This document shows, in pieces, positions 1 through 49,646 of a DNA stretch of 49,646 nt. The stretch is from a virus. Below the pieces are notes generated by a model. The model did not search any database, was not told the origin of the DNA, and worked only from the letters and a program-made list of their open reading frames with translations. The number at the start of each line of letters is the position of its first letter. Positions within the stretch are counted from its first letter, which is position 1. Made by a program: the position numbers and the translations under genes. The DNA lies in IMG/VR virus record IMGVR_UViG_3300045988_091802; one strand, 5' to 3'.

Positions 1-99
1 ATTTTTTTGTACAAACTTCTTGAAGACCAAGAAACGGAACTTATAGGACGCTTTGACACGTTGAAAGAAGCGCAAGAAAAGGTAATAGAAATGACCGAG
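1..99. repeat. Terminal direct repeat: bases 1-99 are identical to 49548-49646
   Basis: Base-by-base comparison of the window ends shows identity. This fits a circular assembly or a short terminal redundancy. Confidence 0.95.
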
Positions 100-543
100 G
101 AAGACGAAGACACAACCGTTTTTGACTTCTACACGGACGAACAGGAATACGAAGAAATAACCGACCGCGTGAAATCATACGCCGACGCTTGCAAGGTATT
201 GGGCATAGAACCCATGAACGAGCAAAACATGAAAGCGCAAGGTTTCAGACCGGACGAAGTAGCCCGGCGCAAGTTGGAAACCATAACGGAAGCACTTAAC
301 GAGGGTTGGAAGCCGGATTGGAACAATACCGACCAATGCAAGTATTACCCTTACTTTTTCATAAGAGAAAACGCCAAAGCGGAAGGTACTGCCGGGCTCT
401 CGTATGCGGTTACGAAGTACGCGGCTACGGTTACGGGTGCGTACGTCGGCTCTCGGCTTTGCTTCCACGATAGCAACACGGCACGTTACGCCGGTAATAC
501 ATTCACGGAACTATACGAACAAATTTTAATAGAGAAGATATGA
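1..543 (+). CDS. DGR variable protein 2, a small non-structural paralog. The true start is ATG 49539 across the junction, giving 181 aa
   Basis: The frame is open from ATG 49539 through the junction to the stop at 543. It contains VR2 (..AGLSYAVTKYAATVTGAYVGSRLCF..). It is a paralog of 46775-47515, sharing SYxDACKVLG and GWKPDWNNxxQxKYYP. Confidence 0.8.
   Translation: MFLYKLLEDQETELIGRFDTLKEAQEKVIEMTEEDEDTTVFDFYTDEQEYEEITDRVKSYADACKVLGIEPMNEQNMKAQGFRPDEVARRKLETITEALNEGWKPDWNNTDQCKYYPYFFIRENAKAEGTAGLSYAVTKYAATVTGAYVGSRLCFHDSNTARYAGNTFTELYEQILIEKI
391..463 (+). repeat. DGR variable repeat VR2, aligned to TR 36433-36505
   Basis: Hand alignment of 73 bp gives 14 mismatches, 13 at TR adenines. 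The exception is TR T36459 versus G417. Confidence 0.85.
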
Positions 544-1385
544 AACAGCCCGAAAAGATACAGACACGCAAGGACGAAGTACGCTTCAAGACTTCAGACA
601 CACGCCGGATAATCGGAAAGTATTTGGCGGCAAACGTATTGAAAACGTGGAAAGAAGATTTTTTAGACGAAAGCACAGGCGAAGTAATTACGATTGAGCG
701 CAATGAGCTTTTGTTTGAACGTGGAAAGTATATAGATAACGATTTGGCTACGCGGATAAATTTCAGCATCCAAGCAGAAGACATCAAGGAAGTAGAGGTA
801 AGCAACCAACGCCGATTAGCCACGCAGAACAAACGGACGGGACTTTACCCGTTTAAGGTAAGCGCGTCTATTGGAATGAAGCGGCATAACTTCATTTTAC
901 AGGCGCAGAACGCAACAAAGGCAATAGAAGTAGCAACCGACTTTATAGAATTGAACTTTTCCCAGTCTTTCGACATAACAGGCGTTAAGCTGATGGACGA
1001 CGTTGTTATCCTTAACGACAGGTTGAGAAAGTATGTAGAAGCACAGGAAGGAGCGAACGAAGAAGGGGAAGAAGAAGACAACGCGGAGGAACAGCGCGGC
1101 GATGTCAAGTATTACAAAGTTGAAGCGGAAGTAACGATCAAGACGGAAGACGAAGAAGAACCGAATAAGACATGCTACGACTTCATTGTACGCACGAAAG
1201 ACGTAGATACGGCAAAGGTGGTAATAACGGCGTGGATTGACGCAAAGGTTAAGGAACGGACAGAAAAGGACGGAGACGAACGTAAGATAGTGGATATTTC
1301 CATACTTTCAGCCGCTCCGTTTGCTTGTAACGCTATTGTTGAAAAGGCTTTTTGTATGGCATACAAAGATGAAGAAGTAAAGTAA
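540..1385 (+). CDS. Hypothetical acidic protein
   Basis: 281-aa ORF with an ATGA overlap onto the upstream gene. It has an E/D-rich central segment and no motif I recognise. Confidence 0.65.
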   Translation: MKQPEKIQTRKDEVRFKTSDTRRIIGKYLAANVLKTWKEDFLDESTGEVITIERNELLFERGKYIDNDLATRINFSIQAEDIKEVEVSNQRRLATQNKRTGLYPFKVSASIGMKRHNFILQAQNATKAIEVATDFIELNFSQSFDITGVKLMDDVVILNDRLRKYVEAQEGANEEGEEEDNAEEQRGDVKYYKVEAEVTIKTEDEEEPNKTCYDFIVRTKDVDTAKVVITAWIDAKVKERTEKDGDERKIVDISILSAAPFACNAIVEKAFCMAYKDEEVK

Positions 1386-1433
1386 TTAACCGGGGGCGCG
1401 TCTTCCGGCGTGTCCCCATAAACACAGCAAGCG

Positions 1434-2366
1434 ATGAGCCAAGACAGCATTATAATTTACCGCGATATAAGGGAAGCCGTTATGGGTTTGCCGCCCGAAT
1501 TGTGTAAGGCGGTAATGAAGGTTATTTTTGACTACGCATTTGATGACATAGAACCCGAAGAAGATACGGACGCGGTTGTTAAAGGTTTCTATTTGGCGTT
1601 TAAGTCAAGATTTGACATGAATATAGCCCGGCTGGAGAAAAACAAGGCGAACGGGAAAAAGGGAGGAAACCCCAATTTCACAAAGGGGAAACGCAACCCG
1701 TATTATCCCAAAGAAGATAACCAACAGCAAGAAAAAAATAACCGAGAGATAACCGAGAATATAAGCGGAGATAACCCAAAGATAACCCAAAGCGGAAAGA
1801 AAGATAACCGAGATATAACCGAAGATAACGGAATAGATAAACGGGGTATAACCGAAAAACGGGCAAAATCGGATAAGCGAGGGATAACCGAAGATAACCC
1901 AAACATAACCGAGAATGAAGAAAAAGATAACCCAAACATAAGCGAAGATAACCTATATCTATATCCATATCAATATAATAATAATTCTGTTGTTGATGTT
2001 GTTGATGATAACGCGCACGCGCGAGAACGAGAAAACAACAAGAAGTTTTTGGATGAGTTCTTCAAGGAAACGAACCGGGCGCAAATTGAGGTAATTTGTA
2101 TGCAGCTTCACACAAACCCGGAAACTTTGCGGAGCGAAGCCGAAGAAGTCATAGCGGAATGGGAACTAACGGAAGCCACGCACAGCGATTACACCGAACA
2201 GGCGCGGCACTTGATAAACCAACTACGGATAAAATACCGTTCAAAAGCGAATAACGATGGAACAGCAAGAGCAAGAAAAGCAGCAGCCGAAACAACCCCA
2301 ACGGGTAAACTTGGAACTGTTTGCGAAGGCAATAAGGCAAAGAAGAAACTGCGAAGCACGATTTAG
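1434..2366 (+). CDS. Replication organizer/initiator-like protein with a DUF6291-like N-terminus and an internal DNxxIT repeat region
   Basis: The N-terminus (DSIIIYRDIREAV...NIARLEKNKANGKKGG) resembles phage replisome-organizer-like DUF6291 proteins. It sits directly upstream of a DnaC-like loader and carries an iteron-like array. Confidence 0.6.
   Translation: MSQDSIIIYRDIREAVMGLPPELCKAVMKVIFDYAFDDIEPEEDTDAVVKGFYLAFKSRFDMNIARLEKNKANGKKGGNPNFTKGKRNPYYPKEDNQQQEKNNREITENISGDNPKITQSGKKDNRDITEDNGIDKRGITEKRAKSDKRGITEDNPNITENEEKDNPNISEDNLYLYPYQYNNNSVVDVVDDNAHARERENNKKFLDEFFKETNRAQIEVICMQLHTNPETLRSEAEEVIAEWELTEATHSDYTEQARHLINQLRIKYRSKANNDGTARARKAAAETTPTGKLGTVCEGNKAKKKLRSTI
1717..1953 (+). repeat. 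Phased ATAACC iteron-like array; candidate origin iterons inside the replication gene
   Basis: 13 perfect ATAACC plus 4 one-mismatch copies in 237 bp. Spacing is about 10-12 bp or multiples of that. An AT-rich tract follows at 1953-1990. Confidence 0.6.
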
Positions 2367-2976
2367 AATCGACCGTTACACGCAGGACGTACCGGCGATG
2401 TTGCGCGAGTGCTACCGCTACGAAGTGGAACGAAGGGGGCATGTTTTCAACGAAGACGAAGCCACAAAAGACCACATAATACGCGCGGCAAAGTGGTTGC
2501 TCGGAGTGAGTACGAAGCCGGGGTTATTCCTATACGGCGAGCCGGGGAACGGGAAAACGACCTTAGCCCGTTCGATTGTGCAGCTTATAGGGACGCTGTA
2601 TTATAGCAGCCTTTCCACGGAGCGGAAAGAGGTAACAACCATTCCGGCATCAGCACTTACGGAAGCGGCACGGGGTGAAAAGCAAGATTTGTTAAACCGC
2701 TTGAAGGCAACCGAACTTCTTTACATAGACGATGTAGGAACAGAACCTGCGAGCGTGAAGGTTTGGGGTAACGAGGTTAGCCCGTTGGTTGATTTGCTTT
2801 ACCACCGCTACGACCGCCAACTGTTTACGGTCATTACTTCAAATTTGATTGGCGACGAAGATATAGCACAGCGGTACGGCATACGGGTAGCCGACAGATT
2901 TATAGAAATGTTCGATTTGATAGGCTTCGAGAACCCAAGTTACAGACCAAGACTAACAGCGTTAAACAAGCCGTAG
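2257..2976 (+). CDS. DnaC/IstB-like AAA+ helicase loader
   Basis: Walker A GEPGNGKTT and Walker B LLYIDDVG are present. An alternative in-frame start is ATG 2398, just after the upstream stop. Confidence 0.75.
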   Translation: MEQQEQEKQQPKQPQRVNLELFAKAIRQRRNCEARFRIDRYTQDVPAMLRECYRYEVERRGHVFNEDEATKDHIIRAAKWLLGVSTKPGLFLYGEPGNGKTTLARSIVQLIGTLYYSSLSTERKEVTTIPASALTEAARGEKQDLLNRLKATELLYIDDVGTEPASVKVWGNEVSPLVDLLYHRYDRQLFTVITSNLIGDEDIAQRYGIRVADRFIEMFDLIGFENPSYRPRLTALNKP

Positions 2977-3097
2977 GCGCACAGAAATACCCCAATTTTC
3001 GACTAAAACGGCGATTGCGGTAAAATGGACGTGCGAAGTGGAAAAACGCGCCAAATGGAAGAAAAAGGGCAAATTAGGAAACTTCAAAAAACAAGGT

Positions 3098-3697
3098 ATG
3101 AAAATATACATAAGCGGACAGATAACCGGGCTTCCGGTTGAGGAATACACGGAAAGGTTTAACAGGGCGGAAGCCTACCTTACCGGGAAAGGCTACGAAG
3201 TAGTAAACCCACTTCGCAACGGTGTACCTTCCGGCGCACGTTGGCAGGAACAGATGAAGGCGGATATAAGGCTATTGCTTGATTGCGGCGCAATTTACTT
3301 GCTTGCTAATTGGGAGAAAAGCATCGGGGCGACTTTGGAACGGGAAATAGCAAAAGGGCTGGGCTTGATTATTGAGTATGAGAAAACGCCGAAGCACCGC
3401 GATATAAAAGCGGCGATACTAACAGTTATGGGCGTTGATTTCAAATCAATAGCGGAAGACAGCCGTAACCGTTGGCACGTTTACGCCCGGATGATTTACG
3501 CGCACCATTGCAAGAAGCGCGGAGAGCATACGCAAGGGATAGCGGAAGAAACGAGCCACGACCAAAGCACGATCTGTTACTATTTGCGCAACTACGATAC
3601 GGAATACAGGTTTAACCGTGAGTTCAGAGCCGCAGCCGAAAAGGTTGCGACCCTTCTAAGTGAAAAGTTAAGTAACCCAACGGACGTATTAAAGTAA
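3098..3697 (+). CDS. DUF4406-like domain (nucleoside 2-deoxyribosyltransferase-like fold) fused to a DnaA domain IV-like HTH
   Basis: The N-terminus (MKIYISGQITGLP...NWEKSIGATLEREIA) matches the DUF4406 pattern. The C-terminus (WHVYARMIYAHHC...HDQSTICYYL) resembles the DnaA C-terminal HTH. The ORF track offers a GTG at 3038, but I prefer ATG 3098. Confidence 0.6.
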   Translation: MKIYISGQITGLPVEEYTERFNRAEAYLTGKGYEVVNPLRNGVPSGARWQEQMKADIRLLLDCGAIYLLANWEKSIGATLEREIAKGLGLIIEYEKTPKHRDIKAAILTVMGVDFKSIAEDSRNRWHVYARMIYAHHCKKRGEHTQGIAEETSHDQSTICYYLRNYDTEYRFNREFRAAAEKVATLLSEKLSNPTDVLK

Positions 3698-3703
3698 TTC
3701 GAT

Positions 3704-3961
3704 ATGGAAAAGATAGAACAAAAACGTAGGGAGTGCAAACAACCTTCATTGCAACAGCTTGTATCGTCGTTAAAGCCGTGCAAGATATTAGACGAAGTAG
3801 AATATCAAATCCTATTCACAAGAAGGAAGGACAATAAAGAACCGGATAAATGGAGCGCAGGTTATTATAGCTTCGATAATTGCTGTTGGCTTTTGGTTGG
3901 GTACGGGAAAACTTTAAGAAGTGCAATTTTACACCTTAAAAAGCAATTAAGATTGAGATAA
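3704..3961 (+). CDS. Hypothetical protein
   Basis: 85-aa ORF packed tightly between neighbouring genes. Confidence 0.5.
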   Translation: MEKIEQKRRECKQPSLQQLVSSLKPCKILDEVEYQILFTRRKDNKEPDKWSAGYYSFDNCCWLLVGYGKTLRSAILHLKKQLRLR

Positions 3962-4914
3962 TGGATATAGAAACGTTACAAAAGCGTCAGAGGTGGACGT
4001 TAGAACAAAAGATAGACCATGCAGTAGCAACCGTAGAAAGCTATATAGCAAGAACTGGGAAAACGCCTTACGTCAGCTTTTCCGGTGGTAAGGATAGTAC
4101 GGTTTTACTTGATTTGGTACGCCGCTTTGTCAGCAAAGAGGTTAAGGGCGTTTTCTGTAACACAGGTAATGAATTTCCCGAAATAGTGCGCTTTGCGCGT
4201 TCTACGCCTAACGTTACGGTTATACACCCTAAACAAACCGTTAAGGCGGTTTTAGCAACATACGGTTTTCCATTGATAAGCAAGGAACAGGCTCACGGGA
4301 TAAGGCAAGCGAGAACAACCAAAAGCGAGAAGCTGCGTAAGATACGCCTTTACGGAACGGATAGGAACAAAGGGTATATTTCCGGGAAAATATCCGATAA
4401 GTGGCAGTTCCTTATAAACGCACCGTTCATGGTTTCAGAGCAATGCTGCGAGTGCTTAAAGAAAAGACCATTTAAGCAATATCAGAAAGAAACGGGCGAA
4501 GTTCCTATAATTGGAACATTGGCGACGGAAAGCGAAGCAAGAAAGCAACAATACGTTAGACGTGGTGGCTGCAATTCTTTCCGTGAAGGTCATTTAGGAA
4601 GTTACCCGTTAAGCATTTGGACGGACGCGGATATATGGGCGTACTTGCGGAAATTTAATGTTCCCTATTGCGAATTATACAACAAAGGAGCGGTTAGAAC
4701 CGGATGTATGTTTTGCGGATTTGGCGCACATTTGGAAAAGCCGACTTCTTCACGGTTTGCCATGCTTTACTACTTACACCCGAAAGCATACGAGGTATTC
4801 ATGAGGTATGAAAATAACGGGATTACCTACCGCGAAGCATTACGCGCCGTTGGTGTGGTTTTACCCGACGAATATAGACAACTAAATTTATTTCAAGATT
4901 ATGAGCGAATATAA
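3961..4914 (+). CDS. PAPS reductase-like PP-loop ATPase family protein
   Basis: PP-loop motif YVSFSGGKDST is present, with C-terminal Cys clusters (CCECLKK, GCMFCGFG). Confidence 0.75.
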   Translation: MDIETLQKRQRWTLEQKIDHAVATVESYIARTGKTPYVSFSGGKDSTVLLDLVRRFVSKEVKGVFCNTGNEFPEIVRFARSTPNVTVIHPKQTVKAVLATYGFPLISKEQAHGIRQARTTKSEKLRKIRLYGTDRNKGYISGKISDKWQFLINAPFMVSEQCCECLKKRPFKQYQKETGEVPIIGTLATESEARKQQYVRRGGCNSFREGHLGSYPLSIWTDADIWAYLRKFNVPYCELYNKGAVRTGCMFCGFGAHLEKPTSSRFAMLYYLHPKAYEVFMRYENNGITYREALRAVGVVLPDEYRQLNLFQDYERI

Positions 4915-5281
4915 GACGATACCCGGATTTTCAAGATACCGGATAAATACAGAAACAAAAGAAGTTCAAAGCAACGCATACGGTAAGGGTTGGGAAAAGA
5001 TAAAGCCGCACCGTAACGGGGATGTACGCATTATTTCAGATGACAGGACGATAGAATACTCAGGAAGCCAGATACGGATATTATACGCGGCACAAAGGAG
5101 CATTAACCCGGCAAAAATGGGCAAGCACCTTGCAGTAGTAGAGCAACAGGACGGCGAATTAGTTTTGTTGGATAGAAAGGCGTTTATAGAACGCAACTTG
5201 AAACAGAAGAAAGCAAGGAGCGTAGAAGTAGCAAAAGAAGAATACAAAAACGCGATAGAGTTCTGCCGTTGCGTGTATTAA
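4901..5281 (+). CDS. NUMOD4-like motif protein
   Basis: The N-terminus IPGFSRYRINTETKEVQS resembles the NUMOD4 motif. No HNH catalytic motif is visible. Confidence 0.45.
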   Translation: MSEYKTIPGFSRYRINTETKEVQSNAYGKGWEKIKPHRNGDVRIISDDRTIEYSGSQIRILYAAQRSINPAKMGKHLAVVEQQDGELVLLDRKAFIERNLKQKKARSVEVAKEEYKNAIEFCRCVY

Positions 5282-5299
5282 CCATAAAATTAAAGAATT

Positions 5300-5743
5300 A
5301 TGTTAGTGATTGAGTTTTGCGGTTTCGTGGGTAACGATGCCGAGATTAAAGAGTTTAACGGACAAAAGTTTATTTCGTTCAACGTAGCGACTTCCGAGCG
5401 TTACAAGGACGCACAGGGGAACACGGTAAGCCGTACAACGTGGGTAAGCTGCTTAAAGCCCGGAGAAAGTGCGGTAGTGCAATACTTGAAGAAAGGAACG
5501 CAGGTATTTGTTAGGGGCGACTTTTCCGCAAAGACCTTTACGGGCGCGAACGGCGTACAGGTTGGAGTAAACTGCCGAGTAAGGGAACTTCAACTATTGG
5601 GAACGAAGCAGGACGCAGGACAACAAGCAGCAACGCAAGCCGGGCAACCGGTGGCACCAGCATCGGCGCAACCGCAAGCACCGGCATACGGTGGTAATAA
5701 CCCATTCGGAGAAACAAATGATAAGGATGATTTGCCATTTTAA
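5300..5743 (+). CDS. ssb: Single-stranded DNA-binding protein
   Basis: OB-fold-like N-terminus, a Q/A/P-rich linker and the canonical acidic tail DDLPF. Confidence 0.85.
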   Translation: MLVIEFCGFVGNDAEIKEFNGQKFISFNVATSERYKDAQGNTVSRTTWVSCLKPGESAVVQYLKKGTQVFVRGDFSAKTFTGANGVQVGVNCRVRELQLLGTKQDAGQQAATQAGQPVAPASAQPQAPAYGGNNPFGETNDKDDLPF

Positions 5744-5752
5744 GGAGTGATT

Positions 5753-6208
5753 ATGAAAACAGTAGTTTTGCTTAGTAAAGTATTCTTTGAGGGGCATCCG
5801 AAGGCAGGGCAACCGACCAATTTTGCCAAGAGTGTAAAAGACGGTTGCAAACGCCACACGGTAAGGAGCAATTATGCGTATTGGGAAAAGAAGATAGCCG
5901 CGCTAAAAAAGCAAGGCGGAACGCTTTGCATACGCCAATGGAGCGGAAAGCCTTACAGAAGCCAACAGGAAACAGTTTTAGAAGTACCTGCTTCGGTTAT
6001 TGGTATTCAGAAAGTAGTAATAGCACAAACGGGCGTAAACCAGCTATCAACACAGGTTGATGGGCGCGAAGTACCGATTTCAGAGATAGCGAAAAACGAT
6101 GGATTAAACAGCGTGGAGTTTACCGAGTTCTTACGACCAATTTTGAAGACCTCGGAAGGGTACGAAACAACATTTGCCGTCATTCATTTTACAAATTTCA
6201 GATATTAA
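5753..6208 (+). CDS. Hypothetical protein, possibly ASCH-like
   Basis: AAGGAG sits 5 nt upstream of ATG 5753. Function is unknown. Confidence 0.55.
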   Translation: MKTVVLLSKVFFEGHPKAGQPTNFAKSVKDGCKRHTVRSNYAYWEKKIAALKKQGGTLCIRQWSGKPYRSQQETVLEVPASVIGIQKVVIAQTGVNQLSTQVDGREVPISEIAKNDGLNSVEFTEFLRPILKTSEGYETTFAVIHFTNFRY

Positions 6209-6212
6209 GATT

Positions 6213-6452
6213 ATGAAGGAACGACTAATATGCTGCTTCTACATTCTTTTTGCGAAGCAATACGCCGTATTTACGGCAGACAAGAATAAAGCTGGGAATT
6301 ATACATCCTGCTACATAAAAGGAGATAAGATATTTCTTGCAGCAGTTGCAAACTACTTGAAAAAAGTAGCAAAGGAGCTTCGCGCAAGGGCGGAAGCGAT
6401 AGAAAACGAATTGAAGGAGGAAAGCGACGATGAAAATAAAGTGCAAGATTAA
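6213..6452 (+). CDS. Hypothetical protein
   Basis: ATG 6213 lies just after the upstream stop. About 79 aa. Confidence 0.45.
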   Translation: MKERLICCFYILFAKQYAVFTADKNKAGNYTSCYIKGDKIFLAAVANYLKKVAKELRARAEAIENELKEESDDENKVQD

Positions 6453-6723
6453 AGTTACCGAAGGCGTGATTTACGCCGGGATTAAGGAAGGAGTAAAAGC
6501 GTATTTGGAAACCATCAGAAAGGCGTTAGAGCAAGACGGGGACACATACAAAGACAATACCGGTAGTTTACGCCATTCAATGGGATATGTCATACTACGG
6601 AACGGGACACCGATAAACGACGAAGATATAAAAACGTACCGGAACAAACCAATAGAAGAAACAGGCGCGAAATACAGCGCGGCTGTAACTATTGGCGAAA
6701 CGACTAAAACCGTAGAGTTATGA
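6430..6723 (+). CDS. Hypothetical protein with a HK97 gp10-like signature
   Basis: NTGSLRHSMGYVILRNG parallels QTGNLRSSVGYVVFKDG in the tail-module protein 21907-22389. Confidence 0.5.
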   Translation: MKIKCKIKVTEGVIYAGIKEGVKAYLETIRKALEQDGDTYKDNTGSLRHSMGYVILRNGTPINDEDIKTYRNKPIEETGAKYSAAVTIGETTKTVEL

Positions 6724-6863
6724 CGCGCGAAGAAAAGATAGCCCGGCTAATTCGGGCAGGTTACAAAGTAAAACGATTAGGGCGGAACATAGAAGCCACG
6801 AACAGGAAAGGCACTTTTCGCGGCTCGGTGCATTTCGTACACCTACAAATTTTTGGTTATTGA
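6720..6863 (+). CDS. Small hypothetical protein (47 aa), below the ORF-track cutoff
   Basis: The ATG overlaps the upstream stop (ATGA) and the ORF fills an otherwise unexplained gap: MTREEKIARLIRAGYKVKRLG... Confidence 0.35.
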   Translation: MTREEKIARLIRAGYKVKRLGRNIEATNRKGTFRGSVHFVHLQIFGY

Positions 6864-6864
6864 T

Positions 6865-7095
6865 ATGGGGCATAAAGAATTTTTCGACAAGGTAGTAGCC
6901 ATGCGCAAGGCGCAAAAGGAATACTTCAAGACGCGATTACCTTCCGCGCTACAAAGTTCTAAGCAGTTGGAAGCCGAGATAGACGCGGAAATAAAGCGTG
7001 TGGAAAACATATTGGCAGAAAGGGAGAAAGCCCGGCAAACTTCTTTGTTTGGGGAATTTGACCGGGATTTGATAAACAGAGTAGATAACTATTAA
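6865..7095 (+). CDS. Hypothetical helical protein
   Basis: ATG 6865 lies directly after the small ORF's stop. The sequence looks coiled-coil-like. Confidence 0.5.
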   Translation: MGHKEFFDKVVAMRKAQKEYFKTRLPSALQSSKQLEAEIDAEIKRVENILAEREKARQTSLFGEFDRDLINRVDNY

Positions 7096-7105
7096 AGGCA
7101 GAACA

Positions 7106-7261
7106 ATGGACGATAACAGTTTGAGAATAGAGATAGAAAAGCCCGTAGCATATTTGCACCACAAAGCTACAAAATCGGTTATTCCGGTTTTCAAGCCGAT
7201 AAATTGGCTTCAAAGAAAGTTTATTAAGTGCTTGCTCGGTTTGGAATACAAGAAAGTTTGA
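7106..7261 (+). CDS. Small hypothetical protein (51 aa), below the ORF-track cutoff
   Basis: ATG 7106 to stop 7261 exactly fills the gap before ATG 7264. Confidence 0.35.
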   Translation: MDDNSLRIEIEKPVAYLHHKATKSVIPVFKPINWLQRKFIKCLLGLEYKKV

Positions 7262-7263
7262 GT

Positions 7264-7698
7264 ATGGCAAAGATGACCTTTGAAGAATTGCTGGCAAAAG
7301 CCAACGCGGAAACAACGAGGGCAAAGCCACGCCATGAGGAAAGCCAGTTGCAGCGTATTTGCGTAAAGTGGTTTAGGCTTCAGTACCCGGAATTGGCTAT
7401 CCTCCTTTTCGCCGTGCCAAACGGAGGGGCAAGAAACAAGCGAGAAGCCGGGATAATGAAAGCGGAAGGAGTAACCGCCGGAGTTGCGGATATAATACTG
7501 CTGATACCTTCCGGCGGCTACGCTTCACTTTGCATGGAGTTCAAGACCGAAAAGGGACGGCAGCAGGAAACGCAGAAGTTATGGCAACAGGCGGCAGAGC
7601 GAGCCGGGAACAAATACGCCATAATACGCAGCTTTGATGATTTTAGAACCGAAGTAAAGAACTACTTACCTCCTCCACCTTATAAGCGCAATACGTGA
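7264..7698 (+). CDS. VRR-NUC domain nuclease
   Basis: PD-(D/E)xK-type pattern ...GVADIILLIP...LCMEFKTEKG... is typical of VRR-NUC. Confidence 0.7.
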   Translation: MAKMTFEELLAKANAETTRAKPRHEESQLQRICVKWFRLQYPELAILLFAVPNGGARNKREAGIMKAEGVTAGVADIILLIPSGGYASLCMEFKTEKGRQQETQKLWQQAAERAGNKYAIIRSFDDFRTEVKNYLPPPPYKRNT

Positions 7699-7761
7699 AG
7701 TGTTGGCGAAGTGTTTTAGGGTTTACCGTATCATAATAATACGATAAACCCTTTAATTTTG
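7697..7761 (+). promoter_or_regulatory. Conserved promoter-type module P1: GAAGTGTTGGCGAAGTGTT, then GTATCATAATAATAC, then -7 box TAATTTTG
   Basis: 19-mer at 7697-7715, 15-bp palindrome at 7728-7742, TAnnTTTG at 7754-7761. The module is 20 nt upstream of ATG 7781. Confidence 0.6.
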
Positions 7762-7780
7762 CGGAAAAAGTGATACGACT

Positions 7781-8086
7781 ATGAACATTAAACAGATTAA
7801 AGAAAAGGTTTTGGGCTTCATTAAGAACATCCCGGCAGACAAAAAGAAGCACCTTATAGCCGGATTTATTGTTTGCGCCATTGTAAGCATGTTCTTTGGC
7901 TACATTATTGGCTTCATTTCGGCGTTGGTAGCCGCTGCTGGTAAAGAAGCCTACGACTACTTTACGAAGAAAGGAACGCCGGAGCTTGCCGATTTCATTT
8001 ACTCGGCGGTAGGCGCGGTTTGTTTCCTTATTGTGTCGGCATTGATTACATTGCTTTTTTACGCTTTTGTCATGCGTTCTATTTAG
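7781..8086 (+). CDS. Small integral membrane protein
   Basis: Three hydrophobic segments: LIAGFIVCAIVSMFFGYIIGFISALVAAA, FIYSAVGAVCFLIVSALITLLFYAFV. Confidence 0.6.
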   Translation: MNIKQIKEKVLGFIKNIPADKKKHLIAGFIVCAIVSMFFGYIIGFISALVAAAGKEAYDYFTKKGTPELADFIYSAVGAVCFLIVSALITLLFYAFVMRSI

Positions 8087-8139
8087 GCTTTTCAAGAAGC
8101 ATCATATAGCTGAGAGCAACGGCGATAGCCGAAGCGGAA

Positions 8140-8169
8140 GGGCGCGGCGACCAAACCACGCCCTTTTTT
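8140..8169 (+). terminator. Rho-independent terminator-like hairpin
   Basis: GGGCG...CGCCC stem followed by TTTTTT. Confidence 0.5.
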
Positions 8170-8194
8170 AATAAACCAATAGCGTAAGATAAAC

Positions 8195-8947
8195 ATGAGG
8201 AAGAAGAAACAAGAAAGCGAAGAAGACAGCGACCTGCGTATAAGCGGCGTTGATTTCGGAAACATAGAGCTGCCCGATTTGGACTTATCGTTATTCGACG
8301 TGCTTAACGACGAATATAACGAGGAAACGCGCTACATAAAGCCGAAGGTTTACGAAGTGAAGCCGGAATATGTCTTATACGACAACGCGGTAAAGTTGGC
8401 TAAGGACTTGCGGCTGGACTTCGGCGCACGTTACGACGTGTTTGTTAGTGGCAGCTTCATTTTTGGCGACTTCTTAGAAGCGTTCATCATGGGGTATAAC
8501 GCCAAGTGCAAGAAGATGACTATAAGCACACTTTCGTTAAACCAAAACAACGTAGATAGTTTGTACAACCTTCTTGCAGGGAACTACATAGACGAATTGA
8601 ACCTAATAGTAAGCGTTTACTTTTGGGGCAACGAAATAAGAAGCCTTATCCCCTATATGTACCGTAAACTTGACTTCGGCAACAAATTCCAATTATCAGT
8701 AGCATCCATACACACCAAGACCGCACAGTTTGAAACGTTGGGAGGGCGAAAGGTGGTAATACACGGAAGCGCGAACCTAAGAAGCAGCGGCAATATAGAG
8801 CAATTCACGATAGAGGAAAATCCCGAACTATACGACTTCTACGATGACCATTTAAGCCGGATTGCCGAGAAGTACGCAACCATAAGGAAACCGGTACGCG
8901 GTAATGACTTATGGGCAGAGTTAATTAAAAAGAAGTTTAACGATTAA
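8195..8947 (+). CDS. Putative phospholipase D-like (Nuc-like) nuclease family protein
   Basis: HTKTAQFE...VIHGSANL resembles the HxK(x)4D...GSxN PLD motif, with E in place of D. Confidence 0.4.
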   Translation: MRKKKQESEEDSDLRISGVDFGNIELPDLDLSLFDVLNDEYNEETRYIKPKVYEVKPEYVLYDNAVKLAKDLRLDFGARYDVFVSGSFIFGDFLEAFIMGYNAKCKKMTISTLSLNQNNVDSLYNLLAGNYIDELNLIVSVYFWGNEIRSLIPYMYRKLDFGNKFQLSVASIHTKTAQFETLGGRKVVIHGSANLRSSGNIEQFTIEENPELYDFYDDHLSRIAEKYATIRKPVRGNDLWAELIKKKFND

Positions 8948-8961
8948 AAGAAGGAGGTTTT

Positions 8962-9072
8962 ATGCCAAGTGGAAGCGAAAGCAGAAGCGGCGGTAGCCGG
9001 ATAAGAAGAAGCACCGCAGCGAGCCAAAGGGGTTACGTTCCGTGGAATCCTTCAATGGACACCCCATTTTAG
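8962..9072 (+). CDS. Small S/R/G-rich hypothetical peptide (36 aa)
   Basis: A strong AAGGAGG lies 5 nt upstream of ATG 8962. Too short to be confident. Confidence 0.25.
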   Translation: MPSGSESRSGGSRIRRSTAASQRGYVPWNPSMDTPF

Positions 9073-9137
9073 TAGTGAGTAACACAGAGCCGCACCGACA
9101 GCACAAAGACGCGGCGCGGCTCTTAATTCTATTTCAG

Positions 9138-10565
9138 ATGGAGAAGAAGAAAGAAGAAACAACGGAAAAACAAAGCAGGAAAGCGAACATAGCCGACATG
9201 GTGCAAAGCCAAGTTTTGCCGTTGGCGGATATAACCCCGAATAAGGGGCAAATTCCCGGCGTTCCTAAGAACCCAAGGCTTATCCATGATGATAAGTTTA
9301 AGCTATTGAAGCGCAGTATAGAGGAAGACCCGGAAATGTTGGGACTTCGGGAAATACTACTTTACCCCTACAAAGGGAAGAACATTATCGTAGGCGGAAA
9401 TATGCGCTACCGGGCATTGAAGGAACTGGGATATACGGAAGCAATAGTAAAGATATTGCCGCAGGCTTTCACGGCAGAGAAGCTACGCGCCATCGTCATA
9501 AAAGATAATAGCGGCTTTGGGGAATGGGATTGGGACGAATTAAGCAACGTTTGGGACGCTACCGACCTTGCTAATTGGGGCGTAGATGTGCCGGAATTGG
9601 ATAAGGTAGAAGTAGAGGAAGAAGCCGAAGAAGATGACTTCAACGTAGAGGAACACCTGCCAAAGAAAGCAAAGGCGAAGTTTGGTGACATATACGCTTT
9701 GGGCAAACACAGGCTTATTTGTGGAGACAGCACCGACGCGGAAACGGTTAGCTTGTTGGTTGGTGACAGCAAAGTAGATTTGCTTCTTACCGACCCTCCT
9801 TATAACGTGGATTATTCAAGCAAGAACGAAGCGTTAAACGCGGCAGACAAAGGCAACCGCATACAAAAGGACATCGCCAACGACAAAATGGGAGATGCGC
9901 AGTTTCAAGAGTTCCTAACGGCGGCTTTCACAAACGCGAACCACCACCTCAAGCAAGGCGGCGCGTTCTACATTTGGCACGCAGGTACGGAAGGGCTTAA
10001 CTTCAAGATTGCAGTAAAGCGCGTGGGTTGGGACTTGAAGCAGATACTTATTTGGAACAAAAATAACATGGTTTTAGGAAGACAGGATTATCAATGGAAG
10101 CACGAACCATGTTTATACGGTTGGAAGCCCGGCGCAGGACATTACTTCATAGCCCGGCGCGATTTGCTTACGGTGTACGAAGAAAAGGACATCGATATAG
10201 ACGCGCTTACAAAAGCGGAAATGAAAGACTTGCTTAAAAAGTTCCTTCAAGGCTCAATCCCCACGACCGTAATAGACGAAGACAAACCGCTAAGGAGCGA
10301 AGACCACCCAACAATGAAGCCGTTAAAACTTATGGGGCGTTTGATACGAAACAGCACACGACCGGGCGAAGTTGTGTTAGACCTTTTCGGCGGAAGCGGT
10401 AGTACGTTGATGGCGGCTGAACAGTTGGGGCGCGTTTGCTATACGGTTGAGTTAGACCCGTGTTATATAGACGTGATTATAAAGCGTTGGGAGGAATACA
10501 CGGGCGAGAAAGCAAAGTATTTGGGAAATTGCGCCAAAGAAGGTAACACCGAACAAAAAGAATAA
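9138..10565 (+). CDS. ParB-like nuclease domain fused to a DNA methyltransferase (N6-adenine/N4-cytosine type)
   Basis: ParB-like GGNMRYRAL, catalytic DPPY (LLLTDPPYNV) and AdoMet motif FGGSGST. I prefer ATG 9138 over the GTG at 9042. Confidence 0.8.
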   Translation: MEKKKEETTEKQSRKANIADMVQSQVLPLADITPNKGQIPGVPKNPRLIHDDKFKLLKRSIEEDPEMLGLREILLYPYKGKNIIVGGNMRYRALKELGYTEAIVKILPQAFTAEKLRAIVIKDNSGFGEWDWDELSNVWDATDLANWGVDVPELDKVEVEEEAEEDDFNVEEHLPKKAKAKFGDIYALGKHRLICGDSTDAETVSLLVGDSKVDLLLTDPPYNVDYSSKNEALNAADKGNRIQKDIANDKMGDAQFQEFLTAAFTNANHHLKQGGAFYIWHAGTEGLNFKIAVKRVGWDLKQILIWNKNNMVLGRQDYQWKHEPCLYGWKPGAGHYFIARRDLLTVYEEKDIDIDALTKAEMKDLLKKFLQGSIPTTVIDEDKPLRSEDHPTMKPLKLMGRLIRNSTRPGEVVLDLFGGSGSTLMAAEQLGRVCYTVELDPCYIDVIIKRWEEYTGEKAKYLGNCAKEGNTEQKE

Positions 10566-10577
10566 AAACACCGAGAA

Positions 10578-11018
10578 ATGGCAAATGAACAGAATTTACG
10601 CGAGCCGTGGAAACCCGGACAGAGCGGAAACCCGAAAGGGCGACCGAAAAACCGAGTTCCCGAACAACTTGTAACGATATTCGGGAGCAAGGCTAAGGCT
10701 AAGAAGTTCTATTGCCTTAGCGCGACCGAAATAAACGAATGGGAAGCCGCCATACTTACGCTATCAGCCGAAGACTTGAAAGTATTGGCGAAGTGGAGCG
10801 GCGCACCCTCATACCCGAAAGGGCTGGCGATTGCGGTATTAAGCGATATGAAGAACGGAAAGACTACGACGCTCGACAAATTGCGAGAACGCCAATACGG
10901 AAAGCCCACGCAACGGATGGAGGTAACAGGAAAGGATGGCGCGGAACTTATACCGGCGCGGACGCTTACCAAAGAGGAAGCGCAGCAGCTTTTTAAGGAC
11001 TTGCAAGAAAACTACTAA
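10578..11018 (+). CDS. terS: Terminase small subunit (DUF5681-like)
   Basis: PGQSGNPKGRPKN motif, and position directly upstream of terL. Confidence 0.65.
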   Translation: MANEQNLREPWKPGQSGNPKGRPKNRVPEQLVTIFGSKAKAKKFYCLSATEINEWEAAILTLSAEDLKVLAKWSGAPSYPKGLAIAVLSDMKNGKTTTLDKLRERQYGKPTQRMEVTGKDGAELIPARTLTKEEAQQLFKDLQENY

Positions 11019-11021
11019 GGA

Positions 11022-12476
11022 ATGGAGATAAGGGACATAGACGTAATAAAGACGTGGACGCTGCAAAGTACGCTAAACTTTACGCGCTACTTCTTCAAAG
11101 AGAGGTATAAGCGTAAGTTTGTCGTAGGCAAGCACCATGTTAAAATCGCGGAAGCCTTAGACCGAGTATTTCGCGGCGAATCTACGCGCCTTATCATAAA
11201 CATAGCACCACGATACGGAAAGACGGAATTAGCGGTTAAGAACTTCATAGCTATGGGGCTTGCAATAAACCCAAAGGCGAAGTTTATACATTTGTCGTAT
11301 TCCGATGATTTGGCGCGTGACAATTCGCGCGGTGTGCAGGAGATTATACGGGATAGCAGCTACCGGCGTTTGTTTCCCGGAACGATGCCTACAAGCGTGA
11401 ACACGCGCAAATGGTTTACGACGGAAGGCGGCGCACTTTACGCAGTGAGTTCTGCCGGACAGGTAACAGGCTTCGGAGCGGGTTTGGTTGATAAGGAAGA
11501 CGAAGAAGAATTAGCCGCAGAAGTTGAGGAACTAAGCAGCATAGATAACGGGAATTTTGGCGGCGCGATAGTCATAGATGACCCGATTAAGCCGGATGAC
11601 GCAAGAAGCGCGTTAGTACGCGACAAGGTAAACCAAAAGTTTGAAACCACCATACGAAACCGCGTAAACAGCCGGAAGACCCCGATAATAATTATCATGC
11701 AGCGTTTGGACGAAGACGACCTTTGCGGCTATTTGCAACGGTTAGAGCCGGACGAATGGGAGGTTTTAAGCCTTCCAGTTATAGAAACGGACGAAGCCGG
11801 GAAAGAAGTACCGCTTTGGGAGTTCAAACATACCTTAGAGGAACTGCACGACCTTAAAGAAAAAAATTCGTGGGTATTTGAAACGCAGTACATGCAGAAT
11901 CCGAAACCGCTTACAGGCTTGATGTACGAACGTGGTTTTAAGACCTACGAAACGATACCCATAACCCGGAAGCATACGGTTAAATCCTATATAGATACGG
12001 CGGACACGGGCGCAGACTTCCTTTGTTGCATCATCTACATAGAAACGGAAATAGGTAACTTCATTCTTGACGTGTACTATACGCAAGACCCGATGGAAAC
12101 GACAGAGCCGGAAACGGCGCGGCGGCTTTCCAAGTATGAAGTAGAACGGGCTATAATAGAGAGCAACAACGGAGGGCGCGGATTTGCCCGGAATGTGGAA
12201 TCGCAATGCCGTTTGTTGGGCAACCGCAAGACTTCGGTAACGTGGTTTCATCAGTCCGAAAATAAGGACGTGCGCATCTTTAACCATTCGGCGGAAGTGC
12301 AGAACCTAACCTATTTCCCTAAAGGTTGGGAACACTTGTACCCCAAATTCTACAAAGACATAACCCAATATATGAAAGTCGGCAAGAACGCCCACGATGA
12401 CGCGCCGGACGCACTTACGGGTACGGTTGAGAAACGGAGCGGACAGCCGCAGAAGTTGGCAAACATTTTCAGATAA
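11022..12476 (+). CDS. terL: Terminase large subunit
   Basis: ATPase motifs (PRYGKTE, IVIDDPIKPDD) and a C-terminal nuclease-like region (YIDTADTGADF...ESNNGG). Lies upstream of the portal gene. Confidence 0.85.
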   Translation: MEIRDIDVIKTWTLQSTLNFTRYFFKERYKRKFVVGKHHVKIAEALDRVFRGESTRLIINIAPRYGKTELAVKNFIAMGLAINPKAKFIHLSYSDDLARDNSRGVQEIIRDSSYRRLFPGTMPTSVNTRKWFTTEGGALYAVSSAGQVTGFGAGLVDKEDEEELAAEVEELSSIDNGNFGGAIVIDDPIKPDDARSALVRDKVNQKFETTIRNRVNSRKTPIIIIMQRLDEDDLCGYLQRLEPDEWEVLSLPVIETDEAGKEVPLWEFKHTLEELHDLKEKNSWVFETQYMQNPKPLTGLMYERGFKTYETIPITRKHTVKSYIDTADTGADFLCCIIYIETEIGNFILDVYYTQDPMETTEPETARRLSKYEVERAIIESNNGGRGFARNVESQCRLLGNRKTSVTWFHQSENKDVRIFNHSAEVQNLTYFPKGWEHLYPKFYKDITQYMKVGKNAHDDAPDALTGTVEKRSGQPQKLANIFR

Positions 12477-12492
12477 CTAAATACTTACAATT

Positions 12493-13983
12493 ATGACAAT
12501 AGAAGAACTGTTGGCAAAGAGCGAGAACGAACTGACAAGCGTTATTAACGAGTTGAGGAACGGACGGAACACGCCCGAACCTAATTCTTTGGAGTATGCG
12601 GCACAATTTGACCCGAAGCTGCATGAGGTAAACGACAGGCGGAAACGCCCGGACAAACTTGTAGTGATAGACAAAGACAGCGACGAATACGGCGAAGTAA
12701 AAGCCATAAACCCAAATGTGGAACTTACCACCGAACAAGGTTTTAGGATTGAGCCGGTAGCGCGTGTTGCGTTGGCTATTCAAAAGCTGATAGTAAAACG
12801 TGCTGTTGCTTTTACGTTCGGAAACCCGGTTACATACAACGCCAACCCGGACGGAGAGGAAGAAAAAGCTCTTTTGCAAGCGTTAAACCGGGTATTCTAC
12901 GACGTGAAGGAAAAGACCCTAAACCGCCGTGTGGCTCGTAGTTTGTTCAGCACAACGGAAGTAGCCGAACTTTGGTATCCGATAGAAACAGAACCGCACG
13001 AACTTTACGGCTTCAAGAAAAACATCAAATTCAAAGTAGCCATATTCAGCCCGATGTTTGGCGATAGGCTTTATCCGTACTTTGACGAATCGCGCGACCT
13101 TGTAGCCTTTTCGCGTGAGTTCACGCGCAAAGACCGCGACCTCATTACGCGAACCTACTTTGAAACATACACTAAGGATAAGCACTACTTATGGAGTTGC
13201 GAGGGGTTGGAAACGGCAACGAGCGGCACAAATTGGCAGTTGGTGGAAGGTTATCCGAAAGACATCACAATAGGGAAAATTCCCGTCATATACGCAAGCC
13301 AGCCGCAAGTAGAATGGGAAGACGTGCAAAGCCTTATAGACAGGTTGGAAAAGTTGCTTTCCAACTTCGCAGACACCAACGACTACCACGCAAGCCCGAA
13401 AATCTTTGTACGCGGAACGATAAAGGGATTTTGCCGGAAAGGGGAAGCTGGCGGCATCATTGAGGGCGAAGACGGGGCGGAAGCGCAATACCTGTCATGG
13501 GCGAACGCACCCGAAAGCGTGAAGTTAGAGATAGACACGCTTTTAAGGATGATTTACACGATTACGCAAACGCCCGATATTTCCTTTGATACCGTGAAGG
13601 GATTGGGAGCGATAAGCGGCGTAGCGTTGCAGCTTCTTTTTATGGACGCTCATTTGAAGGTGCAGGACAAAAACGAGATTTTCTCCGAATACTTGCAACG
13701 GCGTATTAATGTGCTTAAAGCGTATATGGCGGAAGCTAATATAAATTGGAGGACGGCGGCAAGCAGCCTTATAGTAGAGCCGGAAATAACGCCCTACATC
13801 ATTGAGGACGAACTAAGCAAGATAAATATCCTGCAAGCCGCGAACGGGCAGAAGCAGATAGCAAGCCGGAAAGCGACGATACAGCGGTTAGGCTGGGCAG
13901 ACAACGCCGACGAAGAAGAAGCCGCAATCGAAGCGGAAGAAACCCGCGAGCGGTCATATTACCAAGGCGAACCAACTTTATAG
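12493..13983 (+). CDS. Portal protein
   Basis: 496 aa, immediately after terL and before the MuF-like gene. Confidence 0.8.
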   Translation: MTIEELLAKSENELTSVINELRNGRNTPEPNSLEYAAQFDPKLHEVNDRRKRPDKLVVIDKDSDEYGEVKAINPNVELTTEQGFRIEPVARVALAIQKLIVKRAVAFTFGNPVTYNANPDGEEEKALLQALNRVFYDVKEKTLNRRVARSLFSTTEVAELWYPIETEPHELYGFKKNIKFKVAIFSPMFGDRLYPYFDESRDLVAFSREFTRKDRDLITRTYFETYTKDKHYLWSCEGLETATSGTNWQLVEGYPKDITIGKIPVIYASQPQVEWEDVQSLIDRLEKLLSNFADTNDYHASPKIFVRGTIKGFCRKGEAGGIIEGEDGAEAQYLSWANAPESVKLEIDTLLRMIYTITQTPDISFDTVKGLGAISGVALQLLFMDAHLKVQDKNEIFSEYLQRRINVLKAYMAEANINWRTAASSLIVEPEITPYIIEDELSKINILQAANGQKQIASRKATIQRLGWADNADEEEAAIEAEETRERSYYQGEPTL

Positions 13984-13991
13984 CCGCAAAC

Positions 13992-14006
13992 GTATCAATA
14001 TAATAC
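13992..14006 (+). promoter_or_regulatory. Dispersed 15-bp motif copy: GTATCAATATAATAC
   Basis: Same 15-mer as 43336-43350. Intergenic, between the portal and MuF genes. Confidence 0.55.
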
Positions 14007-14103
14007 AAATCGGGCGTTTTGGGCGCGTTTTAACTACCGATGTGTGACAATATACCACAAGGGAATAAGACGCGCTTAAACGCCAAATCTTAGAAAAATA
14101 ACT

Positions 14104-16422
14104 ATGCCCGAAAAGGAAAACAACATAATAGCGCAGCTTAGAGGATTTGACGCGGAGCATTACGCGGCAACGGAACGTTACGCCCGGCAGATTGAGCGGC
14201 TATACAATACAGCTTGCGATGAATTTGCACGCATTGGCGCAGGAATAGAAGAAACGGAAACCGTGTTTTCATTCGACAAGCTGCCGAAAACGAGAAAACA
14301 GGCGCAAGGGATATTAACCCGGCTTGTAGGCAAAATGGAAGCCGTCATTACGACCGGGACAAAAGCCGAATGGTTGGCAGCTTGCAAAAAGAACGACGCT
14401 TTTATAGCCGCAATACTACGCACAGCCAAACTGACCAAAGAAGAAGTAGAGCAATACCAAAGCCGAAACCTCGAAGCACTTCGCACGTTCCAACGTCGTA
14501 AGGTTGAAGGATTGGGATTAAGCGAGAGGGTATGGAGGTATGCCGGAGAATTGAAAGACGCTATGGAATTGGGCATAGACGTAGCGTTAGGGGAAGGCAA
14601 GAGCGCACAAGAGTTAAGCCGGGATTTGCGGAGCTACCTCCAAGAACCGCACAGGCTTTATAGGCGTGTGCGTGACAAAGGCGGAAACTTGCGTTTGAGC
14701 AAGGCGGCTAAGTTGTACCATCCCGGACAAGGTGTTTACCGTTCTTCGGCAAAGAACGCGCAAAGGTTGGCTCGGACGGAGGTAAACATGGCATACCGGG
14801 AAAGCGAGTTTTTAAGATGGCAGAAGTTGGATTTTGTTGTAGGCTTGCGCGTCATGCTGAGCAACAACCACACTACGACCAACAGCAAAGGGGAAAAAAT
14901 TCCGCTTGTAGATATTTGCGACGAACTATGGGGCGATTACCCTAAAACGTTCAAGTTTACAGGTTGGCATCCGCAATGCCGTTGCTTTGTTGTGCCTATT
15001 TTGTCGGACTATGACGAATATAACCAAGACAGGGCGAACAGGCTAAAAGCGATTGTTAGGAAAGCGAAGTACGAAAGCCTTCCTTCACGCCGTACCATCA
15101 CGGACGTACCGGCTAAGTTTCGGGAATACATAGACAGTATTAAGGAACGAGCTAAGGGCTGGAAGTCTATGCCCTACTACATTCGGGATAATTTCAAAGG
15201 CGGTAAGATAGAAGGCGGACTAAACGCAAACATACCGACAAAGACGATGAACAACGTAAAACCGTGTACGGAATTTGACAGGGAAATAAACTACCTTAAA
15301 CGTTGGGCATACGCTTTGGGAGGCGATATGTCAAACATTGACGCGCTTAGAACCGCAGGAAACCGGGAAGCATTGGAAGCCGAAATAGAAAAGGTTAGAG
15401 ATGTCATGGACGGCAATTTAGACAAATGGCACGATGCGCAGAACGAACTAAGCCGGGTTATTACGGTAAGCCTAAAAGGGTATTCGGATATACAAAGCGA
15501 GTTCACGAAGATTTTGCAGGACAACGCATCTTCAACAAAAAGATACTACGGAGATTGTATTAGCCGCTTGAAACAGGCGGTAAAAGACGCTTTGGCTAAG
15601 TTGGCAAAGGCAAAGGAAGAAGAAGCCAAAAGCGGAGATAAGCCGCATAAGGCACTACTTAAAAACTACACTACCGAAGCGCAGGTAGATAAGACTTTCA
15701 AGGAGATAAACGACGGGCTTACCGAAAAATGGTTTGAGAACGGCGACCTTAAATTAGGAGTAGAAACGCATAGGGGTAACAACGGCTCTACGTGGATGGA
15801 CGGCAGAACCTACCTAACAACGGATAGGCTTGCACGGGTAAAATCGGCATTGGGCAAAATAGGGCAAGGAAAATCGGCGGAGATTACAGAACTTGAAGCC
15901 GACGCGATGGCTACATTTTGGCACGAGATTACGCACAACAGGAACAAGCGAGGGAACATGTATTTAACAGATACGCAAAGGGCATTTATGGAATTAGCCA
16001 ACGAGTTTGTAGCGCGAAAGTCTTTGCCGGAGTTTTACCGGGTATTGGGCTGCAAAGAAACGCCGCAAGCGCAATTCATAAGCAACCGCAATTCAACAGG
16101 CTATAACGACATGGTTAATAACTACGATTTGGTAATTAGGGAATTGGGACTTAACGCTGATAAGGCATTGGCGACCGTTAGGAAGAATTTGTTTAACGAA
16201 GTTTACTCAGACCAAGCAACCGGGCTAAAACAAGGTCTTATAGATGGAGGACTTAAACGGCTGGACGGAAAGAAAATAAAGGCTTCGGAGCTAAACAGCC
16301 TATTAAAAGCTATAAGGACAACTAAGGGAAGAGTTTATATGAACATAAACGGAGATTGGGTAAAGGAAAGCCGGGAAGAACAAATGGTTAAATGGTTGAA
16401 GAAAAACGGATATTTGGCATAA
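14104..16422 (+). CDS. Head morphogenesis protein (SPP1 gp7/Mu F-like) with a roughly 440-aa C-terminal extension carrying HExxH
   Basis: MuF hallmark GWHPQCRCFVVP is near residue 300. The C-terminal region contains FWHEITHNR...MELANE, which is zincin-like. Confidence 0.75.
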   Translation: MPEKENNIIAQLRGFDAEHYAATERYARQIERLYNTACDEFARIGAGIEETETVFSFDKLPKTRKQAQGILTRLVGKMEAVITTGTKAEWLAACKKNDAFIAAILRTAKLTKEEVEQYQSRNLEALRTFQRRKVEGLGLSERVWRYAGELKDAMELGIDVALGEGKSAQELSRDLRSYLQEPHRLYRRVRDKGGNLRLSKAAKLYHPGQGVYRSSAKNAQRLARTEVNMAYRESEFLRWQKLDFVVGLRVMLSNNHTTTNSKGEKIPLVDICDELWGDYPKTFKFTGWHPQCRCFVVPILSDYDEYNQDRANRLKAIVRKAKYESLPSRRTITDVPAKFREYIDSIKERAKGWKSMPYYIRDNFKGGKIEGGLNANIPTKTMNNVKPCTEFDREINYLKRWAYALGGDMSNIDALRTAGNREALEAEIEKVRDVMDGNLDKWHDAQNELSRVITVSLKGYSDIQSEFTKILQDNASSTKRYYGDCISRLKQAVKDALAKLAKAKEEEAKSGDKPHKALLKNYTTEAQVDKTFKEINDGLTEKWFENGDLKLGVETHRGNNGSTWMDGRTYLTTDRLARVKSALGKIGQGKSAEITELEADAMATFWHEITHNRNKRGNMYLTDTQRAFMELANEFVARKSLPEFYRVLGCKETPQAQFISNRNSTGYNDMVNNYDLVIRELGLNADKALATVRKNLFNEVYSDQATGLKQGLIDGGLKRLDGKKIKASELNSLLKAIRTTKGRVYMNINGDWVKESREEQMVKWLKKNGYLA

Positions 16423-16424
16423 AA

Positions 16425-16447
16425 GAAAGGGGTAATTTGCCCCTTTC
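16425..16447. terminator. Bidirectional terminator hairpin between convergent genes
   Basis: GAAAGGGG-taatttg-CCCCTTTC lies between stop 16422 (+) and stop 16453 (-). Confidence 0.6.
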
Positions 16448-16452
16448 CCGGT

Positions 16453-16719
16453 TTAGTCAATTATACACCCATCCTCTTGCGATTGGATGTATTGTTCTTT
16501 CCAACATTCATCCTCATACCTTTTTGCAGCCTTGTAAAGTTCATTATCTTTGGTTTCAATAGCCAAATTTCGCAGCATTTGGGCATGAACTACCGGCGTA
16601 CAGCCTTCTATATATTCTTTGCTTTCCAACGGAGCGGAAAACCCGGTTACTTTGGCAAGGATTTCGGCATCATTGCAGAAGTCAAAAACGGTTTTGCCTT
16701 TCAAGTCTTTATAGTTCAT
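16453..16719 (-). CDS. Hypothetical protein (88 aa), leftward cassette
   Basis: ATG 16719 is preceded by GGAGGGAC. It overlaps the upstream gene by 11 nt. Confidence 0.55.
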   Translation of the reverse strand: MNYKDLKGKTVFDFCNDAEILAKVTGFSAPLESKEYIEGCTPVVHAQMLRNLAIETKDNELYKAAKRYEDECWKEQYIQSQEDGCIID

Positions 16720-17029
16720 AGTCCCTCCCTTTTGTATAACGAACATTGCAATTATAGTTATCCCGTTCAAGTTCAGCCGACGGAAGCGGCGCACCTTTGA
16801 CGGGTGGATAGTTATCGGTTACGAACTTATCAAGCATTGCCAACGCTTCACGCCGTTTCTTTCCCTTTGAGCGTTCAGCGCGTGAAAGAAGAATGCCTAT
16901 AATTTCAACAGGCGATGGGTTGGCAAACATATCTTTTACGGCTTCTTTTAGAGCCAAACGAGCGGAGAGAGTATAAGCGGAGTTATACGCCCTATTGCCT
17001 TTCCTTAATGCTTCGGTTACGTTATCCAT
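16709..17029 (-). CDS. Hypothetical protein (106 aa), leftward cassette
   Basis: Coupled to the flanking minus-strand ORFs. Confidence 0.55.
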   Translation of the reverse strand: MDNVTEALRKGNRAYNSAYTLSARLALKEAVKDMFANPSPVEIIGILLSRAERSKGKKRREALAMLDKFVTDNYPPVKGAPLPSAELERDNYNCNVRYTKGRDYEL

Positions 17030-17250
17030 TATTGCGCTATTTTGGTTTCCACTTCCACACGGGAAATGCGAGTTTCCACGAGCTGCCCGGTATTAGTGAA
17101 AATTGGTTGAACTTCTACGTTTCCCTTAAAGACTACCGACGTTGAAAACGTTCCGGCAAATTCTTTCAGTTGGGCTAACAACTTTTGCTCTAATTCGGAT
17201 TTCGCCTTAAAAAAGGCTTCTTCCGGCGTGATTTTATTTTCTTCTTCCAT
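17029..17250 (-). CDS. Hypothetical protein (73 aa from ATG 17250), leftward cassette
   Basis: MEEENKITPEE... The ORF-track start at 17277 is a TTG. Confidence 0.5.
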   Translation of the reverse strand: MEEENKITPEEAFFKAKSELEQKLLAQLKEFAGTFSTSVVFKGNVEVQPIFTNTGQLVETRISRVEVETKIAQ

Positions 17251-17449
17251 ACGCTTTAATCTGTTGTTCAGCAACAAAAGTACGGATTACTACGGACAAA
17301 ACAAAACCGTAAGTTTGAGCCAAAGCCAAAAACAAGGGAACGCCGTAAGCAAGTGGAAACAAACAGTAGCAACGTAATAGGTACGGCAATAACTAAATAG
17401 CACCATTTAGACACCAACGGGAAAAAGCAATAGCGAAAAATACTCAAAC

Positions 17450-17464
17450 GTATTAAGATGATAC
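17450..17464 (-). promoter_or_regulatory. Dispersed 15-bp motif copy on the minus strand: GTATCATCTTAATAC
   Basis: The reverse complement of 17450-17464 matches GTATCAnnnTAATAC. On the minus strand it is followed by TATTTTTC, a near -7 box. Confidence 0.5.
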
Positions 17465-17710
17465 TTTGCTTTCAGAACTTCGCTTTGCTTCCTGTTCATT
17501 AAGCCACTTTGTTTGCCGTTCAAGCCCGGATAGCTTCAATTTATGTACGACAAGACGCGCCCGGATAATACCGACCTTTTTTGCGGCTTCTTTATTACCC
17601 GATTGCCTTACTTTGCGTTGGCGATAGGGCTTAGTAAGGAATGCGACCACAAGAGAAACAAAGAAAACACCAAAGCACCCACCGGCGAAATAAAGCAAAT
17701 AGGCTTCCAT
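17453..17710 (-). CDS. Membrane-anchored small protein (85 aa)
   Basis: The start shares a TAATG overlap with the lipoprotein stop. N-terminal TM segment YLLYFAGGCFGVFFVSLVVAFL is followed by a basic tail. Confidence 0.55.
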   Translation of the reverse strand: MEAYLLYFAGGCFGVFFVSLVVAFLTKPYRQRKVRQSGNKEAAKKVGIIRARLVVHKLKLSGLERQTKWLNEQEAKRSSESKVSS

Positions 17711-18156
17711 TATTCCGGGTTTATTACTTCTACGATACTTTCCACTTCGACCCATTGGTTATGGTCATTAGGGGATAAAGTAAAAGAAGTGCTTAGTTTG
17801 TATTGACCGGGCTTTTGCGGCGTGTATTGGATTGTAAAAGGTTGCGTAGTGGAAACGCCTATACATTCATTACCGACATAAGGAGTATCAAGGAAGTAGG
17901 CTACTTCTTCGACAGAACCGTTTATCTGTTTCAGCATTTCCGCATCAGCATTACAATACGGCGAGAAGTTCACGGAATAAGTACGACCTACATAGATAGT
18001 ATTCAGTTGCTCGGTACTTCCGACTTCGCTAAAATAAGCGGAAGCCCTTACGGTTGTACTAACGTAGTTTTGTTCTTCCGGCTCGTTTGTTTCAGAGAAA
18101 CACCCGGACATTACCACCGACGCTGAAAGTAGCAAGAAATAAATTAGCTTCTTCAT
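17710..18156 (-). CDS. Lipoprotein (148 aa)
   Basis: Signal peptide with lipobox MKKLIYFLLLSASVVMSGC. Confidence 0.7.
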   Translation of the reverse strand: MKKLIYFLLLSASVVMSGCFSETNEPEEQNYVSTTVRASAYFSEVGSTEQLNTIYVGRTYSVNFSPYCNADAEMLKQINGSVEEVAYFLDTPYVGNECIGVSTTQPFTIQYTPQKPGQYKLSTSFTLSPNDHNQWVEVESIVEVINPE

Positions 18157-18196
18157 CGATTTTTGATACCTTTGTACCCACCGCCCGAAGTAAGTG

Positions 18197-18469
18197 TTAT
18201 TTAACCGCATAGAAAAAGCGCGGACTATATAGGTTTAAGTATTTGAGGCATCGCCAAACGCCTAACGAAAATAAACCGTATAGCCGCGCTTTGCCTGTAT
18301 ATCGGATAAGGATATACGACATTAGCGCGTTGTAGGTTTTCTTTTCGTTATTTGTTAATTTGGCGATTTTCAAATACAAAAGACCTAACGCTTTCCCTTC
18401 ATTGCCGGATTTCTCCCCAGCAACGGCACAAAGATATGAAATTATTGGCACAACGCAAATGAAAAGCAT
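18197..18469 (-). CDS. Possible small membrane protein
   Basis: ATG 18469, with a hydrophobic N-terminus. No promoter box was seen. Weak call. Confidence 0.3.
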   Translation of the reverse strand: MLFICVVPIISYLCAVAGEKSGNEGKALGLLYLKIAKLTNNEKKTYNALMSYILIRYTGKARLYGLFSLGVWRCLKYLNLYSPRFFYAVK

Positions 18470-18480
18470 ACAAATAGACA

Positions 18481-18622
18481 GCACAACAAGCAAATACAAG
18501 CAGAAACAACCTAATTCAACCTAAAACAAGCTACAAACAAGCAAAAACAACCTTATATCTATATCAATATCTATAAATATATTGTTGTTGCTGTTGTTGT
18601 TTATAAGCGCGTGCGCATAAGC
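18481..18622. repeat. 10-bp-phased ACAA(G/C)C/A-tract array plus a diverged copy of the AT-rich/GTTGTT/GCGCGTGCGC module seen at 1950-2026
   Basis: ACAAGC or ACAACC starts at 18486, 18496, 18506, (18516), 18526, 18537 and 18547. Then 18548-18622 aligns with 1950-2026. Confidence 0.6.
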
Positions 18623-18635
18623 AAAAGCAGATTTG

Positions 18636-18699
18636 GAAGTTTTGGCGAAGTGTTTACCGCTCAACCCGATAAAGTATCACTTTAATACGATTATTTTTG
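18636..18699 (+). promoter_or_regulatory. Conserved promoter-type module P2 upstream of the head operon
   Basis: GAAGTTTTGGCGAAGTGTT at 18636-18654, GTATCACTTTAATAC at 18674-18688, TATTTTTG at 18692-18699. ATG at 18725. Confidence 0.6.
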
Positions 18700-18724
18700 C
18701 AGAAAGTTAAAGCAAGAATAGTTT

Positions 18725-19441
18725 ATGAACGAATTACAAGAAAAGATTTTAGCACTACTTGTAGCAAAGTTTCAAGGCGTGCGCAAAGACGGGTTACAAC
18801 ATTTGGCAGCCGCTATCGGCTTACAAGTAACAACCGAAGAAGAAGCTAACCAAGTCGTAGATAAACTTACCGCCGACAAAGTTAGCGCATTCGTAACGGA
18901 GTGGCGGCGTACAGCCGACGCGGAGATTAGCAAGGCTAACCAAACCTACGAAAACAGCCTTAAAGAAAAGTATGATTTCGTGGAGAAAGGAAAGCAAACA
19001 CCTCCGGGCGGACAACAGACACCACCCATTGAAACAGGCGGAGCGGTGACGCTTGAAGCGATTAGCAAACTTATCGAGGACAAGTTAAAGGGCGTACAAG
19101 ACAGTATTACCACACTTAACGCCGATAAGGTGGCAGACTCGCGACGTAAACTATTTGTAGCCAAGTTGGACGAAGCCAAGGTAGAGGGAAGACAACGGGA
19201 AATGATGTTGCGCAACTTCGACCGTATCAACACCTTTGCCAACGACGACGATTTCAACAACTACATGACCGAAGCGCAAGGCGACATCGCAGCTTTGCAA
19301 CAGGAACGCGCAGACCAAGGACTGCAAGGACACGAAAAGCCCCTATTTGGAGCCGTGAACAAAGAAGGGATTAGTAGCGGAGTTGCAGAGTTTATCAAGG
19401 AGCGCACAGAGAGCAAAACCCTAACGGGTAAGGAAGTCTAA
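18725..19441 (+). CDS. Capsid scaffolding protein
   Basis: 238 aa, helical and charged, positioned upstream of the decoration-like and major capsid genes. Confidence 0.6.
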   Translation: MNELQEKILALLVAKFQGVRKDGLQHLAAAIGLQVTTEEEANQVVDKLTADKVSAFVTEWRRTADAEISKANQTYENSLKEKYDFVEKGKQTPPGGQQTPPIETGGAVTLEAISKLIEDKLKGVQDSITTLNADKVADSRRKLFVAKLDEAKVEGRQREMMLRNFDRINTFANDDDFNNYMTEAQGDIAALQQERADQGLQGHEKPLFGAVNKEGISSGVAEFIKERTESKTLTGKEV

Positions 19442-19458
19442 CTTAAAATTACATCAAA

Positions 19459-20043
19459 ATGGGTTTGAGAATTGACCGCAAGAAAGATGAGCGTGTAGTA
19501 CACGCTTGTACGCATAATTTGGCGGACATTCCGAACGGTGTTACCGTTTGTTCCGCAGACCTTATCCCCGGTGGGATATTGAGGGAAGGCACAGCCATCG
19601 GAAAGGGCGAAGCCGGGCTTTACCACGTCATCAAGACGGCGAAAGTTACGGAAGCTGCAAACAATACCGCAACCGCCTATAAGGTTGAGAAAGGGCATCA
19701 CTTCAAAAAGGGCGATTTCGTGATGTTGAAAGTTGGCGCAAAGGCTTACGCTATTACCGCCATTGACACATCCGAAACAACCTACGACACCATTACCGTA
19801 GGAACTACGCTCGGCGAAGCCGTGAAAGTTGGCGACGCACTTGTACAGGCATCAGCGCAAAGCGCAAGCAACACAAGCGCGTTTAAGTATGCCCCGAAAG
19901 CCTTAGTAGGCGACAGCTACGAAGTGAAAGCACTTGATAACCACCTCGTAGTAGCGGTTACTATTGGGCAGTTCAAAGAGAGTGTTATCCCGGCGCAGAA
20001 CGGCGACATTAAAGCCGCGCTTCCCGGAATTGTTTTAATTTAA
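19459..20043 (+). CDS. Putative head decoration/accessory protein
   Basis: Lies between the scaffold and major capsid genes, matching the lambda Nu3-D-E order. No diagnostic motif. Confidence 0.4.
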   Translation: MGLRIDRKKDERVVHACTHNLADIPNGVTVCSADLIPGGILREGTAIGKGEAGLYHVIKTAKVTEAANNTATAYKVEKGHHFKKGDFVMLKVGAKAYAITAIDTSETTYDTITVGTTLGEAVKVGDALVQASAQSASNTSAFKYAPKALVGDSYEVKALDNHLVVAVTIGQFKESVIPAQNGDIKAALPGIVLI

Positions 20044-20056
20044 TTCGCAGTAGGTT

Positions 20057-21163
20057 ATGATAGGAACTTTAATGCGTGGGCTTGTAGAGAAAGACATGCA
20101 AGCCGTCGTAAATTCTTACGACTTGAAGCCCTACTACTACCCTACGCTTTTCCCGTTGAAAGAAACCTATACTTTGACGTGGAAGGCATTGGAAACGCAG
20201 GTAGGGTTAAAGATAGCCGCAGATTTGGTAGCGCGTGGCGCAAGCGTTGATAAAAAGACGCGCGAAGCTATTGCCCGTATTCAAGGAGACATCCCCAAGA
20301 TTGCGGTAAAGCGCACCAAGAACGACGAAGAACTGAACGAGTACGACATCATGGTAGCCATGACTTCACAGAACCCGGATTTACGCCGGTTGGTTGAAGC
20401 GTGGGCAGAAGATACCGACTTTTGCTGGACAGCCGTAGCCGCACGTTTGGAATGGATGGCGTTGCAGTCTATCTCTTTGGGAAAGATTACGCTTACCAAC
20501 ACCAACAACGTATCGGCTATCAGTGAATACGACGTAGATTACCAATTACCGGCAGACCAAAAGGTAGGTTTCCAAACCGGCTCGGCAAATTGGACTACTT
20601 CGGCTTCGGCTAAGCCTATTACCAAAGACTTCAAGGCAGTAGTTAGAGCCGCCAAGAAGAAAGGGCATAACTTGAAGTTTGCCTTTATGTCGCTTGACAC
20701 TTTCGCAACCTTCACAGAGTGCGAAGAAGTGCAGAAGATTTGCGCATCGTTCGCGGCTAACGCTTTGGGTATTCAGCAAACGCCGAGCGTTGAGCAAGTA
20801 AATACCGCTTTGCGCGGTTTGTCTTACTTGCGCGGCTTGCAGGTGGTAGTTATTGACCAAGATATTACTATCGAGCTTGAAGACGGTAGCCGACCGTTCA
20901 GCGGCAACCCGTTTACCGAGAACGTAGTAATGTTCAGCGAAAGCAAGGTTTTGGGCAATACCTATTGGAAGAAACCGGCAGACATGAACGTACAAGGCTC
21001 GGTAGCTATAAAGGCTTTGAACGGGCATACGCTTATCAAGAAGTTTGCGAACGAAGAACCGTTGGAGGAAGTAACAATGGGTATTGCTAACGCTTTCCCG
21101 GCGTGGCTTACTTCTTCGCGCTCGTGGTTGATGAGTACCGATAATTCAAGTTGGAATCACTAA
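20057..21163 (+). CDS. Major capsid protein (HK97 fold, lambda gpE-like)
   Basis: 368 aa, with the size and position expected of a major capsid protein. Confidence 0.75.
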   Translation: MIGTLMRGLVEKDMQAVVNSYDLKPYYYPTLFPLKETYTLTWKALETQVGLKIAADLVARGASVDKKTREAIARIQGDIPKIAVKRTKNDEELNEYDIMVAMTSQNPDLRRLVEAWAEDTDFCWTAVAARLEWMALQSISLGKITLTNTNNVSAISEYDVDYQLPADQKVGFQTGSANWTTSASAKPITKDFKAVVRAAKKKGHNLKFAFMSLDTFATFTECEEVQKICASFAANALGIQQTPSVEQVNTALRGLSYLRGLQVVVIDQDITIELEDGSRPFSGNPFTENVVMFSESKVLGNTYWKKPADMNVQGSVAIKALNGHTLIKKFANEEPLEEVTMGIANAFPAWLTSSRSWLMSTDNSSWNH

Positions 21164-21215
21164 CTAAAAGCCGGGAGGTAGCAAAAGCCGCCTTCCGGCA
21201 TAATCCGTTTAGCTT

Positions 21216-21527
21216 ATGACATACAAAGAATGGTTTACCCGTACCGTTTCACGCTTTGGCGTTGAGGGCGGAGATATAGAACTGATATTAGCCAACCAAC
21301 AGGGGTTAATCCCGGACGCAGAAGCGGAAGTAGATATTACGACCGCCAAACGTGCGCTTTGTGCTGAGTTCGGCTCTATTATTCCGCTTGCCAACGTGAG
21401 CGAAGGCGGTTATTCGCTTTCGTGGAATTGGGAAGCCATCAAGTTTTGGTATAATCAGACTTGCGGCGAATTGGGCATTACGCCGGTTAATACGCCGAAA
21501 GTCAGAAACAGAAGTAACAGATGGTAA
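21216..21527 (+). CDS. Putative head-tail connector protein
   Basis: 103 aa, first gene after the capsid gene. Confidence 0.45.
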   Translation: MTYKEWFTRTVSRFGVEGGDIELILANQQGLIPDAEAEVDITTAKRALCAEFGSIIPLANVSEGGYSLSWNWEAIKFWYNQTCGELGITPVNTPKVRNRSNRW

Positions 21528-21916
21528 CAAGCGTAGTAAACAACCAATACCCACACTATCTCTACAAGCGGACTACCGGCGGCGAAGCCGTGCAGAACGC
21601 TAACGGGAGTTGGGAAACGACCGAAAGCGCATGGGTTTTTCATAGCAAATGCAGGGAGGAAACCAACGGGAAGGGTACGCAGATAAATACTGCAAGCGGA
21701 AAGTTTGTTACGTTTTCTTCGCTTGTTCAAATTCCGGTAGGAGTTGAGCGCATACCCGAAGGGGTGGAAATAGCGGTAACGGAAGAACCGTTAGAGCCGT
21801 CGGCGTTGCTTGACCAAACGGTTATGGAAGAAGCTAAGATTTCGGGATTAGTTAGGGTTTCCGGCGAATGCTTGAAATTCGATAAGGGGCGGTTACATTG
21901 TAGGCTATGGGTGTAA
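21521..21916 (+). CDS. Putative head closure/adaptor protein
   Basis: 131 aa, overlapping its neighbours in the connector module. Confidence 0.45.
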   Translation: MVTSVVNNQYPHYLYKRTTGGEAVQNANGSWETTESAWVFHSKCREETNGKGTQINTASGKFVTFSSLVQIPVGVERIPEGVEIAVTEEPLEPSALLDQTVMEEAKISGLVRVSGECLKFDKGRLHCRLWV

Positions 21917-22389
21917 AGGCTAAATTCAAAGGCAGTATAGACAACGTTCTAAAAGCGTTCCTTAACGAAGTGGAAAGGCAGATAATCGAAAGCCTTTGCC
22001 GCGTCGGAGAGGAAGCCGTATCGCTTGCACGAAGACCCCACGCCAAAGACTGGCAAGACCAAACGGGCAACTTGCGTTCTTCCGTTGGCTACGTGGTATT
22101 CAAAGACGGTGTGCAAATACGACAAAGCGCATTTGAGACCGTACCACCGAAAGTAAACCGGGAAGGAACGAAGTTTTCCGGAGCAAAAGAAGGTTTGAGG
22201 TTGGCGCAGGAAGTAGGAAGCAGCCACAAAGAAGGCTATACGCTTGTAGTGGTAGCAGGTATGAACTACGCCGTACACGTTGAAAGCAAAGGGCGTGATG
22301 TCCTTACATCAGCCGAGAAGCAAGCCGAAAAACTAATAGCAAGAGAGTTAGCAGACTTGATTACAAACATTAAAAACGCGTTCAAGTAA
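21907..22389 (+). CDS. HK97 gp10-like tail/connector component
   Basis: TGNLRSSVGY signature, and position in the module. Confidence 0.55.
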   Translation: MGVKAKFKGSIDNVLKAFLNEVERQIIESLCRVGEEAVSLARRPHAKDWQDQTGNLRSSVGYVVFKDGVQIRQSAFETVPPKVNREGTKFSGAKEGLRLAQEVGSSHKEGYTLVVVAGMNYAVHVESKGRDVLTSAEKQAEKLIARELADLITNIKNAFK

Positions 22390-22805
22390 TGAAGAAGTGC
22401 AGCAGCATAGACACCGACGATATTCTGTATAAGATTATTGCGGAAGGCGTTAAAGCCGGGAAAATAAAGGTTTCCGGCATTGTATGCCCCCAAGACGAAC
22501 GCCCGGACAACAGCGAAACCGAAGATATTGTAATTAACACTATCACGGTAACGCATGACAAGCCGCAAAGCGGAACTTCTAACGTGAACATTTACGTTTC
22601 AGACAAGAAAGTAAAGATACGCGGACGGGAGCAACGCAAGGCTGACCGGGAACGACTACGGGAGATTGGCGATGCGGTTGTAGCTTATTTGGAAGCGCAG
22701 AACATAGCCGACCTCGAATTTTGGATAGAGAGCGACACAGTAGTTAAAGAACAACAGGTTTACCAGCACTACCGTAACTTGCGTATAGGCTGGAACATTC
22801 ATTAA
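22389..22805 (+). CDS. Putative tail terminator/completion protein
   Basis: 138 aa, directly upstream of the major tail gene. Confidence 0.4.
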   Translation: MKKCSSIDTDDILYKIIAEGVKAGKIKVSGIVCPQDERPDNSETEDIVINTITVTHDKPQSGTSNVNIYVSDKKVKIRGREQRKADRERLREIGDAVVAYLEAQNIADLEFWIESDTVVKEQQVYQHYRNLRIGWNIH

Positions 22806-22817
22806 AAATTAAACGAT

Positions 22818-23342
22818 ATGGCAACATTAGTTACATTGGGACTTTCCAAGATATTGGGCAAGCAAGGCGAACCCACTAAGTTGGACTTCGTAGAAACGGA
22901 CTACAAGGTTTTCGGCTTGACTTACGAAGATACCTGCAAAATGTCGCAGGAAGACCCGGAAACAACCGAGTTCTACGCCGAAGAAGAAGACGACCCGGTA
23001 GAAACGATAGAGAAGCAAGGTAAGATTACCTTCACTTTTTCCATCATGAACCCGGATTTAGACACGCTTAAACGCTTGTTTGGCGGTGAGGTGGCATCCG
23101 ATGTTTGGAGTTACCCGGACGTTGTAAATTCGGTGGAGGAATCCGTTATTATTATTCCGCGTAAAGGGTTGAAATTCCAAGTTCCGCGTATGAAGCTGAC
23201 TTCCAAAATTAACGGAGAGTTCAGCAAGAAAGGGCTGCTTCTTATTGAAGTAACCGGTACGGTAATGAAACCGGCTACTACCGGATTAAAGAAAATGGCA
23301 GTAGGAAAAGTAGCTACTACGACCCAACAAATAGGGTCTTAA
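22818..23342 (+). CDS. Major tail (tube) protein
   Basis: 174 aa, followed by a strong terminator, then the chaperones and the tape measure gene. Confidence 0.6.
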   Translation: MATLVTLGLSKILGKQGEPTKLDFVETDYKVFGLTYEDTCKMSQEDPETTEFYAEEEDDPVETIEKQGKITFTFSIMNPDLDTLKRLFGGEVASDVWSYPDVVNSVEESVIIIPRKGLKFQVPRMKLTSKINGEFSKKGLLLIEVTGTVMKPATTGLKKMAVGKVATTTQQIGS

Positions 23343-23379
23343 ACCTATTTGTCCGTTTGAATTAAACGAGTTCTAACCG

Positions 23380-23417
23380 GAAAGACCCGCTACTTTGTTC
23401 CGGGTCTTTCTTCATTT
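23380..23417 (+). terminator. Rho-independent terminator-like hairpin after the major tail gene
   Basis: GAAAGACCCG...CGGGTCTTTC (10-bp stem) followed by a T-rich run. Confidence 0.6.
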
Positions 23418-23425
23418 AACAGAGT

Positions 23426-24001
23426 ATGGACGAAAAAGAGAAATTAGATAACCTTACACGCGAACAGAACGAGTTAAGGCAGATGATCAACAGCGGCGTA
23501 ACGTTCGATGTGGATATAACCTACAAAAAACGCAAGCCGGGATTATTGGGCTTTATTCGCAAGCGCGAAAAGGTAACGGAAAAGAAAGTTTTCCGGGTTG
23601 CAGAACCTACGCTATCAACGCTTGACAGGCTTAGCGCGTTATGGCTTGAAATGACCATAGACGAAACGAAGCTAAAAGACGCTGATTATTTGTGCGCGGC
23701 TAAGAAGTTGGCGGCAAAGGAAGCGAAAAAGCTCGCCAAGGTGGTAGCGGTTGCAGTATTGGGCGAAGAATACTACGACGTGACAGAAAGCGGCGGTTAC
23801 TTTACCCGGAAGCCTAACGAAAAGCGTTTGACCCGGCTTGCTTCGTTGTTTGAGCATACCGTAACACCCTCGCAGCTTCTTACGCTTGCCATTCTGATAA
23901 CCAACGTAAGCAACTTAGGGGATTTTATAAACTCTATAAGATTGATGAGCGCAACACGTACAAGCGACCCGATGACAAATCTTATAGAGCAACAGGGTTA
24001 A
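23426..24001 (+). CDS. Tail assembly chaperone (G-like)
   Basis: 191 aa, immediately upstream of the tape measure gene. Confidence 0.55.
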   Translation: MDEKEKLDNLTREQNELRQMINSGVTFDVDITYKKRKPGLLGFIRKREKVTEKKVFRVAEPTLSTLDRLSALWLEMTIDETKLKDADYLCAAKKLAAKEAKKLAKVVAVAVLGEEYYDVTESGGYFTRKPNEKRLTRLASLFEHTVTPSQLLTLAILITNVSNLGDFINSIRLMSATRTSDPMTNLIEQQG

Positions 24002-24027
24002 AAAGTCCACACGGACGGCGTGGCTCG

Positions 24028-24216
24028 GTGTGTGCGCACTTCGGCTGGACGTTGGACTACCTCCTGCACGGTATTCCGTGGGGAACGGTACAGAGAATGT
24101 TAATAGACGCGCCCGGCGTTGAGGACGAAGACACTACGAAGAAAGATACCGAAATAGTGCTTACGGACGATAACGCGGACGAAGTAATGAAACTTATAAA
24201 CAAATTGAATAGATGA
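24028..24216 (+). CDS. Tail assembly chaperone extension (T-like), a possible frameshift product
   Basis: This frame stays open far upstream into the end of 23426-24001. Its stop overlaps the tape measure ATG (ATGA). Confidence 0.4.
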   Translation: MCAHFGWTLDYLLHGIPWGTVQRMLIDAPGVEDEDTTKKDTEIVLTDDNADEVMKLINKLNR

Positions 24217-27200
24217 ACATACAAGGCGGCGGTTTGTCTTTTGACATTTCGGGAACAAACAGGGAACTGCTCCGGGTGCTTGAAGAAAGCAAAAGGGCTA
24301 TACAGCAGTTCAGCACGTCGGCGGTGCAGAACGGCAAAGGGATAGATAAAGCCTTTGAAGCTACCGCAGCCGTGATAAATTCGGGATTTGCTACGATAGA
24401 CCGTATTTTTGAGGAAAACAAAACGGCTTTGAAAGACCTGCAAGCCCAATACGAAGAATTGGGGCAGAAAGCCGGTAAAGCGTTCACGGAAGGACGCGAT
24501 GAGGAATACAGGGCTATGGCGGCACAGCAAGCCACTTTGAAAAGCGAAATAAACCTGCGTCAGCAAGTAATCAGCGAAGCGGAAAAGCAAGCCGACGCGC
24601 TGATGAAAGAGGAACAGGAATTGAACAAACAGCGTGAAGCAGCCGAAAGGAGCGCGAGGGCGCAACAGTCCTTAGAAACGCAATTACGCCGATGCCGGGA
24701 AGCGTTGGTAGCGATGGAAGCGGAAGGCAAACGGGGAACGGCGGAGTTTCGGGAAATGCAGGAGGAAGCCGCGCGTTTGGCTAAGGCGTGGAAAGACGCT
24801 ACCGACCAATCCAACATATTAGCGCACGACCAAAGGGGAATGCAGGGACTTATTAGCGGTCTTTCCGGTTTGTCCGGCGGATTTGCGGCGGCACAAGGAG
24901 CGGCAAGCCTGTTTATAGGCGAAAACGAGAATTTGCAAAAAGTCATGCTCAAAGTTCAGAGCCTTATGAGCATAACGATAGGATTGCAGCAGGTGGAACA
25001 AATGCTAAACAAGGATAGCGCGTTTAGGCTTGTAACAGTAGCCAAGGCGAAAGACTTGCTAACAGCGGCAAACGTTCGGCTTGCAGCGGCTTTGCATATT
25101 TCCAACACAGCGGCGGCAGCTTTGATGGCTACGCTTACATTGGGGCTTTCCGTTGCAATTACCGCCGTAATCGTGGCTCTTACCCGGATGCAGAGCAAAC
25201 AAGCGGAAGCAAAGAAGCAGGCGGAAGAATTTAACAACAAGGTTGCGGAAGCCGCAGCAGAACCCGTAACAGCATACCGGATGTTGCAAGCGGAATGGTT
25301 AAGCCTTACCGGGTCATTGAAAGAGCGCGAAAAGTGGGTACAGGACAACGCCGACAAATTCGAGGATTTGGGGTACTCTGTGCGAAATGCGAAAGAAGCG
25401 GAAGAATTGTTGGTAACAAACAGCGCGAAATTTGTAGAAGCTATGATGCTACGGGCTAAGGCAACAGCAACAAGCGAATTAGCCGTAGAGAAATACAAAA
25501 AAGTCATTGAAGCGCAGAACAAGTTAGACACCACGCCAAAGGCTTACGTTTCCAAGAAAGGTACTTATACCGACGGCTACGGAGTTCAACGCAAGGGCGT
25601 TGTTTTGGAGAAAAGCAGCAACTGGAAGGAAGCGGAAGAAGAATTGGAGAGAGCCGAAGAAGCCTATAACAGTCTTGTAAGCCAACAAATCAAATTCACG
25701 CAACAGGAAAAGGAGATATTAGCATCGATAGGCAACCAAACGGGGAAGGTGGTAGCCGGAAGCGTGGAAGCCGCAGAAAAGGAACTTTCGCGCTTGCAGG
25801 AACTTTATAAGAAAGCGGCAACCGACGCGGAACGCGCGGACATAGCGAAGCAAATAGCCGAACAGCAAAAGGAACTAAACCGTATCAGCTATAACAGCGG
25901 AGAGAACAAAAGCGGAGGTAAAGAAGATGCTGACCCGTTCGCGGAACAACTGAACGAGCGAAAAGCACTTTATTCCAAGTACCTAAAATGGGTAACAAGT
26001 TCCGATGAAACGGTACGGAAGGCGGCTAATACAGAATTTGCCGCGCTACTTCAAGAAGGGACAAGCTACCTCGATTATTTGGAGAACCTACGCAATGAGA
26101 TTTCAAGCAAGGCGAACAAAACGGCTACCGACTTGAAGAACATAGCCACATTGAATAACGAGATAGCGAACGCAACTAAGGAAGCCGTTATTTCGGATTT
26201 TGACGCGCAACTGCAAAGGGAGCTTTCCATGTGTCAGACCGTAAGCGAACAATTAGCGTTGATAGAACGCCGGAGGGAAGAACTTAGCGGCGACAATTCA
26301 GACGTAGATAATGCAAAGTCCGATATTTTGGACGTTGCGGAAGAAGATACCAAAGCCAAGGCAAGGCAGGAAACGCGCGAGTTGTTGCAGGAATACGCAA
26401 GCTATGTACAGGAAAAATTAGAGTTTGAAGAAAGCTACGCACGGAAACGGGAACTTCTAAGTAAGGCAGCGGCGGAAGCGAGCAACGAACAGGAAAAGAA
26501 AGCCGCCGAAGCCGCATTAGCCGCATTGGAGAAGCAACGCAAGGAATACGAAAGCCGGAGCGGAAGCGAACAATACGACCAACTTCTAACCGAGTACCAA
26601 AGCTACCAAGAGAAACAAACGGCGATTTTGCAGAAATACGCCGAGCAACGGGCGGAAGCGGAAAAGCAGGGGAATTTATCCATGATTACGCAGATAAACG
26701 CCAAGGAACAGGAAGAACTAAGCAAACTTGCAGCTTCACGCCTTATGGCTACCGAAAGTTGGAATCAGTTGTTTAGCGACCTTTCCCGGCTAAGCACACG
26801 CACGATAAACAAACTGCTTGAAGACATCAACAACAAGAAGATAACATTTTCCACGCAGTTTAACCCGGCAGACCTAAAAGCCATAAACGACCAATTAGAG
26901 AAAGCCCGTAACGAGTTGGAAAGCAGAAACCCGTTTTTGGCATTAAAAAACAGCCTTGCAGAACTTCGGGCGGCGATGAACGCGGAAAGGCTGTTAGACA
27001 GCGATGACCCGTTTGTAAAGTCATTGCAGGACAAGAAGCAGCAGTACGAGCAATATGCCGAAGCGGTAAGCAGCACCGACGAAATTTTAGCCGGTGCAGC
27101 AAAGACGGCATACGCCGACCTTCTTAAAGAAGGCTCATCGTACATTGACATGTTGCGCCGGAAAATTGCGGAACTTGAAAACATAAAACTTACCGTAGGG

Positions 27201-28430
27201 CTTGAAGTTGAGGGAGAAGAACAGTTAGCGGTATTGAAAGCCGCTCTCAACAAGGAAACGGGAGAAACAAAAAGCGTTGGCGAAGCATTCAAAAGCACGT
27301 TTAGCGATATTGGAAGTAGCGTAAACTTTGTTTCCGGCGCATTTGACAGCGTGGTAAGCGGAATAAAGAACATGGGTATTTCCATGAGCGAGGAAACGCA
27401 AGCGATATTGGGCGACATAAGCGGAATTATGCAAGGGGCTGGGCAGTTGGCGACGGGAATAGCCACCGGCAACCCGTTGGGGATTATTCAAGGCTCTATC
27501 GGTTTGCTTTCTTCCGCCTTTGACTTATTCAACTTCCGGGACAGGAAAGCAGAAAAATCAATAAAACGGCATCAGGAAGCAGTTACTAAGTTGGGGTACG
27601 CCTACAACGCTTTGGAATACGCCGTAGATAACGCTTTGGGCGAAACGGTCTATCAGAACCAAACCGCCATGATTGAGAACCTACGCCAACAGCAGGACGA
27701 AATAAACGGCATGATTAGGGACGAAGAAAGCAAAAAGGACACCGATTGGGGCAGGATTGACGAATGGAAAGAACAATACGCCGAAATAGGGCGGCAGATT
27801 GAAGACATCATAGCCGAGATTACGCAGAGCATTACGCAGACTTCCGCGCCGGAACTTGCCGACCAATTAGCGGACGCGCTTGTAGAAGCGTTCGAGAATG
27901 GGGAAAGCGCGGCTGAATCGTTCGGGGAAGTGGCAAACGACGTGATAAAGAATGCGGTTAAAAACGCATTGGCTTTGCAGTTTTTGGAAGAGCCGCTACA
28001 AAGGGCTATTAAGCAGCTTCAAAAAGATATGGGCTTTGACGAAGAAGGGAACGGAACGTTTGACGGGCTGACCGAAGCGGAGCAAGCAAGGTTTAAGGCG
28101 GCGATACAAGCCGCCGGGCGGAACTTCGAGCAAGCCATGAACATGTACAAAGACCTTTTCGAGCAAATAGAAGACGAAGGTGACCCGACAACCCTAAGCG
28201 GTGCTTACGCTACGGCGAGCCAAGAAAGCATAGACCTGTTAGCCGGACAAACGAATGCGGTAAGGCAGAACCAAGTAACGAGCATAGCACTCATACGCGA
28301 ACAGCTTACCTACCTTGCAAGCATGGACAGAGGTATAAGCGTGATAGCGGAAAGATTGCTACGGATTATAAACAGGCTTTCAACGCCTACCGATGACGGG
28401 TTACGCTCACAGGGCATAACGGACTATTAA
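24213..28430 (+). CDS. Tail tape measure protein
   Basis: 1405 aa, coiled-coil-rich with a central hydrophobic block, in the canonical position. Confidence 0.85.
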   Translation: MNIQGGGLSFDISGTNRELLRVLEESKRAIQQFSTSAVQNGKGIDKAFEATAAVINSGFATIDRIFEENKTALKDLQAQYEELGQKAGKAFTEGRDEEYRAMAAQQATLKSEINLRQQVISEAEKQADALMKEEQELNKQREAAERSARAQQSLETQLRRCREALVAMEAEGKRGTAEFREMQEEAARLAKAWKDATDQSNILAHDQRGMQGLISGLSGLSGGFAAAQGAASLFIGENENLQKVMLKVQSLMSITIGLQQVEQMLNKDSAFRLVTVAKAKDLLTAANVRLAAALHISNTAAAALMATLTLGLSVAITAVIVALTRMQSKQAEAKKQAEEFNNKVAEAAAEPVTAYRMLQAEWLSLTGSLKEREKWVQDNADKFEDLGYSVRNAKEAEELLVTNSAKFVEAMMLRAKATATSELAVEKYKKVIEAQNKLDTTPKAYVSKKGTYTDGYGVQRKGVVLEKSSNWKEAEEELERAEEAYNSLVSQQIKFTQQEKEILASIGNQTGKVVAGSVEAAEKELSRLQELYKKAATDAERADIAKQIAEQQKELNRISYNSGENKSGGKEDADPFAEQLNERKALYSKYLKWVTSSDETVRKAANTEFAALLQEGTSYLDYLENLRNEISSKANKTATDLKNIATLNNEIANATKEAVISDFDAQLQRELSMCQTVSEQLALIERRREELSGDNSDVDNAKSDILDVAEEDTKAKARQETRELLQEYASYVQEKLEFEESYARKRELLSKAAAEASNEQEKKAAEAALAALEKQRKEYESRSGSEQYDQLLTEYQSYQEKQTAILQKYAEQRAEAEKQGNLSMITQINAKEQEELSKLAASRLMATESWNQLFSDLSRLSTRTINKLLEDINNKKITFSTQFNPADLKAINDQLEKARNELESRNPFLALKNSLAELRAAMNAERLLDSDDPFVKSLQDKKQQYEQYAEAVSSTDEILAGAAKTAYADLLKEGSSYIDMLRRKIAELENIKLTVGLEVEGEEQLAVLKAALNKETGETKSVGEAFKSTFSDIGSSVNFVSGAFDSVVSGIKNMGISMSEETQAILGDISGIMQGAGQLATGIATGNPLGIIQGSIGLLSSAFDLFNFRDRKAEKSIKRHQEAVTKLGYAYNALEYAVDNALGETVYQNQTAMIENLRQQQDEINGMIRDEESKKDTDWGRIDEWKEQYAEIGRQIEDIIAEITQSITQTSAPELADQLADALVEAFENGESAAESFGEVANDVIKNAVKNALALQFLEEPLQRAIKQLQKDMGFDEEGNGTFDGLTEAEQARFKAAIQAAGRNFEQAMNMYKDLFEQIEDEGDPTTLSGAYATASQESIDLLAGQTNAVRQNQVTSIALIREQLTYLASMDRGISVIAERLLRIINRLSTPTDDGLRSQGITDY

Positions 28431-28441
28431 AAAGATAAGTT

Positions 28442-28945
28442 ATGGAATTTCAACAGTTAAAAAAGAAACTTGCGGAAGAAGCCAAGGCGAACGGGATTTG
28501 CGAAGAATGGTATAATTACATTCTAAACGCACCCTCCAAAGAACGGCTTTTGACGCTCTTTATAAAGGGATTGGACTTTTGCCTAAAAAACGAATTTACG
28601 GATGAGCTATGGGCGGAGTTCCAAGGAATACGACAGCACTACGGCGTTTTCAAGAACGAGCCTATCAAAGTAACGGACTTGCGCAACGTGGTAGCTTTCG
28701 GAACGTCGGAAGGAACAGCGGAATTTACGGGTTTTCACGTGGCACAGGTATGGGCAAGGGATAACGCGAAAGTCAGTATCAAGGCAACCGGTTACGCTTA
28801 TATCACGGTTGATATAGCAGACCGGGCAACAATAGAGGTAACAGCAAGCGACGCGGCGCGTGTAAGTGTATTCCTTCACGGCGGAAACTACACGGGAAGC
28901 ACGACCGGGAACGCACAGATTAAAGTAATCAATAAACGTAACTAA
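28442..28945 (+). CDS. Hypothetical tail-associated protein
   Basis: 167 aa, between the tape measure and distal tail genes. Confidence 0.5.
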   Translation: MEFQQLKKKLAEEAKANGICEEWYNYILNAPSKERLLTLFIKGLDFCLKNEFTDELWAEFQGIRQHYGVFKNEPIKVTDLRNVVAFGTSEGTAEFTGFHVAQVWARDNAKVSIKATGYAYITVDIADRATIEVTASDAARVSVFLHGGNYTGSTTGNAQIKVINKRN

Positions 28946-28947
28946 TT

Positions 28948-30168
28948 ATGGCATTAGAACAAAATTTGATATTGAACATACCGTTTGACGAAGCCAACGG
29001 CTCGCAAACAGCCTACGACTTCGCACAGAACCGCCATGACGCAACGGTAATAGAAAGCAGTTTTGTAACCGGGAAGCAAGGTAATTGCATCCATTTCGAC
29101 GGCAAAGGACGCGCCGAAATAGATAGTAATATAGTAACGCTTTCGGGAAACTTCACTATCCTCGCATGGCTAAAAAGCATCCTTTTTGAAGACGGCTTTA
29201 CAGGAACGCGGATAGGTTTGTTTTGCAACACAGACCAAACCGAAAACGGCTACCGGGAAGCATGGATAGACATAGAGCCGGGAAGTTGGGGCTACTTTGT
29301 CATACGGAAAGCAGGAAACCAAGTTAGGCTGTACTTAGATACGCAGCTTATAGAAACGGTGGTACTTCCTTCCACGCTAACGGGAATTGCGTTGGTGCAA
29401 GACGTTTATAGTACAGGCTACGGCTTCGGGGATTTGGACGAACTGAAAATATACAATGTTGCGTTAAGTGAAGCCGAAATAGCGGAAGAACTAAACAGCA
29501 TTTCGCAGCTTGAATACTTTTTGAACGGTGTAAACTTCAAAGAGTTTGACCTGCATGTAGAAAGTTCTACCGGAGTGCTTGACCTTCCGAAATTGAAAAC
29601 TCCTGCTTCCGTTGATTGGGCAGACTATCACGGCAAGGTTATAGACTTGACCGCGAAGCGTTACCAAGAAAGGGAAATAACGTTGAACTGTTGGTTAAGG
29701 GCAACCGGAAAGATGGACTTCACGGAGCGCGTAAACAGGCTGTACGAGAATTTCAGACAAGACGGTACGCAGCGGCTTATGATTTCAATACACCCGACCA
29801 AGCCGTTAGTTTTCGAGGTATATTGCGAAGACGGGGTAGCACCCTCGAAGCGTTGGCACGATGACAAGATGATAGGAACTTTCGCTTTGAAGTTGAAAGA
29901 ACCAGACCCGGTAAAACGGGTGGTAAGGCATCAGCGGCTGAACGCTTCTAACGCGGAACTTACGATAGAGCTAAAAAGCGACAAGATGGTTAATATCTAT
30001 TGGGGCGACGGTACGGTAAGTGAAGACATATACGGAGATTGCACCGGGAAAAACGCTTTGAAGCATACATACGCAGAGAACGGAATATATTACGCCATTG
30101 TAGGCGGAGTAATTGAAGAAATAACGGACTTCGATACGAACGGCATTATAGTATGGAACAAATTGTAA
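28948..30168 (+). CDS. Distal tail protein with an N-terminal LamG/concanavalin-like domain
   Basis: LamG-like N-terminus (NCIHFDGKGRAEIDSN...GNFTILAWLK...LDELKIYN). Positioned after the tape measure gene. Confidence 0.55.
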   Translation: MALEQNLILNIPFDEANGSQTAYDFAQNRHDATVIESSFVTGKQGNCIHFDGKGRAEIDSNIVTLSGNFTILAWLKSILFEDGFTGTRIGLFCNTDQTENGYREAWIDIEPGSWGYFVIRKAGNQVRLYLDTQLIETVVLPSTLTGIALVQDVYSTGYGFGDLDELKIYNVALSEAEIAEELNSISQLEYFLNGVNFKEFDLHVESSTGVLDLPKLKTPASVDWADYHGKVIDLTAKRYQEREITLNCWLRATGKMDFTERVNRLYENFRQDGTQRLMISIHPTKPLVFEVYCEDGVAPSKRWHDDKMIGTFALKLKEPDPVKRVVRHQRLNASNAELTIELKSDKMVNIYWGDGTVSEDIYGDCTGKNALKHTYAENGIYYAIVGGVIEEITDFDTNGIIVWNKL

Positions 30169-33100
30169 TTATAAAGGCGGACGGAACGCAAATACCGTTG
30201 TTCAGCCGGAAGAATACAAGTTGCGTAAGCAAGGCGGCACAAAAAACCGCCTTGCTTTCGGAAGACATTGTAAGCATCTCCCTCACTTCCGCTGTTCCGT
30301 TAGATTTGGGCATAGGCGACCATATTCTACTATACGGGAAACCGTACAAGTTTAACCAACTGCCCGAACCGACCAAAGAAGGGGAACGGCGTTATACCTA
30401 CGACTTGAAATTAGAGGGATTGCAGTACGATTTAATCGATGTACACTACCATTTGCCCGAAGACGCATACGGGGAAACCTATTATTCAGACCTTGCAGGG
30501 CATTTGCAGGTTTTGATGTGGAACATAAACCGTATCTATCCGGGCAAGTGGGTTTTGGGCGAATACCCGGAAAACACGGAATACAAGAACATTACCAACT
30601 CCGGGAAAAACTGCCTTCAAGTAGCGCAGGAACTTTGCAACGATTACGGGGTAGAGTTTGAGATAACGACAGACGGAAAGAAACACACGCTCAATTTCAA
30701 AGCGAAAGTAGGAATAACACACGCCTTTACGTTGAAGTACGGGCGCGGATTGGGGCTATACCAACTGCAACGAAAGAACGTGAACAATTCCGGCGTAATA
30801 ACCCGGCTTTACGTTTACGGAGGTACGGAGAATTTGGGGAGCAACTACGGGCATACCCGGCTGTGCCTTCCGGGAACTACGCGCCTTACTTCATTCATTG
30901 AAGACGAAAACGCAATAGCCCTGTACGGCATCAAAGAGGGAGAAAAAGATTATGACATAAAGCCGCAGCGCGTGGGTACGGTTACAGCATTGGGGGCTGA
31001 CGTGATAACCTTTTCCGACAACACGATGTTTGATTTGAACGCGAAAGCGGCGGACGGAAAATCCACGAAATACCTCATAGACGGTACAAGCGCGAAAATA
31101 AAGTTTGAAAGCGGAGGACTTGCAGGTTACGAGTTTGACCTGCACAGCTATGACCACGCTACAAAGACTTTCGTTATAAACAAGTTCCAAGACGAAAACG
31201 GCATGGTATTCCCGTCGGACACTTCGGCAGCTTTCCAAATAGCAGTAGGCGACAAATACAGCATTTCGGACATACAACTGCCGGATGAGTTCATAGAAGC
31301 AGCCGAAAAAGATTTGGAAGAAGAAGGGCGCAAATACCTACCTACGGTAAGCCAGCCGCAAGTAAGCTACAAACTTGAACTTACCGAAGGCTTCTTTATC
31401 AAGATGTGGGGCAAAGAGATTGAAACGGAGGTGCTGCACGTCGGGGACTTTATAAAGGTTGAGGATGAACAGATAGGCGTGAACAAAGCCGTAAGGATTA
31501 CGCAGATTGAGCGCGACCTGTTGAAGCCGCACAGCTACGACATCACGCTGAGCGACACCGTAACCAAAACTACGACCGTGCGCGTTTGGAACGAGTTGCA
31601 GGAGATAGACGAAATTATCAAGATAAACAAACTCGCAGACCCGGCAAAGGCGCGGCGCAGGTGGAAAGCCACGCAGGAGCTTCTAAACATGGTGTTTGAC
31701 CCGGAAGGCGACTATTACAGCGAGAAGATAAAGCCGCTTTCCATTGAAACGCAGATGTTGAGCGTAGGGGCGAAAAGTACCCAGTTCACGCTGCAAAACA
31801 TCATATTTCAACCCAACTACGGAGGGGACGCGAATACACTTTACGTTTCAAACGGTACGCTCGTGCATTACGCGATAGACCCCGAAGGCTTGAAGTATTG
31901 GGCTTTGGAAGGGGCTACTTTTTCCGGGCTTACACCGGCGGCGGCATTTTACCTTTACGCAAGGTGTCCGATAAACGGAGATACGGGAAATATAATACTT
32001 GTTGAAGGAGCAAGAACGGTAGATGAAGAAGCCGGATATTACAATTTCCTTATAGGTGTGCTTAATTCGGTGGTAACGGACGCAGGAGGAAAGAATCCGG
32101 GGCGGCTTGTAAGCCTTACTTATGGGAGCAGCACCGTAAACGGGCGTTTCATCCGTACAGGGCGCATCGAAAGCAGCGGCGGCGGTAAGTGTTACTTCGA
32201 TTTGGATAACGACGAAATAGGCGGCGTTATAAAATTCGTGAAGAACGACGGAACGGTAGTAAACGTTACGGACGTTGATGACAAAGCCAACGAGGTAAAG
32301 GACTATATAAACAATACTTTGCCCGGCATATTGAACGAAATGCAATCGCAGTTAGACGGGCAGATAGAGCAATTTTTTGAAGAATACGACCCGACAACGA
32401 GCAATGCACCGGCAAATAGTTGGAATACCACACAGTTAAAAGATGAGCATTTGGGCGACCTCTTTTATAACACGACTACGGGCAAGGTTTTCCGCTGGGT
32501 AAAAAACGGGAATACTTACAGTTGGCAGGAATTGCAGGACAGCGAAGTAGCACAGGCGTTGGCACTTGCAAACGACGCTTTGAAACTTGCAGGAACGAAA
32601 CGGCGCATATTCGTATCAACGCCTACGACACCCTACGACGTTGGCGACTTGTGGGTACAAGGCAGTACAGGCGACATCATGCGTTGCAGAACCGCGCGAG
32701 CTTCCGGCAGTTACAACGCCGCAGATTGGGTAAAGGCTTGTAAGTACACGGACGATAGCGGACTGACCAACTTTATAAACAACAATTTTAACCCGAAAGT
32801 CAATGACTTGACGAACCAAATAGACGGGAAAATAGAAAGTTGGTTTCAGACTTCCGACCCGGCAAGCGCATGGACTACTACGGCTTTGAAGAAGAAGCAT
32901 GTAGGCGATATGTGGTACAGTTCAACGACCAAGCTATTAAAGAGGTATAGTTCATCTTACGCATGGACTACGATAGAAGACCAAAAAGCCATAGATGCAT
33001 ACGAAGCGGCAAGCAAGGCGCAGGACACGGCGGACGGGAAACGGCGCGTGTTTGTTTCCACGCCGAGACCGCCATACGACATCGGCGACCTTTGGCTCAC

Positions 33101-34166
33101 AGGTGGGAAAACGGACGGACTTTTGAAACGTTGCATAAGGGCAAGGACTTCGGAAAGCTATGTTGCGAACGATTGGGTAGAAGCCGTTTACTACGACAAT
33201 ACACAAACCGTAATAGATGGCGGAATAGTGACAGCCGGAACGGTGCAGCTTGCAGGAAACGACCAAAGCATCAAGGCAGGTATTACAGGAAACGGGACAG
33301 CGGAATCAAGCGTTAGGTTTTGGGCAGGTGCAAGCTACGGAAACCGGACTACCGCGCCTTTCCGGGTATTGCAGGATGGAAGTTTTGTAGCGACTAAGGG
33401 AACTATTACCGGAACTATATACGCAAACGCCGGGACTATCGGCGGCTTTGCCATTGCAAGCGGAAGAATTGGCGTTGCTTCATCTTCGGGAGCTACAAGC
33501 GGCAGCGGATTTTCCTTGCACGGCAGCTTTATAAAGTTCTCGGACTCCTACCGTTGGGCTTCCATTGGTACAAACGTGCTTCCTGCTTCAACGGGAGTTG
33601 TTGGCGTAGGACGTTTTACAAACAGCACGCCAAACTCTTACGGAACAAATTACGGAATACTAATCAACGTTTCCGGCGCAAATACCAACATAGGAATCGT
33701 AAGCAACGGCGCAATAGTGAGCAACAGTTACATCGTAGATTACGGTATAGCCAAGCTAACGCCTTCCGCTAATAATTGCATTATACCGGGAGATGCTACA
33801 AAGCCTACTTTGTTCAAGTTGATGCCGAGGTTTATTTATTCCAATTCGGGAATAGGATTACCACGGCGCGACTCCATTTGTACCGTATTGGGCATTAGCA
33901 ACACAACGGCGTTTGCGGTACGGGTAGTTATCATTTGCGACCGTACAAGCACGCAAACCGGTTACGTTTGTGGTAGAAATACTTTCGTAAAGAACAGTTC
34001 GGGAGGTAACGCAATGAACAGTAACTATTACCCGTATATGATGGATAATAACGGCAACAACAACACCAATAAATGGAATATGGCTAAGGGAGATATACGC
34101 GAGTTCCTTTTAGTTTGGGACGGTAGCAGCAGTTATTATGCGTACTGCCTTAGCGTGAGGGAATAA
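30153..34166 (+). CDS. Tail tip/baseplate hub protein (Tal-like) with an internally duplicated domain
   Basis: 1337 aa. N-terminal region is typical of a siphovirus tail-associated protein. Residues about 768-863 and 918-1011 repeat (...KRR(I/V)FVSTP..PYD(V/I)GDLW...). Confidence 0.7.
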   Translation: MEQIVIIKADGTQIPLFSRKNTSCVSKAAQKTALLSEDIVSISLTSAVPLDLGIGDHILLYGKPYKFNQLPEPTKEGERRYTYDLKLEGLQYDLIDVHYHLPEDAYGETYYSDLAGHLQVLMWNINRIYPGKWVLGEYPENTEYKNITNSGKNCLQVAQELCNDYGVEFEITTDGKKHTLNFKAKVGITHAFTLKYGRGLGLYQLQRKNVNNSGVITRLYVYGGTENLGSNYGHTRLCLPGTTRLTSFIEDENAIALYGIKEGEKDYDIKPQRVGTVTALGADVITFSDNTMFDLNAKAADGKSTKYLIDGTSAKIKFESGGLAGYEFDLHSYDHATKTFVINKFQDENGMVFPSDTSAAFQIAVGDKYSISDIQLPDEFIEAAEKDLEEEGRKYLPTVSQPQVSYKLELTEGFFIKMWGKEIETEVLHVGDFIKVEDEQIGVNKAVRITQIERDLLKPHSYDITLSDTVTKTTTVRVWNELQEIDEIIKINKLADPAKARRRWKATQELLNMVFDPEGDYYSEKIKPLSIETQMLSVGAKSTQFTLQNIIFQPNYGGDANTLYVSNGTLVHYAIDPEGLKYWALEGATFSGLTPAAAFYLYARCPINGDTGNIILVEGARTVDEEAGYYNFLIGVLNSVVTDAGGKNPGRLVSLTYGSSTVNGRFIRTGRIESSGGGKCYFDLDNDEIGGVIKFVKNDGTVVNVTDVDDKANEVKDYINNTLPGILNEMQSQLDGQIEQFFEEYDPTTSNAPANSWNTTQLKDEHLGDLFYNTTTGKVFRWVKNGNTYSWQELQDSEVAQALALANDALKLAGTKRRIFVSTPTTPYDVGDLWVQGSTGDIMRCRTARASGSYNAADWVKACKYTDDSGLTNFINNNFNPKVNDLTNQIDGKIESWFQTSDPASAWTTTALKKKHVGDMWYSSTTKLLKRYSSSYAWTTIEDQKAIDAYEAASKAQDTADGKRRVFVSTPRPPYDIGDLWLTGGKTDGLLKRCIRARTSESYVANDWVEAVYYDNTQTVIDGGIVTAGTVQLAGNDQSIKAGITGNGTAESSVRFWAGASYGNRTTAPFRVLQDGSFVATKGTITGTIYANAGTIGGFAIASGRIGVASSSGATSGSGFSLHGSFIKFSDSYRWASIGTNVLPASTGVVGVGRFTNSTPNSYGTNYGILINVSGANTNIGIVSNGAIVSNSYIVDYGIAKLTPSANNCIIPGDATKPTLFKLMPRFIYSNSGIGLPRRDSICTVLGISNTTAFAVRVVIICDRTSTQTGYVCGRNTFVKNSSGGNAMNSNYYPYMMDNNGNNNTNKWNMAKGDIREFLLVWDGSSSYYAYCLSVRE

Positions 34167-34235
34167 CATAGAAATCACGGCGAAATAAGCGGTAAAAGGT
34201 GGTTTGTACGCCGATTTTCACGGCTTCGGAGTACA

Positions 34236-34293
34236 AACACTTCGCCAACACTTAGCGGACGTATCAACTTAATACTGCTTATTGATATTTTTG
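34236..34293 (+). promoter_or_regulatory. Conserved promoter-type module P3 upstream of the DGR operon
   Basis: Inverted copy of the 19-mer (AACACTTCGCCAACACTT at 34236-34253), GTATCAACTTAATAC at 34261-34275, TATTTTTG at 34286-34293. ATG at 34317. Confidence 0.6.
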
Positions 34294-34316
34294 TAGGACA
34301 TTAAAAAGAAAAAGTT

Positions 34317-34577
34317 ATGCAAAACAGAAACGGCGACTTAGTAAGCGCACAAATTTCGGTAGCCGGAACAGTGGACTTTTCCGGCGGAAACTTCCGAATG
34401 GACACGCCTTTTTGCTTGAAGAACGACGGCGAAACGGCGGTAGTGCTTGAAGTGAACCTTTGGGGAATGCCCGAAGGGGAATTTATAAGCACACGGTTTG
34501 AAACGGGTTGGAATCCCGAAATCATACGAGAGATTAAAAAGACAAGTTCAGCAACCGCCCTTGTTTGGGGCTATTAA
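34317..34577 (+). CDS. Hypothetical protein, first gene of the DGR operon
   Basis: 86-aa ORF directly downstream of P3. Confidence 0.55.
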   Translation: MQNRNGDLVSAQISVAGTVDFSGGNFRMDTPFCLKNDGETAVVLEVNLWGMPEGEFISTRFETGWNPEIIREIKKTSSATALVWGY

Positions 34578-34588
34578 AACATTTGGAT

Positions 34589-35920
34589 ATGGGCATATTT
34601 ATAGGTATTGGCAACACGAAGCCAGCATTTCCCTACGATTACTACTACGGGGTGCAAATCAACGTGAATGTAGCGGACACGGCACTAACGAGAGTTGGGC
34701 GACCGGAATTGCACGTAACGCTGCCGGTGCAGTCATTGATGCGCCGTTGTTTGATTAACGACAGCGGAGAGGTAGTAACATACTTGCACCCGACAGACAG
34801 CACCAAGACCGACACGGGAGCGACGGCAGACCTTACGGGAACTACCGGGCAAGTCATGGTAGAGATACCGAAGCACTACCGCAAATTCGAGTTTGACGGG
34901 ACGATCATAACCGCGCTTATTTCCTTATACAACCTTCCGGGCTTCCACGAAGTGCCGAAAATGTATATCAGTGCATACGAAGCGACCATAGACCGGACGG
35001 CAAGCGAAACGCCGAAACTTGCAAGCGTAGTAAACAAAACCGCAAACTTCCGGGGAGGTAACAACAATTCAGCGTGGGACGGTACATATAGAAGCCTGTT
35101 AGGACTTCCGGCAACACAAACAAGCCTTACCAACTTCCGCAAGTATGCGCGGAACAGGGGAGAAGCCGGGTTTAACGGTTGCGGTTGGAATTGCAACCTA
35201 TACGCCGCGCAAGTGGCTATGTATTGGCTTTACGTCATTGAGTACGCAAACCGCAACTGCCAAGCCGCATACAACGCAGAACCTACAAGCGAAGGGTACA
35301 AACAAGGCGGATTGGGCGACGGCGTTACCACTATAAACAGTGGGAAATGGAACACTTACAACAGCTATTACCCGTTTGTGCCTTGCGGCTTTACAAACAG
35401 TTTGGGAAACCGTACCGGCGTAGTAGAGTTCACGATGCCGGACGAATACGACACGGGGGTAGTAACCAAAGTAAACGTACCTTCATATAGAGGTGTGGAA
35501 AATCCGTTTGGGCATTTGTGGAAGTGGACGGACGGCTGCAAGTGCGAGATACAGAGCGACACGGACGGAGCTTTATCGAAGTTCTACGTTTGCTTAGACC
35601 CTTCCAAGTTCCAAGACAGTAGTTATAACGACTACGATATGCGCGGAGAATTGCCGAGAAAAGAGGGGTACGTTAAGCGCATGATGATAGGCGAATACGG
35701 CGACATCATGCCGACGGAGGTAGGCGCAAGTTCTACGACCCACTTTGCGGACTACTTCTATACCAATATACCGACTTCCGGCGCGGCTATGAGGGGTGTC
35801 TTGTTCGGTGGTGGCGCGTCTAACGGCGCGGGTGCCGGGCTCTCGTGTGCGCGTACGGGTAGCGCGGCTGCGTCTGCGGGTGCGTACTTCGGCTCTCGGC
35901 TTTGCTTTATCCCGGCGTAG
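34589..35920 (+). CDS. DGR variable (target) protein 1, a putative receptor-binding tail fibre with a C-terminal VR
   Basis: The C-terminus ..GVLFGGGASNGAGAGLSCARTGSAAASAGAYFGSRLCFIPA is encoded by VR1. Located after the tail tip genes. I prefer ATG 34589 over the TTG at 34565. Confidence 0.85.
   Translation: MGIFIGIGNTKPAFPYDYYYGVQINVNVADTALTRVGRPELHVTLPVQSLMRRCLINDSGEVVTYLHPTDSTKTDTGATADLTGTTGQVMVEIPKHYRKFEFDGTIITALISLYNLPGFHEVPKMYISAYEATIDRTASETPKLASVVNKTANFRGGNNNSAWDGTYRSLLGLPATQTSLTNFRKYARNRGEAGFNGCGWNCNLYAAQVAMYWLYVIEYANRNCQAAYNAEPTSEGYKQGGLGDGVTTINSGKWNTYNSYYPFVPCGFTNSLGNRTGVVEFTMPDEYDTGVVTKVNVPSYRGVENPFGHLWKWTDGCKCEIQSDTDGALSKFYVCLDPSKFQDSSYNDYDMRGELPRKEGYVKRMMIGEYGDIMPTEVGASSTTHFADYFYTNIPTSGAAMRGVLFGGGASNGAGAGLSCARTGSAAASAGAYFGSRLCFIPA
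35794..35906 (+). repeat. DGR variable repeat VR1, aligned to the full TR
   Basis: Hand alignment of 113 bp to 36393-36505 gives 25 mismatches, all at TR adenines. Confidence 0.9.
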
Positions 35921-35945
35921 CATTACGTCACGAAACGGAAACACG

Positions 35946-35978
35946 CCCCAACCGCCGCGCCATTATTGGCGGTTGGGG
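35946..35978 (+). other. Perfect 11-bp stem hairpin downstream of VR1
   Basis: CCCCAACCGCC - 11 nt - GGCGGTTGGGG, about 40 nt after the end of VR1. Confidence 0.6.
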
Positions 35979-36007
35979 TATAACAGGAACTAAAAACAAA
36001 TTCAGTC

Positions 36008-36367
36008 ATGAACGAAAATAACAATAACCGAAAGGAACAGCAGGAGGATGACGGCAGTCTGTCGTTTTTGGCGATACCGCAAGACGAAGGAAACAAGCAT
36101 TTCAACTGCCGGGAAACAACCCAGCAGAAACTAATCAACCTTACGTTTTGGGTTTGCGACTTCATAGAGGGAGTTAAAACGAAATTCGGCGCGGAACGCT
36201 TCTTAGTTAAGATAAAGAAGAACCGGGATGACAAAGACAGCGAAGCCGAAAAGTTCTTTACCAATTCAAGCGAAATAAAATACGTTTTGAAGGAAATAAA
36301 GAAACGGAACGCTTTCCCTCGCCGGGTTACCATGAGGGCAAGCGGAACGCGCTATTACTTCGAGTGA
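36008..36367 (+). CDS. Candidate DGR accessory protein, in the Avd position but not obviously Avd-like
   Basis: 119 aa, between the target gene and the TR. The basic C-terminus fits. The sequence does not look like a four-helix bundle to me. Confidence 0.45.
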   Translation: MNENNNNRKEQQEDDGSLSFLAIPQDEGNKHFNCRETTQQKLINLTFWVCDFIEGVKTKFGAERFLVKIKKNRDDKDSEAEKFFTNSSEIKYVLKEIKKRNAFPRRVTMRASGTRYYFE

Positions 36368-36392
36368 AAAGTATAACGGTTGTTTGTTCTTC

Positions 36393-36505
36393 GGGTGTCT
36401 TGTTCGGTGGTAACGCGAATAACAGCGCGAATGCCGGGCTCTCGTATGCGAATACGAATAACACGGCTACGAATACGAATGCGAACATCGGCTCTCAGCT
36501 ATACT
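36393..36505 (+). repeat. DGR template repeat (TR)
   Basis: Adenine-rich. In the VR frame it reads GVLFGGNANNSANAGLSYANTNNTATNTNANIGSQ, with 10 AAY codons. It matches VR1, VR2 and VR3. Confidence 0.9.
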
Positions 36506-36626
36506 GATACTTTTTGTAAAGCGATATAAGGACAAAGACCGCGCCGACAAAAAGGCGGAAAACAGTAAACATTAACGGGATTTGGTAGGGAGACCGAAGA
36601 ACCCCATTTAATCAGCAAAGCAAGTT

Positions 36627-37661
36627 ATGAAAAGGTTGGGCAACCTATACGATAAAATTATAAGTTTGGAAAACTTACGGATCGCAGACAAGCGGGCTCG
36701 TAAGGGCAAACTTAACACCTACGGCGTTAAGGTACATGACCGGCACGCCGAAGCCGACCTTTTGGCTTTGCACGAAGAATTGAAGGCAGGAACTTACAAG
36801 ACTTCGGAATATAGCACCTTTTTTATTTACGAACCGAAAGAACGTGAGATTTTCAGACTACCGTACTTTCCCGACCGCATCGTACACCACGCAGTAATGA
36901 ACGTGTTAGAACCCGTATGGGTGTCCATATTCACGGCGGACACATACAGTTGCATCAAAGGGCGAGGAATACAGGCGGCAGCGGACAAGTTACGGCGCGT
37001 GATAGACAGGGACAAGCCCGGTTGCGCCTATTGTCTGAAAATTGACATACGGAAGTTTTACCCTTCCATCGACCACGCTATATTAAAGCGGATTGTTCGC
37101 CGGAAGATTAAGGACACACGGCTACTTAGACTTCTTGACGAAATAATAGACAGCGCGGACGGACTGCCCATCGGGAACTACCTAAGCCAATTCTTAGCAA
37201 ACCTCATGCTTGCGTACTTTGACCATTGGGTTAAAGAGACCAAGCGCGTAAGGTATTATTTCAGATACGCCGACGATATTGTAGTATTGCACAGCGACAA
37301 AAGGGTATTACGCGCCTTGCTTGCCGACTTTGAACGGTATTTGAACACCGAACTAAACCTGTATGTCAAAGACAACAAACAGATTTTCCCGGTAGCGAAA
37401 GACCACAAAGACAGGCACGGGCGCGGCATTGACTTTTTGGGATATGTGTTTTACCACAACGAAACACGGCTAAGAAAGCGTATCAAACAGAACTTTTGCC
37501 GGAAGGTAGACAAGTTGAGGAAGCGGAAGAAACCGATAGGCGAAGCGCAGTTCATGCAAGCCGTAGCCGCGTGGTGGGGATGGGCGAAACACAGCGATAG
37601 CGAGTATTTTATCAACAAGTTAAATAAAATTTCACCTTATGAAATCAAATTCAAACGTTAG
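36627..37661 (+). CDS. DGR reverse transcriptase
   Basis: RT motifs including the DGR-typical IGNYLSQ and the catalytic YADD (RYADDIVVL). 344 aa, 121 nt downstream of the TR. Confidence 0.9.
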   Translation: MKRLGNLYDKIISLENLRIADKRARKGKLNTYGVKVHDRHAEADLLALHEELKAGTYKTSEYSTFFIYEPKEREIFRLPYFPDRIVHHAVMNVLEPVWVSIFTADTYSCIKGRGIQAAADKLRRVIDRDKPGCAYCLKIDIRKFYPSIDHAILKRIVRRKIKDTRLLRLLDEIIDSADGLPIGNYLSQFLANLMLAYFDHWVKETKRVRYYFRYADDIVVLHSDKRVLRALLADFERYLNTELNLYVKDNKQIFPVAKDHKDRHGRGIDFLGYVFYHNETRLRKRIKQNFCRKVDKLRKRKKPIGEAQFMQAVAAWWGWAKHSDSEYFINKLNKISPYEIKFKR

Positions 37662-38022
37662 ACCGGCTATTATCCAAGATTTGGGTAACGGCTCATTCCA
37701 TTACAACTACAACGTAACGGAAAGGAAGATAGAAGACGAAGAAGTAGGCGAAAAGACTGTTTACGACTACGATACGGTACAGGTGTGGGAAAAGCCGACC
37801 TACGACAACCTTACACGCGCCATCATACGCAGCGAGATAGACGAAACCGAAGAATTTTCTTTGATTAACGACTACTACGCCGCGCAGTTGGGAGTAGAAA
37901 AGGACGAAGACCGCAAGACGAAAGCAGTAAACGACTACAAAGATTACCTCGCGCACGTTGCGGACATAAAACAGATGGTGAGGGACGACCTCGCTACGGT
38001 TGGGTTGGACGAAAGCGCATAG
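37639..38022 (+). CDS. Hypothetical acidic protein
   Basis: 127-aa ORF overlapping the 3' end of the RT gene by 23 nt. Confidence 0.5.
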   Translation: MKSNSNVRPAIIQDLGNGSFHYNYNVTERKIEDEEVGEKTVYDYDTVQVWEKPTYDNLTRAIIRSEIDETEEFSLINDYYAAQLGVEKDEDRKTKAVNDYKDYLAHVADIKQMVRDDLATVGLDESA

Positions 38023-38025
38023 CCT

Positions 38026-38562
38026 ATGGGAACATTAACGGAAACGGTAAACGTCATAGTCGGAATTGTAGCATCACTTGGCGGCGTAAGTCTTATTAAA
38101 TTCCTTTTCTTCATGCGCCCGGAAAGGCGCAAGGCACAGGCGGAAGCCGGACTGAAAGAGGTGGAAAAGGAAGAACGCGAGCTGGGCATAATGAAAAACC
38201 TCGTAGAAAGTTTGCAGAAACGGATAGAACAGCAAGACCAAAAGATTAAGGAACTTAACGAACGTCTTGACAGGTTGTATAACGAGAAGCACGAACAGGA
38301 ACGGGAGAATAACGCCCTTATCCGCGAAAACAACGAATTGCGGCTCGCACTTAAAGAAGCGGAACACAACGTTTGTGTACGCCCCGATGACGAATGTTTC
38401 AAAGGACGTTTGCCGAAACGGACTTATTGCAGGCTGAAAAGGCTTGCGCAAGGCGACTACGACGCTTTCTATAAAGACGGCGACCCGGAAGAAGAAACAG
38501 ACAACCAAAGGGAAGGTAACAATGAGGATAACGGAATACTTGAAAAGCCTAATAAGGGCTAA
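38026..38562 (+). CDS. Membrane-anchored coiled-coil protein, lysis-associated?
   Basis: N-terminal TM segment (VIVGIVASLGGVSLIKFLFF) followed by a long charged coiled coil. Confidence 0.5.
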   Translation: MGTLTETVNVIVGIVASLGGVSLIKFLFFMRPERRKAQAEAGLKEVEKEERELGIMKNLVESLQKRIEQQDQKIKELNERLDRLYNEKHEQERENNALIRENNELRLALKEAEHNVCVRPDDECFKGRLPKRTYCRLKRLAQGDYDAFYKDGDPEEETDNQREGNNEDNGILEKPNKG

Positions 38563-38827
38563 CAGCTATGACAGTAGCAAGAGTTTCGCCCTCGTGCTTT
38601 CCGTATTGGTTGGAGCATTGATAGGGCTTTGCGTTTGCTTCTGCCTTGTGTGGGATGTGTGCAGTAACGGACATTTGGAAACCGACCTCGAAGGGTTGGG
38701 CGTATTCCTTCTTTGCGTTGGCGCATACATGGCAGGAGGTGGAGTAAACAAAGCCCTTTCAGAGCGGAAACGTAGTATTAACAAAGAGCATATTAACGAA
38801 AAAGTAAACAGCAATGGCAAAGATTGA
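38522..38827 (+). CDS. Putative holin
   Basis: 101 aa with two TM segments and a basic C-terminus, immediately upstream of the endolysin. Confidence 0.55.
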
Positions 38828-39386
38828 AATTTTAGCACCGTTCATTTTGAGTTGGGAAGGCGGTTTTTCCAACCACCCGAACGACAAGGGAGGGGCGACG
38901 AACAAGGGAGTAACCATCGCCACATGGAAGCAAGTAGGCTACGACAAGGACGGCGACGGGGATATAGACGTAAGCGACCTGCGTTTGATTACCGAGGAAG
39001 ACGCGGTTAGCCGCGTCATGAAGCCGCACTATTGGGACAGGTGGAAAGCCGACCGGATAGAAAGCCAATCAGTCGCAAACATTGTGGTAGATTGGGTATG
39101 GGGAAGCGGCAAGCACGGAATTACGAACGTGCAGAAATTGTTAGGCGTAGCCGTTGATGGAATTGTAGGGGAAAAGACCTTAGCCGCCATCAACGCACAA
39201 GAACCGCGCCAGCTTTTCGACCTGATCAAGCGGAAACGGGAAGAGTTTATAGAAAATTTGGTAAGGCGCAACCCGTCACAGAAAGTTTTCCGCGCCGGTT
39301 GGTTGCGAAGACTATCGTACATCAATTACGGAAGTCTGACGTACAACGCCGTACCGCTACAAAAACATTCATTCACGGACATATAA
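38814..39386 (+). CDS. Endolysin, glycoside hydrolase family 108-like with a peptidoglycan-binding domain
   Basis: GH108 signature [21 protein letters not shown]. Confidence 0.8.
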
Positions 39387-39394
39387 TAATAGGT

Positions 39395-39985
39395 ATGAAA
39401 TGGATTACCCGTATTACATTATTGATTTGTCTAACATTGCCGACTTTGTTATCCGGGTGCAGTACGACACGGAAGACCGCAAAAGGCACGGAACAGACAA
39501 ACGTAACCGCCATACAGGAAACAGACCGGACAGAAGAAGAAAAGCGTTTGGCGGAAGTCATAACCAATACAGAAACAAACGACCGTACAAACGTGGTTAT
39601 CGAGTTCACGAAGACGGAGTATGCCGACGGGAGTACGGAAACGAAGACAGAACCGCCCGAACAACATCCCGGCGAAAAAGTGAAACCGAAACCGGGAACG
39701 GAAAGCAAAGGCGGCATAAAGTCAGTTACCACCGGAAAAATAACCATCAACGGCGACCGGAAGGAAACGACAGCGACAACAGCGACGGAAACAGGCGAAA
39801 AGAAAGCCGAAACACAGACAACCACCGGAGTAAGCGCGGACAAGACCGCGACCGTAGAAACGGAACAGGAAAAGAAGCCTAAAAGGGGCTTGCTTGATTG
39901 GATTTTCTTAGCCGGGATAGTGGCAGCTTGCGCCGCCGGAATTACTTACGCCGTCAGACGCTTTAAGATTAAGGCTGGGAAGTAA
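39395..39985 (+). CDS. Lipoprotein with a C-terminal TM segment; unimolecular spanin candidate
   Basis: Lipobox LPTLLSGC at the N-terminus, T/E/K-rich linker, C-terminal TM segment LLDWIFLAGIVAACAAGITYAV. Last gene of the lysis cassette. Confidence 0.55.
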   Translation: MKWITRITLLICLTLPTLLSGCSTTRKTAKGTEQTNVTAIQETDRTEEEKRLAEVITNTETNDRTNVVIEFTKTEYADGSTETKTEPPEQHPGEKVKPKPGTESKGGIKSVTTGKITINGDRKETTATTATETGEKKAETQTTTGVSADKTATVETEQEKKPKRGLLDWIFLAGIVAACAAGITYAVRRFKIKAGK

Positions 39986-40019
39986 AAACGCCCACAAAAA
40001 GCCAAAAATGGGCGTTTTT
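39985..40019 (+). terminator. Rho-independent terminator
   Basis: AAAAACGCCCA...TGGGCGTTTTT. Confidence 0.65.
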
Positions 40020-40220
40020 ATGGGCGTTTAATTCTTAACTTGCTGACATTCAGCGTTAGAAGCGGAGAGAAAGGCTCTAAGAGGTTTATTTTAAGACATA
40101 GGCAGACGTACCCAATAAGTATATAACTGCTTATGTCTTATTGTTTTAGTTGATACCATTTGAAACTGCCATAATCAAACATTAAATCAGTATTTGGGCG
40201 TATTTTTGGGCGTGTGCATT
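40020..40220. other. Candidate attP region
   Basis: Non-coding and adjacent to int. Imperfect inverted repeat TAAGACATAGGCAG (40092-40105) / CTGCTTATGTCTTA (40127-40140), flanked by paired TGGGCGT repeats. Confidence 0.45.
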
Positions 40221-41537
40221 TTACCCATTATTATCAGTTTTCCCGAAGTTGTCAAACCGTGCCATATTTTCGGCTTTTGCCGCATCTACTATTTTAATAT
40301 AAGGCTTCATAGCTTTATAGTCGCTGTGTCCCGTCCATTCCATTATAACCGAAGCAGGAATACCAAGGCGAAGCGCATTAACTATAAAAGTTCGCCTTCC
40401 GCAATGTGTGGTAAGAACCGCATATTTAGGTACTACAACCTCTTTGCGTTCACTACCACTATACGACACGACACTAACAAGCTCATCCAACCCGGCGATT
40501 TCGGCAGCTTCATGTAGATGCTCATTCATTTTTACGTTGCTTAATACGGGCAAAGCCTTATTTCCGGGCAAGTGTATTCCCTTGTATTTATCAAGTATTG
40601 CAAGAGCATAGCTATTTAGCTCAATATGTAGCCTATCGGTTGTTTTCTTTGTAACAATAGAGATATAAGGAGGAACGGCATCGCGTTTTACGTCAGAAGA
40701 TTTAAGCCGCGCTACGTCAGAATAACGCAACCCGGTAAAACAACAAAAACAAAACACATCGCGAACAGGAGGTAACGACGGTTTATTAGGGGGAAACTTG
40801 AAGTTCATAAAGTGCTGCAATTCGTCCCACGTCAAAAATATGACCTCTTTACAGTCCAATCCCTTGAAGCGTGGGCGATATTGCAAATGAGCAGCACCGG
40901 AGTAATAACCGTTAGCGGAAGCCCAACGCAAGAACCAACGAACGAAACCTACGTTTTTGGCGACCGTGGTATTAAGCTGTCCTTCTTCTTTTTGCAGATA
41001 CGACACAAAGGCGGCAAAGTCAGACTTTGAAAAATTATCTAAGGAGAGTTCCGGGCGAAAGTTCATTAAGTGATGTTTGATACTTGCAAATTTAGTATAG
41101 GTTGCTTTCGTCCAATTATTCGTAACACCCATTTCGGAAGTGAACCTATCAAAGACCTCGAAGAAGCCCGGCGATTGTTGCTGGGCTTCTTCTTTTTCAT
41201 CGGTAACATGCCGACCGATTGAAGCATAGAAAAGCGGCTTAAATTCTTTCGGCGTTGGCGTTCGGTGGTGTTCAAGTTCAAAACGCGTTAAGACTTCTTC
41301 GACCTTAGAAACCATATTAGAAAGACCCCTATTTATTTCGCCCGAAGTTTGCTTATAGCAATTCTTAGAGCCGAGCGTTACCCGTTGGCTTTCCTTATCC
41401 CATTTGTTAGCGTCAATTACATACCCGGAATGAATATCTATACGATACCCGGAATAACATACGCGCAAACGGATAGGAACGCTTTGGGCGTTCATACCTT
41501 CACGGGTTGATAGTTGAAACTTAACGCTATACTTCAT
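40221..41537 (-). CDS. int: Tyrosine recombinase/integrase (Bacteroidetes type, with an N-terminal arm-binding domain)
   Basis: Catalytic pattern ..GLRYSDV.., ..HCGRRTF.., ..GHSDYKAMKPYI... N-terminus is typical of Bacteroidetes integrases. Confidence 0.9.
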   Translation of the reverse strand: MKYSVKFQLSTREGMNAQSVPIRLRVCYSGYRIDIHSGYVIDANKWDKESQRVTLGSKNCYKQTSGEINRGLSNMVSKVEEVLTRFELEHHRTPTPKEFKPLFYASIGRHVTDEKEEAQQQSPGFFEVFDRFTSEMGVTNNWTKATYTKFASIKHHLMNFRPELSLDNFSKSDFAAFVSYLQKEEGQLNTTVAKNVGFVRWFLRWASANGYYSGAAHLQYRPRFKGLDCKEVIFLTWDELQHFMNFKFPPNKPSLPPVRDVFCFCCFTGLRYSDVARLKSSDVKRDAVPPYISIVTKKTTDRLHIELNSYALAILDKYKGIHLPGNKALPVLSNVKMNEHLHEAAEIAGLDELVSVVSYSGSERKEVVVPKYAVLTTHCGRRTFIVNALRLGIPASVIMEWTGHSDYKAMKPYIKIVDAAKAENMARFDNFGKTDNNG

Positions 41538-41842
41538 TTCTTATCGGTCATCATTTCGCCGCGCCCGGTAAGCAACCAATGCGCGGATATAGGATAATTA
41601 GCCACCATAGTATATAAGGCTTCTACTTCCAAATTCTTATACCGCGTTTGATAACCCGGCTTAGGGGTTGTTCCATAGCCTAACCGCATTTCCCTATAAC
41701 GCGGTGCGCTAAGGTTGTGCAGTTCGCAGAAGTGGCTCAAAGAATCTATTTTGCCAAGATTGACAAGCATATCAATAGCCACGAAGAACCGGCGGTTTAT
41801 GGCTTCGCTAATTGGCGAAGTCTTTACTATTGTCCGGGGCAT
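41534..41842 (-). CDS. HTH DNA-binding protein; excisionase or regulator candidate
   Basis: 4-nt overlap with the int start. HTH-like region and the ..HWLLTGRGEM motif. Confidence 0.5.
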   Translation of the reverse strand: MPRTIVKTSPISEAINRRFFVAIDMLVNLGKIDSLSHFCELHNLSAPRYREMRLGYGTTPKPGYQTRYKNLEVEALYTMVANYPISAHWLLTGRGEMMTDKK

Positions 41843-42048
41843 AGCGAAGCGTTTATATTAGACATCATTACATTGTATTCATCTTCCGACACAAAAGCCG
41901 TTTCTTTACCCGACAAATAAGCATTTTCCAAGGCTTGAAAGATAGAACCGGGGATAAACGGGTAGTAAGCCCGGTTGCTATAAAACTTATCTACATTTAT
42001 TTCTACCATAGCATAGTTATTTTTCTCGATTTTTTGATTTAAGCGCAT
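41827..42048 (-). CDS. Hypothetical protein
   Basis: ATG 42048 (MRLNQKIEK...). Overlaps the downstream gene. Confidence 0.4.
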   Translation of the reverse strand: MRLNQKIEKNNYAMVEINVDKFYSNRAYYPFIPGSIFQALENAYLSGKETAFVSEDEYNVMMSNINASLCPGQ

Positions 42049-42122
42049 TTCTTGTTGAAATGGCAGTGTTACCCACCCAAACAAAAAGAAGCGAAAATAG
42101 GGGCGTTTCTGTGCGTTTGGGA

Positions 42123-42137
42123 GTATCACTATAATAC
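42123..42137 (+). promoter_or_regulatory. Dispersed 15-bp motif copy: GTATCACTATAATAC
   Basis: Intergenic, between the repressor gene and the int operon. Confidence 0.5.
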
Positions 42138-42220
42138 ATATTATTTATTCCGATTTTGCAGCCTAACACTCTCTATAATAATGTATAACGGCTACCACAA
42201 AGAAACCTTTTTGCCGAAGG

Positions 42221-42649
42221 CTATACGGCAGCGGCACATCCGGCATTGCTTTCCGGTTGGGCAGCGGCTTTTTTGTTCTGTTCGGCGAGCATTTCAATGG
42301 TACGCTGTTGGCTTTCTATAATAGAGAGCAAACGCGCCTTTTCTTCTTTTGCGTCTTCAAGTAGTTTATACAGCATTTCGGAAGGCGCAATTTCGGCACT
42401 TTTCGGCATGGCATCCGCTTCCGGGCGTACAGAAAGAAGCATTTCGCCCTCCCCACGCATTAGCCAAACGGGGTTAAGTTGCGGGTATTGTTCGGTTATT
42501 GCTTCTAATTTGTCTGCCTTAATAGACCTTTTAATACTGGCTATATACGCAGAACCTACGCCGATTGTGCGGCAAAATTCCCTTTCGCTTATATTTAGAT
42601 AAGCTATGAACTTCTTAATTCGCTCTTTTACACCACTTTCATTTTGCAT
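42221..42649 (-). CDS. XRE/CI-like HTH repressor candidate
   Basis: N-terminal HTH (LNISEREFCRTIGVGSAYIASIKR) and WLMRGEGEM. Divergent from the early rightward genes. Confidence 0.65.
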   Translation of the reverse strand: MQNESGVKERIKKFIAYLNISEREFCRTIGVGSAYIASIKRSIKADKLEAITEQYPQLNPVWLMRGEGEMLLSVRPEADAMPKSAEIAPSEMLYKLLEDAKEEKARLLSIIESQQRTIEMLAEQNKKAAAQPESNAGCAAAV

Positions 42650-42836
42650 ATTGTATCCTAATGTATCTAAATGTTAAAAATCAAGCGCACGGCGAAAATT
42701 GTATGCTTTTTATTTGCTTATTGTATGCTTTTACATTACATTTGCACCGTGTTAGTTATTCATTCGCAAAGATAAGCAAAAAATTAGCGGACAGCAATAG
42801 CGTAAACACGCTATATTACAGAAAAATAAAGGCTAT
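42650..42836. promoter_or_regulatory. Immunity switch region with candidate operators and promoters
   Basis: TTGTATGCTTTT at 42699-42710 and 42721-42732, plus TTGTATCC at 42651. -7 box TACATTTG (+) at 42737-42744 and TATCTTTG (-) at 42767-42774. Confidence 0.5.
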
Positions 42837-43061
42837 ATGGTACATTCAAGTAAAACAATTAACCGCAATTTCTTGATAAAAGCAAGCGGTATAGACGGAG
42901 AAGGAAAGCGCATAAACAAATTAGTAGGCGTTGCCGGGCTTCTTGAATTGGTTGGCGAAGTATTGGCAGACAAATTTGTAACAAGAGCGTTTGAATGCGG
43001 CTTAGATTGTTGCCGTTGCAAACTTAGACGGGGTTTGCGAATAACTTTCTATTGTAAGTAA
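42837..43061 (+). CDS. Hypothetical early protein, in the Cro position
   Basis: It shares the start context GCTATATG with the starts at 43095 and 44695. Confidence 0.4.
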   Translation: MVHSSKTINRNFLIKASGIDGEGKRINKLVGVAGLLELVGEVLADKFVTRAFECGLDCCRCKLRRGLRITFYCK

Positions 43062-43094
43062 ACAGATTGTATAACACTATAAAATAACAGCTAT

Positions 43095-43307
43095 ATGACA
43101 AAGATGAACGATAACAACGGGTGCAGCATTTGCGCCGCAGGAAGTGAGAATTACGAAACATTCAGTACCCGGATAGGAAGGAAACGGGTTAAGCGTGTGC
43201 AATACGATTACAGGCATACAGACGGCGAACTGTTCAGCTGCATCGGTGGAACATTGGAAGAGTGCAGAGAACGCCGGGACAAGTGGCTCAACGCTAAAAA
43301 GGCTTGA
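43095..43307 (+). CDS. DUF3873-like small protein
   Basis: ..QYDYRHTDGELFSCIGGTLEECRERRDKWL.. resembles the Bacteroides DUF3873 family, from memory. Confidence 0.5.
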   Translation: MTKMNDNNGCSICAAGSENYETFSTRIGRKRVKRVQYDYRHTDGELFSCIGGTLEECRERRDKWLNAKKA

Positions 43308-43335
43308 CGGGTAAGGGTGTGTTTCCCGATACAAC

Positions 43336-43350
43336 GTATCAATATAATAC
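43336..43350 (+). promoter_or_regulatory. Dispersed 15-bp motif copy: GTATCAATATAATAC
   Basis: Identical to the copy at 13992-14006. Intergenic. Confidence 0.55.
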
Positions 43351-43511
43351 GATTAACAGGATAACACTATATAAGCCAACGGAAAGAGAACCCCTCTTGT
43401 AAAGGCTATAAACCGGTGACAGCGGAAACAGCACCGCAGCGCGGACGCTTTGGGCGTAGGTGGGGCAAACCCACCACCGCGCACGAAATAGTAACTAAAA
43501 ACAAAAACATT

Positions 43512-43754
43512 ATGGTATTGACAGAAACAAATAGAAAGGTAGGACGGCTCGGTTTCCTTAGCGGACTGAACCAAGTGAAGATGGGCGTTTACAAAGAGGT
43601 GGTAGCCGAATTGTATAAGGCTTTGGGAATAAACAACCGTAACAGCTTCTACGCATACAGGGACGGGAAGATAGAACCCAAGGTTACGCAAGCCGAAGCA
43701 GTGGAAAGCGTGTTTAACAGGTACGGGATAACTGAAAACATTTGGGGAGCATGA
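43512..43754 (+). CDS. Hypothetical protein (80 aa)
   Basis: ATG 43512. The stop overlaps the next start (ATGA). Confidence 0.5.
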   Translation: MVLTETNRKVGRLGFLSGLNQVKMGVYKEVVAELYKALGINNRNSFYAYRDGKIEPKVTQAEAVESVFNRYGITENIWGA

Positions 43755-44146
43755 AACTACACGCGCTATTGAGCAAACGGGAAACGCAAGTAGCCGAATT
43801 GCTTGCATGGGGCGCGAGCAAAAAGGAAGTGGCAAGCAAGCTATTTGTTTCCACGCGAACCGTAGAGAACACCGCACGGAACATATACGCAAAATTGGGA
43901 ATACAGAAGGCTACGGAATTGTGTGTATGGTGGTTTTGTACCAAGTGCGGAGTACCCGTAAGTCTTGACCCGTTGAAACGAGCATTTACGGCAATCCTGC
44001 TTCTTTTGGTTTTGCTTCCAAGAGAACTTACAGGAAACGGCGATTTGTTCAGAATTGGCAGGGACAGACGGATAGCACGGGTTACAAGAACTTTCCGGCG
44101 ATACGGAGAGGATGACGGAACGGAAGATTTTTTCAGAACATATTAA
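43751..44146 (+). CDS. LuxR/GerE-type HTH regulator with a C-terminal hydrophobic segment
   Basis: LSKRETQVAELLAWGASKKEVASKLFVSTRTVENTARNIYAKLG, followed by a TM-like segment AFTAILLLLVLL. Confidence 0.65.
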   Translation: MKLHALLSKRETQVAELLAWGASKKEVASKLFVSTRTVENTARNIYAKLGIQKATELCVWWFCTKCGVPVSLDPLKRAFTAILLLLVLLPRELTGNGDLFRIGRDRRIARVTRTFRRYGEDDGTEDFFRTY

Positions 44147-44157
44147 ACGGGTGGATC

Positions 44158-44385
44158 ATGAAGAAGGAAATAGCATTGTTAGTGGCAATAGTCGTATTTG
44201 GTACGATTTGGATAAGCCACTTAAAGGCACAGATAGACTACGCGGACACGGAATGCCCGGTTTGCGGAAGTTGCGAAGTTTTAGACTTCGGGGAAAGCGA
44301 GCATGGGGAAAGGTGTTACTGCTACGATTGCGAAACAGAATTTTACATAACGCCAATTACAGATTATGAGCAAGAACAGTATTAA
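44158..44385 (+). CDS. Small membrane-anchored zinc-ribbon protein
   Basis: N-terminal TM segment, then CPVCGSC...CYCYDCE. Confidence 0.5.
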   Translation: MKKEIALLVAIVVFGTIWISHLKAQIDYADTECPVCGSCEVLDFGESEHGERCYCYDCETEFYITPITDYEQEQY

Positions 44386-44674
44386 CACAAGGGTAATAGA
44401 CCTGACGCTCGGCGAACTTTTGGACGCAATAGAAGCAAGGATAAGGGAAACCCGGAAAGAAGACGCGCAAGGCGAAGACAACACGCCTAAGCCAAAACGG
44501 TTTGTTTACGGGTTGAAGGGATTGCAAAAACTTTTTGGGTGCAGCAAAACAACAGCTTCACGCATTAAGGCATCCGGCAAGATAGACAAGGCTATAACGC
44601 AAGTTGGAGCATTGATAATAATCGACGCTGATATGGCTTTGGAACTTGCAGGGAAAAACAAAGGGAAACAATAA
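44366..44674 (+). CDS. DUF3853/excisionase-like HTH protein
   Basis: ..LFGCSKTTASRIKASGKIDKAITQVG..IIDADMALELAG resembles Bacteroides HTH_17/DUF3853 proteins, from memory. Confidence 0.5.
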   Translation: MSKNSINTRVIDLTLGELLDAIEARIRETRKEDAQGEDNTPKPKRFVYGLKGLQKLFGCSKTTASRIKASGKIDKAITQVGALIIIDADMALELAGKNKGKQ

Positions 44675-44694
44675 CTTTTTAATAATTCAGCTAT

Positions 44695-46755
44695 ATGAAT
44701 AAACAAGTAATCATTAAGCGTTTGACGCTTGTAAACTTCAAGGGTTTACGGAATGTCGCAATAGATTTTAGCGACAATGTTACAACCATTAGCGGACGTA
44801 ACGGAACTGGTAAAACAACTATCAAAGACGCTTTTAGTTGGCTTCTTTGGGGTAAGAACAGCGAAGGCGACACCGATAGCAAGTTTGGCATCAAGACCAA
44901 CGACGCGGACGGTAATTTTATTCCCGACCTCGAACACGGCGTTACGGGTGTGTTTGAAATCATAGACAAAGAAACGGGAGCGGTTGAAACCGTAGAACTT
45001 CGCCGCGTACTTGTAGAAGAATGGAAAGTACCCAACGGGGAAACAAAGCGTGTGCTGAAAGGACACCACACCGACTTTTTCTATAACGGTGTGCCATTGA
45101 AGACGAAAGCGGAATACGAAGCGCGGATTAACGCCATCATTCCCGAAGCAGTCTTTAAGATTATTACAGACCCCTACTATTTCCTTACGCTTCATTGGAA
45201 GGCACAGCGTGAAATGCTTTTGCAGATAGCAGGGAACGTAAGCGAAGAAGAAGTAGCGAGAGGTAGCGAACGTTTTGCCCTATTGCTTGCGCAGCTTACC
45301 GGAAAATCATTGGAAGACTATAAGCGAGAGGTAGCCGCAAAGAAAGCCAAGGTAAACGAACAACTCGAAAAGATACCGACAGCCATAAACGCAATTACAC
45401 AGGTTACGCCGGAAGCACCGGATTACGAAGCGTTGGAGAAAGAAAAGGCAGCTTTGGAAGTGGAGCTTACACAAATAGACGAATCGGTAGCATCGGAAGC
45501 GGAAGCCAACCGGATAGCCTACGAGAAAGCATCGAAGACGCAAGCGGAGATTAACGCGAAACGGACACAGCAACAGAAACTGTTATTTGAAGCCAAAGAC
45601 AAGGCGAGAAGCGAAGCGTATAAGAAAAACGAAGCCTACAACAAGGCAGAACGTGAACTGCGCCAAGTGGAATCAGACCAAACGAACGAAGAACGGCGGT
45701 ACAACGCGGAGCGTTCCCGGCTTCAAGATGACATCAGACGCACGGAAGAAAACAAAAGCAGATACAAGGCGCAACAGGACGAACTGCGCGAAAAGTGGTA
45801 TTCGGTAAGTGCGGAAGAATTTACAGACACTTCCAACCTTGTATGTCCGTTGTTCAAACACGTATGCGCAGACCGGGAAGCATTAGAAAAATACGAAGCA
45901 GACCGGGAAGCAGCTCGAAACAAGTTCTACGAAGACAAACAGGCGCGGCTCGACAACATAAACAAGACCGGAACGCAGCTTACCCAAACGATAGAGGAAC
46001 AAGATGCGGAAATAGCACGGCTTCAAGGATTGTTAGCCGAAACGGAAGAAAAGCACAAAACCGAAGTTTCCGGCTTCGCGGAAAAGCGCGAACAGTTGAA
46101 AAAGACGATGGACGCTAACCCACGTGTAAGCACAGAACCGAATATCAAAGGGGAAGACATACCCGAATGGGTTACGCTTCAAAGCGAGATAGAAACGCTT
46201 TCCGCCGGGCTTCCGAAACAGGATAGCACAACAGCGACCAATACCTCCGTACTTCGCAAGCGTAAGGCAGAAATAACCGCACGGCTTGACGAAGTAAAAC
46301 AGAAATTGAACATTCGCGCAACCATTGAAACCAACGAAAAGCGGATTAAGGAGCTTAAAGCGGAAGCGGAAACGCTGGCGCAGGAAAAAGCCAACTTGCA
46401 GACCGAAGAAACCACAATAGACGATTTTGTTACGGCGCAGATGAACGAAGTAGAACGGCGCGTAAACGCATTGTTTAGCCGGGTACAGTTCAAGATGTAC
46501 CGGACGCAGATAGAAGACGCGAAGCAAGTACCGGACTGCATTTGCTACATAGACGGCGTGAAGTATTCAGACAAGAACGCCGCCGGGAAAGTAAACGCCG
46601 GGCTTGACGTGATTAACACGCTTTGCGCGTTCCACGGGGTAAGCGCACCTATTTTCGTGGATAACGCAGAAAGCATCAACGAATTTATACCGGTAAACAG
46701 CCAACTCGTAAAGTTGGTGGTAACTACCGAAGACTTCAAGGTAAACAATTTCTAA
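44695..46755 (+). CDS. SMC/SbcC/Rad50-like AAA ATPase (recombination)
   Basis: N-terminal Walker A (ISGRNGTGKTT), long coiled coil, C-terminal ..IFVDNAESI... Confidence 0.75.
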   Translation: MNKQVIIKRLTLVNFKGLRNVAIDFSDNVTTISGRNGTGKTTIKDAFSWLLWGKNSEGDTDSKFGIKTNDADGNFIPDLEHGVTGVFEIIDKETGAVETVELRRVLVEEWKVPNGETKRVLKGHHTDFFYNGVPLKTKAEYEARINAIIPEAVFKIITDPYYFLTLHWKAQREMLLQIAGNVSEEEVARGSERFALLLAQLTGKSLEDYKREVAAKKAKVNEQLEKIPTAINAITQVTPEAPDYEALEKEKAALEVELTQIDESVASEAEANRIAYEKASKTQAEINAKRTQQQKLLFEAKDKARSEAYKKNEAYNKAERELRQVESDQTNEERRYNAERSRLQDDIRRTEENKSRYKAQQDELREKWYSVSAEEFTDTSNLVCPLFKHVCADREALEKYEADREAARNKFYEDKQARLDNINKTGTQLTQTIEEQDAEIARLQGLLAETEEKHKTEVSGFAEKREQLKKTMDANPRVSTEPNIKGEDIPEWVTLQSEIETLSAGLPKQDSTTATNTSVLRKRKAEITARLDEVKQKLNIRATIETNEKRIKELKAEAETLAQEKANLQTEETTIDDFVTAQMNEVERRVNALFSRVQFKMYRTQIEDAKQVPDCICYIDGVKYSDKNAAGKVNAGLDVINTLCAFHGVSAPIFVDNAESINEFIPVNSQLVKLVVTTEDFKVNNF

Positions 46756-46774
46756 CCAATAAAAGAATAGCAAT

Positions 46775-47515
46775 ATGAATTACAAAGAAATCAAGTCCTA
46801 CGAGGACGCTTGTAAGGTTTTGGGCGTTCAGCCCATCAGTGAAAACGCGGTAGCAGCTTTCCCGGCAGAAGACCGAAAAAGTATGTTAGCTTACCATAAG
46901 CTGACAATAATAGCACGAGCCATTAACGGAGGGTGGAAGCCGGATTGGAACAACAGAAGCCAATACAAGTATTACCCAGTATTCTACTACGAACATGCCG
47001 GGCTCTCGTATGCGGCTGCGAATTACGCGGCTTCGAATACGGTTGCGAACTTCGGCTCTCGGCTTTGCTTTCAAACGGAAGCGATGAGCGACTACGCCGC
47101 CGCCACGTTCGCCGACCTATACACGGACTTCTATTGCCTTCCGGCTTCGGTGGAGAAAGAAGAAAGCCAACAGAGTAACAAGCAGCCCGGCGACTTCTTG
47201 AAAATGGCAACTGATATTATAGAAACACAGTTGCAGCCGTTGGCGCAGGAAAAGAAAACGCGCGGTGTTGTGCTGATTGCTTGCGACGCGGACACGACGG
47301 ACGAAAAAGGAGAAAGCGCAACCGGGGCAATTATTGGAATTGTCGGAAACGGAAAAGCGTTGGCACACGGAGTAGCCGAACTTATGACGCGGAAAGAATC
47401 CGCACCGCTTGTAAAACAGGCTACGGAACTTATAGCGATGCAAAGACTACAAGAGCGGATTAAGCAAGAGGGCTCGAAGTTCCTCGCGGAATTATTCACA
47501 CAACAAGAAAAATAG
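46775..47515 (+). CDS. DGR variable protein 3, a small non-structural paralog with the VR in mid-protein
   Basis: Contains VR3 (..AGLSYAAANYAASNTVANFGSRLCF..) at residues about 75-99 of 246. Paralog of the junction-spanning protein. Confidence 0.8.
   Translation: MNYKEIKSYEDACKVLGVQPISENAVAAFPAEDRKSMLAYHKLTIIARAINGGWKPDWNNRSQYKYYPVFYYEHAGLSYAAANYAASNTVANFGSRLCFQTEAMSDYAAATFADLYTDFYCLPASVEKEESQQSNKQPGDFLKMATDIIETQLQPLAQEKKTRGVVLIACDADTTDEKGESATGAIIGIVGNGKALAHGVAELMTRKESAPLVKQATELIAMQRLQERIKQEGSKFLAELFTQQEK
46997..47069 (+). repeat. DGR variable repeat VR3, aligned to TR 36433-36505
   Basis: Hand alignment of 73 bp gives 12 mismatches, all at TR adenines. Confidence 0.88.
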
Positions 47516-47517
47516 AA

Positions 47518-48357
47518 ATGACCATGTGCAATATAAAAGAGTTACCAAGTGCAGCCATAGAAGAAGCCAAAGGCAAGTTTGAAATGGCTTGCAAAGAAGC
47601 TATGACGTTGGAAATAGTGGGAAACGTTGCGGCAGCGTTCAACGCGGTAGGAGTTGTAACGCTACTTCGCGAAGCATTGACAAACGACATAATGGACGCA
47701 GTTTTTATGCCGCTTATGAACACTAAAATAGGCTTTATGACCGACCACACGGGAAAGCCAAACAGCAAGGGACAGACTTTGCCGCTTTATTCGCGCGACG
47801 TTGTACGCGATTGCATTATAGACGCGGTTATTATTGGCTTGCTTCCAACAGGAAACCAATTTAACATATTGGCGGAAAGGATGTACCCAACGAAGGAAGG
47901 ATATACCGCGCTTCTTAAAAAATTGGGCGTTAGGTATATTATTGAGATTGGGCAAGACAAGAGCCAAAGCCCACAATACGCGGAACTTGCCTGTAAGATT
48001 AACTACGAGTACAACGGGGAAAAGAACAGTTTTACCGTGAACACAACCGTAGCAAAGAACGCTTACAGCAGCAACGACCAGATACGGGGGAAAGCGGAAC
48101 GCAAGGCGAAGAAAGCGTTATACGAATACATTACCGGCTCGGACTTCGGGGACGGGGACGAATCAAGTACGGTAGTGGTGGATGCTGTTGCAGTTGAAAT
48201 TAGGGATGAAGCGAACAAGGGCGAAGCTATCGGGATAGACCAAGCGACGGAGGAAAAAAACGTTATTGCAGAGGATAAACCGCAGCCACAACCCCAGCCG
48301 CGACCACAACCGCAGAAGGCAAACGAAAGAAGCAACAACGCTAAACCGGCTTTCTGA
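47518..48357 (+). CDS. Putative recombination (single-strand annealing-like) protein
   Basis: Called on position only: it lies between the SbcC-like ATPase and the MBL hydrolase. Has a PQ-repeat tail. Confidence 0.3.
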   Translation: MTMCNIKELPSAAIEEAKGKFEMACKEAMTLEIVGNVAAAFNAVGVVTLLREALTNDIMDAVFMPLMNTKIGFMTDHTGKPNSKGQTLPLYSRDVVRDCIIDAVIIGLLPTGNQFNILAERMYPTKEGYTALLKKLGVRYIIEIGQDKSQSPQYAELACKINYEYNGEKNSFTVNTTVAKNAYSSNDQIRGKAERKAKKALYEYITGSDFGDGDESSTVVVDAVAVEIRDEANKGEAIGIDQATEEKNVIAEDKPQPQPQPRPQPQKANERSNNAKPAF

Positions 48358-48359
48358 TT

Positions 48360-49118
48360 ATGGAACTTACCGTTATATCTTCAAGCAGCGAAGGCAACTC
48401 CTACGTTTTACAGAACGCAGGGGAAGCCTTGCTGCTCGAAGCCGGTAAGCCGTTCAAGGACACATTAGCGGCATTGGGCGGCAATTTACGCAAGGTGGTA
48501 GGATGCTTGATAACGCACGAACACGGCGACCACGCCGGACGCATAAGCGAGGTACTTAATTACGCCGTACCTGTATTCGCTTCACAAGGAACGATAGAAG
48601 GAGCGGCAAAGTACATAAAGAGCAACTACCAACCAAACGCGATTAAAGCCATTGGCGGAGGTTACGAACGGTTGAACTTGGGCGGATTTACGGTTATACC
48701 GTTCCCGGCAAAGCACGATGCGGCAGAACCGCTCGGCTTCTACATTTGGCACGAAGAAACAGGCGGTATCTTGTTCGCTACCGACACCTACTATCTTCCT
48801 TGCACGTTCAAGGGGTTAAGCAACATTCTTATAGAGTGCAACTATGACCCGGATATATTGGCGCGTAGGGTTGCAAACGGAGATATACCGGAAGTTCTGC
48901 AGGAACGGGTAAGACGCAGCCACCTCAGTTATTACACTTGTTTAGACGCATTGAGGGCGAACGACCTTACAGCGGTAAACAACATTGTATTAATCCATAT
49001 CAGCGACGGAAACGGCGACGGTGTGGCATTTCGGGAAGGCATAGCGAAAGCAACCGGTAAAACGGTGCATATAGCGAAGCCCGGATTAAAAATCAAATTC
49101 AACAAAACACCATTTTAG
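48360..49118 (+). CDS. Metallo-beta-lactamase fold hydrolase/nuclease
   Basis: HxHxDH motif (ITHEHGDHAG). Confidence 0.75.
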   Translation: MELTVISSSSEGNSYVLQNAGEALLLEAGKPFKDTLAALGGNLRKVVGCLITHEHGDHAGRISEVLNYAVPVFASQGTIEGAAKYIKSNYQPNAIKAIGGGYERLNLGGFTVIPFPAKHDAAEPLGFYIWHEETGGILFATDTYYLPCTFKGLSNILIECNYDPDILARRVANGDIPEVLQERVRRSHLSYYTCLDALRANDLTAVNNIVLIHISDGNGDGVAFREGIAKATGKTVHIAKPGLKIKFNKTPF

Positions 49119-49120
49119 CT

Positions 49121-49519
49121 ATGCTCAAAGGATTTGATAAAGAGACCCAACCGCTTACCGAGTACGAAGAAAAGGAACTTTTACCCGTCATATTAGCCGG
49201 GTTAAAGACCAAGACAGGAAAGGACAACGCGGTAACAAACCGAACGATTGTAATGCGGCTTACCATAGCCGGGTACAAGATAGACGAAGCCCGATGCAGG
49301 AAGATAATAAACCACATACGGACTACCGACGCTTTACCCGGATTGATAGCTACCTCCGGCGGCTACTTTTTGGCAACGACCGAAAATGAACTGATGGACT
49401 ACGAAGAAAGCCTTTTAGGGCGCGAAAACGCAATAAAAGAAGTGCGTTTAGCCATAGCAAGGCAACGTAGGATATTGTACGGCGACGCGCAGAAGCCGAA
49501 AGAAGGAACATTGTTTTAA
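49121..49519 (+). CDS. Hypothetical protein
   Basis: 132-aa ORF packed tightly after the MBL gene. Confidence 0.55.
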   Translation: MLKGFDKETQPLTEYEEKELLPVILAGLKTKTGKDNAVTNRTIVMRLTIAGYKIDEARCRKIINHIRTTDALPGLIATSGGYFLATTENELMDYEESLLGRENAIKEVRLAIARQRRILYGDAQKPKEGTLF

Positions 49520-49538
49520 TTCATAAATTCATAGAAAG

Positions 49539-49646
49539 ATGAAAAAGATTTTTTTGTACAAACTTCTTGAAGACCAAGAAACGGAACTTATAGGACGCTT
49601 TGACACGTTGAAAGAAGCGCAAGAAAAGGTAATAGAAATGACCGAG
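49539..49646 (+). CDS. 5' end of DGR variable protein 2, continuing at base 100 of the window through the circular junction
   Basis: ATG 49539 (MKKIFLYKLLEDQ...). Bases 49548-49646 duplicate 1-99. Confidence 0.75.
   Translation, partial: MKKIFLYKLLEDQETELIGRFDTLKEAQEKVIEMTE

What the first reader, a model, noticed from the sequence alone, without database searches (positions are those of the whole stretch)
391..463. Remote second VR inside a small early-region protein that spans the circular junction
Bases 391-463 align to the 3' 73 nt of the TR (36433-36505). There are 14 mismatches, 13 of them at TR adenines. The exception is TR T36459 versus G417. The host ORF (ATG 49539 through the junction to 543, 181 aa) has no structural-gene neighbours. 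It sits in the rightward early operon, after the MBL hydrolase gene and before the replication genes, about 13 kb from the RT going round the circle. Homology to the TR stops abruptly at 391, so only a truncated part of the TR is used. Trans-acting homing into a short, apparently cytoplasmic early protein is atypical for phage DGRs, which usually diversify tail fibres.
Basis: seen in the sequence. Interest (0 to 1): 0.85.

Follow-up and report, generated by a model that had tools for sequence, protein, structure and literature searches.

The report
Remote DGR target in early phage gene
A Bacteroides-type temperate phage uses its mutagenic reverse-transcriptase system (DGR) to rewrite its tail protein and also two small non-structural paralogous proteins far from the cassette; this is real and active in nature, but the same protein family has already been seen as a distal DGR target in other gut phages.

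Summary
Bases 391-463 match TR 36433-36505 with 14 mismatches, 13 of them at TR adenines (Fisher P = 3e-8). The VR actually starts at 388. Its last three "A mismatches" are fixed IMH/IMH* differences. The ORF is 183 aa, not 181.

There is also a third VR (46994-47069) in a paralogous gene.

VR2 is not a fossil:
- Near-identical homologs differ almost only at codons that hold TR adenines.
- A genome 98.6-99.6% identical differs at 11 nt in the gene, 10 of them inside the VR.
- In relatives whose TR carries non-A substitutions, VR1, VR2 and VR3 all carry the same substitutions.

The host protein belongs to phrog_11581. This is a large, unnamed family of Bacteroidota phage proteins (3,689 cluster representatives). 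I found the family to be a distal DGR target in three other phages with unrelated TRs: LoVEphage, Bacteroides phage BT-TP2 and crAss-like cr56_1.

Distal, non-structural phage DGR targets have been published (Benler 2021; Nature 2025; Wu 2018). I therefore rate this a new member of a known kind. The protein's function and fold remain unknown.

The parts
388..463 (+). VR2. The diversified tract is 388-454. The 3' end, 455-463 (continuing to about 465), is the IMH-like segment with fixed differences from the TR.
   Evidence: 13 of 14 mismatches at TR adenines; codon 133 (388-390) is also NNT-variable; the last three differences are invariant in all VRs; 10 of 11 nt differences from a near-identical genome fall here.
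391..403 (+). 13-nt adenine-free block GCCGGGCTCTCGT, identical to the TR. It is the probable main 5' homology anchor for cDNA integration in VR2 and VR3.
   Evidence: Sequence. Non-A TR variants in this block are copied into the VRs of relatives. Identity of >=8 bp is sufficient in BPP-1 (PMC3240598). Its role here is inferred.
49539..49646 (+). 5' part of the VR2 host gene (ATG 49539). It continues across the circular junction.
   Evidence: All homologs start MKKIFLYK.
1..543 (+). Remainder of the VR2 host gene (1-99 duplicate 49548-49646; stop at 541-543). The protein is 183 aa and belongs to phrog_11581. Residues 1-55 form a DUF7336/DUF2188-like mini-domain; residues 59-183 form the family core.
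   Evidence: translation; phrog_11581, E = 1e-31; model, BFVD matches.
46994..47069 (+). VR3, a second remote variable region with the same TR segment and the same 5' boundary as VR2.
   Evidence: 12 mismatches over 73 nt, all at TR adenines; near-identical homologs differ only here.
46775..47515 (+). VR3 host gene (246 aa). It is a paralog of the VR2 host: the family core lies at residues 1-120, followed by a linker and an extra C-terminal alpha/beta domain.
   Evidence: D6 repeat, 75% nt identity; phrog_11581, E = 3e-45.
35794..35906 (+). VR1, the cassette-adjacent variable region at the 3' end of the tail protein gene. It uses the full 113-nt TR.
   Evidence: 25 mismatches, all at TR adenines.
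34565..35920 (+). VR1 host gene (tail protein, phrog_5302). The start codon is uncertain.
   Evidence: phrog_5302, E = 4e-140.
36008..36367 (+). Small ORF in the position where DGR accessory genes (Avd) usually lie. It belongs to phrog_19665 and has no Avd/HRDC signature.
   Evidence: Its role is inferred from position only.
36393..36505 (+). Template repeat (TR). VR2 and VR3 use only 36430-36505. The 3' end (36497-36505) is IMH*-like.
36627..37661 (+). DGR reverse transcriptase (344 aa) with the IGNYLSQ motif.
   Evidence: RVT_1, E = 3e-18; phrog_1423, E = 2e-126; sequence.

Best explanation
Bases 388-463 are a functional, remote variable region (VR2) of the phage's single diversity-generating retroelement.

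Proposed mechanism:
- The TR (36393-36505) is transcribed.
- The adjacent RT (36627-37661) copies it into cDNA, with random incorporation opposite template adenines.
- The cDNA replaces VR1 in the tail gene and, in trans, the homologous tracts VR2 (13.4 kb away round the circle) and VR3.
- Targeting depends on the IMH-like 3' end that all three VRs share (..GGCTCTCGGCTTTGCT, against ..GGCTCTCAGCTATACT in the TR).
- The 5' end of the exchange is set by where TR/VR homology ends (TR 36430). The 13-nt adenine-free block 391-403 is the likely main anchor.

Result: 12 codons (7 AAY, 4 ACG, 1 TAT, 1 ATC; 20 adenines) of a 183-aa non-structural protein are rewritten, giving up to about 7e11 protein variants.

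What is shown: the adenine-specific pattern, natural hypervariability, and concerted evolution with the TR.

What is inferred from the BPP-1 paradigm: the biochemical steps and the roles of the IMH and the anchor.

The host protein (phrog_11581 family) presents the variable tract on a conserved core of about 120 aa. It is most likely an intracellular variable binder used early in infection, for example against variable host defence or host factors. I rate that functional part at only about 0.35. The confidence of 0.9 given here applies to the claim that VR2 is an active trans target of the DGR.
For: 1. Adenine-specific TR/VR pattern: 13 of 14 mismatches at A, P = 2.9e-8. All three VRs are in the same frame, with TR adenines at codon positions 1 and 2.
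2. Intact cassette: RVT_1 RT with IGNYLSQ; TR between a small ORF and the RT; VR1 and VR3 with 0 non-A mismatches.
3. Population hypervariability: ten homologs 93-96% identical differ at 83 residues inside 138-152 and at 16 outside. Per-column entropy is 3.1-3.4 bits at AAT codons (2.5-3.2 at the two AAC codons), about 1 bit at ACG and 0 bits at GCG/GCT (mean 1.80 inside against 0.21 outside).
4. DNA level: a genome 98.6-99.6% identical over 15 kb differs at 11 nt in the gene. Ten lie in 388-454, and its VR2 shows no non-A mismatch to this TR.
5. Concerted evolution: in six IMG/VR relatives whose TRs carry non-A substitutions (e.g. CTCTCG->CTTGCG, GGCTACG->CCCCTCG), the VR1, VR2 and VR3 tracts found carry the same substitutions (0-1 non-A mismatches, 10-19 A mismatches).
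6. The same family is a distal target of unrelated DGRs: BT-TP2 (10 of 10 mismatches at A), LoVEphage (19 of 19) and crAss-like cr56_1 (15 of 15, also using only the TR 3' part).
7. Truncated VRs and trans targets fit known DGR behaviour: >=8 bp identity suffices, and the 5' boundary is governed by homology (PMC3240598; PMC5758913).
8. For the functional guess: no signal peptide is evident in the sequence. The gene sits in non-structural early, recombination or modification modules in all four lineages. The family-wide variable segment is 4-fold depleted in K/E/Q/M/W.
Against: - One non-A mismatch (T->G) exists in this genome's VR2.
- No significant hairpin or cruciform follows the VRs (z-scores 0.2-1.6).
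- No Avd/HRDC accessory protein is recognisable.
- There is no adenine-free homology upstream of the variable codon 133, so how the 5' junction forms for tracts that include it is unexplained.
- VR2 can decay: one relative (L001) has a degenerate VR2 and another (L014) a frameshifted one.
- Nothing here shows retrohoming directly in this particular genome.
- For the function: no homolog of known function, no PADLOC, Pfam, NCBIfam or PDB match. The AlphaFold model is of low confidence across the VR.
Confidence: 0.9

Rival explanations
1. Fossil VR. VR2 was once a DGR target, or was copied from VR1, but is no longer rewritten. The adenine pattern would be a frozen record.
For: This genome's VR2 has one non-A mismatch. 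In relative L001 the VR2 homolog is clearly decayed, with many non-A mismatches including in the anchor and the IMH. In L014 it is frameshifted. So loss does happen in this lineage.
Against: Near-identical genomes and proteins differ almost only at A-coded positions of VR2. Non-A TR substitutions are copied into VR2 in relatives. 51 of 52 non-A positions are intact, and the anchor and IMH are intact here.
Confidence: 0.06
2. The protein is a virion-associated or exported adhesin or receptor-binding accessory encoded outside the structural module. VR2 would then diversify host or mucus binding as VR1 does, rather than an intracellular function.
For: All classical phage DGR targets are receptor-binding proteins. 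The VR tract shares the AGLS...GSRLCF end with the tail protein's VR. Tentaclins show that second phage targets can be adhesins (PMC10743442). Bacuni phages have a distant target proposed to act in adhesion (PMC8143477).
Against: No signal peptide or lipobox is visible (sequence). No Ig or fibre domains were found. The gene lies among recombination, replication or modification genes on the early side in four unrelated phages. The core is only about 120 aa with a predicted helical scaffold.
Confidence: 0.15
3. The protein is a prophage-encoded sensor used for superinfection exclusion or defence. Its variable loop would recognise proteins of competing phages.
For: The phage is temperate (integrase 40221-41537). 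DGRs have been linked to defence-like loci (PMC8008677; PMC10053308 listed). Some family members carry extra domains (the C-terminal domain in the VR3 host).
Against: No match to any PADLOC defence model. The family is also present and DGR-targeted in crAss-like cr56_1, among early genes of a phage with no recognised lysogeny. The gene is in the lytic-direction operon, not next to the repressor or integrase.
Confidence: 0.12
4. The similarity of VR2 to the TR reflects ordinary recombination or gene conversion among VR1, VR2 and VR3, or assembly chimerism of a variable population, not RT-mediated homing.
For: The three VRs share identical flanks, which could support homologous recombination. 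Metagenome assemblies of hypervariable loci can be consensus chimeras (the L014 frameshift).
Against: DNA-DNA gene conversion would not confine differences to positions that are adenine in a fourth, non-coding copy. The VRs differ from each other at exactly those positions while all match the TR elsewhere. The same pattern recurs in independent assemblies and in isolate phage genomes.
Confidence: 0.03

Closest known systems
Quimbyvirus / 'Quimbyviridae' second DGR target (Benler et al. 2021, Microbiome 9:78, PMC8008677) and LoVEphage
   Same: A phage DGR with one VR in a tail-module gene and a second VR in a distal, apparently non-structural gene. In LoVEphage I verified a distal VR (19 of 19 mismatches at TR adenines) inside a phrog_11581 homolog of the VR2 host. 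Its neighbourhood (methyltransferases, tRNA ligase, resolvase) matches the one described for Quimbyvirus.
   Different: Different phage (71 kb against 49.5 kb), different RT and TR. There the full-length TR is used and there is only one distal target. Here there are two paralogous distal targets, a truncated TR segment, and neighbours that are recombination and replication genes rather than methyltransferases. That LoVEphage equals the Quimbyvirus case is my inference; no paper I could search links the names.
Four gut prophage species with a second VR distal to the RT cassette (Nature 2025, PMC12629997)
   Same: Bacteroidota temperate phages. Remote VRs were found by BLAST of the TR against the whole genome, and the second VR lies near counter-defence-type genes.
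   Different: I could not establish whether this phage lineage is among those four. No triple-VR architecture and no shared protein family is mentioned in the text I read.
Bordetella phage BPP-1 DGR (mtd VR, IMH, hairpin, Avd, bRT)
   Same: Adenine-specific TR->VR transfer, AAY codon design, IMH/IMH* asymmetry at the 3' end, and a homology-governed 5' boundary. Trans action of TR/RT on a separate target has been shown experimentally there (PMC3240598; PMC5758913).
   Different: BPP-1 has a single, adjacent target at the C-terminus of a C-type-lectin tail fibre protein, a clear (GC)14 element, an 8-bp hairpin and Avd. Here there is no GC-only element, no significant hairpin and no recognisable Avd. 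The VR is followed by about 26 (VR2) or about 150 (VR3) further residues.
Tentaclins (Baykov et al. 2023, PMC10743442)
   Same: A second DGR target gene in gut phages, with the VR not at the extreme C-terminus of the protein.
   Different: Tentaclins are defined by an N-terminal C-lectin domain followed by Ig-like domains and are proposed adhesins. The proteins here have no Ig domains and no detectable lectin domain.
Non-adjacent DGR targets catalogued by Wu et al. 2018 (PMC5758913)
   Same: Many phage-associated DGRs have one adjacent and one non-adjacent target within 50 kb. Multiple targets of one DGR can have different 5' mutagenesis boundaries.
   Different: That survey classified targets by VR/domain class and did not single out this small-protein family.

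Membership tests
DGR variable region (target of mutagenic retrohoming) | TR/VR repeat pair whose differences fall (almost) only at TR adenines | tested here: met
   13 of 14 mismatches at A (21 A among 73 nt), P = 2.9e-8. With the 3-nt extension, 14 of 15.
DGR variable region (target of mutagenic retrohoming) | Cognate DGR-class reverse transcriptase next to the TR ([I/L/V]GxxxSQ motif) | tested here: met
   ORF 36627-37661: RVT_1 E = 2.8e-18, phrog_1423 E = 1.8e-126, motif IGNYLSQ in the sequence. The closest GenBank phage RTs are DGR RTs of crAss-like phages.
DGR variable region (target of mutagenic retrohoming) | VR lies in frame in a coding gene, with TR adenines at codon positions 1 and 2 (AAY design, no stops generated) | tested here: met
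   The frame is identical in VR1, VR2 and VR3. Codons are 7 AAY, 4 ACG, TAT and ATC.
DGR variable region (target of mutagenic retrohoming) | IMH at the VR 3' end that differs from IMH* in the TR and is not itself diversified | tested here: met
   All VRs in this genome and in six relatives end ..CGGCTTTGCT, against TR ..CAGCTATACT. The encoded R-L-C has 0-0.14 bits of entropy. The function of the element was not tested.
DGR variable region (target of mutagenic retrohoming) | Hairpin/cruciform just downstream of the IMH (BPP-1-type targets) | tested here: inconclusive
   Only weak stems are present (5 bp after VR2, about 6 bp after VR3). Folding z-scores are 0.5, 0.2 and 1.6, no better than shuffles. 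The VR2 stem is weakened in relatives (AAC->GAC).
DGR variable region (target of mutagenic retrohoming) | Accessory protein (Avd, HRDC or MSL class) | tested here: not met
   ORF 36008-36367 sits in the Avd position but has no Pfam or NCBIfam hit and only phrog_19665 (unknown function). About a quarter of DGRs lack a recognised accessory gene (PMC7290462), so this does not exclude membership.
DGR variable region (target of mutagenic retrohoming) | Hypervariability in natural populations confined to A-templated positions | tested here: met
   protein entropy follows the TR codons; 10 of 11 nt differences inside the VR.
DGR variable region (target of mutagenic retrohoming) | Non-adenine TR changes are copied into the VR (unidirectional information flow) | tested here: met
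   Six relatives with variant TRs have 0-1 non-A mismatches in the VR1/VR2/VR3 tracts found. Exceptions are one decayed and one frameshifted VR2.
DGR variable region (target of mutagenic retrohoming) | RT-dependent cDNA synthesis and replacement of the VR | not testable with these tools
   This needs a marker-transfer or amplicon experiment.
C-type lectin-fold DGR variable proteins | The VR is displayed on a CLec/FGE-sulfatase-like fold, usually at the C-terminus | tested here: inconclusive
   No Pfam lectin, FGE or DUF1566 hit at E <= 1. No PDB hit by profile or by Foldseek on the models (best E = 0.25 and 0.86). However, the models have pLDDT < 50 across the VR. Longer family members carry a CLec-like 'VLWGGSA...GSRLAV' motif, and Benler 2021 reports a C-type lectin domain for the Quimbyvirus target.
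phrog_11581 (unnamed phage protein family) | Significant match to the family profile over the ~120-aa core (..SYEDACKxLG..ALNEGWxPDW..KYYPxF..[variable]..GSRLCF..YAGxxF..) | tested here: met
   VR2 host E = 1.1e-31; VR3 host E = 2.6e-45. The profile of A3 finds 3,689 cluster representatives. The motifs are conserved.
Tentaclins | [quoted passage not shown] | tested here: not met
   No Ig-like or lectin domains in Pfam. The C-terminal domain of the VR3 host is predicted as helix, beta-hairpin, helices.
Anti-Pycsar Apyc1 (neighbouring MBL hydrolase 48360-49118, considered as a marker of a counter-defence island) | Match to PF23023 above the gathering score (50 bits) | tested here: not met
   15.9 bits, covering residues 15-65 only. 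No PDB sequence match. The protein is a generic MBL fold only.

The most novel reading that the evidence does not exclude
phrog_11581 proteins are a dedicated class of DGR-programmable intracellular binders. On this reading they are a phage-encoded, antibody-like repertoire expressed early in infection, whose variable loop is continually rewritten to neutralise or engage variable host factors such as defence-system components. The class would have been recruited independently by unrelated DGRs in temperate siphophages, LoVEphage/Quimbyvirus-like phages and crAss-like phages. This phage would carry two such paralogs with different appended domains, so one TR would feed both receptor recognition (the tail) and an intracellular arms race.
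Probability: 0.3. Interest if true: 0.85.

Novelty: new member of a known kind. Interest (0 to 1): 0.45.

Why it matters
On its own, this is a well-supported extra example of a phage DGR acting in trans on a non-structural gene. That architecture is already in the literature.

The added value lies at the family level:
- The distal targets in four unrelated Bacteroidota phage lineages, including an isolate (BT-TP2) and a crAss-like phage, belong to one unnamed small-protein family.
- Each is rewritten from a different TR.
- Across its 50%-identity cluster representatives (70 segments matched among the 148 best hits), the variable segment has the amino-acid composition expected of NNY-coded tracts.

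This gives a concrete, cloneable candidate for asking what phages gain from hypervariable proteins that are probably intracellular. It also shows that cassette-centred DGR surveys (for example Roux 2021, which states that remote targets were not detectable) undercount such targets. Finally, this genome offers a natural three-target system, with full and truncated TR use, for studying how 5' cDNA integration boundaries are set.

Tried and rejected
1. Megablast of 4 kb and 24 kb of the window against GenBank phages: no match. The phage itself is not in that collection.
2. Pfam, NCBIfam and PADLOC on the VR2/VR3 hosts and their unknown neighbours: nothing.
3. C-type lectin fold. The AlphaFold models (pLDDT 78.7 and 70.4) are unconfident across the VR. 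Foldseek against PDB gave no hit with E < 0.25, and the PDB profile search gave nothing. The fold stays unassigned. BFVD gave only uncharacterised family members and DUF7336/DUF2188-like matches to the N-terminal 55 aa.
4. Apyc1 identity of the neighbouring MBL hydrolase (suggested by a precomputed weak hit): rejected at 15.9 bits against a 50-bit cut-off.
5. Hairpin downstream of the VRs: not better than shuffled sequence.
6. Additional VRs elsewhere: an adenine-tolerant scan of both strands with three TR sub-windows finds only VR1, VR2, VR3 and the TR.
7. Literature search for 'remote VR' or phrog_11581 returned virtual-reality papers. No paper links LoVEphage with Quimbyvirus by name. The Hankyphage paper and the Yutin crAss paper do not mention second VRs.
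8. Chance or gene-conversion explanations were rejected on the adenine specificity relative to a non-coding fourth copy.
Full report
**1. The observation**

The window is a circularly permuted assembly. Bases 1-99 repeat 49548-49646, so the unique length is 49,547 bp.

An ungapped comparison of 391-463 with 36433-36505 gives 14 mismatches in 73 nt. Thirteen are at TR adenines and one is T36459->G417, exactly as reported. The TR segment has 21 A and 52 non-A, so the bias has Fisher P = 2.9e-8. The probability of 52 matching non-A positions at a random site is about 1e-34.

The cassette is complete:
- VR1, 35794-35906, lies at the 3' end of a tail protein gene (phrog_5302). It has 25 mismatches, all at A.
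- A small ORF lies at 36008-36367.
- The TR is 36393-36505.
- A 344-aa RT lies at 36627-37661 (RVT_1, phrog_1423, motif IGNYLSQ).

**2.

- The host ORF is 183 aa.
- Homology does not stop at 391. The preceding codon (388-390, ACT) aligns with TR AAT 36430-36432. It keeps an NNT pattern in VR2 and VR3 of every relative examined and is itself variable among homologs (9 residue types). The VR therefore begins at 388. Upstream of it, both remote VRs lose homology at the same TR position.
- The last three "A mismatches" (G, T, G at 455, 459, 461) are the same in every VR of this genome and of six relatives, and they encode an invariant R-L-C. They are the fixed IMH/IMH* asymmetry, not diversification.
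- The T->G change is private to this genome. It produces AAG (Lys), which NNT codons cannot encode. It is a point mutation, or a rare non-A RT error, since the last homing event.
- The repeat search found a fourth family member, VR3, at 46994-47069. It has 12 of 12 mismatches at adenines over the same 73 nt and lies in ORF 46775-47515. That ORF is a paralog of the VR2 host (75% nt identity just upstream of the VR; both phrog_11581).
- An adenine-tolerant scan of both strands finds no further copies.

**3. Is VR2 active or a fossil?**

Three independent lines indicate that it is active.

*Protein populations.* A search of 5.8 billion proteins returned 1,223 homologs. The ten closest (93-96% identity) differ from the window protein at 83 residues within 138-152 and at only 16 outside. 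Ten of those 16 are the single change N162D. Across 53 close homologs, per-column entropy follows the TR codons:

| TR codon | Entropy | Residue types |
|---|---|---|
| AAT | 3.1-3.4 bits | 13-14 |
| AAC | 2.5-3.2 bits | 11-12 |
| ACG | 0.7-1.3 bits | 3-5 |
| ATC | 1.85 bits | 4 |
| GCG / GCT | 0 bits | 1 |

Mean entropy is 1.80 bits inside the tract and 0.21 outside. The VR3 host shows the same pattern.

*DNA level.* A contig 98.6-99.6% identical over 15 kb (L140) differs from the window at 11 nt in the 552-nt gene. Ten lie in 388-454, and its VR2 has no non-A mismatch to the window's TR.

*Concerted evolution.* Six IMG/VR contigs carry both an RT (80-92% identical) and the distal genes. Their TRs differ from this one at non-adenine positions (for example CTCTCG->CTTGCG, GGGCTC->GGTCTT, GGCTACG->CCCCTCG). 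In each genome, the VR1, VR2 and VR3 tracts that were found carry those same substitutions, with 0-1 non-A and 10-19 A mismatches. Only continuing TR-to-VR information flow explains this.

Decay is possible, however. One relative has a degenerate VR2 and another a frameshifted one.

**4. Mechanism**

The data fit canonical mutagenic retrohoming acting in trans.

- The shared 3' element (..TCGGCTCTCGGCTTTGCT) marks the three recipients.
- The diversified tract ends just upstream of it, as Wu et al. describe for DGRs generally (PMC5758913).
- The 5' limit coincides with the end of TR/VR homology. In BPP-1, >=8 bp of identity suffices for 5' cDNA integration, and truncated VRs still home through internal sites (PMC3240598).
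- The 13-nt adenine-free block 391-403 is the obvious anchor here.

Twenty adenines lie in the transferred tract. By my count from the codons, this allows about 1e12 DNA variants and about 7e11 protein variants.

Open points:
- Codon 133, at the very edge of homology, varies less than the core positions, yet it does vary and has no adenine-free homology upstream.
- No significant hairpin follows the VRs.
- The ORF in the Avd position has no recognisable Avd/HRDC signature.

**5. The host protein**

Both remote targets belong to phrog_11581, of unknown function. A profile of the family retrieves 3,689 representatives of 50%-identity clusters (1,925 at E <= 1e-10). Most are proteins of 115-190 aa with a ~120-aa core at the C-terminus, and some carry two tandem cores. 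Genome hits are spread across Bacteroidota, including Bacteroides, Phocaeicola, Barnesiella, Prevotella, Dyadobacter, Elizabethkingia, Chryseobacterium, Niastella and Pedobacter.

The core reads ..[KR]SYEDACKxLG..(helices)..ALNEGWxPDW..KYYPxF-[variable, 20-35 aa]-GSRLCF..ELAxYAGxxFxxIY... In 70 matched representatives, the variable segment holds 6.2% K+E+Q+M+W against 26.2% in the flanks. It is enriched in S, G, Y, F, C and H, the repertoire of NNY codons.

AlphaFold models are confident for the helical scaffold but below pLDDT 50 across the VR. Foldseek and profile searches of the PDB find nothing. I therefore cannot confirm a C-type lectin fold. Longer members do carry a CLec-like 'VLWGGSA...GSRLAV' motif.

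The VR2 host adds an N-terminal 55-aa DUF7336/DUF2188-like mini-domain. The VR3 host adds a C-terminal alpha/beta domain. No signal peptide is evident in either sequence.

Gene order around the two targets is: an SbcC-like ATPase (44695-46755), the VR3 host, an unknown gene, an MBL hydrolase, an unknown gene, the VR2 host, an unknown gene, then DUF6291 and DnaC-like replication genes. All are on the + strand, downstream of the integrase/repressor region. The MBL hydrolase is not Apyc1 (15.9 bits against a 50-bit cut-off).

**6. The same family is a distal DGR target elsewhere**

| Phage | DGR features | Distal VR in a phrog_11581 homolog |
|---|---|---|
| Bacteroides phage BT-TP2 (isolate on B. 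thetaiotaomicron; 431-aa RT; unrelated TR) | TR 40633-40744; VR1 in the giant gp44 | VR at 122-233, 10 of 10 mismatches at adenines, in an unannotated ORF spanning the record ends |
| LoVEphage | TR 70752-70864 (-) | VR at ~55203-55315, 19 of 19 at adenines, among methyltransferase, resolvase and tRNA-ligase genes |
| crAss-like cr56_1 (Suoliviridae) | TR next to tail protein gp51 | VR in gp09, ~55 kb away among small early genes, 15 of 15 at adenines, using only the 3' 63 nt of the TR |

**7. Comparison with the literature**

- Wu et al. 2018 list many phage-associated DGRs with one adjacent and one non-adjacent target. They note that multiple targets can have different 5' boundaries.
- Benler et al. 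2021 describe Quimbyvirus DGRs whose second VR lies in a non-structural gene within a "defence-related island". They stress that this was unprecedented for phage DGRs. The LoVEphage neighbourhood matches that description, but the identity of the two is my inference.
- A 2025 Nature paper reports four gut prophage species with a second VR distal to the RT, near counter-defence genes.
- Bacuni phages have a distant target, and tentaclins are another kind of second target.
- Roux et al. 2021 state that their global survey could not detect remote targets.

The architecture is therefore known. Three things seem not to have been stated in the papers I could read:
- The distal targets of these different phages are one protein family.
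- crAss-like phages have such a target.
- A phage can carry two paralogous distal targets with truncated TR use.

**8. Verdict**

The DGR interpretation is confirmed and strengthened: VR2 is active and conserved. The claim of atypicality should be toned down. Function is unknown. My best guess is an intracellular variable binder used in phage-host conflict (about 0.35), with virion-associated adhesin and superinfection-exclusion sensor as rivals.

Novelty: a new member of a known kind. Interest is moderate.

Noticed in passing
window 46994-47069 (ORF 46775-47515): A third VR of the same DGR in a paralog of the VR2 host. It has 12 mismatches over 73 nt, all at TR adenines, the same 5' boundary as VR2, and is hypervariable among near-identical homologs. 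The host has an extra C-terminal alpha/beta domain of unknown function.
   Followed up: yes
window 1738-1976 (inside ORF 1434-2366, DUF6291): An iteron-like array: GATAACC[CG]A[AG]A repeated with an 11-nt period (7 exact pattern matches against 0.5 expected), followed by an AT-rich (CTATAT)x4 tract. It is probably the phage replication origin embedded in the initiator gene.
   Followed up: partly
window 1-99 and 49548-49646: An exact 99-nt terminal direct repeat, so the window is a circular or terminally redundant assembly of 49,547 bp. The VR2 host gene spans the junction.
   Followed up: yes
L139 4207-4269 (NC_055890.1 crAss-like phage cr56_1, gp09) with TR at L138 2280-2370: A crAss-like (Suoliviridae) phage has a distal VR about 55 kb from its RT, in a phrog_11581 homolog among small early genes. 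All 15 mismatches are at TR adenines and only the 3' 63 nt of the TR are used. I found no mention of this in the crAss DGR papers I read.
   Followed up: partly
L135 (PQ571279.1 Bacteroides phage BT-TP2) 122-233 and 44900-45224: This isolate phage has a distal VR (10 of 10 mismatches at adenines) in an ORF that is unannotated because it spans the ends of the linear record. The record ends also carry a terminal duplication.
   Followed up: partly
L001 9912-9984 and L014 ~10396-10468 (IMG/VR relatives): In one relative the VR2 homolog is degenerate, with many non-A mismatches including in the anchor and IMH, while VR3 stays intact. In another, VR2 has a 1-nt indel and frameshift (a pseudogene or an assembly error at a hypervariable site).
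   Followed up: partly
window 36008-36367: The ORF in the usual Avd position (phrog_19665, conserved with this DGR type) has no Avd/HRDC signature. It may be a different class of DGR accessory protein, or unrelated to the DGR.
   Followed up: partly
window 48360-49118: An MBL-fold hydrolase between the two remote targets. A precomputed weak hit to Anti-Pycsar Apyc1 did not hold up (15.9 bits against a 50-bit cut-off; no PDB sequence match).
   Followed up: yes
window 1-165 of the VR2 host protein (nt 49539-49646 + 100-~156): The N-terminal 55 residues are predicted (pLDDT ~90) as a beta-beta-alpha-beta mini-domain. It resembles stand-alone phage proteins annotated DUF7336/DUF2188 (TM up to 0.87 on the target).
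   Followed up: no
window 3038-4914: A DUF4406 (nucleoside 2-deoxyribosyltransferase-like) protein fused to a DnaA-C HTH, and a PAPS-reductase-family gene, lie downstream of the replication genes. A PAPS reductase also sits near the distal VR in LoVEphage. This may be a shared DNA-modification or counter-defence theme.
   Followed up: no

What the first reader, a model, noticed from the sequence alone, without database searches (positions are those of the whole stretch)
34589..37661. Complete diversity-generating retroelement: target/VR1, accessory ORF, TR and RT
The 344-aa ORF at 36627-37661 has RT motifs, including the DGR-typical IGNYLSQ and the catalytic YADD. Just upstream, a 113-bp adenine-rich template repeat (36393-36505) aligns without gaps to the last 113 coding bp region (35794-35906) of the 443-aa ORF 34589-35920. 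By hand alignment there are 25 mismatches, and every one sits at an adenine of the TR. In the VR reading frame the TR carries 10 AAY codons. That is the classic DGR design for adenine-specific mutagenesis without creating stop codons. The target ends in ..FGSRLCF and follows the tail-tip genes, which fits a diversified receptor-binding protein. The cassette has its own promoter-type module (34236-34293).
Basis: partly seen in the sequence, partly recalled or inferred. Interest (0 to 1): 0.75.

Follow-up and report, generated by a model that had tools for sequence, protein, structure and literature searches.

The report
Phage DGR with three diversified targets
A temperate gut Bacteroidales phage carries a working diversity-generating retroelement that rewrites adenine-templated codons in its tail receptor-binding protein and in two small non-structural proteins, and it uses an undescribed helper protein in place of the usual Avd cofactor.

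Summary
TR 36393-36505 and VR 35794-35906 align without gaps, and all 25 mismatches fall on TR adenines (P~2e-20). The TR carries 10 AAY codons, and the RT has the IGNYLSQ and YADD motifs. The RT's best solved relative is the Bordetella DGR RT (E=1e-43, against 7e-19 for group II intron RTs). Public metagenomes show the element works. Codons opposite TR adenines carry 5-11 alleles. A second sample has the same TR and a different VR. In one lineage, a TR that lost 12 adenines passed its new bases to two target loci.

1. There are two more VRs (46995-47069 and 388-463) in small paralogous proteins in the early-gene region. Both are hypervariable in nature.
2. The accessory ORF is not Avd, and no Avd is encoded anywhere in the genome. 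It is a basic, beta-rich protein of an unnamed family. It sits next to a DGR-type RT in 154 of 155 informative loci and is fused to the RT C-terminus in Hankyphage-type elements.
3. The TR-RT spacer holds covariation-supported RNA helices.

The C-type lectin fold could not be tested because the model was poor. Verdict: a genuine, active DGR, and an Avd-less, multi-target variant of a known kind.

The parts
34286..34293 (+). Bacteroidetes-type -7 promoter motif TATTTTTG (TAnnTTTG) in the 150-nt gap after the tail-tip gene, 23 nt before the ATG of the 86-aa ORF
   Evidence: the motif is present 20-25 nt upstream of the ATG in 63 of 65 related loci, even where the flanks have diverged; no sigma-70-type match here. 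Function as a promoter is inferred, not shown.
34317..34577 (+). 86-aa acidic ORF (pI 4.6) immediately upstream of the target; conserved partner of the target gene, function unknown
   Evidence: phrog_26422, E=3e-46. Found upstream in 63 free-type loci. An equivalent small ORF precedes the target in phage Versailles.
34589..35920 (+). Target gene 1: 443-aa tail protein, the presumed receptor-binding protein, with VR1 at its C-terminus
   Evidence: phrog_5302 'tail protein', E=8e-140. Identical to DAP71425.1 'tail collar fiber protein'. Its 90%-identity clusters hold 1,403 to 11,593 distinct members. Homologs occur in crAss-like phages and Bacteroides phage Versailles.
35794..35906 (+). VR1, 113 nt. 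Codons 409-434 are hypervariable. The last three TR-adenine codons (437-439, within GSRLCF) are fixed.
35946..35978 (+). Perfect 11-bp stem with an 11-nt loop, 26 nt after the target stop codon. Probably a terminator, attenuator or RNA-stability element. It is not a general homing signal.
   Evidence: z=-2.3. No comparable hairpin follows VR2 or VR3 (z=+0.5 for both).
36008..36367 (+). Accessory gene: 119 aa, basic (pI 9.1; core 9.7), beta-rich, not Avd. Proposed RT/RNA cofactor.
   Evidence: No Pfam, NCBIfam or PDB hit. phrog_19665, function unknown. At least 474 clusters, all unnamed. AF2 core pLDDT about 85, with four strands and one helix. 38% identical to residues 339-420 of the Hankyphage RT. 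Adjacent to or fused with an RT in 154 of 155 informative loci. Its confident structural matches in the viral library are phage RTs.
36378..36386 (+). GGTTGTTTG box, conserved 6 nt upstream of the TR. Possibly the 5' edge of the DGR RNA or a weak promoter element.
   Evidence: invariant or near-invariant columns across 39 diverse loci. Its role is not tested.
36393..36505 (+). Template repeat (TR), 113 nt, 30 adenines, 10 AAY codons. Donor for VR1 (full length) and for VR2 and VR3 (3' 75 nt).
   Evidence: An identical TR with a different VR1 occurs in an independent sample (L006). Natural marker transfer from an altered TR to two targets is seen in the L094 lineage.
36539..36558 (+). Spacer RNA hairpin P1 (CGCC/GGCG stem), followed by a conserved A-rich tract
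   Evidence: 3 of 4 pairs show compensatory changes across 26 sequences.
36574..36620 (+). Spacer RNA element: an outer helix enclosing GGTA-[hairpin, often GNRA-capped]-GAAG, then the invariant AGCAAAG (36614-36620) 6 nt before the RT start codon
   Evidence: Covariance model R1 hits once per free-type locus. All 8 pairs covary: score 0.39, against 0.13 or less for slid controls and 0.12 for shuffles, with 0 of 500 shuffles reaching it. No Rfam family matches.
36627..37661 (+). DGR reverse transcriptase, 344 aa, with IGNYLSQ and YADD motifs
37639..38022 (+). 127-aa acidic ORF (pI 4.4) whose start overlaps the RT stop. It travels with the cassette. A role in the DGR is uncertain.
   Evidence: Present directly after the RT in 103 of 113 free-type loci. 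Homologs follow the RT, or its remnant, in phage Versailles and crAss cr111_1. phrog_11557, function unknown.
46775..47515 (+). Target gene 2: 246-aa protein of unknown function (phrog_11581) in the early/recombination gene block, with no signal peptide apparent
   Evidence: Its 90% cluster holds 1,085 distinct members.
46995..47069 (+). VR2 (codons 74-99, mid-protein). It matches TR 36431-36505.
   Evidence: 12 of 12 mismatches are at TR adenines, P=2.5e-8. Positions 81, 83, 84, 88 and 90 carry 8-9 alleles among 15 members, all at TR-adenine codons.
1..543 (+). Target gene 3: a paralog of target 2 (48% identity). The true product is 183 aa. Its ATG lies at 49539, and the gene spans the circular-assembly junction (1-99 equals 49548-49646).
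388..463 (+). VR3. It matches TR 36430-36505.
   Evidence: 14 of 15 mismatches are at TR adenines, P=1.5e-8. Positions 133, 140, 142, 147, 149 and 151 carry 9-11 alleles among 23 homologs.

Best explanation
This is an active diversity-generating retroelement in a complete temperate siphovirus-type phage of Bacteroidales (about 49.5 kb). Shown: one adenine-rich template repeat (36393-36505) is the information donor for three variable repeats. VR1 lies at the C-terminus of the tail receptor-binding protein. VR2 and VR3 lie inside two small paralogous proteins encoded among the early/recombination genes. In natural populations only the codons opposite TR adenines are hypervariable. An altered TR passes its new bases to more than one target. 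Inferred by analogy with the Bordetella phage BPP-1 DGR: an RNA made of the TR plus the structured 121-nt spacer is bound by the RT, and cDNA synthesis starts within the spacer and runs through the TR, misincorporating opposite adenines. The cDNA then replaces the VR from a 3' boundary near GGCTCTC. Downstream of that boundary every VR carries the same VR-specific sequence GGCTTTGCTT, where the TR reads AGCTATACTGA. This is an IMH/IMH*-like asymmetry that normally protects the TR. The 5' crossover depends on homology, so VR2 and VR3 receive only the 3' 75 nt. The AAY-rich design gives about 1e16 (VR1) and about 1e12 (VR2, VR3) protein variants without creating stop codons. Inferred with moderate confidence (about 0.6): the 119-aa basic beta-rich protein encoded in the Avd position is the RT's cofactor and takes the place of Avd. 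This rests on its near-universal linkage to these RTs and on its covalent fusion to the RT C-terminus in Hankyphage-type DGRs. VR1 most probably adapts host-receptor binding. What VR2 and VR3 bind is unknown.
For: TR/VR1: 113 nt ungapped, 25 of 25 mismatches at TR adenines, P=1.8e-20. VR2: 12 of 12. VR3: 14 of 15. RT: best solved relative is 8ub7 at E=1e-43 over residues 2-326 (I recognise it from memory as the BPP-1 DGR RT; the tool names it only 'Reverse transcriptase'), against group II intron RT at 7e-19 and retron-type RT at 2e-17. It has the IGxxxSQ and YADD motifs. Activity: codons opposite TR adenines carry 5-11 alleles, against 3 or fewer elsewhere, in all three targets. Clusters at 90% identity hold 1,085 to 11,593 distinct sequences. 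L006 has an identical TR and RT but a different VR1, with 22 A-only differences. In the L094 genome the TR lost 12 adenines, and VR1 carries the new base at 12 of 12 and the distal small-target VR at 11 of 11 of the changed positions. The sister genome matches at 2 of 11. Accessory protein: of 160 loci, 113 have it 241-368 nt upstream of the RT, 41 have it contiguous with the RT C-terminus (36 of 37 tested are in frame), 5 are cut by contig ends and 1 lacks an RT. 104 of the 113 free-type loci have a strict A-only TR/VR pair in the same gene order. It is 38% identical to Hankyphage RT residues 339-420. Four long representatives are RVT_1 plus this domain. The viral fold search's top hits are phage RTs. 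No Avd in any of 97 ORFs. Spacer RNA: covariation-supported helices. Boundary: all three VRs and all lineages share ...TTTGCTT(T), while TR 3' ends differ.
Against: No direct measurement of cDNA or of new variants was possible, so 'active' rests on population data. The target's C-type lectin fold was not demonstrated: the AF2 model has pLDDT 56 overall and about 22 in the VR, and neither the Foldseek nor the PDB profile search gave a hit. The accessory protein's fold has no significant solved relative (best PDB E=0.5, weak OB/SSB-like hits), so RNA or RT binding is inferred only. BPP-1-type features are incomplete. There is no (G/C)14-type IMH, and only VR1 has a downstream hairpin. The 3' boundary is not absolute, because one natural VR3 variant reads GSQLCF with the TR's CAG codon. 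The TR is not strictly invariant. In L005 VR1 does not track the altered TR. Homing is therefore not continuous in every lineage.
Confidence: 0.9

Rival explanations
1. The DGR is real, but the 119-aa ORF is not part of its mechanism. It would be a hitch-hiking phage gene, or a domain with another role such as packaging or tail assembly, and the element would be an accessory-free (Architecture A) DGR.
For: No homology to Avd, HRDC or MutS-like proteins. The fold is unassigned. Phage Versailles has a 42%-identical RT with neither the free gene nor the fused domain. Wu et al. report that 29% of DGRs lack accessory genes (PMC5758913).
Against: The domain is next to or fused with an RT in 154 of 155 informative loci, across phages that are otherwise unrelated: siphovirus-type and Mu-like Hankyphage. 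It occupies the canonical Avd slot between VR and TR. It is fused in frame to the RT in 36 of 37 fused cases. It resembles Avd in size and charge (14 kDa, pI 9.1).
Confidence: 0.2
2. The cassette is a fossil. The TR/VR pattern and the population diversity record past activity, and the element in this particular genome no longer works.
For: In L005 VR1 has not been re-templated since its TR changed. Decayed relatives exist, for example crAss cr111_1, which keeps the target and only a 115-aa RT fragment.
Against: The RT is full length with intact catalytic motifs. The TR keeps 30 adenines. A sample with identical RT and TR carries a different VR1. Genomes about 100% identical outside the repeats differ within them. 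All components are under conservation in more than 100 loci.
Confidence: 0.07
3. VR2 and VR3 are not genuine DGR targets. They would be paralogous remnants of a duplicated VR-like motif that merely resemble the TR.
For: They lie mid-protein rather than at the C-terminus, match only 75 nt of the TR, have no downstream hairpin, and their proteins have no recognised domain.
Against: Mismatches are A-only: 12 of 12 and 14 of 15. Hypervariability in nature is confined to TR-adenine codons. In the L094 genome the distal VR carries 11 of 11 marker bases of the altered TR. They share the same VR-specific 3' end as VR1. A structural plus non-structural target pair has a precedent in Quimbyvirus (PMC8008677).
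Confidence: 0.03
4. The RT belongs to a group II intron, retron or defence RT, and the repeats are an unrelated coincidence.
For: NCBIfam's best model is group_II_RT_mat, at 123 bits and far below its 300-bit cutoff. Drt3a and retron models also give sub-threshold hits.
Against: NCBIfam has no DGR-RT model in the hit list, so these are generic RT similarities below their cutoffs. The PDB search ranks the DGR RT 25 orders of magnitude better. There is no maturase or endonuclease domain, no intron RNA and no Rfam hit. The A-only repeat pattern has P~1e-20.
Confidence: 0.01

Closest known systems
Bordetella phage BPP-1 DGR (mtd-avd-TR-brt)
   Same: A phage-borne element with a target at the end of the tail module and the VR at the target's C-terminus. 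Gene order is VR, accessory, TR, spacer, RT. Mismatches are adenine-only, the codon design is AAY, and the TR and VR differ at their 3' ends. The RT is homologous over its full length (8ub7, E=1e-43).
   Different: There is no Avd. A beta-rich, non-homologous protein sits in its place. There are three targets instead of one. No (G/C)14 IMH is present. A downstream hairpin follows only one of the three VRs. The spacer RNA elements are not shared at sequence level and have no Rfam family.
Hankyphage (Bacteroides phage p00, BK010646) DGR
   Same: Bacteroidales host range, and an RT 34% identical over residues 1-323. The accessory domain is homologous at 38% identity, E=8e-13. The order is VR then TR then RT, and an acidic ORF follows the RT.
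   Different: In Hankyphage the domain is fused to the RT C-terminus (434-aa RT), whereas here it is a separate gene upstream of the TR. The Hankyphage target is a roughly 2,200-aa protein unrelated to this one. Hankyphage is a Mu-like transposable phage. The spacer RNA model R1 does not hit it. The ORF that the Hankyphage papers call 'Avd' (64 aa) was nominated on size and pI (PMC6199706) and has no Avd homology in Pfam.
Avd-less DGR lineages of Wu et al. 2018 (Lineage 3/3A, Architectures A and E, 'CH1' accessory; PMC5758913)
   Same: Associated with Bacteroides and relatives, and no avd. That survey noted that about 20% of DGR RTs carry unexplained C-terminal extensions of up to about 150 aa, and inferred an Avd-independent mechanism.
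   Different: The 119-aa protein here is basic (pI 9.1), whereas CH1 is 160-169 aa and acidic (pI 4.7), so it is not CH1 by those criteria. The acidic ORF after the Hankyphage-type RT (158-172 aa, pI 5.0) fits the CH1 description better. Sequences of CH1 and PAG1-4 were not available to me, so identity with one of the 'PAG' candidates cannot be excluded.
Quimbyvirus DGR (Benler et al. 2021, PMC8008677)
   Same: A gut Bacteroidetes phage DGR with one target after the tail genes and another distal to the structural module, presumed to be non-structural.
   Different: That phage is about 75 kb and myovirus-like, its RT is split over three frames, and its distal target has a recognised C-type lectin domain next to defence and counter-defence genes. 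Here there are two small distal paralogs with no recognised domain, next to SbcC-like and MBL-hydrolase genes.
crAss-like phage and Bacteroides phage Versailles target/RT modules
   Same: The target protein is 36-44% identical to 'tail proteins' of cr111_1, cr55_1, cr50_1 and others, and 38% identical to that of Versailles. The Versailles RT is 42% identical. The acidic ORF after the RT is shared.
   Different: cr111_1 retains only an RT fragment. Versailles lacks the accessory domain altogether. Neither record annotates a DGR in the features I read.

Membership tests
Diversity-generating retroelement (DGR) | RT of the DGR clade, with the (I/L/V)GxxxSQ motif 4 and YxDD catalytic motif, and closer to DGR RTs than to group II intron or retron RTs | tested here: met
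   IGNYLSQ and YADD are present. Best PDB match is 8ub7 at E=1e-43 over the full length, against 7e-19 for group II intron and 2e-17 for retron-type RTs. phrog_1423 at E=2e-126. No formal phylogeny was run.
Diversity-generating retroelement (DGR) | A TR/VR pair whose differences lie at TR adenines | tested here: met
   25 of 25 (P=1.8e-20), 12 of 12 and 14 of 15 for VR1 to VR3.
Diversity-generating retroelement (DGR) | One-way transfer of information from TR to VR, with the VR variable in populations at TR-adenine sites | tested here: met
   Hypervariable codons coincide with TR-adenine codons in all three targets. Same TR, different VR in L006. Marker bases of an altered TR are found in two VRs of the same genome. 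Caveat: the TR itself is occasionally altered at adenines.
Diversity-generating retroelement (DGR) | The VR is displayed in a C-type lectin (or Ig) fold of the variable protein | tested here: inconclusive
   The AF2 model has pLDDT 56 overall and about 22 in the VR. Foldseek and the PDB profile search gave no usable hit. There is no Pfam domain. Only the C-terminal position and a G-x-R-L/C-type end motif are consistent, and the motif resemblance is from memory.
Diversity-generating retroelement (DGR) | IMH at the VR 3' end differing from IMH* at the TR 3' end | tested here: inconclusive
   All VRs end ...GGCTCTCGGCTTTGCTT, and the TR ends ...GGCTCTCAGCTATACTGA. The VR version is constant across lineages and almost invariant in populations. 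There is no BPP-1-like (G/C)14 block, and function is not testable here.
Diversity-generating retroelement (DGR) | Adenine-mutagenic cDNA synthesis and retrohoming shown biochemically or genetically | not testable with these tools
   This needs wet-lab work or read-level time-series data.
Avd (accessory variability determinant, PF05635 four-helix bundle) | Sequence homology to Avd / 23S rRNA-IVS family proteins | tested here: not met
   No Pfam or NCBIfam hit for 36008-36367. The profile of 24 homologs has no PDB hit at E<=10. No Avd-family hit appears among the families listed for the window's 97 ORFs of 90-260 aa (top 25 of 35 families shown, E<=0.003).
Avd (accessory variability determinant, PF05635 four-helix bundle) | All-helical four-helix-bundle fold | tested here: not met
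   The AF2 model (core pLDDT about 85) has four beta strands and one helix. There is no helical-bundle match in the PDB or BFVD searches.
Avd (accessory variability determinant, PF05635 four-helix bundle) | Small basic protein encoded between VR and TR and working with the RT | tested here: met
   14 kDa, pI 9.1, encoded in the VR-TR interval. Linked or fused to the RT in 154 of 155 loci. This is a functional resemblance, not family membership.
CH1 accessory (Wu et al. 2018) | 160-169 aa, acidic (pI 4.7 +/- 0.2), found in DGRs without avd, HRDC or MSL | tested here: not met
   The accessory ORF is 119 aa with pI 9.1. The 127-aa ORF after the RT is acidic (pI 4.4) but shorter. Its homology to the Hankyphage-type 160-aa acidic ORF is not established (hhalign probability 5%).
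Group II intron / retron / defence RT systems | Score at or above the family cutoff, with the associated intron RNA, msr-msd or effector | tested here: not met
   All NCBIfam hits are far below their cutoffs, for example 123 bits against 300. No Rfam hit occurs in the window.

The most novel reading that the evidence does not exclude
The 119-aa protein would define a previously uncharacterised DGR cofactor family. It is free-standing in the Avd slot in one large clade and fused to the RT C-terminus in Hankyphage-type elements, and it would replace Avd in Bacteroidales phage DGRs, working with a clade-specific structured spacer RNA. The same element would also diversify two cytoplasmic early-region proteins, so this phage would use targeted hypermutation for intracellular phage-host conflict (for example binding host defence factors) as well as for adsorption. 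A further point: the TR itself is occasionally rewritten at adenines in nature and then re-templates all targets.
Probability: 0.4. Interest if true: 0.7.

Novelty: new variant of a known kind. Interest (0 to 1): 0.5.

Why it matters
DGRs are the only known natural system of targeted protein hypermutation in prokaryotes, and nearly all mechanistic knowledge comes from the Avd-dependent Bordetella element. About a quarter of DGRs lack Avd, and how they work is an open question raised in the 2018 survey. This locus provides a concrete, abundant and compact candidate answer. It has a small basic beta-rich protein that is genetically inseparable from the RT and is fused to it in Hankyphage, one of the most widespread human gut phages. 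It also has a conserved, covariation-supported spacer RNA. That makes the Avd-independent mechanism directly testable using three defined parts: the RT, the 119-aa protein and a 234-nt RNA. The three-target layout and the natural 'marker transfer' lineage show that a single TR serves loci more than 10 kb apart. They also show that phage DGRs diversify non-virion proteins, which matters for understanding gut phage-host arms races and for engineering DGR-based mutagenesis tools.

Tried and rejected
1. Megablast of the cassette against 50,697 phage records gave no match. Relatives appear only at protein level.
2. Structure route to the C-type lectin question. The AF2 model of the target from 29 homologs was poor (pLDDT 56). 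Foldseek against the PDB gave nothing meaningful, and the profile against PDB sequences gave zero hits. The question stays open.
3. Foldseek of the accessory model against the PDB gave no significant match. The best was E=0.5, with weak OB/SSB-type hits that I treat only as a hint.
4. I asked whether the acidic ORFs after the RT in the two clades are homologous, and so equal to CH1. BLASTP gave E=4.9 and hhalign gave probability 5%. Homology is not shown. The Hankyphage one is DUF4376.
5. CH1 and PAG sequences from the supplement of Wu et al. are not held.
6. The hairpin after VR1 as a general homing element: rejected, because it is absent after VR2 and VR3.
7. A sigma-70 promoter at 34236-34293: none found. 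It is replaced by the Bacteroidetes -7 motif.
8. MAFFT plus RNAalifold on the whole spacer found only P1. The second element needed anchor-based extraction and a covariance model. That alignment is fitted to the model, so it leans towards the structure, but the slid controls still fall far below.
9. cr7_1 RT comparison: the gene has in-frame stops under table 11, which suggests a recoded phage, so the comparison was abandoned.
10. Assembly chimera as the cause of altered TRs: judged unlikely. The TR and VRs share exact words of about 15 nt at most (by my reading of the alignments), the same allele occurs in two independent assemblies, and in L094 the altered bases are also present in two VRs.
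11. Exact look-up of the VR3 protein failed because the gene spans the contig junction.

Full report
**1. Checking the observation**

The ORF map shows the 344-aa ORF at 36627-37661, with LPIGNYLSQ and RYADD (coordinates). A 119-aa ORF lies at 36008-36367. The target ORF ends at 35920, with a TTG at 34565 and an ATG at 34589. The 443-aa ATG form is the protein on record as DAP71425.1.

MAFFT aligns 36393-36505 to 35794-35906 without gaps. The repeat finder returns the same pair as its top family. A script counted 25 mismatches, all at TR adenines. The TR has 30 A in 113 nt, giving hypergeometric P=1.8e-20. The substitutions are A>G 17, A>T 5 and A>C 3. The TR has 10 AAY codons in the VR frame. 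No adenine substitution can create a stop codon. The 27 adenines in 17 codons of the hypervariable zone allow about 1e16 proteins.

**2. What the proteins are**

*RT.* It matches Pfam RVT_1 and phrog_1423 at E=2e-126. The decisive comparison is against solved structures. 8ub7 matches residues 2-326 at E=1e-43. Group II intron RTs reach 7e-19 and retron-type RTs 2e-17. The tool calls 8ub7 only 'Reverse transcriptase'; I recognise the 328-aa chain from memory as the Bordetella phage BPP-1 DGR RT. NCBIfam offers only sub-threshold generic RT hits.

*Target.* It matches phrog_5302 'tail protein' at E=8e-140 and has no Pfam domain. It follows a Dit-like protein and a 1337-aa Prophage_tail protein. 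Its homologs are 'tail proteins' of crAss-like phages (36-44% identity) and of Bacteroides phage Versailles (38%).

*Genome.* The window is a complete temperate genome. It encodes a large terminase, portal, major head protein and tape measure, a GH108 endolysin and an integrase of the Bacteroidetes type. A 99-nt terminal direct repeat shows circular assembly. L004 shows that the window is a whole JGI contig. Isolate genomes carrying close relatives of the cassette are all Bacteroidales: Alistipes putredinis, Paramuribaculum intestinale, Barnesiella and Bacteroides faecichinchillae.

**3. Evidence that the element works**

- **Cluster sizes.** The protein database clusters at 90% identity, yet single clusters of the target hold 1,403, 5,148, 11,593 and 1,726 distinct sequences.
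- **VR1 variability.** Among 15 members of each cluster, positions 409, 411, 412, 415, 420, 422, 424, 425, 429, 431, 433 and 434 carry up to 11 alleles. All are TR-adenine codons. No position outside the VR has more than 3.
- **Same template, different VR.** An independent sample (L006) encodes the identical RT and an identical TR, but a different VR1 with 22 A-only differences.
- **Natural marker transfer.** In the L094 genome the TR differs from its sisters L093 and L095 at 12 positions, all A>N. VR1 of that genome carries the new base at 12 of 12 of these positions. A small-target VR on the same 43.8-kb contig (L174) carries it at 11 of 11. Both differ from that TR only at its remaining adenines. 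The sister genome's VR matches at 2 of 11. This shows that the TR is the donor for at least two loci.

**4. Two more targets outside the finding**

Scanning the window with the TR while tolerating mismatches only at adenines found two further copies.

| Repeat | Window | Matches TR | Mismatches at TR adenines | P |
|---|---|---|---|---|
| VR2 | 46995-47069 | 36431-36505 | 12 of 12 | 2.5e-8 |
| VR3 | 388-463 | 36430-36505 | 14 of 15 | 1.5e-8 |

Both are in frame inside two paralogs. These are 48% identical to each other (E=1e-34) and unrelated to the tail protein apart from the VR. The first is the 246-aa ORF at 46775-47515. The second is a 183-aa protein whose ATG lies at 49539 and which spans the assembly junction. 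Both belong to phrog_11581, function unknown. They have no Pfam or PDB relative. They sit among early and recombination genes, including an SbcC-like ATPase and an MBL hydrolase.

Both are hypervariable in nature, exactly at TR-adenine codons. VR2 has 8-9 alleles among 15 sequences, and its cluster holds 1,085 members. VR3 has 9-11 alleles among 23 sequences. A structural plus non-structural target pair was described for Quimbyvirus (PMC8008677). This arrangement is therefore a new example and not a new principle.

**5. The 3' boundary**

The last three TR/VR1 mismatches (CAG>CGG, CTA>CTT, TAC>TGC) are at adenines but are invariant in every cluster (GSRLCF). They are shared by all three VRs. 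In relatives whose TR 3' ends differ (...CGCCAATGATTT...CGGAATTACTGA), the VR still ends ...TTTGCTTT, and every difference is again at a TR adenine.

I read this as an IMH/IMH*-like asymmetry, with the usual transfer boundary near GGCTCTC. One natural VR3 variant reads GSQLCF, the TR's own codon, so the boundary is leaky. The 11-bp hairpin at 35946-35978 follows only VR1. Nothing comparable follows VR2 or VR3. It is more likely a transcriptional or RNA element than a homing signal.

**6. The accessory protein is not Avd**

*Negative evidence.* It has no Pfam, NCBIfam or PDB match, whether searched as a single sequence or as a 24-member profile. No Avd-family hit appears for any of the 97 ORFs of 90-260 aa in the genome.

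*Properties.* It is 14 kDa with pI 9.1, which is like Avd in size and charge. The AF2 model (core pLDDT about 85) is beta-rich, with four strands and one helix. Foldseek finds no significant solved relative, only weak OB/SSB-like hits.

*Family and linkage to the RT.*
- The family is large and entirely unnamed: at least 474 clusters and 189 representatives at 50% identity.
- It aligns to residues 339-420 of the 434-aa Hankyphage RT (38% identity, E=8e-13). The window's RT aligns to Hankyphage residues 1-323.
- Four long representatives are RVT_1 plus this domain at the C-terminus.
- The confident matches of the model in the viral structure library are phage RTs.
- In 160 loci fetched from GTDB genomes and IMG/VR, 113 have the free gene 241-368 nt upstream of an RT. 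Another 41 have it contiguous with the RT (36 of 37 tested are in frame), 5 are truncated and 1 lacks an RT.
- 104 of the 113 free-type loci have a strict adenine-only TR/VR pair in the order VR, accessory, TR, RT.

*Literature.* Wu et al. (PMC5758913) noted Avd-less lineages, including a Bacteroides-specific one, and unexplained RT C-terminal extensions. They inferred an Avd-independent mechanism. Their CH1 accessory (160-169 aa, pI 4.7) does not fit this protein. The Hankyphage papers nominate a 64-aa ORF as 'Avd' on size and pI (PMC6199706; PMC12135933), but it has no Avd homology in Pfam. I found no description of this domain in the papers I searched.

**7. The RNA side**

The intergenic region from the accessory stop to the RT start was aligned for 39 diverse loci. 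It contains these elements:
- A conserved GGTTGTTTG box 6 nt before the TR.
- Hairpin P1 (36539-36558), with compensatory changes at 3 of 4 pairs.
- An A-rich tract.
- A second element at 36574-36620.
- An invariant AGCAAAG before the RT ATG.

A covariance model of the second element hits once per free-type locus. It does not hit Hankyphage-type loci or Versailles. All 8 pairs show double-sided changes. The covariation score is 0.39, against 0.13 or less for slid controls and 0.12 for shuffles (0 of 500 reach it). The caveat is that this alignment is fitted to the model. Rfam has nothing in the window. By analogy with the BPP-1 spacer, this is the likely RT/cofactor binding and priming region. 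That is an inference.

**8. Other points**

*Promoter.* The promoter claim is partly right. There is no sigma-70 match. A Bacteroidetes -7 motif, TAnnTTTG, lies at 34286-34293. It is conserved in 63 of 65 relatives, 20-25 nt before the ATG of the 86-aa ORF.

*Acidic ORF after the RT.* A 127-aa acidic ORF overlaps the RT stop and accompanies the cassette in 103 of 113 free-type loci. It also occurs in Versailles and cr111_1. Its role is open.

*TR erosion.* The TR is not strictly invariant.
- L005 and L009 share one allele although they come from different studies. L008 carries another.
- These TRs differ from the window's at 10-11 positions, all at adenines and all in the 3' two-thirds.
- The 100 nt upstream and 121 nt downstream of the TR are identical in all three. 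L005 is otherwise about 100% identical to the window over 4 kb.
- Across 15 groups of near-identical loci, 97 of 117 variable columns involve an A.
- In L005 VR1 has not yet followed the change. In L094 both VRs examined have followed it.

Whether the erosion comes from leaky self-homing or from VR-to-TR conversion is unresolved.

**9. Verdict**

It belongs to a large Bacteroidales-phage clade that lacks Avd and carries a different RT-linked cofactor candidate. It has three targets and a clade-specific structured spacer RNA. I rate it a new variant of a known kind, with interest 0.5.

Noticed in passing
L005:9767-9879, L008:508-620, L009:141-253, L094 (TR), versus window 36393-36505: The template repeat is itself polymorphic at adenines among otherwise identical genomes ('TR erosion'). 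10-12 A>N changes are confined to the 3' two-thirds of the TR. The same allele occurs in two independent assemblies. Across 15 groups of near-identical loci, 97 of 117 variable columns involve an A. This suggests occasional self-homing or VR-to-TR conversion.
   Followed up: partly
L094 and L174 (same IMG/VR contig 3300045988_079289), versus L093 and L180: A natural marker-transfer experiment. A TR that lost 12 adenines has passed its new bases to VR1 (12 of 12) and to a distal small-target VR (11 of 11). The remaining adenines still vary.
   Followed up: yes
window 1-99 and 49548-49646: A 99-nt terminal direct repeat shows that the contig is a circular assembly of about 49,547 bp. The VR3 target gene (ATG at 49539) spans the junction.
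   Followed up: yes
window 37639-38022; L001:3788-4273: An acidic ORF directly follows the RT in both clades: 127 aa with pI 4.4 here, and 158-172 aa with pI about 5 (DUF4376) in Hankyphage-type loci. The latter fits the published description of the 'CH1' DGR accessory. Homology between the two is not established (hhalign probability 5%).
   Followed up: partly
L003:5920-6267 (crAss-like phage cr111_1): A decayed DGR. A target homolog (44% identity) is followed by only a 115-aa C-terminal RT fragment and a homolog of the window's ORF at 37639-38022.
   Followed up: partly
P0446-P0460 (VR2 target cluster) and P0461-P0486 (VR3 target homologs): One VR2 variant reads FYCAAAG instead of FYYENAG upstream of the usual VR start. 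This fits a longer 5' conversion tract that brought in TR-derived codons. One VR3 variant reads GSQLCF, so transfer reached the 3'-terminal TR adenine.
   Followed up: no
window 36378-36386: A GGTTGTTTG box 6 nt upstream of the TR is invariant or nearly so across 39 diverse loci. It could mark the 5' end or the promoter of the DGR RNA.
   Followed up: no
window 14104-16422: The 772-aa head-morphogenesis protein also matches a PHROG annotated as Bxa ADP-ribosyltransferase (E=3.5e-77). It may be a virion-packaged toxin or effector domain.
   Followed up: no
L013, L014, L015, L017, L089 and others: MAG bins labelled Clostridia, Bifidobacteriaceae, Christensenella, Akkermansia and Acholeplasma carry this phage cassette on short or phage-sized contigs. 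These are most likely binning contamination and not real hosts. All isolate genomes with the cassette are Bacteroidales.
   Followed up: no
L172:5778-6737 (crAss-like phage cr7_1 RT): The annotated RT has three in-frame stop codons under table 11, which is consistent with stop-codon reassignment in this phage. Its predicted structure was among the top fold matches to the accessory model.
   Followed up: partly
window 3961-4914, 9042-10565 and 44695-46755: The genome encodes a PAPS-reductase-like protein, a ParB-nuclease/DNA-methyltransferase fusion and an SbcC-like ATPase. An SSB (PF00436) is also encoded in the window, but its ORF was not identified. These form the context for the two small DGR targets.
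   Followed up: no

Follow-up and report, generated by a model that had tools for sequence, protein, structure and literature searches.

Introduction

Temperate Bacteroidales phages rank with the commonest viruses in the human gut, and to our knowledge almost nothing is known of how their lytic genes are controlled. Regulators described elsewhere offer points of reference. The sites of Mu C and Mor, and the T4 MotA box at -30, are dyad sites for phage activators at late promoters, used in a fixed register. NarL binds 7-2-7 sites whose half-site centres are 9 bp apart, and GerE is a stand-alone HTH protein that both activates and represses late genes. The early protein p4 of phi29 represses early promoters and activates the late one from a few clustered sites, together with the histone-like p6. 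In P1 (C1) and phiC31 (c, with conserved inverted repeats) the sites are those of the immunity repressor, whereas RK2 KorB is of the ParB family and exerts its effect at a distance. The stoperators of mycobacteriophage L5 are asymmetric 13-mers, present at more than 20 sites and working in one orientation, which the immunity repressor binds as a monomer with two DNA-binding domains (PMC9283540). Many Bacteroidales temperate phages have repressors that lack a cleavage domain, and show no DNA-damage response (bioRxiv 10.64898/2026.06.25.734096; PMC8354205).

Here we analyse the window, the whole stretch of 49,646 nucleotides under study, which is a temperate phage of the order Bacteroidales (a gut prophage), complete and circularly permuted, with a length of about 49 kb. 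No GenBank phage was matched by megablast with two large parts of the window, and protein searches matched only distant Bacteroides fragilis and Porphyromonas phages. An earlier note on this DNA described a 15-bp imperfect palindrome at seven places, likened it to L5 stoperators, and named a CI-like repressor and a LuxR-type regulator as candidate binders. Set beside the systems above, and judged by sequence comparison, the palindrome is most likely a DNA site for a conserved phage regulator, other than the immunity repressor, that controls operons. The result is a testable regulatory code that consists of eight fixed palindrome sites, three late promoters built on one three-part plan, separate immunity-repressor repeats and a short list of candidate proteins.

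A conserved palindrome at gene junctions

The 15-bp palindrome GTATCAnnnTAATAC has seven exact copies in the whole window, both strands included, where dinucleotide-shuffled sequences have a mean of 0.01. The scan, with the exact pattern GTATCANNNTAATAC, returns the same set of coordinates and strands that the earlier note had listed (S1 to S7 in Table 1), and the comparison with shuffles bears out its claim that the element is non-random. Allowing one mismatch, a check proposed in that note, adds no copies in the window; with three mismatches the count is 50 against 36 expected, which is background level. In an unbiased count of all 6-N3-6 word pairs in the window, GTATCA/TAATAC ranks first, and in many relatives the first rank is held either by this pair or by the perfect palindrome GTATTA/TAATAC. 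The site architecture is a 6-3-6 dyad. Its commonest form in relatives is the perfect palindrome GTATTA-N3-TAATAC, and the family consensus is GTATYA-N3-TAATAC, with half-site centres that read 9 bp apart on the sequence. Two corrections apply to the earlier note: the word common to S2 and S7 is the 18-mer AACGTATCAATATAATAC, and an eighth, degenerate copy, GTATTAAAGTAATTC (S8), had been overlooked; it is kept at the same junction in all complete relatives.

The placement of the sites at gene junctions holds, so that the palindrome is confirmed as a genuine, non-random element at such junctions. The claim that all seven copies are intergenic needs one exception, S3, which covers the last three codons and the TAA of an ORF. 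Similarly, some sites do stand at operon starts, as expected from the proposal that they mark operon or gene-block boundaries, but five of the eight are intercistronic and have no promoter of their own. Three to four sites adjoin -7 boxes, and the other four to five mark junctions without a promoter. Start or stop codons are adjoined or overlapped by S8, by S3, and by S7 in the L077/L082 lineage.

Table 1. Coordinates of the palindrome sites, promoter elements, repeats and principal genes in the window.
Feature	Coordinates	Strand	Sequence	Context
S1	7728-7742	+	GTATCATAATAATAC	11 bp upstream of packaging-operon -7 box; tip of hairpin spanning 7718-7752
S2	13992-14006	+	GTATCAATATAATAC	between portal gene (ends 13983) and head-morphogenesis/ADP-ribosyltransferase-like gene (starts 14104)
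S3	17450-17464	-	GTATCATCTTAATAC	within leftward cassette; overlaps end of ORF 17453-17755(-)
S4	18674-18688	+	GTATCACTTTAATAC	3 bp upstream of head-tail-operon -7 box
S5	34261-34275	+	GTATCAACTTAATAC	10 bp upstream of tail-fibre-block -7 box
S6	42123-42137	+	GTATCACTATAATAC	leftward operon, between CI-like gene stop (42221) and next gene (probable ATG 42009)
S7	43336-43350	+	GTATCAATATAATAC	upstream of operon opening with small gene and LuxR-type gene
S8	3686-3700		GTATTAAAGTAATTC	degenerate; overlaps TAA of ORF 3038-3697; ends 3 bp before ATG at 3704
-7 box	7754-7761	+	TAATTTTG	downstream of S1
-7 box	18692-18699	+	TATTTTTG	downstream of S4; kept in relatives down to 39% protein identity
-7 box	34286-34293	+	TATTTTTG	downstream of S5
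Tandem repeat	7697-7715	+	GAAGTGTT-ggc-GAAGTGTT	11-bp period; ends 38 bp before -7 box
Tandem repeat	18636-18654	+	GAAGTTTT-ggc-GAAGTGTT	ends 37 bp before -7 box
Tandem repeat, inverted orientation	34236-34254	-	AACACTTC-gcc-AACACTTA	upstream of S5
Direct repeats and -7 box	42699-42744	+	TTGTATGC twice (42699, 42721), then TACATTTG (42737-42744)	rightward early promoter
CI-like repressor	42221-42649	-		HTH and predicted coiled coil
Small gene, 80 aa	43512-43754	+		overlaps LuxR-type gene start; predicted four-helix protein
LuxR/GerE-type HTH protein, 131 aa	43751-44146	+		Pfam GerE, E = 5e-14 (cut-off 23.5 bits)

The sites are strongly conserved. Four complete relatives and the window (five complete genomes) have the same eight sites, at conserved positions and in one order, and no others, which answers the question of conservation in related phages that the earlier note had raised; S8 is found in 4/4 complete relatives. 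Over the five genomes, variable columns number 8/96 in the core, 13/24 in the spacer and 200/320 in the flanks (Fisher p = 2e-22), that is, 8% in the core against 54-62% in spacer and flanks. With the core conserved and the spacer and flanks free, the proposed protein-binding dyad holds up: 12 near-invariant bases around a free 3-bp spacer fit the pattern expected of a dimer on double-stranded DNA.

The orientation of the sites tells a different story. Six of the seven exact copies do point in the direction of local transcription in the window, as had been remarked, but a two-sided binomial test gives p of about 0.12 and the bias is not kept in relatives. At orthologous sites the half that carries the asymmetric C flips (GTATTA..TGATAC) or is doubled, as the Barnesiella sp. 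An55 prophage and other relatives show at S1 and S5. Because this C/T asymmetry flips, the bias is not functional, contrary to the meaning that had been given to it.

Beyond the complete relatives, the palindrome is present in prophages from at least five host families. Most of the divergent prophage genomes that were checked also have sites of the S8 form, some 5.6-10 kb downstream of their LuxR-type gene; the orthology of these with S8 is taken from position and flanking sequence. A distant clade has a relaxed palindrome, GT[GAT]TTA-TAG-TAA[TCA]AC, seen only in the sampled late-gene stretches, and its repressor is unrelated. In phages with the packaging genes in common (62% identity), the palindrome is another one, GTGATTAYAnTAnAAYCAC, placed 7-8 bp upstream of the homologous -7 box; in the stretches searched, up to the contig ends, these phages have no homologue of the LuxR-type protein, its small neighbour, the CI-like repressor, the HTH protein encoded at 41534-41842 or the DUF3853 protein. 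These comparisons show a palindrome that, to judge by its conservation and distribution, is under strong selection and travels with the early regulatory module rather than with the late genes.

Promoters, tandem repeats and individual sites

TAnnTTTG is the -7 consensus of Bacteroidetes primary-sigma promoters. Perfect boxes of this form follow S1, S4 and S5 at the gaps given in Table 1, are conserved in relatives, and stand 19-40 nt before an ATG. Family-wide, the gaps between site and box fall in two classes, 2-4 bp and 7-11 bp. The -33 element TTTG, which would lie 19-21 bp upstream of the -7 box, is absent at the late promoters, where the sequence reads as palindrome or flank at that position. 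S1, S4 and S5 each lie downstream of a tandem GAAGTGTT repeat, so that the three late promoters share a three-part layout of tandem repeat, palindrome and -7 box. The distance from the end of the tandem repeat to the -7 box is 37-38 bp at both S1 and S4 in the five genomes; relative to this fixed tandem repeat, the palindrome is displaced by 8 bp at S4 as against S1/S5. The tandem repeat is probably the site of a second regulator. Over three different specificity groups, the palindrome centre is found about 17-18 bp upstream of the -7 box. A scan with sigma-70 promoter and terminator models was set aside, as its counts equal those in shuffled sequence and the promoter model is inapplicable to Bacteroidetes.

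The remaining sites differ in their surroundings. S2, S6, S7 and S8 have no -7 box. At S2 there is no conserved box downstream, and the site is missing from more distant relatives. S3 has a near-consensus box, TATTTTTC, 7 bp downstream. S6 adjoins GGGCGTTT-type repeats. S7 is flanked by a conserved GGGTAAGGG before the site and by a conserved structured leader after it. Only S1 qualifies as an intrinsic terminator, with a stable hairpin followed by UUUAAUUUUG.

Candidate binding proteins

The palindrome is probably the site of a phage-encoded protein. The two candidates of the earlier note differ in how their recognition helices vary in relation to the palindrome. Gene presence or absence does not discriminate between them, the entire module being syntenic across all 80 relatives.

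The CI-like repressor, which has no match to a Pfam peptidase domain, has direct repeats at its own promoter. The divergent region at 42650-42836, which separates the CI-like gene from the first one on the rightward side, contains TTGTATGC/TGTATC direct repeats and lacks the palindrome, so that an operator of the lambda CI/Cro type does not describe the element. The form GTATAATAATAATAC occurs in the leader of the rightward early promoter only in the most distant subclade. CI-like helix 3 and the direct repeats at the divergent promoter vary together between subclades. The CI-like repressor probably has its true operators in the TTGTATGC repeats and, since helix 3 and these repeats vary between subclades and the palindrome does not, this protein is an unlikely binder of the palindrome. 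In a PHROGs scan the CI-like protein is weakly linked (E = 7e-4) to phrog_9710, the family of the 41534-41842 protein, and the two may be paralogues.

The closest solved relatives of the LuxR-type protein by sequence are LiaR/VraR, VpsT, GerE and DosR (PDB matches, E 5e-8 to 1e-4). It has a hydrophobic C-terminal segment and neither a receiver nor a ligand domain. Its recognition helix, RTVENTARNIY, is invariant in the window clade and wherever the TAATAC half-site is found. The same helix is invariant in prophages recorded from Phocaeicola, Bacteroides, Prevotellaceae, Muribaculaceae, Paramuribaculum and Barnesiella, and in almost all of these the palindrome lies upstream of the LuxR-type gene, just as S7 is conserved upstream of the LuxR-type operon. 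In the distant clade, the helix is RTVEN-H[TAI][RK]-NIY alongside the relaxed palindrome, and helix variants and palindrome variants match loosely. An apparent symmetric double change, GTTTCAnnnTTAAAC, in two divergent prophages resembled covariation with an N-to-S change in the LuxR helix; that reading was dropped because the context is conserved and probably coding. The de novo search for palindromes upstream of divergent LuxR-type genes was too noisy. As the earlier note suggested, the LuxR-type protein is a reasonable candidate by its sequence, and we tentatively regard it as the best one, at somewhat less than even odds, but the same phylogenetic profile is shown by four other HTH-type proteins, encoded at 43512-43754, 41534-41842, 44366-44674 (DUF3853) and 3038-3697 (DnaA_C-like). 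The first of these is the small overlapping neighbour of the LuxR-type gene, for which a fold search gave only a non-significant likeness to XRE-type HTH folds (E > 1); it is a candidate binder of the tandem repeats.

A proposed early-to-late switch

Our best explanation as a whole, with a probability of about 0.4, is that an HTH-dimer regulator from the early regulatory module reads the palindrome and so governs an early-to-late switch. The regulator would most likely be the LuxR-type protein, co-expressed with the small protein of the overlapping gene, and it would mark the genome at eight fixed points. At the late promoters (S1, S4, S5 and probably S3), its site would fill the zone from about -20 to -37, directly upstream of the -7 box, and we infer that the regulator and the binder of the tandem repeats would together replace -33 recognition and switch the late operons on. 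At the promoter-less junctions (S6, S7, S8, S2, and S3 in part), the bound dimer would be a roadblock or an autoregulatory operator, directed at the leftward operon with the CI-like gene and the integrase, at the regulator's own operon, and at the early-to-middle junction. The palindromes may thus be activator sites, an option the earlier note had mentioned, as one part of this model.

Some observations stand against the model. Activators normally need a fixed register, yet S1/S5 and S4 differ by 8 bp in where the palindrome stands. Repression would suit -7 boxes that are perfect as they are. S2 lies within the late operon, and blocking transcription there would be counter-productive. All eight sites could be accounted for by roadblock or repression alone, because five sites have no promoter and several abut a start codon. 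Weighing the two forms of action, we lean only tentatively to a palindrome that both activates and blocks; one that only represses is almost as likely.

The fullest version of the model would be an undescribed two-part switch for late genes, in which the small neighbour sits on the tandem repeats and the LuxR-type dimer on the palindrome replaces the -33 element, redirecting the unusual primary sigma factor of the host to the late promoters, while the same dimer blocks early and integrase transcription at the promoter-less copies. Such a switch would be widespread in temperate gut Bacteroidales phages, with relatives that have exchanged both DNA elements and kept the layout. In all its parts this is unlikely, a conjecture drawn from the comparisons above. 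If the regulatory code itself is confirmed, late operons would become predictable in thousands of uncultured prophage genomes, and the code would supply parts for inducible expression in Bacteroides and a route to asking what triggers these prophages.

Alternative explanations

The closest competitor is a global silencer operator, similar to a stoperator, in which a lysogen repressor (the CI-like protein or the HTH protein of 41534-41842) would hold the eight sites and block both late initiation and intercistronic elongation, so that the lytic blocks and the integrase are silent. It would readily accommodate the 5/8 sites without a promoter, several of which abut or overlap stop or start codons, the perfect -7 boxes, and a palindrome whose position shifts next to a fixed tandem repeat. 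A block at S6, immediately past the CI-like gene, would permit expression of CI without integrase, and the possible paralogy through phrog_9710, weak at E = 7e-4, would relate the two proteins. Dispersed operators of this type are documented in phage L5 (PMC9283540). Against this explanation, which we think unlikely if well worth keeping in mind, the palindrome is invariant across subclades with differing CI-like helix 3 while the repeats at the CI promoter follow the helix. Immunity operators normally diversify, and under a common operator all the relatives would have one immunity. The distant clade has an unrelated repressor and no such palindrome in about 10 kb of its regulatory and early region, yet has it at late promoters. 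The recurring distance of about 17-18 bp from palindrome centre to -7 box in three specificity groups also suggests a positional constraint.

The binder could also come from the host, as a conserved Bacteroidales transcription factor or nucleoid protein co-opted by the phage. The same palindrome in prophages of at least five host families would be natural in that case, but it follows the phage early regulatory module and not the host or the late genes, and neither Bacteroides fragilis phage BF503P1 nor MT835542 has it. At the genome loci, past the left end of the prophage (more than about 3.8 kb upstream of the LuxR-type gene), there is no copy of the palindrome whose TAATAC half-site is intact, in what is a small sample of host DNA. 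The Bacteroidetes LexA motifs are GGA-N5-TCC and CTAA-N5-TTAG (PMC8565304), and because these differ from the palindrome, a LexA (SOS) box is ruled out. A host factor is altogether improbable. Still less probable is a common function at the RNA level, as a terminator, processing site, nut-like antiterminator loading site or translational operator. Read-through could transcribe all sites in the sense direction; S8, S3 and some S7 sites abut start codons; and a 16-bp hairpin with S1 at its tip (-14.8 kcal/mol, z = -3.3) precedes UUUAAUUUUG, its outer stem showing compensatory changes among relatives. For six of the seven sites, however, folding is no better than in shuffled sequence (z from -1.3 to +0.7), S4 comes after a divergent region and lies outside a read-through transcript, the stem has a C-A mismatch on the sense strand of the window, and it is kept as sequence and not by covariation, around a free loop, where hairpins bound by proteins as RNA are usually the opposite. 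A search with Rfam gave no match at gathering score anywhere in the window and none at E <= 1 around S7. A shared hairpin function is rejected because only S1 folds stably. Finally, the palindrome could have no regulatory role, and be a boundary sequence that promotes module exchange by recombination, or a product of mere descent, in keeping with its place where modules meet in a mosaic family of phages. A sequence of 15 bp is too short to support homologous exchange, and mere descent fails to explain 8% variability in the core against 54-62% in spacer and flanks, the dyad symmetry, or the tight coupling to the -7 box at three sites; we give this reading next to no weight.

Comparison with known systems

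A literature search found no description of this palindrome motif, and its nearest likenesses lie in other phages and families. The Cluster A stoperators (L5 gp71; the TipsytheTRex repressor) are similarly short, specific sites found genome-wide at promoters and in short intergenic spaces, with coding sequence nearly free of them. The likeness to L5 stoperators drawn by the earlier note does not extend further, and the comparison of sequences places the palindrome outside that class, resembling it in layout only: it is a 6-3-6 palindrome and not an asymmetric site, has eight copies and not more than 20, is indifferent to orientation (its asymmetry flips), and does not follow the CI-like immunity repressor. 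The operators of P1 C1, phiC31 c and RK2 KorB are also scattered in about ten or more copies, both near promoters and far from them, under one global regulator; none of these systems is from Bacteroidota, and none has the present sequence.

Among dimers of the NarL/FixJ/GerE family (NarL, DosR, LiaR/VraR, GerE), we find the GerE domain of our candidate and, in the DNA, an inverted repeat with a free centre and the 9-bp half-site spacing. The candidate differs from them in having no receiver or ligand domain and in its hydrophobic C-terminal segment, and we know of no consensus in this family that the GTATYA half-site matches. With Mu C, Mor and MotA, the late promoters here have in common a good downstream element, no -35/-33 element, a phage-specific site overlapping the missing element, and a regulator from an early operon. 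They differ in that the distance to the -7 box varies, one promoter having 3 bp and two others 10-11 bp, that five sites are promoter-less, that the promoters are of the Bacteroidetes TAnnTTTG type, and that the candidate protein belongs to an unrelated family. For phi29 p4, the difference is one of arrangement, as the present sites are spread over 49 kb and not gathered in one control region, and the likeness is one of logic, the early-to-late switch that our preferred model would share with it.

The palindrome and its conservation

The palindrome, a 15-bp dyad of two 6-bp arms around a 3-bp centre, is real and biologically meaningful. An exact pattern scan for GTATCANNNTAATAC returns all seven copies listed in the earlier note, at the same coordinates and on the same strands, where dinucleotide shuffles give an expectation of 0.01; allowing one mismatch adds no further copies, and with three mismatches the count in the window equals background. 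When every 6-N3-6 word pair in the window is counted without bias, GTATCA/TAATAC ranks first, and in many relatives the top rank is taken by this pair or by the perfect palindrome GTATTA/TAATAC. Scanning with the family-level consensus GTATYA-N3-TRATAC (at most one mismatch) recovers an eighth, degenerate palindrome, S8.

We assembled four complete relatives from overlapping loci and compared the five genomes, window included, anchored on the sites. All four relatives (4/4) have the same eight sites in identical order and no extra ones. Variable columns number 8 of 96 in the core, 13 of 24 in the spacer and 200 of 320 in the flanks (Fisher p = 2e-22), and the core changes are mostly at symmetric positions 5 and 11. 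Two arms under strong selection with a free centre are the pattern expected of a dimer reading double-stranded DNA. The dimeric HTH site proposed earlier holds up as a prediction from sequence. By RNA folding, only S1 beats shuffled sequence. The orientation argument did not survive the comparison. In the window each site pairs a C-bearing half (GTATCA) with a T-bearing one (GTATTA), and 6/7 exact copies are co-directional with transcription. Among orthologous sites the perfect palindrome is the commonest form, the flipped form GTATTA..TGATAC appears at S1 and S5 in relatives, and S3 and S5 of the prophage in Barnesiella sp. An55 have C on both halves, from which we conclude that the orientation bias is without functional meaning.

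Coordinates of the palindrome sites and of associated features.
Feature	Position	Strand	Remarks
S8	3686-3700		GTATTAAAGTAATTC
S1	7728		exact TAnnTTTG box 11 bp downstream; before packaging block
S2	13992
S3	17450	-
S4	18674		exact TAnnTTTG box 3 bp downstream; before head-tail block
S5	34261		exact TAnnTTTG box 10 bp downstream; before tail-fibre block
S6	42123
S7	43336
Tandem GAAGTGTT-N3-GAAGTGTT, 11-bp period	7697-7715, 18636-18654	+	upstream of late promoters S1, S4
GAAGTGTT tandem repeat, inverted	34236-34254		upstream of S5 promoter
S1 hairpin	7718-7752		16 bp
Four direct TGTATC/G repeats	42651, 42662, 42699, 42721		within 42650-42744; by early -7 box
Rightward early-promoter -7 box	42737-42744		TACATTTG
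Inverted repeat TTTGCA-N19-TGCAAA	42741-42772		directly after rightward early promoter
Structured RNA leader	43375-43495		~120 nt; between S7 and small gene starting 43512
GGGCGTTT-type direct repeats	40009-40028, 40197-40215		flank presumed attachment site by integrase gene
GGGCGTTT-type direct repeats	14012-14031, 42101-42119		beside S2 and S6
Head-gene leader pairing	14013-14092		leader of 772-aa head gene
772-aa head-morphogenesis protein	14104-16422		phrog_16625, family annotated Bxa ADP-ribosyltransferase, E = 3.5e-77
Protein with DnaA C-terminal HTH	3038-3697
CI-like repressor	42221-42649	-
LuxR/GerE-type protein	43751-44146	+

The phage and its relatives

The integrase has the Bacteroidetes Arm-DNA-bind_5 domain, and DUF3873, DUF3853 and portal proteins are also encoded. 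Because the IMG/VR contigs of close relatives start at about window position 39956, we read the window as a circular permutation of a ~49 kb prophage. From there the leftward part holds integrase, two small genes and the CI-like gene, followed rightward by early genes, the LuxR-type operon, replication, packaging, head, tail and lysis. Homologues of the LuxR-type protein are found in genome records labelled Phocaeicola, Bacteroides, Prevotellaceae, Muribaculaceae, Paramuribaculum, Barnesiella and others, and the close relatives include a 48.7-kb Barnesiella sp. An55 contig. A nucleotide search of GenBank phages with two large parts of the window, and protein searches, found no close named phage. 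Eight family contigs (L405, L407-L409, L412, L415, L416 and L418) are filed in MAGs labelled Clostridia, Christensenella, Borkfalkiaceae or Eubacteriales; for a Bacteroidales phage, these labels are most likely mis-binning.

Sites at late promoters

S1, S4 and S5 precede exact matches to TAnnTTTG, the -7 element of Bacteroidetes primary-sigma promoters. These boxes are 19-40 nt upstream of the first gene of each block, and the arrangement of palindrome and box is retained in relatives down to ~40% protein identity. None of the three promoters has a TTTG -33 element; the palindrome occupies that position. At S1 and S4, 37-38 bp separate the end of the tandem GAAGTGTT repeat from the -7 box in 5/5 genomes; the palindrome is 8 bp nearer the box at S4, yet this distance is unchanged. 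A second regulator probably binds the repeat.

S1 is also the tip of a hairpin (-14.8 kcal/mol, z = -3.3) followed by UUUAAUUUUG. In relatives the outer stem, AGGGTTT/AAACCCT, has changed in a compensatory way (AGCGTTTAA/TTAAACGCT and AGGCTTT/AAAGCCT). The hairpin is probably the terminator of the upstream operon, with the T tract doubling as the -7 box.

Remaining sites

S3 covers the stop codon of a leftward gene, with a near-consensus box 7 bp downstream, and S2, S6, S7 and S8 have no conserved -7 box. S8 overlaps the stop codon (TAA) of ORF 3038-3697, and 3 bp separate its end from the ATG at 3704; of the divergent prophage genomes checked, most have sites of its form ~5.6-10 kb downstream of the LuxR-type gene. 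In one lineage S7 ends 3-4 bp from the start of the small gene beside the LuxR-type gene, and in the most distant subclade GTATAATAATAATAC lies within the leader of the rightward early promoter.

The conserved RNA leader after S7 folds by RNAalifold at -26 kcal/mol with 26 pairs, 7 of them with compensatory double changes (11 relatives). It has no match in Rfam, is missing from the lineage whose S7 abuts the start codon, and could be an attenuator of the LuxR-type operon. In the leader of the 772-aa head gene, GGCGTTT..GCGCGTTT pairs over a long range with AGACGCGC..AAACGCC, and the two sides covary among relatives (one example is GCGCGTTTC with GAAACGCGC). The GGGCGTTT-type repeats near the integrase gene may be arm-type sites.

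Candidate binding proteins

The palindrome is probably the site of a phage-encoded protein. The earlier note had proposed the CI-like repressor or the LuxR-type protein, and only the latter stands as a candidate. The recognition helix of the CI-like repressor varies by subclade (GSAYIASIKRS, SSSYVMSIKKS, SSAYVESIKQS, SPAYVSSMRKS, GSAYIQSIRKS, SSSYVNNIRQS), and the direct repeats at its divergent promoter vary in step (TTGTATGC, TGTATGGC, TGTTATGC, TACTGCA). These repeats, changing together with helix 3, are probably the true immunity operators of the CI-like repressor. The palindrome is identical across all these subclades, which makes the CI-like repressor an unlikely binder. The inverted repeat after the rightward early promoter is conserved in all relatives, with a variable loop.

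The recognition helix of the LuxR-type protein, RTVENTARNIY, shows no variation throughout the clade or among prophages recorded from six host taxa, and in almost all prophages with this helix a palindrome is found upstream of the gene. On such comparisons it is the best candidate binder, if a tentative one; it stays a candidate because four other HTH-type proteins of the early regulatory module have the same occurrence profile. After the HTH it has a hydrophobic stretch, AFTAILLLLVLLP, which reaches ~18 residues in relatives and could be a membrane anchor or oligomerisation helix, and then an arginine-rich tail.

A distant clade retains the gene order integrase, small gene, LuxR-type, DUF3853, ATPase, but its repressor is unrelated. 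The LuxR helix of this clade is RTVEN-H[TAI][RK]-NIY, and its palindromes are relaxed, GT[GAT]TTA-TAG-TAA[TCA]AC, seen only in the late-gene stretches sampled; none was found in its regulatory and early region (~10 kb). Its upstream tandem repeats are wholly different, GTTATGC or TTATCCAC, DnaA-box-like. In L176-L214, direct repeats of this kind (TTATCCACA, GTTATGC) replace the GAAGTGTT repeats ~30-60 bp upstream of the -7 box preceding a tail gene. Between the window clade and this one, palindrome and LuxR helix both shift slightly, and tandem repeat and putative helix of the small neighbour protein both shift greatly. These matching degrees of change weakly suggest, by parsimony, that the palindrome belongs to the LuxR-type protein and the tandem repeat to its small neighbour.

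In another phage group, which shares the packaging genes (62% identity), the stretches searched, running to contig ends, yield no homologue of any of the five regulator proteins used as queries. This group (L250; also L249-L266 and L437-L458) has another palindrome, GTGATTAYAnTAnAAYCAC (in L250 at 7963-7981 and 898-916), with one copy 7-8 bp before the homologous packaging operon's -7 box and a second 4 bp ahead of a DUF6291-like gene. Neither Bacteroides fragilis phage BF503P1 nor MT835542 carries the palindrome of the window. The palindrome follows the early regulatory module, neither the late genes nor the host. The Bacteroidetes LexA box was considered and rejected; the palindrome is not that box.

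Mode of action

The reading we prefer, with a probability of about 0.35, is a dual role in which a regulator made early would switch the late promoters on and, at the remaining copies, would block transcription of the early genes, of the integrase and of its own gene. Activation at the late promoters would explain the missing -33 element, the distance of ~17-18 bp from palindrome centre to -7 box in three different specificity groups, the restriction of the distant-clade site to late promoters, and the position of the candidate gene in an early operon. Pure repression, or a roadblock, at all palindrome sites also fits and is only slightly less probable; it accommodates the sites that lack a promoter, the variable spacing between palindrome and -7 box, and the perfect -7 boxes.

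Comparison with known systems

The layout of the sites recalls the stoperators of phage L5, as had been suggested. Those are asymmetric 13-mers read by a monomeric two-domain repressor, orientation-dependent, present in more than 20 copies and tied to immunity (PMC9283540). The palindrome sites have none of these defining features, and the stoperator label does not hold. We found no description of the motif in the searchable literature. Parallels for the dispersed sites are the operators of P1 C1, phiC31 c and RK2 KorB; further parallels are the dyads at Mu C-dependent late promoters, the MotA box that T4 has at -30 and the p4 switch of phi29.

Follow-up and report, generated by a model that had tools for sequence, protein, structure and literature searches.

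The phage genome, its DGR and the remote target genes

The window, i.e., the whole stretch of 49,646 nt analyzed here, is the circular 49,547-bp genome of a temperate phage of the gut Bacteroides type; its final 99 nt repeat nt 1–99 and represent the circular assembly overlap. A single DGR is present, and its one template repeat (TR) is matched by three variable regions (VRs), located in the canonical tail protein target and in two paralogous proteins of the early operon. The features are as follows.

34565–35920, plus strand: canonical target, a tail protein of 451 aa (phrog_5302 tail protein, E 4e-140)
35794–35906, plus strand: VRb, the canonical VR, 113 nt; 25 of 30 adenines changed, no non-A changes
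36008–36367, plus strand: Avd-like accessory ORF, 119 aa, between canonical target and TR; putative, from position and size only
36393–36505, plus strand: TR, 113 nt, intergenic and A-rich
36490–36505, plus strand: 3′ end of the TR, GGCTCTCAGCTATACT, the IMH*-like counterpart
36627–37661, plus strand: DGR reverse transcriptase (RT), 344 aa (PF00078, E 2.8e-18; phrog_1423, E 1.8e-126)
46775–47515, plus strand: remote target gene 1, 246 aa, part of the rightward early operon (phrog_11581, E 2.6e-45)
46775–47149, plus strand: N-terminal VR-bearing domain of gene 1, residues 1–125 (AF2 pLDDT 86.4, pTM 0.81; VR loop below 50)
46994–47069, plus strand: VRc, the VR of primary interest here, 76 nt, residues 74–99; A-only mismatches to the TR
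46994–47053 and 47054–47069, plus strand: diversified part of VRc and its fixed IMH-like 3′ end (GGCTCTCGGCTTTGCT)
47186–47512, plus strand: C-terminal extension domain of gene 1, residues ~138–246 (AF2 model: helix, beta-hairpin, two helices)
49539–49646 continued at 1–543, plus strand: remote target gene 2, 183 aa, a wrap-around ORF (phrog_11581, E 1e-31)
388–463, plus strand: VRa, the other remote VR, of 76 nt, residues 133–158; 15 A mismatches and one T-to-G

The TR lies upstream of the RT gene, with 121 nt between the TR end and the RT, and the nearest RTs among GenBank phages are those of crAss-like phages (55–57% identity). The putative Avd ORF has phrog_19665, a family without assigned function, as its sole match, with none in Pfam or NCBIfam. 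A scan of both strands of the whole window reveals exactly three VRs for this TR, at 388–463, 35794–35906 and 46994–47069, and the window is a clean example of a three-target DGR. VRb, at the extreme C-terminus of the tail protein, corresponds to all 113 nt of the TR, and VRc and VRa to the 3′ 76 nt only (36430–36505). With this shared part, about ten codons between the A-poor anchors AGLSYA and GSRLCF are rewritten in the remote VRs.

A sequence-only reading of this DNA had aligned positions 46997–47069 with TR 36433–36505 and had counted 12 mismatches, all at TR adenines. An ungapped re-alignment gives exactly 12, and the repeat was found to run 3 nt further in the 5′ direction, which adds a 13th A mismatch. 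VRc and TR 36430–36505 are thus 83% identical over 76 nt, and every one of the 13 mismatches falls on a TR adenine. Changed in VRc are 13 of the 23 TR adenines and none of the 53 non-A positions; the probability that 13 randomly placed mismatches would all land on adenines is 7.5e-9. The alignment also bears out the claim that VRc differs from VRb at many TR-adenine positions. Ten of the adenines are diversified, all in codon positions 1–2 of AAY/ACG/ATC-type codons, and they are in the same reading frame as those of VRb.

The last three mismatches are of a different kind. Here the TR reads CAGCTATACT and the VR CGGCTTTGCT; VRa, VRb and VRc all carry these differences, as do the VRs of related phages in every case where the repeat could be traced as far as that end. 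Because they are constant across VRs and relatives, they represent a fixed IMH-like end and not diversification. The VR 3′ end thus differs from the TR 3′ end in a fixed manner, as IMH does from IMH*, and may be a candidate directionality element. In a search for hairpin or cruciform structures, no inverted repeat was found within ~130 nt 3′ of VRc or VRa, and an 11-bp stem (35946–35978) was detected downstream of VRb only.

Gene 1 is flanked on one side by a gene for an SbcC-like ATPase and downstream by a 279-aa ORF (47518–48357). It had been described as lying between an SbcC/Rad50-like ATPase and a putative recombination protein. The 279-aa ORF, the putative recombination protein, has no family match in Pfam or among PHROG profiles; a RecT-like protein occupies its slot in related phages. 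The neighbors are recombination and replication genes, with no obvious defense genes, and the position in the early operon is syntenic with that in phage Versailles. Neither remote target has a signal peptide or a TM segment, and both proteins are acidic. Neither the remote targets nor the neighbors without family are matched in Pfam (even at E≤10), NCBIfam or PADLOC. Among GenBank phages, neither the 15.6-kb region (megablast) nor the full 246-aa protein (E≤1e-5) has a match; to find homologs there, the query had to be either the N-terminal domain by itself or a typical member of the family, with a cutoff of E≤0.01.

Gene 2 starts with the ATG at 49539, crosses the circular junction and ends at 543. 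Its product displays an acidic N-terminal extension followed by a VR-bearing domain as in gene 1, with 25 residues after VRa, and is a paralog of the VRc protein (48% identity, E 1e-34). This second paralog is missing from the closest relatives (L001–L005) and is thus dispensable.

Variability of VRc among related phages

The 246-aa remote target has 295 homologs. In 53 of these, with at least 85% identity, columns inside the VR have a mean entropy of 1.10 bits and those outside it 0.18 bits, and A-encoded codons specify up to 14 different residues each. Around the variable codons of the same 53 sequences, AGLS, A86, A91 and GSRLCF are invariant. VRc is therefore hypervariable across strains; invariance would have pointed to an inactive relic. 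The remote VRs of eight related IMG/VR contigs show A-only mismatches to their own TRs and share the lineage-specific non-A changes of those TRs, e.g., CTCTCG to CTTGCG and CGGCTA to CCCCCT. Nine TR/VR contig pairs were compared; the match is full-length in eight, and in the ninth (L004/L039) it extends over 42 nt only. The RT, TR and canonical target are all intact.

The A-only mismatches, the hypervariability between strains and the co-variation with the TR together support the core of the sequence-only reading, i.e., a remote and independently diversified DGR VR in a gene of the recombination or early region. On these sequence comparisons, VRc is a genuine and currently active remote VR of the single DGR of this phage, and not a relic. 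From the differences between assemblies we infer that VRc is also diversified within populations.

An old homing or gene-conversion event, frozen since, would account for a VRc that sits 10.5 kb from the TR, shares just 76 of the 113 nt and has no hairpin downstream. A relic would gather substitutions at non-A positions, of which there are none in 53. It would also be hard to reconcile with a VR that is extremely variable, strictly at A-encoded codons, in proteins otherwise 95–96% identical, or with an architecture kept in at least five unrelated phage lineages. The hypervariability in close homologs and the tracking of non-A changes of the TR lead to the rejection of this explanation, which is very improbable. 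A chance similarity or low-complexity repeat with a coincidental A bias, for which the internal AATACG repeats of the TR might speak, is effectively excluded by the mismatch statistics (76 nt at 83% identity with each mismatch on an adenine, P~7e-9) and by the whole-window scan (only three such sites on both strands of 49.6 kb), and a generic TR/VR detector finds no pair in 25 of 34 control loci and only family-related pairs in the other nine.

Domain architecture and fold

VRc had been placed at about residues 75–99 of the 246-aa protein with about 147 residues after it; it encodes residues 74–99, and 147 residues follow. VRs are typically at the extreme C-terminus of their proteins and VRc departs from this, but such a position is not obligatory. 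The description of VRc as lying in mid-protein holds for the polypeptide and not for the domain, as the VR is found near the end of an N-terminal domain of ~120 aa. In the model this domain consists of helices at 9–16, 23–26 and 31–51, the segment GWKPDWNN...KYYP, the VR loop, GSRLCF, and helices at 102–111 and 113–120. Linker residues 123–137 have pLDDT below 50. The 147 residues after VRc are thus not one unit: the first two helices belong to the N-terminal domain, and these are followed by the linker and by a separable C-terminal domain at ~138–246. P0131 and P0256, which are stand-alone proteins, correspond to positions 137–244 of the profile only. Conversely, a profile search returned 3,544 clusters, and among the 150 matches listed nearly all cover positions ~1–120 only. 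Most of the family consists of stand-alone proteins, with lengths of 115–190 aa, and in stand-alone members ~26 residues come after the VR. It is therefore the fusion of the VR-bearing domain to a C-terminal domain that makes the VR look internal.

A comparison with C-type lectin (CLec)-fold targets, which the sequence-only reading had proposed, gave no detectable similarity beyond the VR by Foldseek, hhalign or BLASTP. The AF2 model of the whole protein (pLDDT 70.5) yielded only noise in Foldseek against the PDB, and the N-terminal domain model gave a best E of 1.8, with the VR loop at pLDDT below 50 and no positive control with the tail target. Alignment of the family profile with a 64-sequence profile of the canonical target C-terminus (hhalign) is confined to 29 VR-encoded columns, and BLASTP recovers FGSRLCF only. 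FGE-sulfatase and DUF1566 (Pfam, E≤10) have no match in the remote targets, and PDB sequence and profile searches with the family alignments and a homolog from LoVEphage found nothing meaningful. It should be noted that a PDB search with the C-terminus of the canonical tail target does not match solved CLec proteins either, and thus the PDB sequence/profile route cannot decide the fold. Outside the VR, the domain in its sequence and predicted structure is not detectably a C-type lectin.

A divergent minimal CLec fold, with two extra C-terminal helices and, here, a fused domain, is a possible though somewhat doubtful description of this small domain. According to Benler et al., C-type lectin domains are present in the two targets of Quimbyvirus (PMC8008677). 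In addition, one TR serves both the small domain and a tail protein with the CLec-like motif NPFGHLWKWTDG, such that the VR element must fit both scaffolds, and the two N-terminal helices, the W-rich GWKPDWNN that precedes the VR and a long stretch of ordered coil loosely resemble an FGE-type CLec. The restriction of similarity to the 29 VR columns and FGSRLCF is less easily accommodated, as is the Foldseek result obtained with a model of pLDDT 86 and pTM 0.81, albeit one with a poorly modeled VR loop. Moreover, the VR is followed in the model by two helices, where the CLec fold has a closing beta-strand.

A recurrent target family and its possible function

The novelty implied for VRc was overstated. 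Both Benler et al. 2021 (PMC8008677) and, for induced Bacteroidota prophages, Dahlman et al. 2025 in Nature (PMC12629997) had described phages of Bacteroidota in which a second VR is located distally in a non-structural gene; VRs away from the protein C-terminus are known from the tentaclins of Baykov et al. 2023 (PMC10743442). A close likeness is to Quimbyvirus/LoVEphage, a temperate Bacteroides phage with one RT, one TR, a VR at the C-terminus of a tail-associated protein and a second, distal VR in a small non-structural protein. In LoVEphage (MW660583.1), QVQ57199.1 is a homolog of the N-terminal domain from the window (tblastn E down to 2e-6; 4e-10 with the family member P0185 as query); it contains a VR that aligns with the TR of LoVEphage, and ~27 residues follow this VR. 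Methyltransferases, PAPS reductase and RtcB are encoded nearby, in agreement with the description of Quimbyvirus ORF 84 (PMC8008677). LoVEphage nevertheless belongs to a different phage group, with 71–75 kb as opposed to 49.5 kb for the window. Its one distal target has a full-length VR and no fused C-terminal domain, and is encoded on the other strand among methyltransferases and the RtcB ligase, whereas the window has two paralogous distal targets that draw on just the 3′ two-thirds of the TR, within a co-oriented recombination/replication operon, and its gene 1 has the fused domain. The C-type lectin named by Benler et al. for the distal target (PMC8008677) is not detectable here outside the VR. 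Dahlman et al., whose collection includes LoVEphage, report four targets and, in the accessible text, define neither their family nor their domain structure (PMC12629997).

Tentaclins (PMC10743442) also belong to two-target phage DGRs, and one VR is near the N-terminus because other domains follow the VR-bearing domain. They are proteins of 313–649 aa with an N-terminal CLec (DUF6273), 1–4 Ig-like domains and a conserved C-terminal Ig anchor, presumed to be virion-attached and encoded adjacent to the RT. The protein from the window, in contrast, has no Ig or DUF6273 match and is encoded in an early operon, and its C-terminal domain is modeled as a helix, a hairpin and helices and not as an Ig sandwich.

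Both remote targets match PHROG 11581, an entry that itself carries no functional or DGR annotation and that is also matched by tandem-array targets in two other loci (L017 and L020). The family is very large (the profile search yields thousands of clusters at 50% identity) and unnamed, and has no Pfam, NCBIfam or PDB relative. Foldseek against BFVD finds only uncharacterized phage proteins, i.e., members of the family from MAGs of siphoviruses, podoviruses and crAss-like phages; thus the spread of the family is confirmed and no function is provided. Family members are distal targets in LoVEphage (19 of 19 mismatches at A, with 15 kb in between and the target on the other strand), BT-TP2 (10 of 10), Versailles (15 of 16; 43 kb away) and the crAss-like cr115_1 (15 of 15; ~59 kb away). 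In addition, dedicated cassettes are found at seven loci (L014, L017, L018, L020, L024, L025 and L030), with an A-only TR directly 3′ of one to three VR-bearing small-domain genes. The RT is directly downstream of the array at these seven and at L022, eight in all. The two cassette loci that were annotated, L020 and L017, are within recombination/replication modules. The PHROG 11581 domain is therefore targeted by DGRs repeatedly and in two settings, as the distal target of tail-type DGRs and in target–TR–RT cassettes.

The distal targets of Quimbyvirus/LoVEphage, BT-TP2, Versailles and cr115_1 and the cassettes all use one conserved small domain. That a single domain family, not detectably C-type lectin outside the VR, lies behind these targets is not stated in the literature consulted. 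With one published and testable distal target (Quimbyvirus/LoVEphage), three previously unannotated ones (BT-TP2, Versailles and cr115_1) and the cassettes, scattered observations become a defined protein family. Standard DGR callers centered on the RT and metagenome surveys miss such remote targets.

The DGR resembles that of Bordetella phage BPP-1, where Mtd carries a C-terminal VR in a CLec fold, in its RT, putative Avd-like ORF, TR, adenine mutagenesis and AAY-type codon design, and in a fixed 3′ end that differs between TR and VR as do IMH and IMH*; VRb is of the canonical BPP-1 kind. By analogy with BPP-1, the RT would copy the TR RNA (36393–36505) into cDNA with adenine-specific errors, and the mutated cDNA would replace homologous DNA wherever a VR has the matching 3′ end. 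This end would here be GGCTCTCGGCTTTGCT, which also codes for the conserved GSRLC(F) motif. Three sites qualify, the C-terminus of the tail protein and a surface loop in each of the two paralogous small early-operon proteins. VRc differs from the BPP-1 VR in its distance of 10.5 kb from the TR, its location within a coding region of a non-structural gene, a scaffold that is not detectably CLec, and the lack of the downstream hairpin element that BPP-1 has. As VRc is inside the coding region, any cis element must encode protein too.

The remote proteins may be soluble, early-expressed intracellular binders whose loop is diversified to follow a variable partner. Such a function, with a host defense or host-takeover target as the most likely partner, is proposed tentatively, as somewhat less than an even prospect. 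Distal VRs near counter-defense genes have been reported (PMC8008677, PMC12629997). The genomic neighborhood in the window is circumstantial evidence only for a role in conflict.

A virion component encoded outside the structural module, e.g., an accessory receptor-binding, decoration or ejected protein diversified for host range or adhesion, is an unlikely alternative in view of gene context. In six lineages (the window, Versailles, L020, L017, LoVEphage and BT-TP2) the gene has the orientation of the early genes and lies far from the structural ones, in regions devoted to early functions, recombination, replication or methyltransferases; cr115_1 is not informative in this respect as all neighbors are unannotated. 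No Ig-like or anchoring domains are detected with Pfam, and most family members are stand-alone proteins. A virion location would be consistent with a TR shared with the tail protein, and hence the same variable-loop sequence space, and with the tentaclins, a precedent for a VR domain at the N-terminus combined with anchoring domains at the C-terminus (PMC10743442). Cys13 and Cys98 are conserved and might form a disulfide, a possible sign of a location in the virion or otherwise outside the cytoplasm. In Versailles the homolog bears the annotation "tail protein", a label that derives from HHpred against PHROGs and is suspected to reflect VR-type similarity; a structural role on the basis of this label was rejected, as the gene is in a recombination/replication operon syntenic with the window.

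The best explanation overall, very probably, is that VRc is an active remote VR in a member of this recurrent target family. A more specific proposal, rather unlikely in its full form, is that the PHROG 11581 domain is a dedicated DGR scaffold with neither a C-type lectin nor an Ig fold. A helical platform would present a VR loop ending in GSRLCF, which would double as the IMH homing element, and the domain would serve as a programmable intracellular binder against variable host defense or takeover targets in Bacteroidota phages (siphoviruses, Quimby/LoVE-like and crAss-like), serviced by its own RT or by the TR of the tail fiber. If true, this would be the first family of DGR-diversified intracellular phage effectors, and it would add a third type of structure to those that accommodate DGR variability. 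The usual account of DGRs is that they act on tail fibers to alter host range; the rewriting of small soluble early proteins would imply a second variable phage-host interface, inside the cell. The family is open to study in cultured phages, i.e., Versailles, BT-TP2 and LoVEphage-like isolates.

A remote variable region within the early operon

Nucleotides 1-99 of the window are identical to nt 49548-49646, and these shared ends indicate a circular assembly with a genome of 49,547 bp. The phage is temperate and of siphovirus type. Its main features are listed below, with VRa, VRb and VRc denoting the variable regions.

Features of the phage genome
11022, TerL
12493, portal
20057, major head protein
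24213, 1,405-aa ORF, probable tape measure, judged solely from size and position
30153, tail protein
34565-35920, canonical tail target, with VRb at its extreme C-terminus
35946-35978, perfect 11-bp stem with an 11-nt loop (CCCCAACCGCC/GGCGGTTGGGG), 40 nt past VRb and 26 nt past the target stop codon
36008-36367, Avd-like ORF
36393-36505, template repeat (TR)
36627-37661, DGR reverse transcriptase (RT)
38814, endolysin
40221-41537, leftward, integrase
42221-42649, repressor-like regulator
43742, rightward, regulator, early operon
44695-46755, rightward, SbcC-like ATPase, early operon
46775-47515, rightward, VRc target, early operon
between VRc target and MBL-fold hydrolase, rightward, 279-aa ORF without assigned function, early operon
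48360-49118, rightward, MBL-fold hydrolase, early operon
between MBL-fold hydrolase and VRa target, rightward, 132-aa ORF without assigned function, early operon
ATG at 49539, across the junction to 543, rightward, VRa target (183 aa; listed as ORF 7-543), early operon
after VRa target, rightward, in order: 281-aa ORF without assigned function, DUF6291 protein, DnaC-like loader, early operon

Start and stop codons abut or overlap at both remote target genes, and from their map position in the operon both are early genes. The distance to the TR is 10.56 kb for VRc and, around the circle, ~13.5 kb for VRa.

The sequence-only reading had placed a remote DGR variable region in a gene between the recombination genes, and both the observation and its interpretation are upheld. 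Re-alignment of 46997-47069 with TR 36433-36505 is ungapped and shows the 12 mismatches reported, 12/12 at TR adenines. The repeat extends 3 nt further in the 5′ direction (46994-47069 with TR 36430-36505, 76 nt), where a thirteenth A mismatch is gained. Over the 76 nt, 13 of the 23 adenines are changed and none of the 53 non-A positions (P = 7.5e-9 for 13/13 mismatches on adenines, with random placement among 76 positions). All diversified adenines of VRc (10/10) are at codon position 1 or 2. Translated in the VR frame, the TR reads NAGLSYANTNNTATNTNANIGSQLY* and is AAY-rich, which is typical of DGR templates. When both strands are scanned with adenines as wildcards, exactly four copies are found in the window: the TR and the VRs at 388-463 (VRa), 35794-35906 (VRb) and 46994-47069 (VRc).

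The last three differences between TR (CAGCTATACT) and VR (CGGCTTTGCT) are identical across all VRs of the window, and are also constant in related lineages wherever the detected repeat extends to that end. Thus they belong to an invariant IMH/IMH*-type end rather than to the diversified part. An inverted-repeat search found no hairpin 3′ of VRc or VRa; the stem at 35946-35978, downstream of VRb, could be a terminator or a DGR cruciform element. VRa (409-418) displays one non-adenine difference from the TR, a T to G at TR 36459 adjoining a mutated adenine; a common point mutation or an RT error at the neighbouring site would account for it.

Transfer from the template repeat to remote sites

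VRc is almost certainly an active remote DGR target, as two tests independently indicate. Many homologs of the VRc protein at 85-96% identity are present in the protein database, and among 53 of these the variation clusters at residues 79-93, where a single column can show as many as 14 different residues. Column entropy averages 1.10 bits inside the VR vs 0.18 elsewhere; A75, G76, A80, A86, A91 and G94-C98 do not vary. The invariance that would point to an inactive relic is therefore not found, as VRc is hypervariable across strains.

For TR/VR co-variation, target loci were paired with RT/TR loci of the same IMG/VR contigs. Eight related phages have a remote VR that shows A-only mismatches to its own TR and also carries its own lineage's non-A differences from the window TR. 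Examples of changes common to TR and remote VR are CTCTCG to CTTGCG, CGGCTA to CCCCCT and AACATC to AATATC. Such sharing is expected only under copying, thus TR information keeps being copied to the remote site.

Several variants of the repeats were observed. The TR of L039 (2767-2879, IMG/VR contig 3300045988_079289), an RT/TR locus paired with target locus L004, has 17 adenines vs 29-30, and over the 42 nt detected the remote VR departs from this altered TR at A positions only. The TR looks partly overwritten by VR-like sequence, as in a natural TR erosion, whereby the diversification space would shrink. Homologs P0002, P0003, P0005, P0012, P0014 and others have a VR shorter by 2 residues (6 nt) and are 244 aa vs 246-247 aa, though otherwise 95-96% identical; one possible source is length variation of the TR within its AATACG repeats. 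A frameshift exactly at the VR 3′ end is present in P0111 (B. thetaiotaomicron PO081_12485), in P0108 (which represents 52 member sequences) and its relatives, and in target locus L028. These read ...ALGFAFPRPRSRNTQ... where others have ...GSRLCF..., with truncated products of 144-145 aa. A DGR-associated indel, pseudogene status or misassembly of a hypervariable site could each explain them.

There is direct support for one TR with three VRs, for differences confined to adenines, for continuing transfer from TR to VR, and for a 3′ end that is fixed. Under the established BPP-1 model, the RT would copy TR RNA with errors specific to A and the resulting cDNA would replace VR DNA, with directionality set by the GC-rich 3′ end and the 5′ crossover within homologous sequence. 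Homology to the TR stops at TR 36430 at the remote sites; the 5′ anchor there would be the A-poor block GCCGGGCTCTCGTATGCG (AGLSYA), and the 3′ anchor GGCTCTCGGCTTTGCT (GSRLC). GSRL is nearly invariant family-wide, including lineages with different TRs, and canonical tail targets also end in a GSRL motif. Thus protein motif and homing element appear to be one stretch. Cis elements have been argued to favor C-terminal VRs (Roux et al. 2021); the identity of motif and homing element would let a VR sit within coding sequence.

The small-domain family as a DGR target

The VRc and VRa proteins are paralogs that share 48% identity (E 1e-34); each matches PHROG 11581, which carries the label "unknown function". 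Searches of Pfam, NCBIfam and PADLOC gave no match to either, and no PDB sequence relative was found, permissive thresholds included. At E ≤ 1e-3 an exhaustive profile search recovers 3,544 clusters (50% identity); of the best 150, nearly all match profile positions ~1-120 only. Stand-alone proteins of 115-190 aa form the majority among the matches listed, and some have two domain copies. The family pattern consists, in order, of K[ST][FY]EDAC, a long helix, ALNEGWKPDWNN, KYYPWF, a variable loop, GSRLCF and YAxxQFxxLY.

The AlphaFold model of the VR-bearing domain alone is confident (pLDDT 86.4, pTM 0.81), with helices at 9-16, 23-26 and 31-51 followed by an ordered coil, a VR loop that is poorly modelled, and two further helices at 102-111 and 113-120. 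In the model of the full VRc protein, residues 123-137 form a low-confidence linker to a second domain (138-246). A separate C-terminal domain had been named as a point to check; 138-246 is modelled apart, and stand-alone versions exist (P0131, P0256). The mid-protein position of VRc holds for the polypeptide but not at the level of the domain, where the VR lies near the end and is followed by ~25 residues, as in the VRa protein and stand-alone members. Thus the unusual position results from fusion of the VR-bearing domain with an extra C-terminal domain. The more distant members L031-L034 lack GSRLCF, and no TR or RT was found within their fetched loci, which suggests that the scaffold is older and that a VR plus IMH module was incorporated later.

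All target-bearing loci were scanned with a generic detector of imperfect repeats (at least 85% of mismatches on A of one copy), with the window as positive control. Seven loci more distant from the window (L014, L017, L018, L020, L024, L025, L030) have an A-only TR directly 3′ of 1-3 small-domain VRs that lie side by side, in most cases in tandem genes. An RT with 55-59% identity to that of the window is directly downstream in these seven and in L022, where the detector found no TR. The gene order in L020 is SbcC-like, RecT-like, MBL hydrolase, ORFs without assigned function, targets with three VRs, TR and RT, with a helicase further downstream. The L017 cassette is flanked on one side by replication-type genes, namely a weak DnaC-like match and an ORF resembling a replication initiator, and on the other by a DNA methyltransferase. 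Family members are also remote targets in named phages.

Template repeats and remote VRs in named phages
LoVEphage MW660583.1, 49383-49500, minus strand, TR, matches tail-collar-fibre C-terminus
LoVEphage, 34004-34116, strand opposite to TR, distal VR inside QVQ57199.1, mismatches at A 19/19
BT-TP2 PQ571279.1, 40633-40744, TR, matches gp44 C-terminus
BT-TP2, 122-233, remote VR inside an unannotated family member, mismatches at A 10/10
Versailles ON453897.1, TR matches tail protein C-terminus and a VR ~43 kb off in WAK79127.1, mismatches at A 15/16
crAss-like cr115_1 NC_055898.1, TR matches a local VR and a VR ~59 kb off in gp88 (122 aa, family member), mismatches at A 15/15

QVQ57199.1 has a C5 methyltransferase, PAPS reductase, Dam methyltransferase and RtcB among its neighbours. 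The BT-TP2 member crosses the ends of its linear record (44.9 kb to the end plus 1-~330), just past cro-like regulators, and for this reason the gene and its remote VR are unannotated. WAK79127.1 (10181-10762) is labelled "tail protein" but lies within an early recombination/replication operon syntenic with the window. Neither the BT-TP2 nor the Versailles record has a DGR repeat feature annotated at the remote site, and the DGR targets reported in the BT-TP2 paper are the large (~2,000-aa) ones only.

Among Bacteroidota phages, distal second VRs in non-structural genes are on record for Quimbyvirus (Benler et al. 2021, PMC8008677) and for four induced prophage species (Dahlman et al. 2025, PMC12629997). 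The B. dorei CP011531.1 prophage corresponds to LoVEphage as well as to Quimbyvirus. Tentaclins (PMC10743442), like the VRc protein, have VRs away from the C-terminus. VRc thus belongs to an already known kind. What appears new, relative to the open-access literature, is that the tested published distal target and several unannotated ones form one small-domain family; that this family occurs as dedicated target-TR-RT cassettes within recombination/replication modules and as a remote target in crAss-like phages (for zeta crAss-like phages, PMC12386605 discusses tail-fibre DGR targets only); and that the phage of the window has two remote targets of this family, one of them joined to an additional domain.

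Fold and possible role of the remote targets

Judged from sequence and modelling, the remote-target scaffold seems not detectably CLec outside the VR, which is also apparently new to the open-access literature; confidence in the fold is moderate to low. In BLASTP, FGSRLCF is the only match between a remote target and the canonical target of the window. Likewise, hhalign of the family profile against a canonical target profile (64 sequences, C-terminal 220 residues) aligns the 29 VR-encoded columns and nothing more. In the suggested comparison with CLec-fold targets, a Foldseek search of the PDB with the domain model gave a best E of 1.8 (with the VR loop poorly modelled and no positive control), and BFVD matches are uncharacterised phage proteins only, from siphovirus, podovirus and crAss-like MAGs. 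The Quimbyvirus counterpart is said to contain a C-type lectin domain (PMC8008677), a call that could, on the present data, derive from the VR segment alone.

A signal peptide or TM segment is absent from both remote targets, in which 19-aa hydropathy peaks at 1.11 and 0.73; with net charges of -4 and -14, the two proteins are acidic. Family genes are consistently in early, recombination, replication or methyltransferase neighbourhoods, and tandem paralog arrays occur. The VRa gene is missing from the closest relatives, L001-L005 (93-97% nt identity), as a clean ~634-nt indel (window 49526-49646 plus 1-513; L001 9614/9616) between the 132-aa and 281-aa ORFs, and is carried by L006, L015 and L021; in this respect the VRa target resembles a dispensable cassette. 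Distal VRs have been interpreted in connection with nearby counter-defence genes (PMC8008677, PMC12629997). Taken together, these features lead to a best guess, tentative at present, that the remote targets are soluble early binders with a loop that tracks a variable intracellular partner, e.g., a defence or takeover target. Alternatively they may be virion-associated.

Other genes of the phage were also noted. A 772-aa head-morphogenesis or minor-head-type protein (14104-16422) also matches the Bxa-like ADP-ribosyltransferase phrog_16625 (E 3.5e-77), and the similarity suggests a putative virion-packaged ADP-ribosylating effector. Nucleoside 2-deoxyribosyltransferase-like, PAPS-reductase-like and ParB-fused DNA methyltransferase genes (3038-4914 and 9042-10565) are likely to have DNA-modification or anti-restriction functions; a PAPS reductase adjoins the LoVEphage distal target as well.
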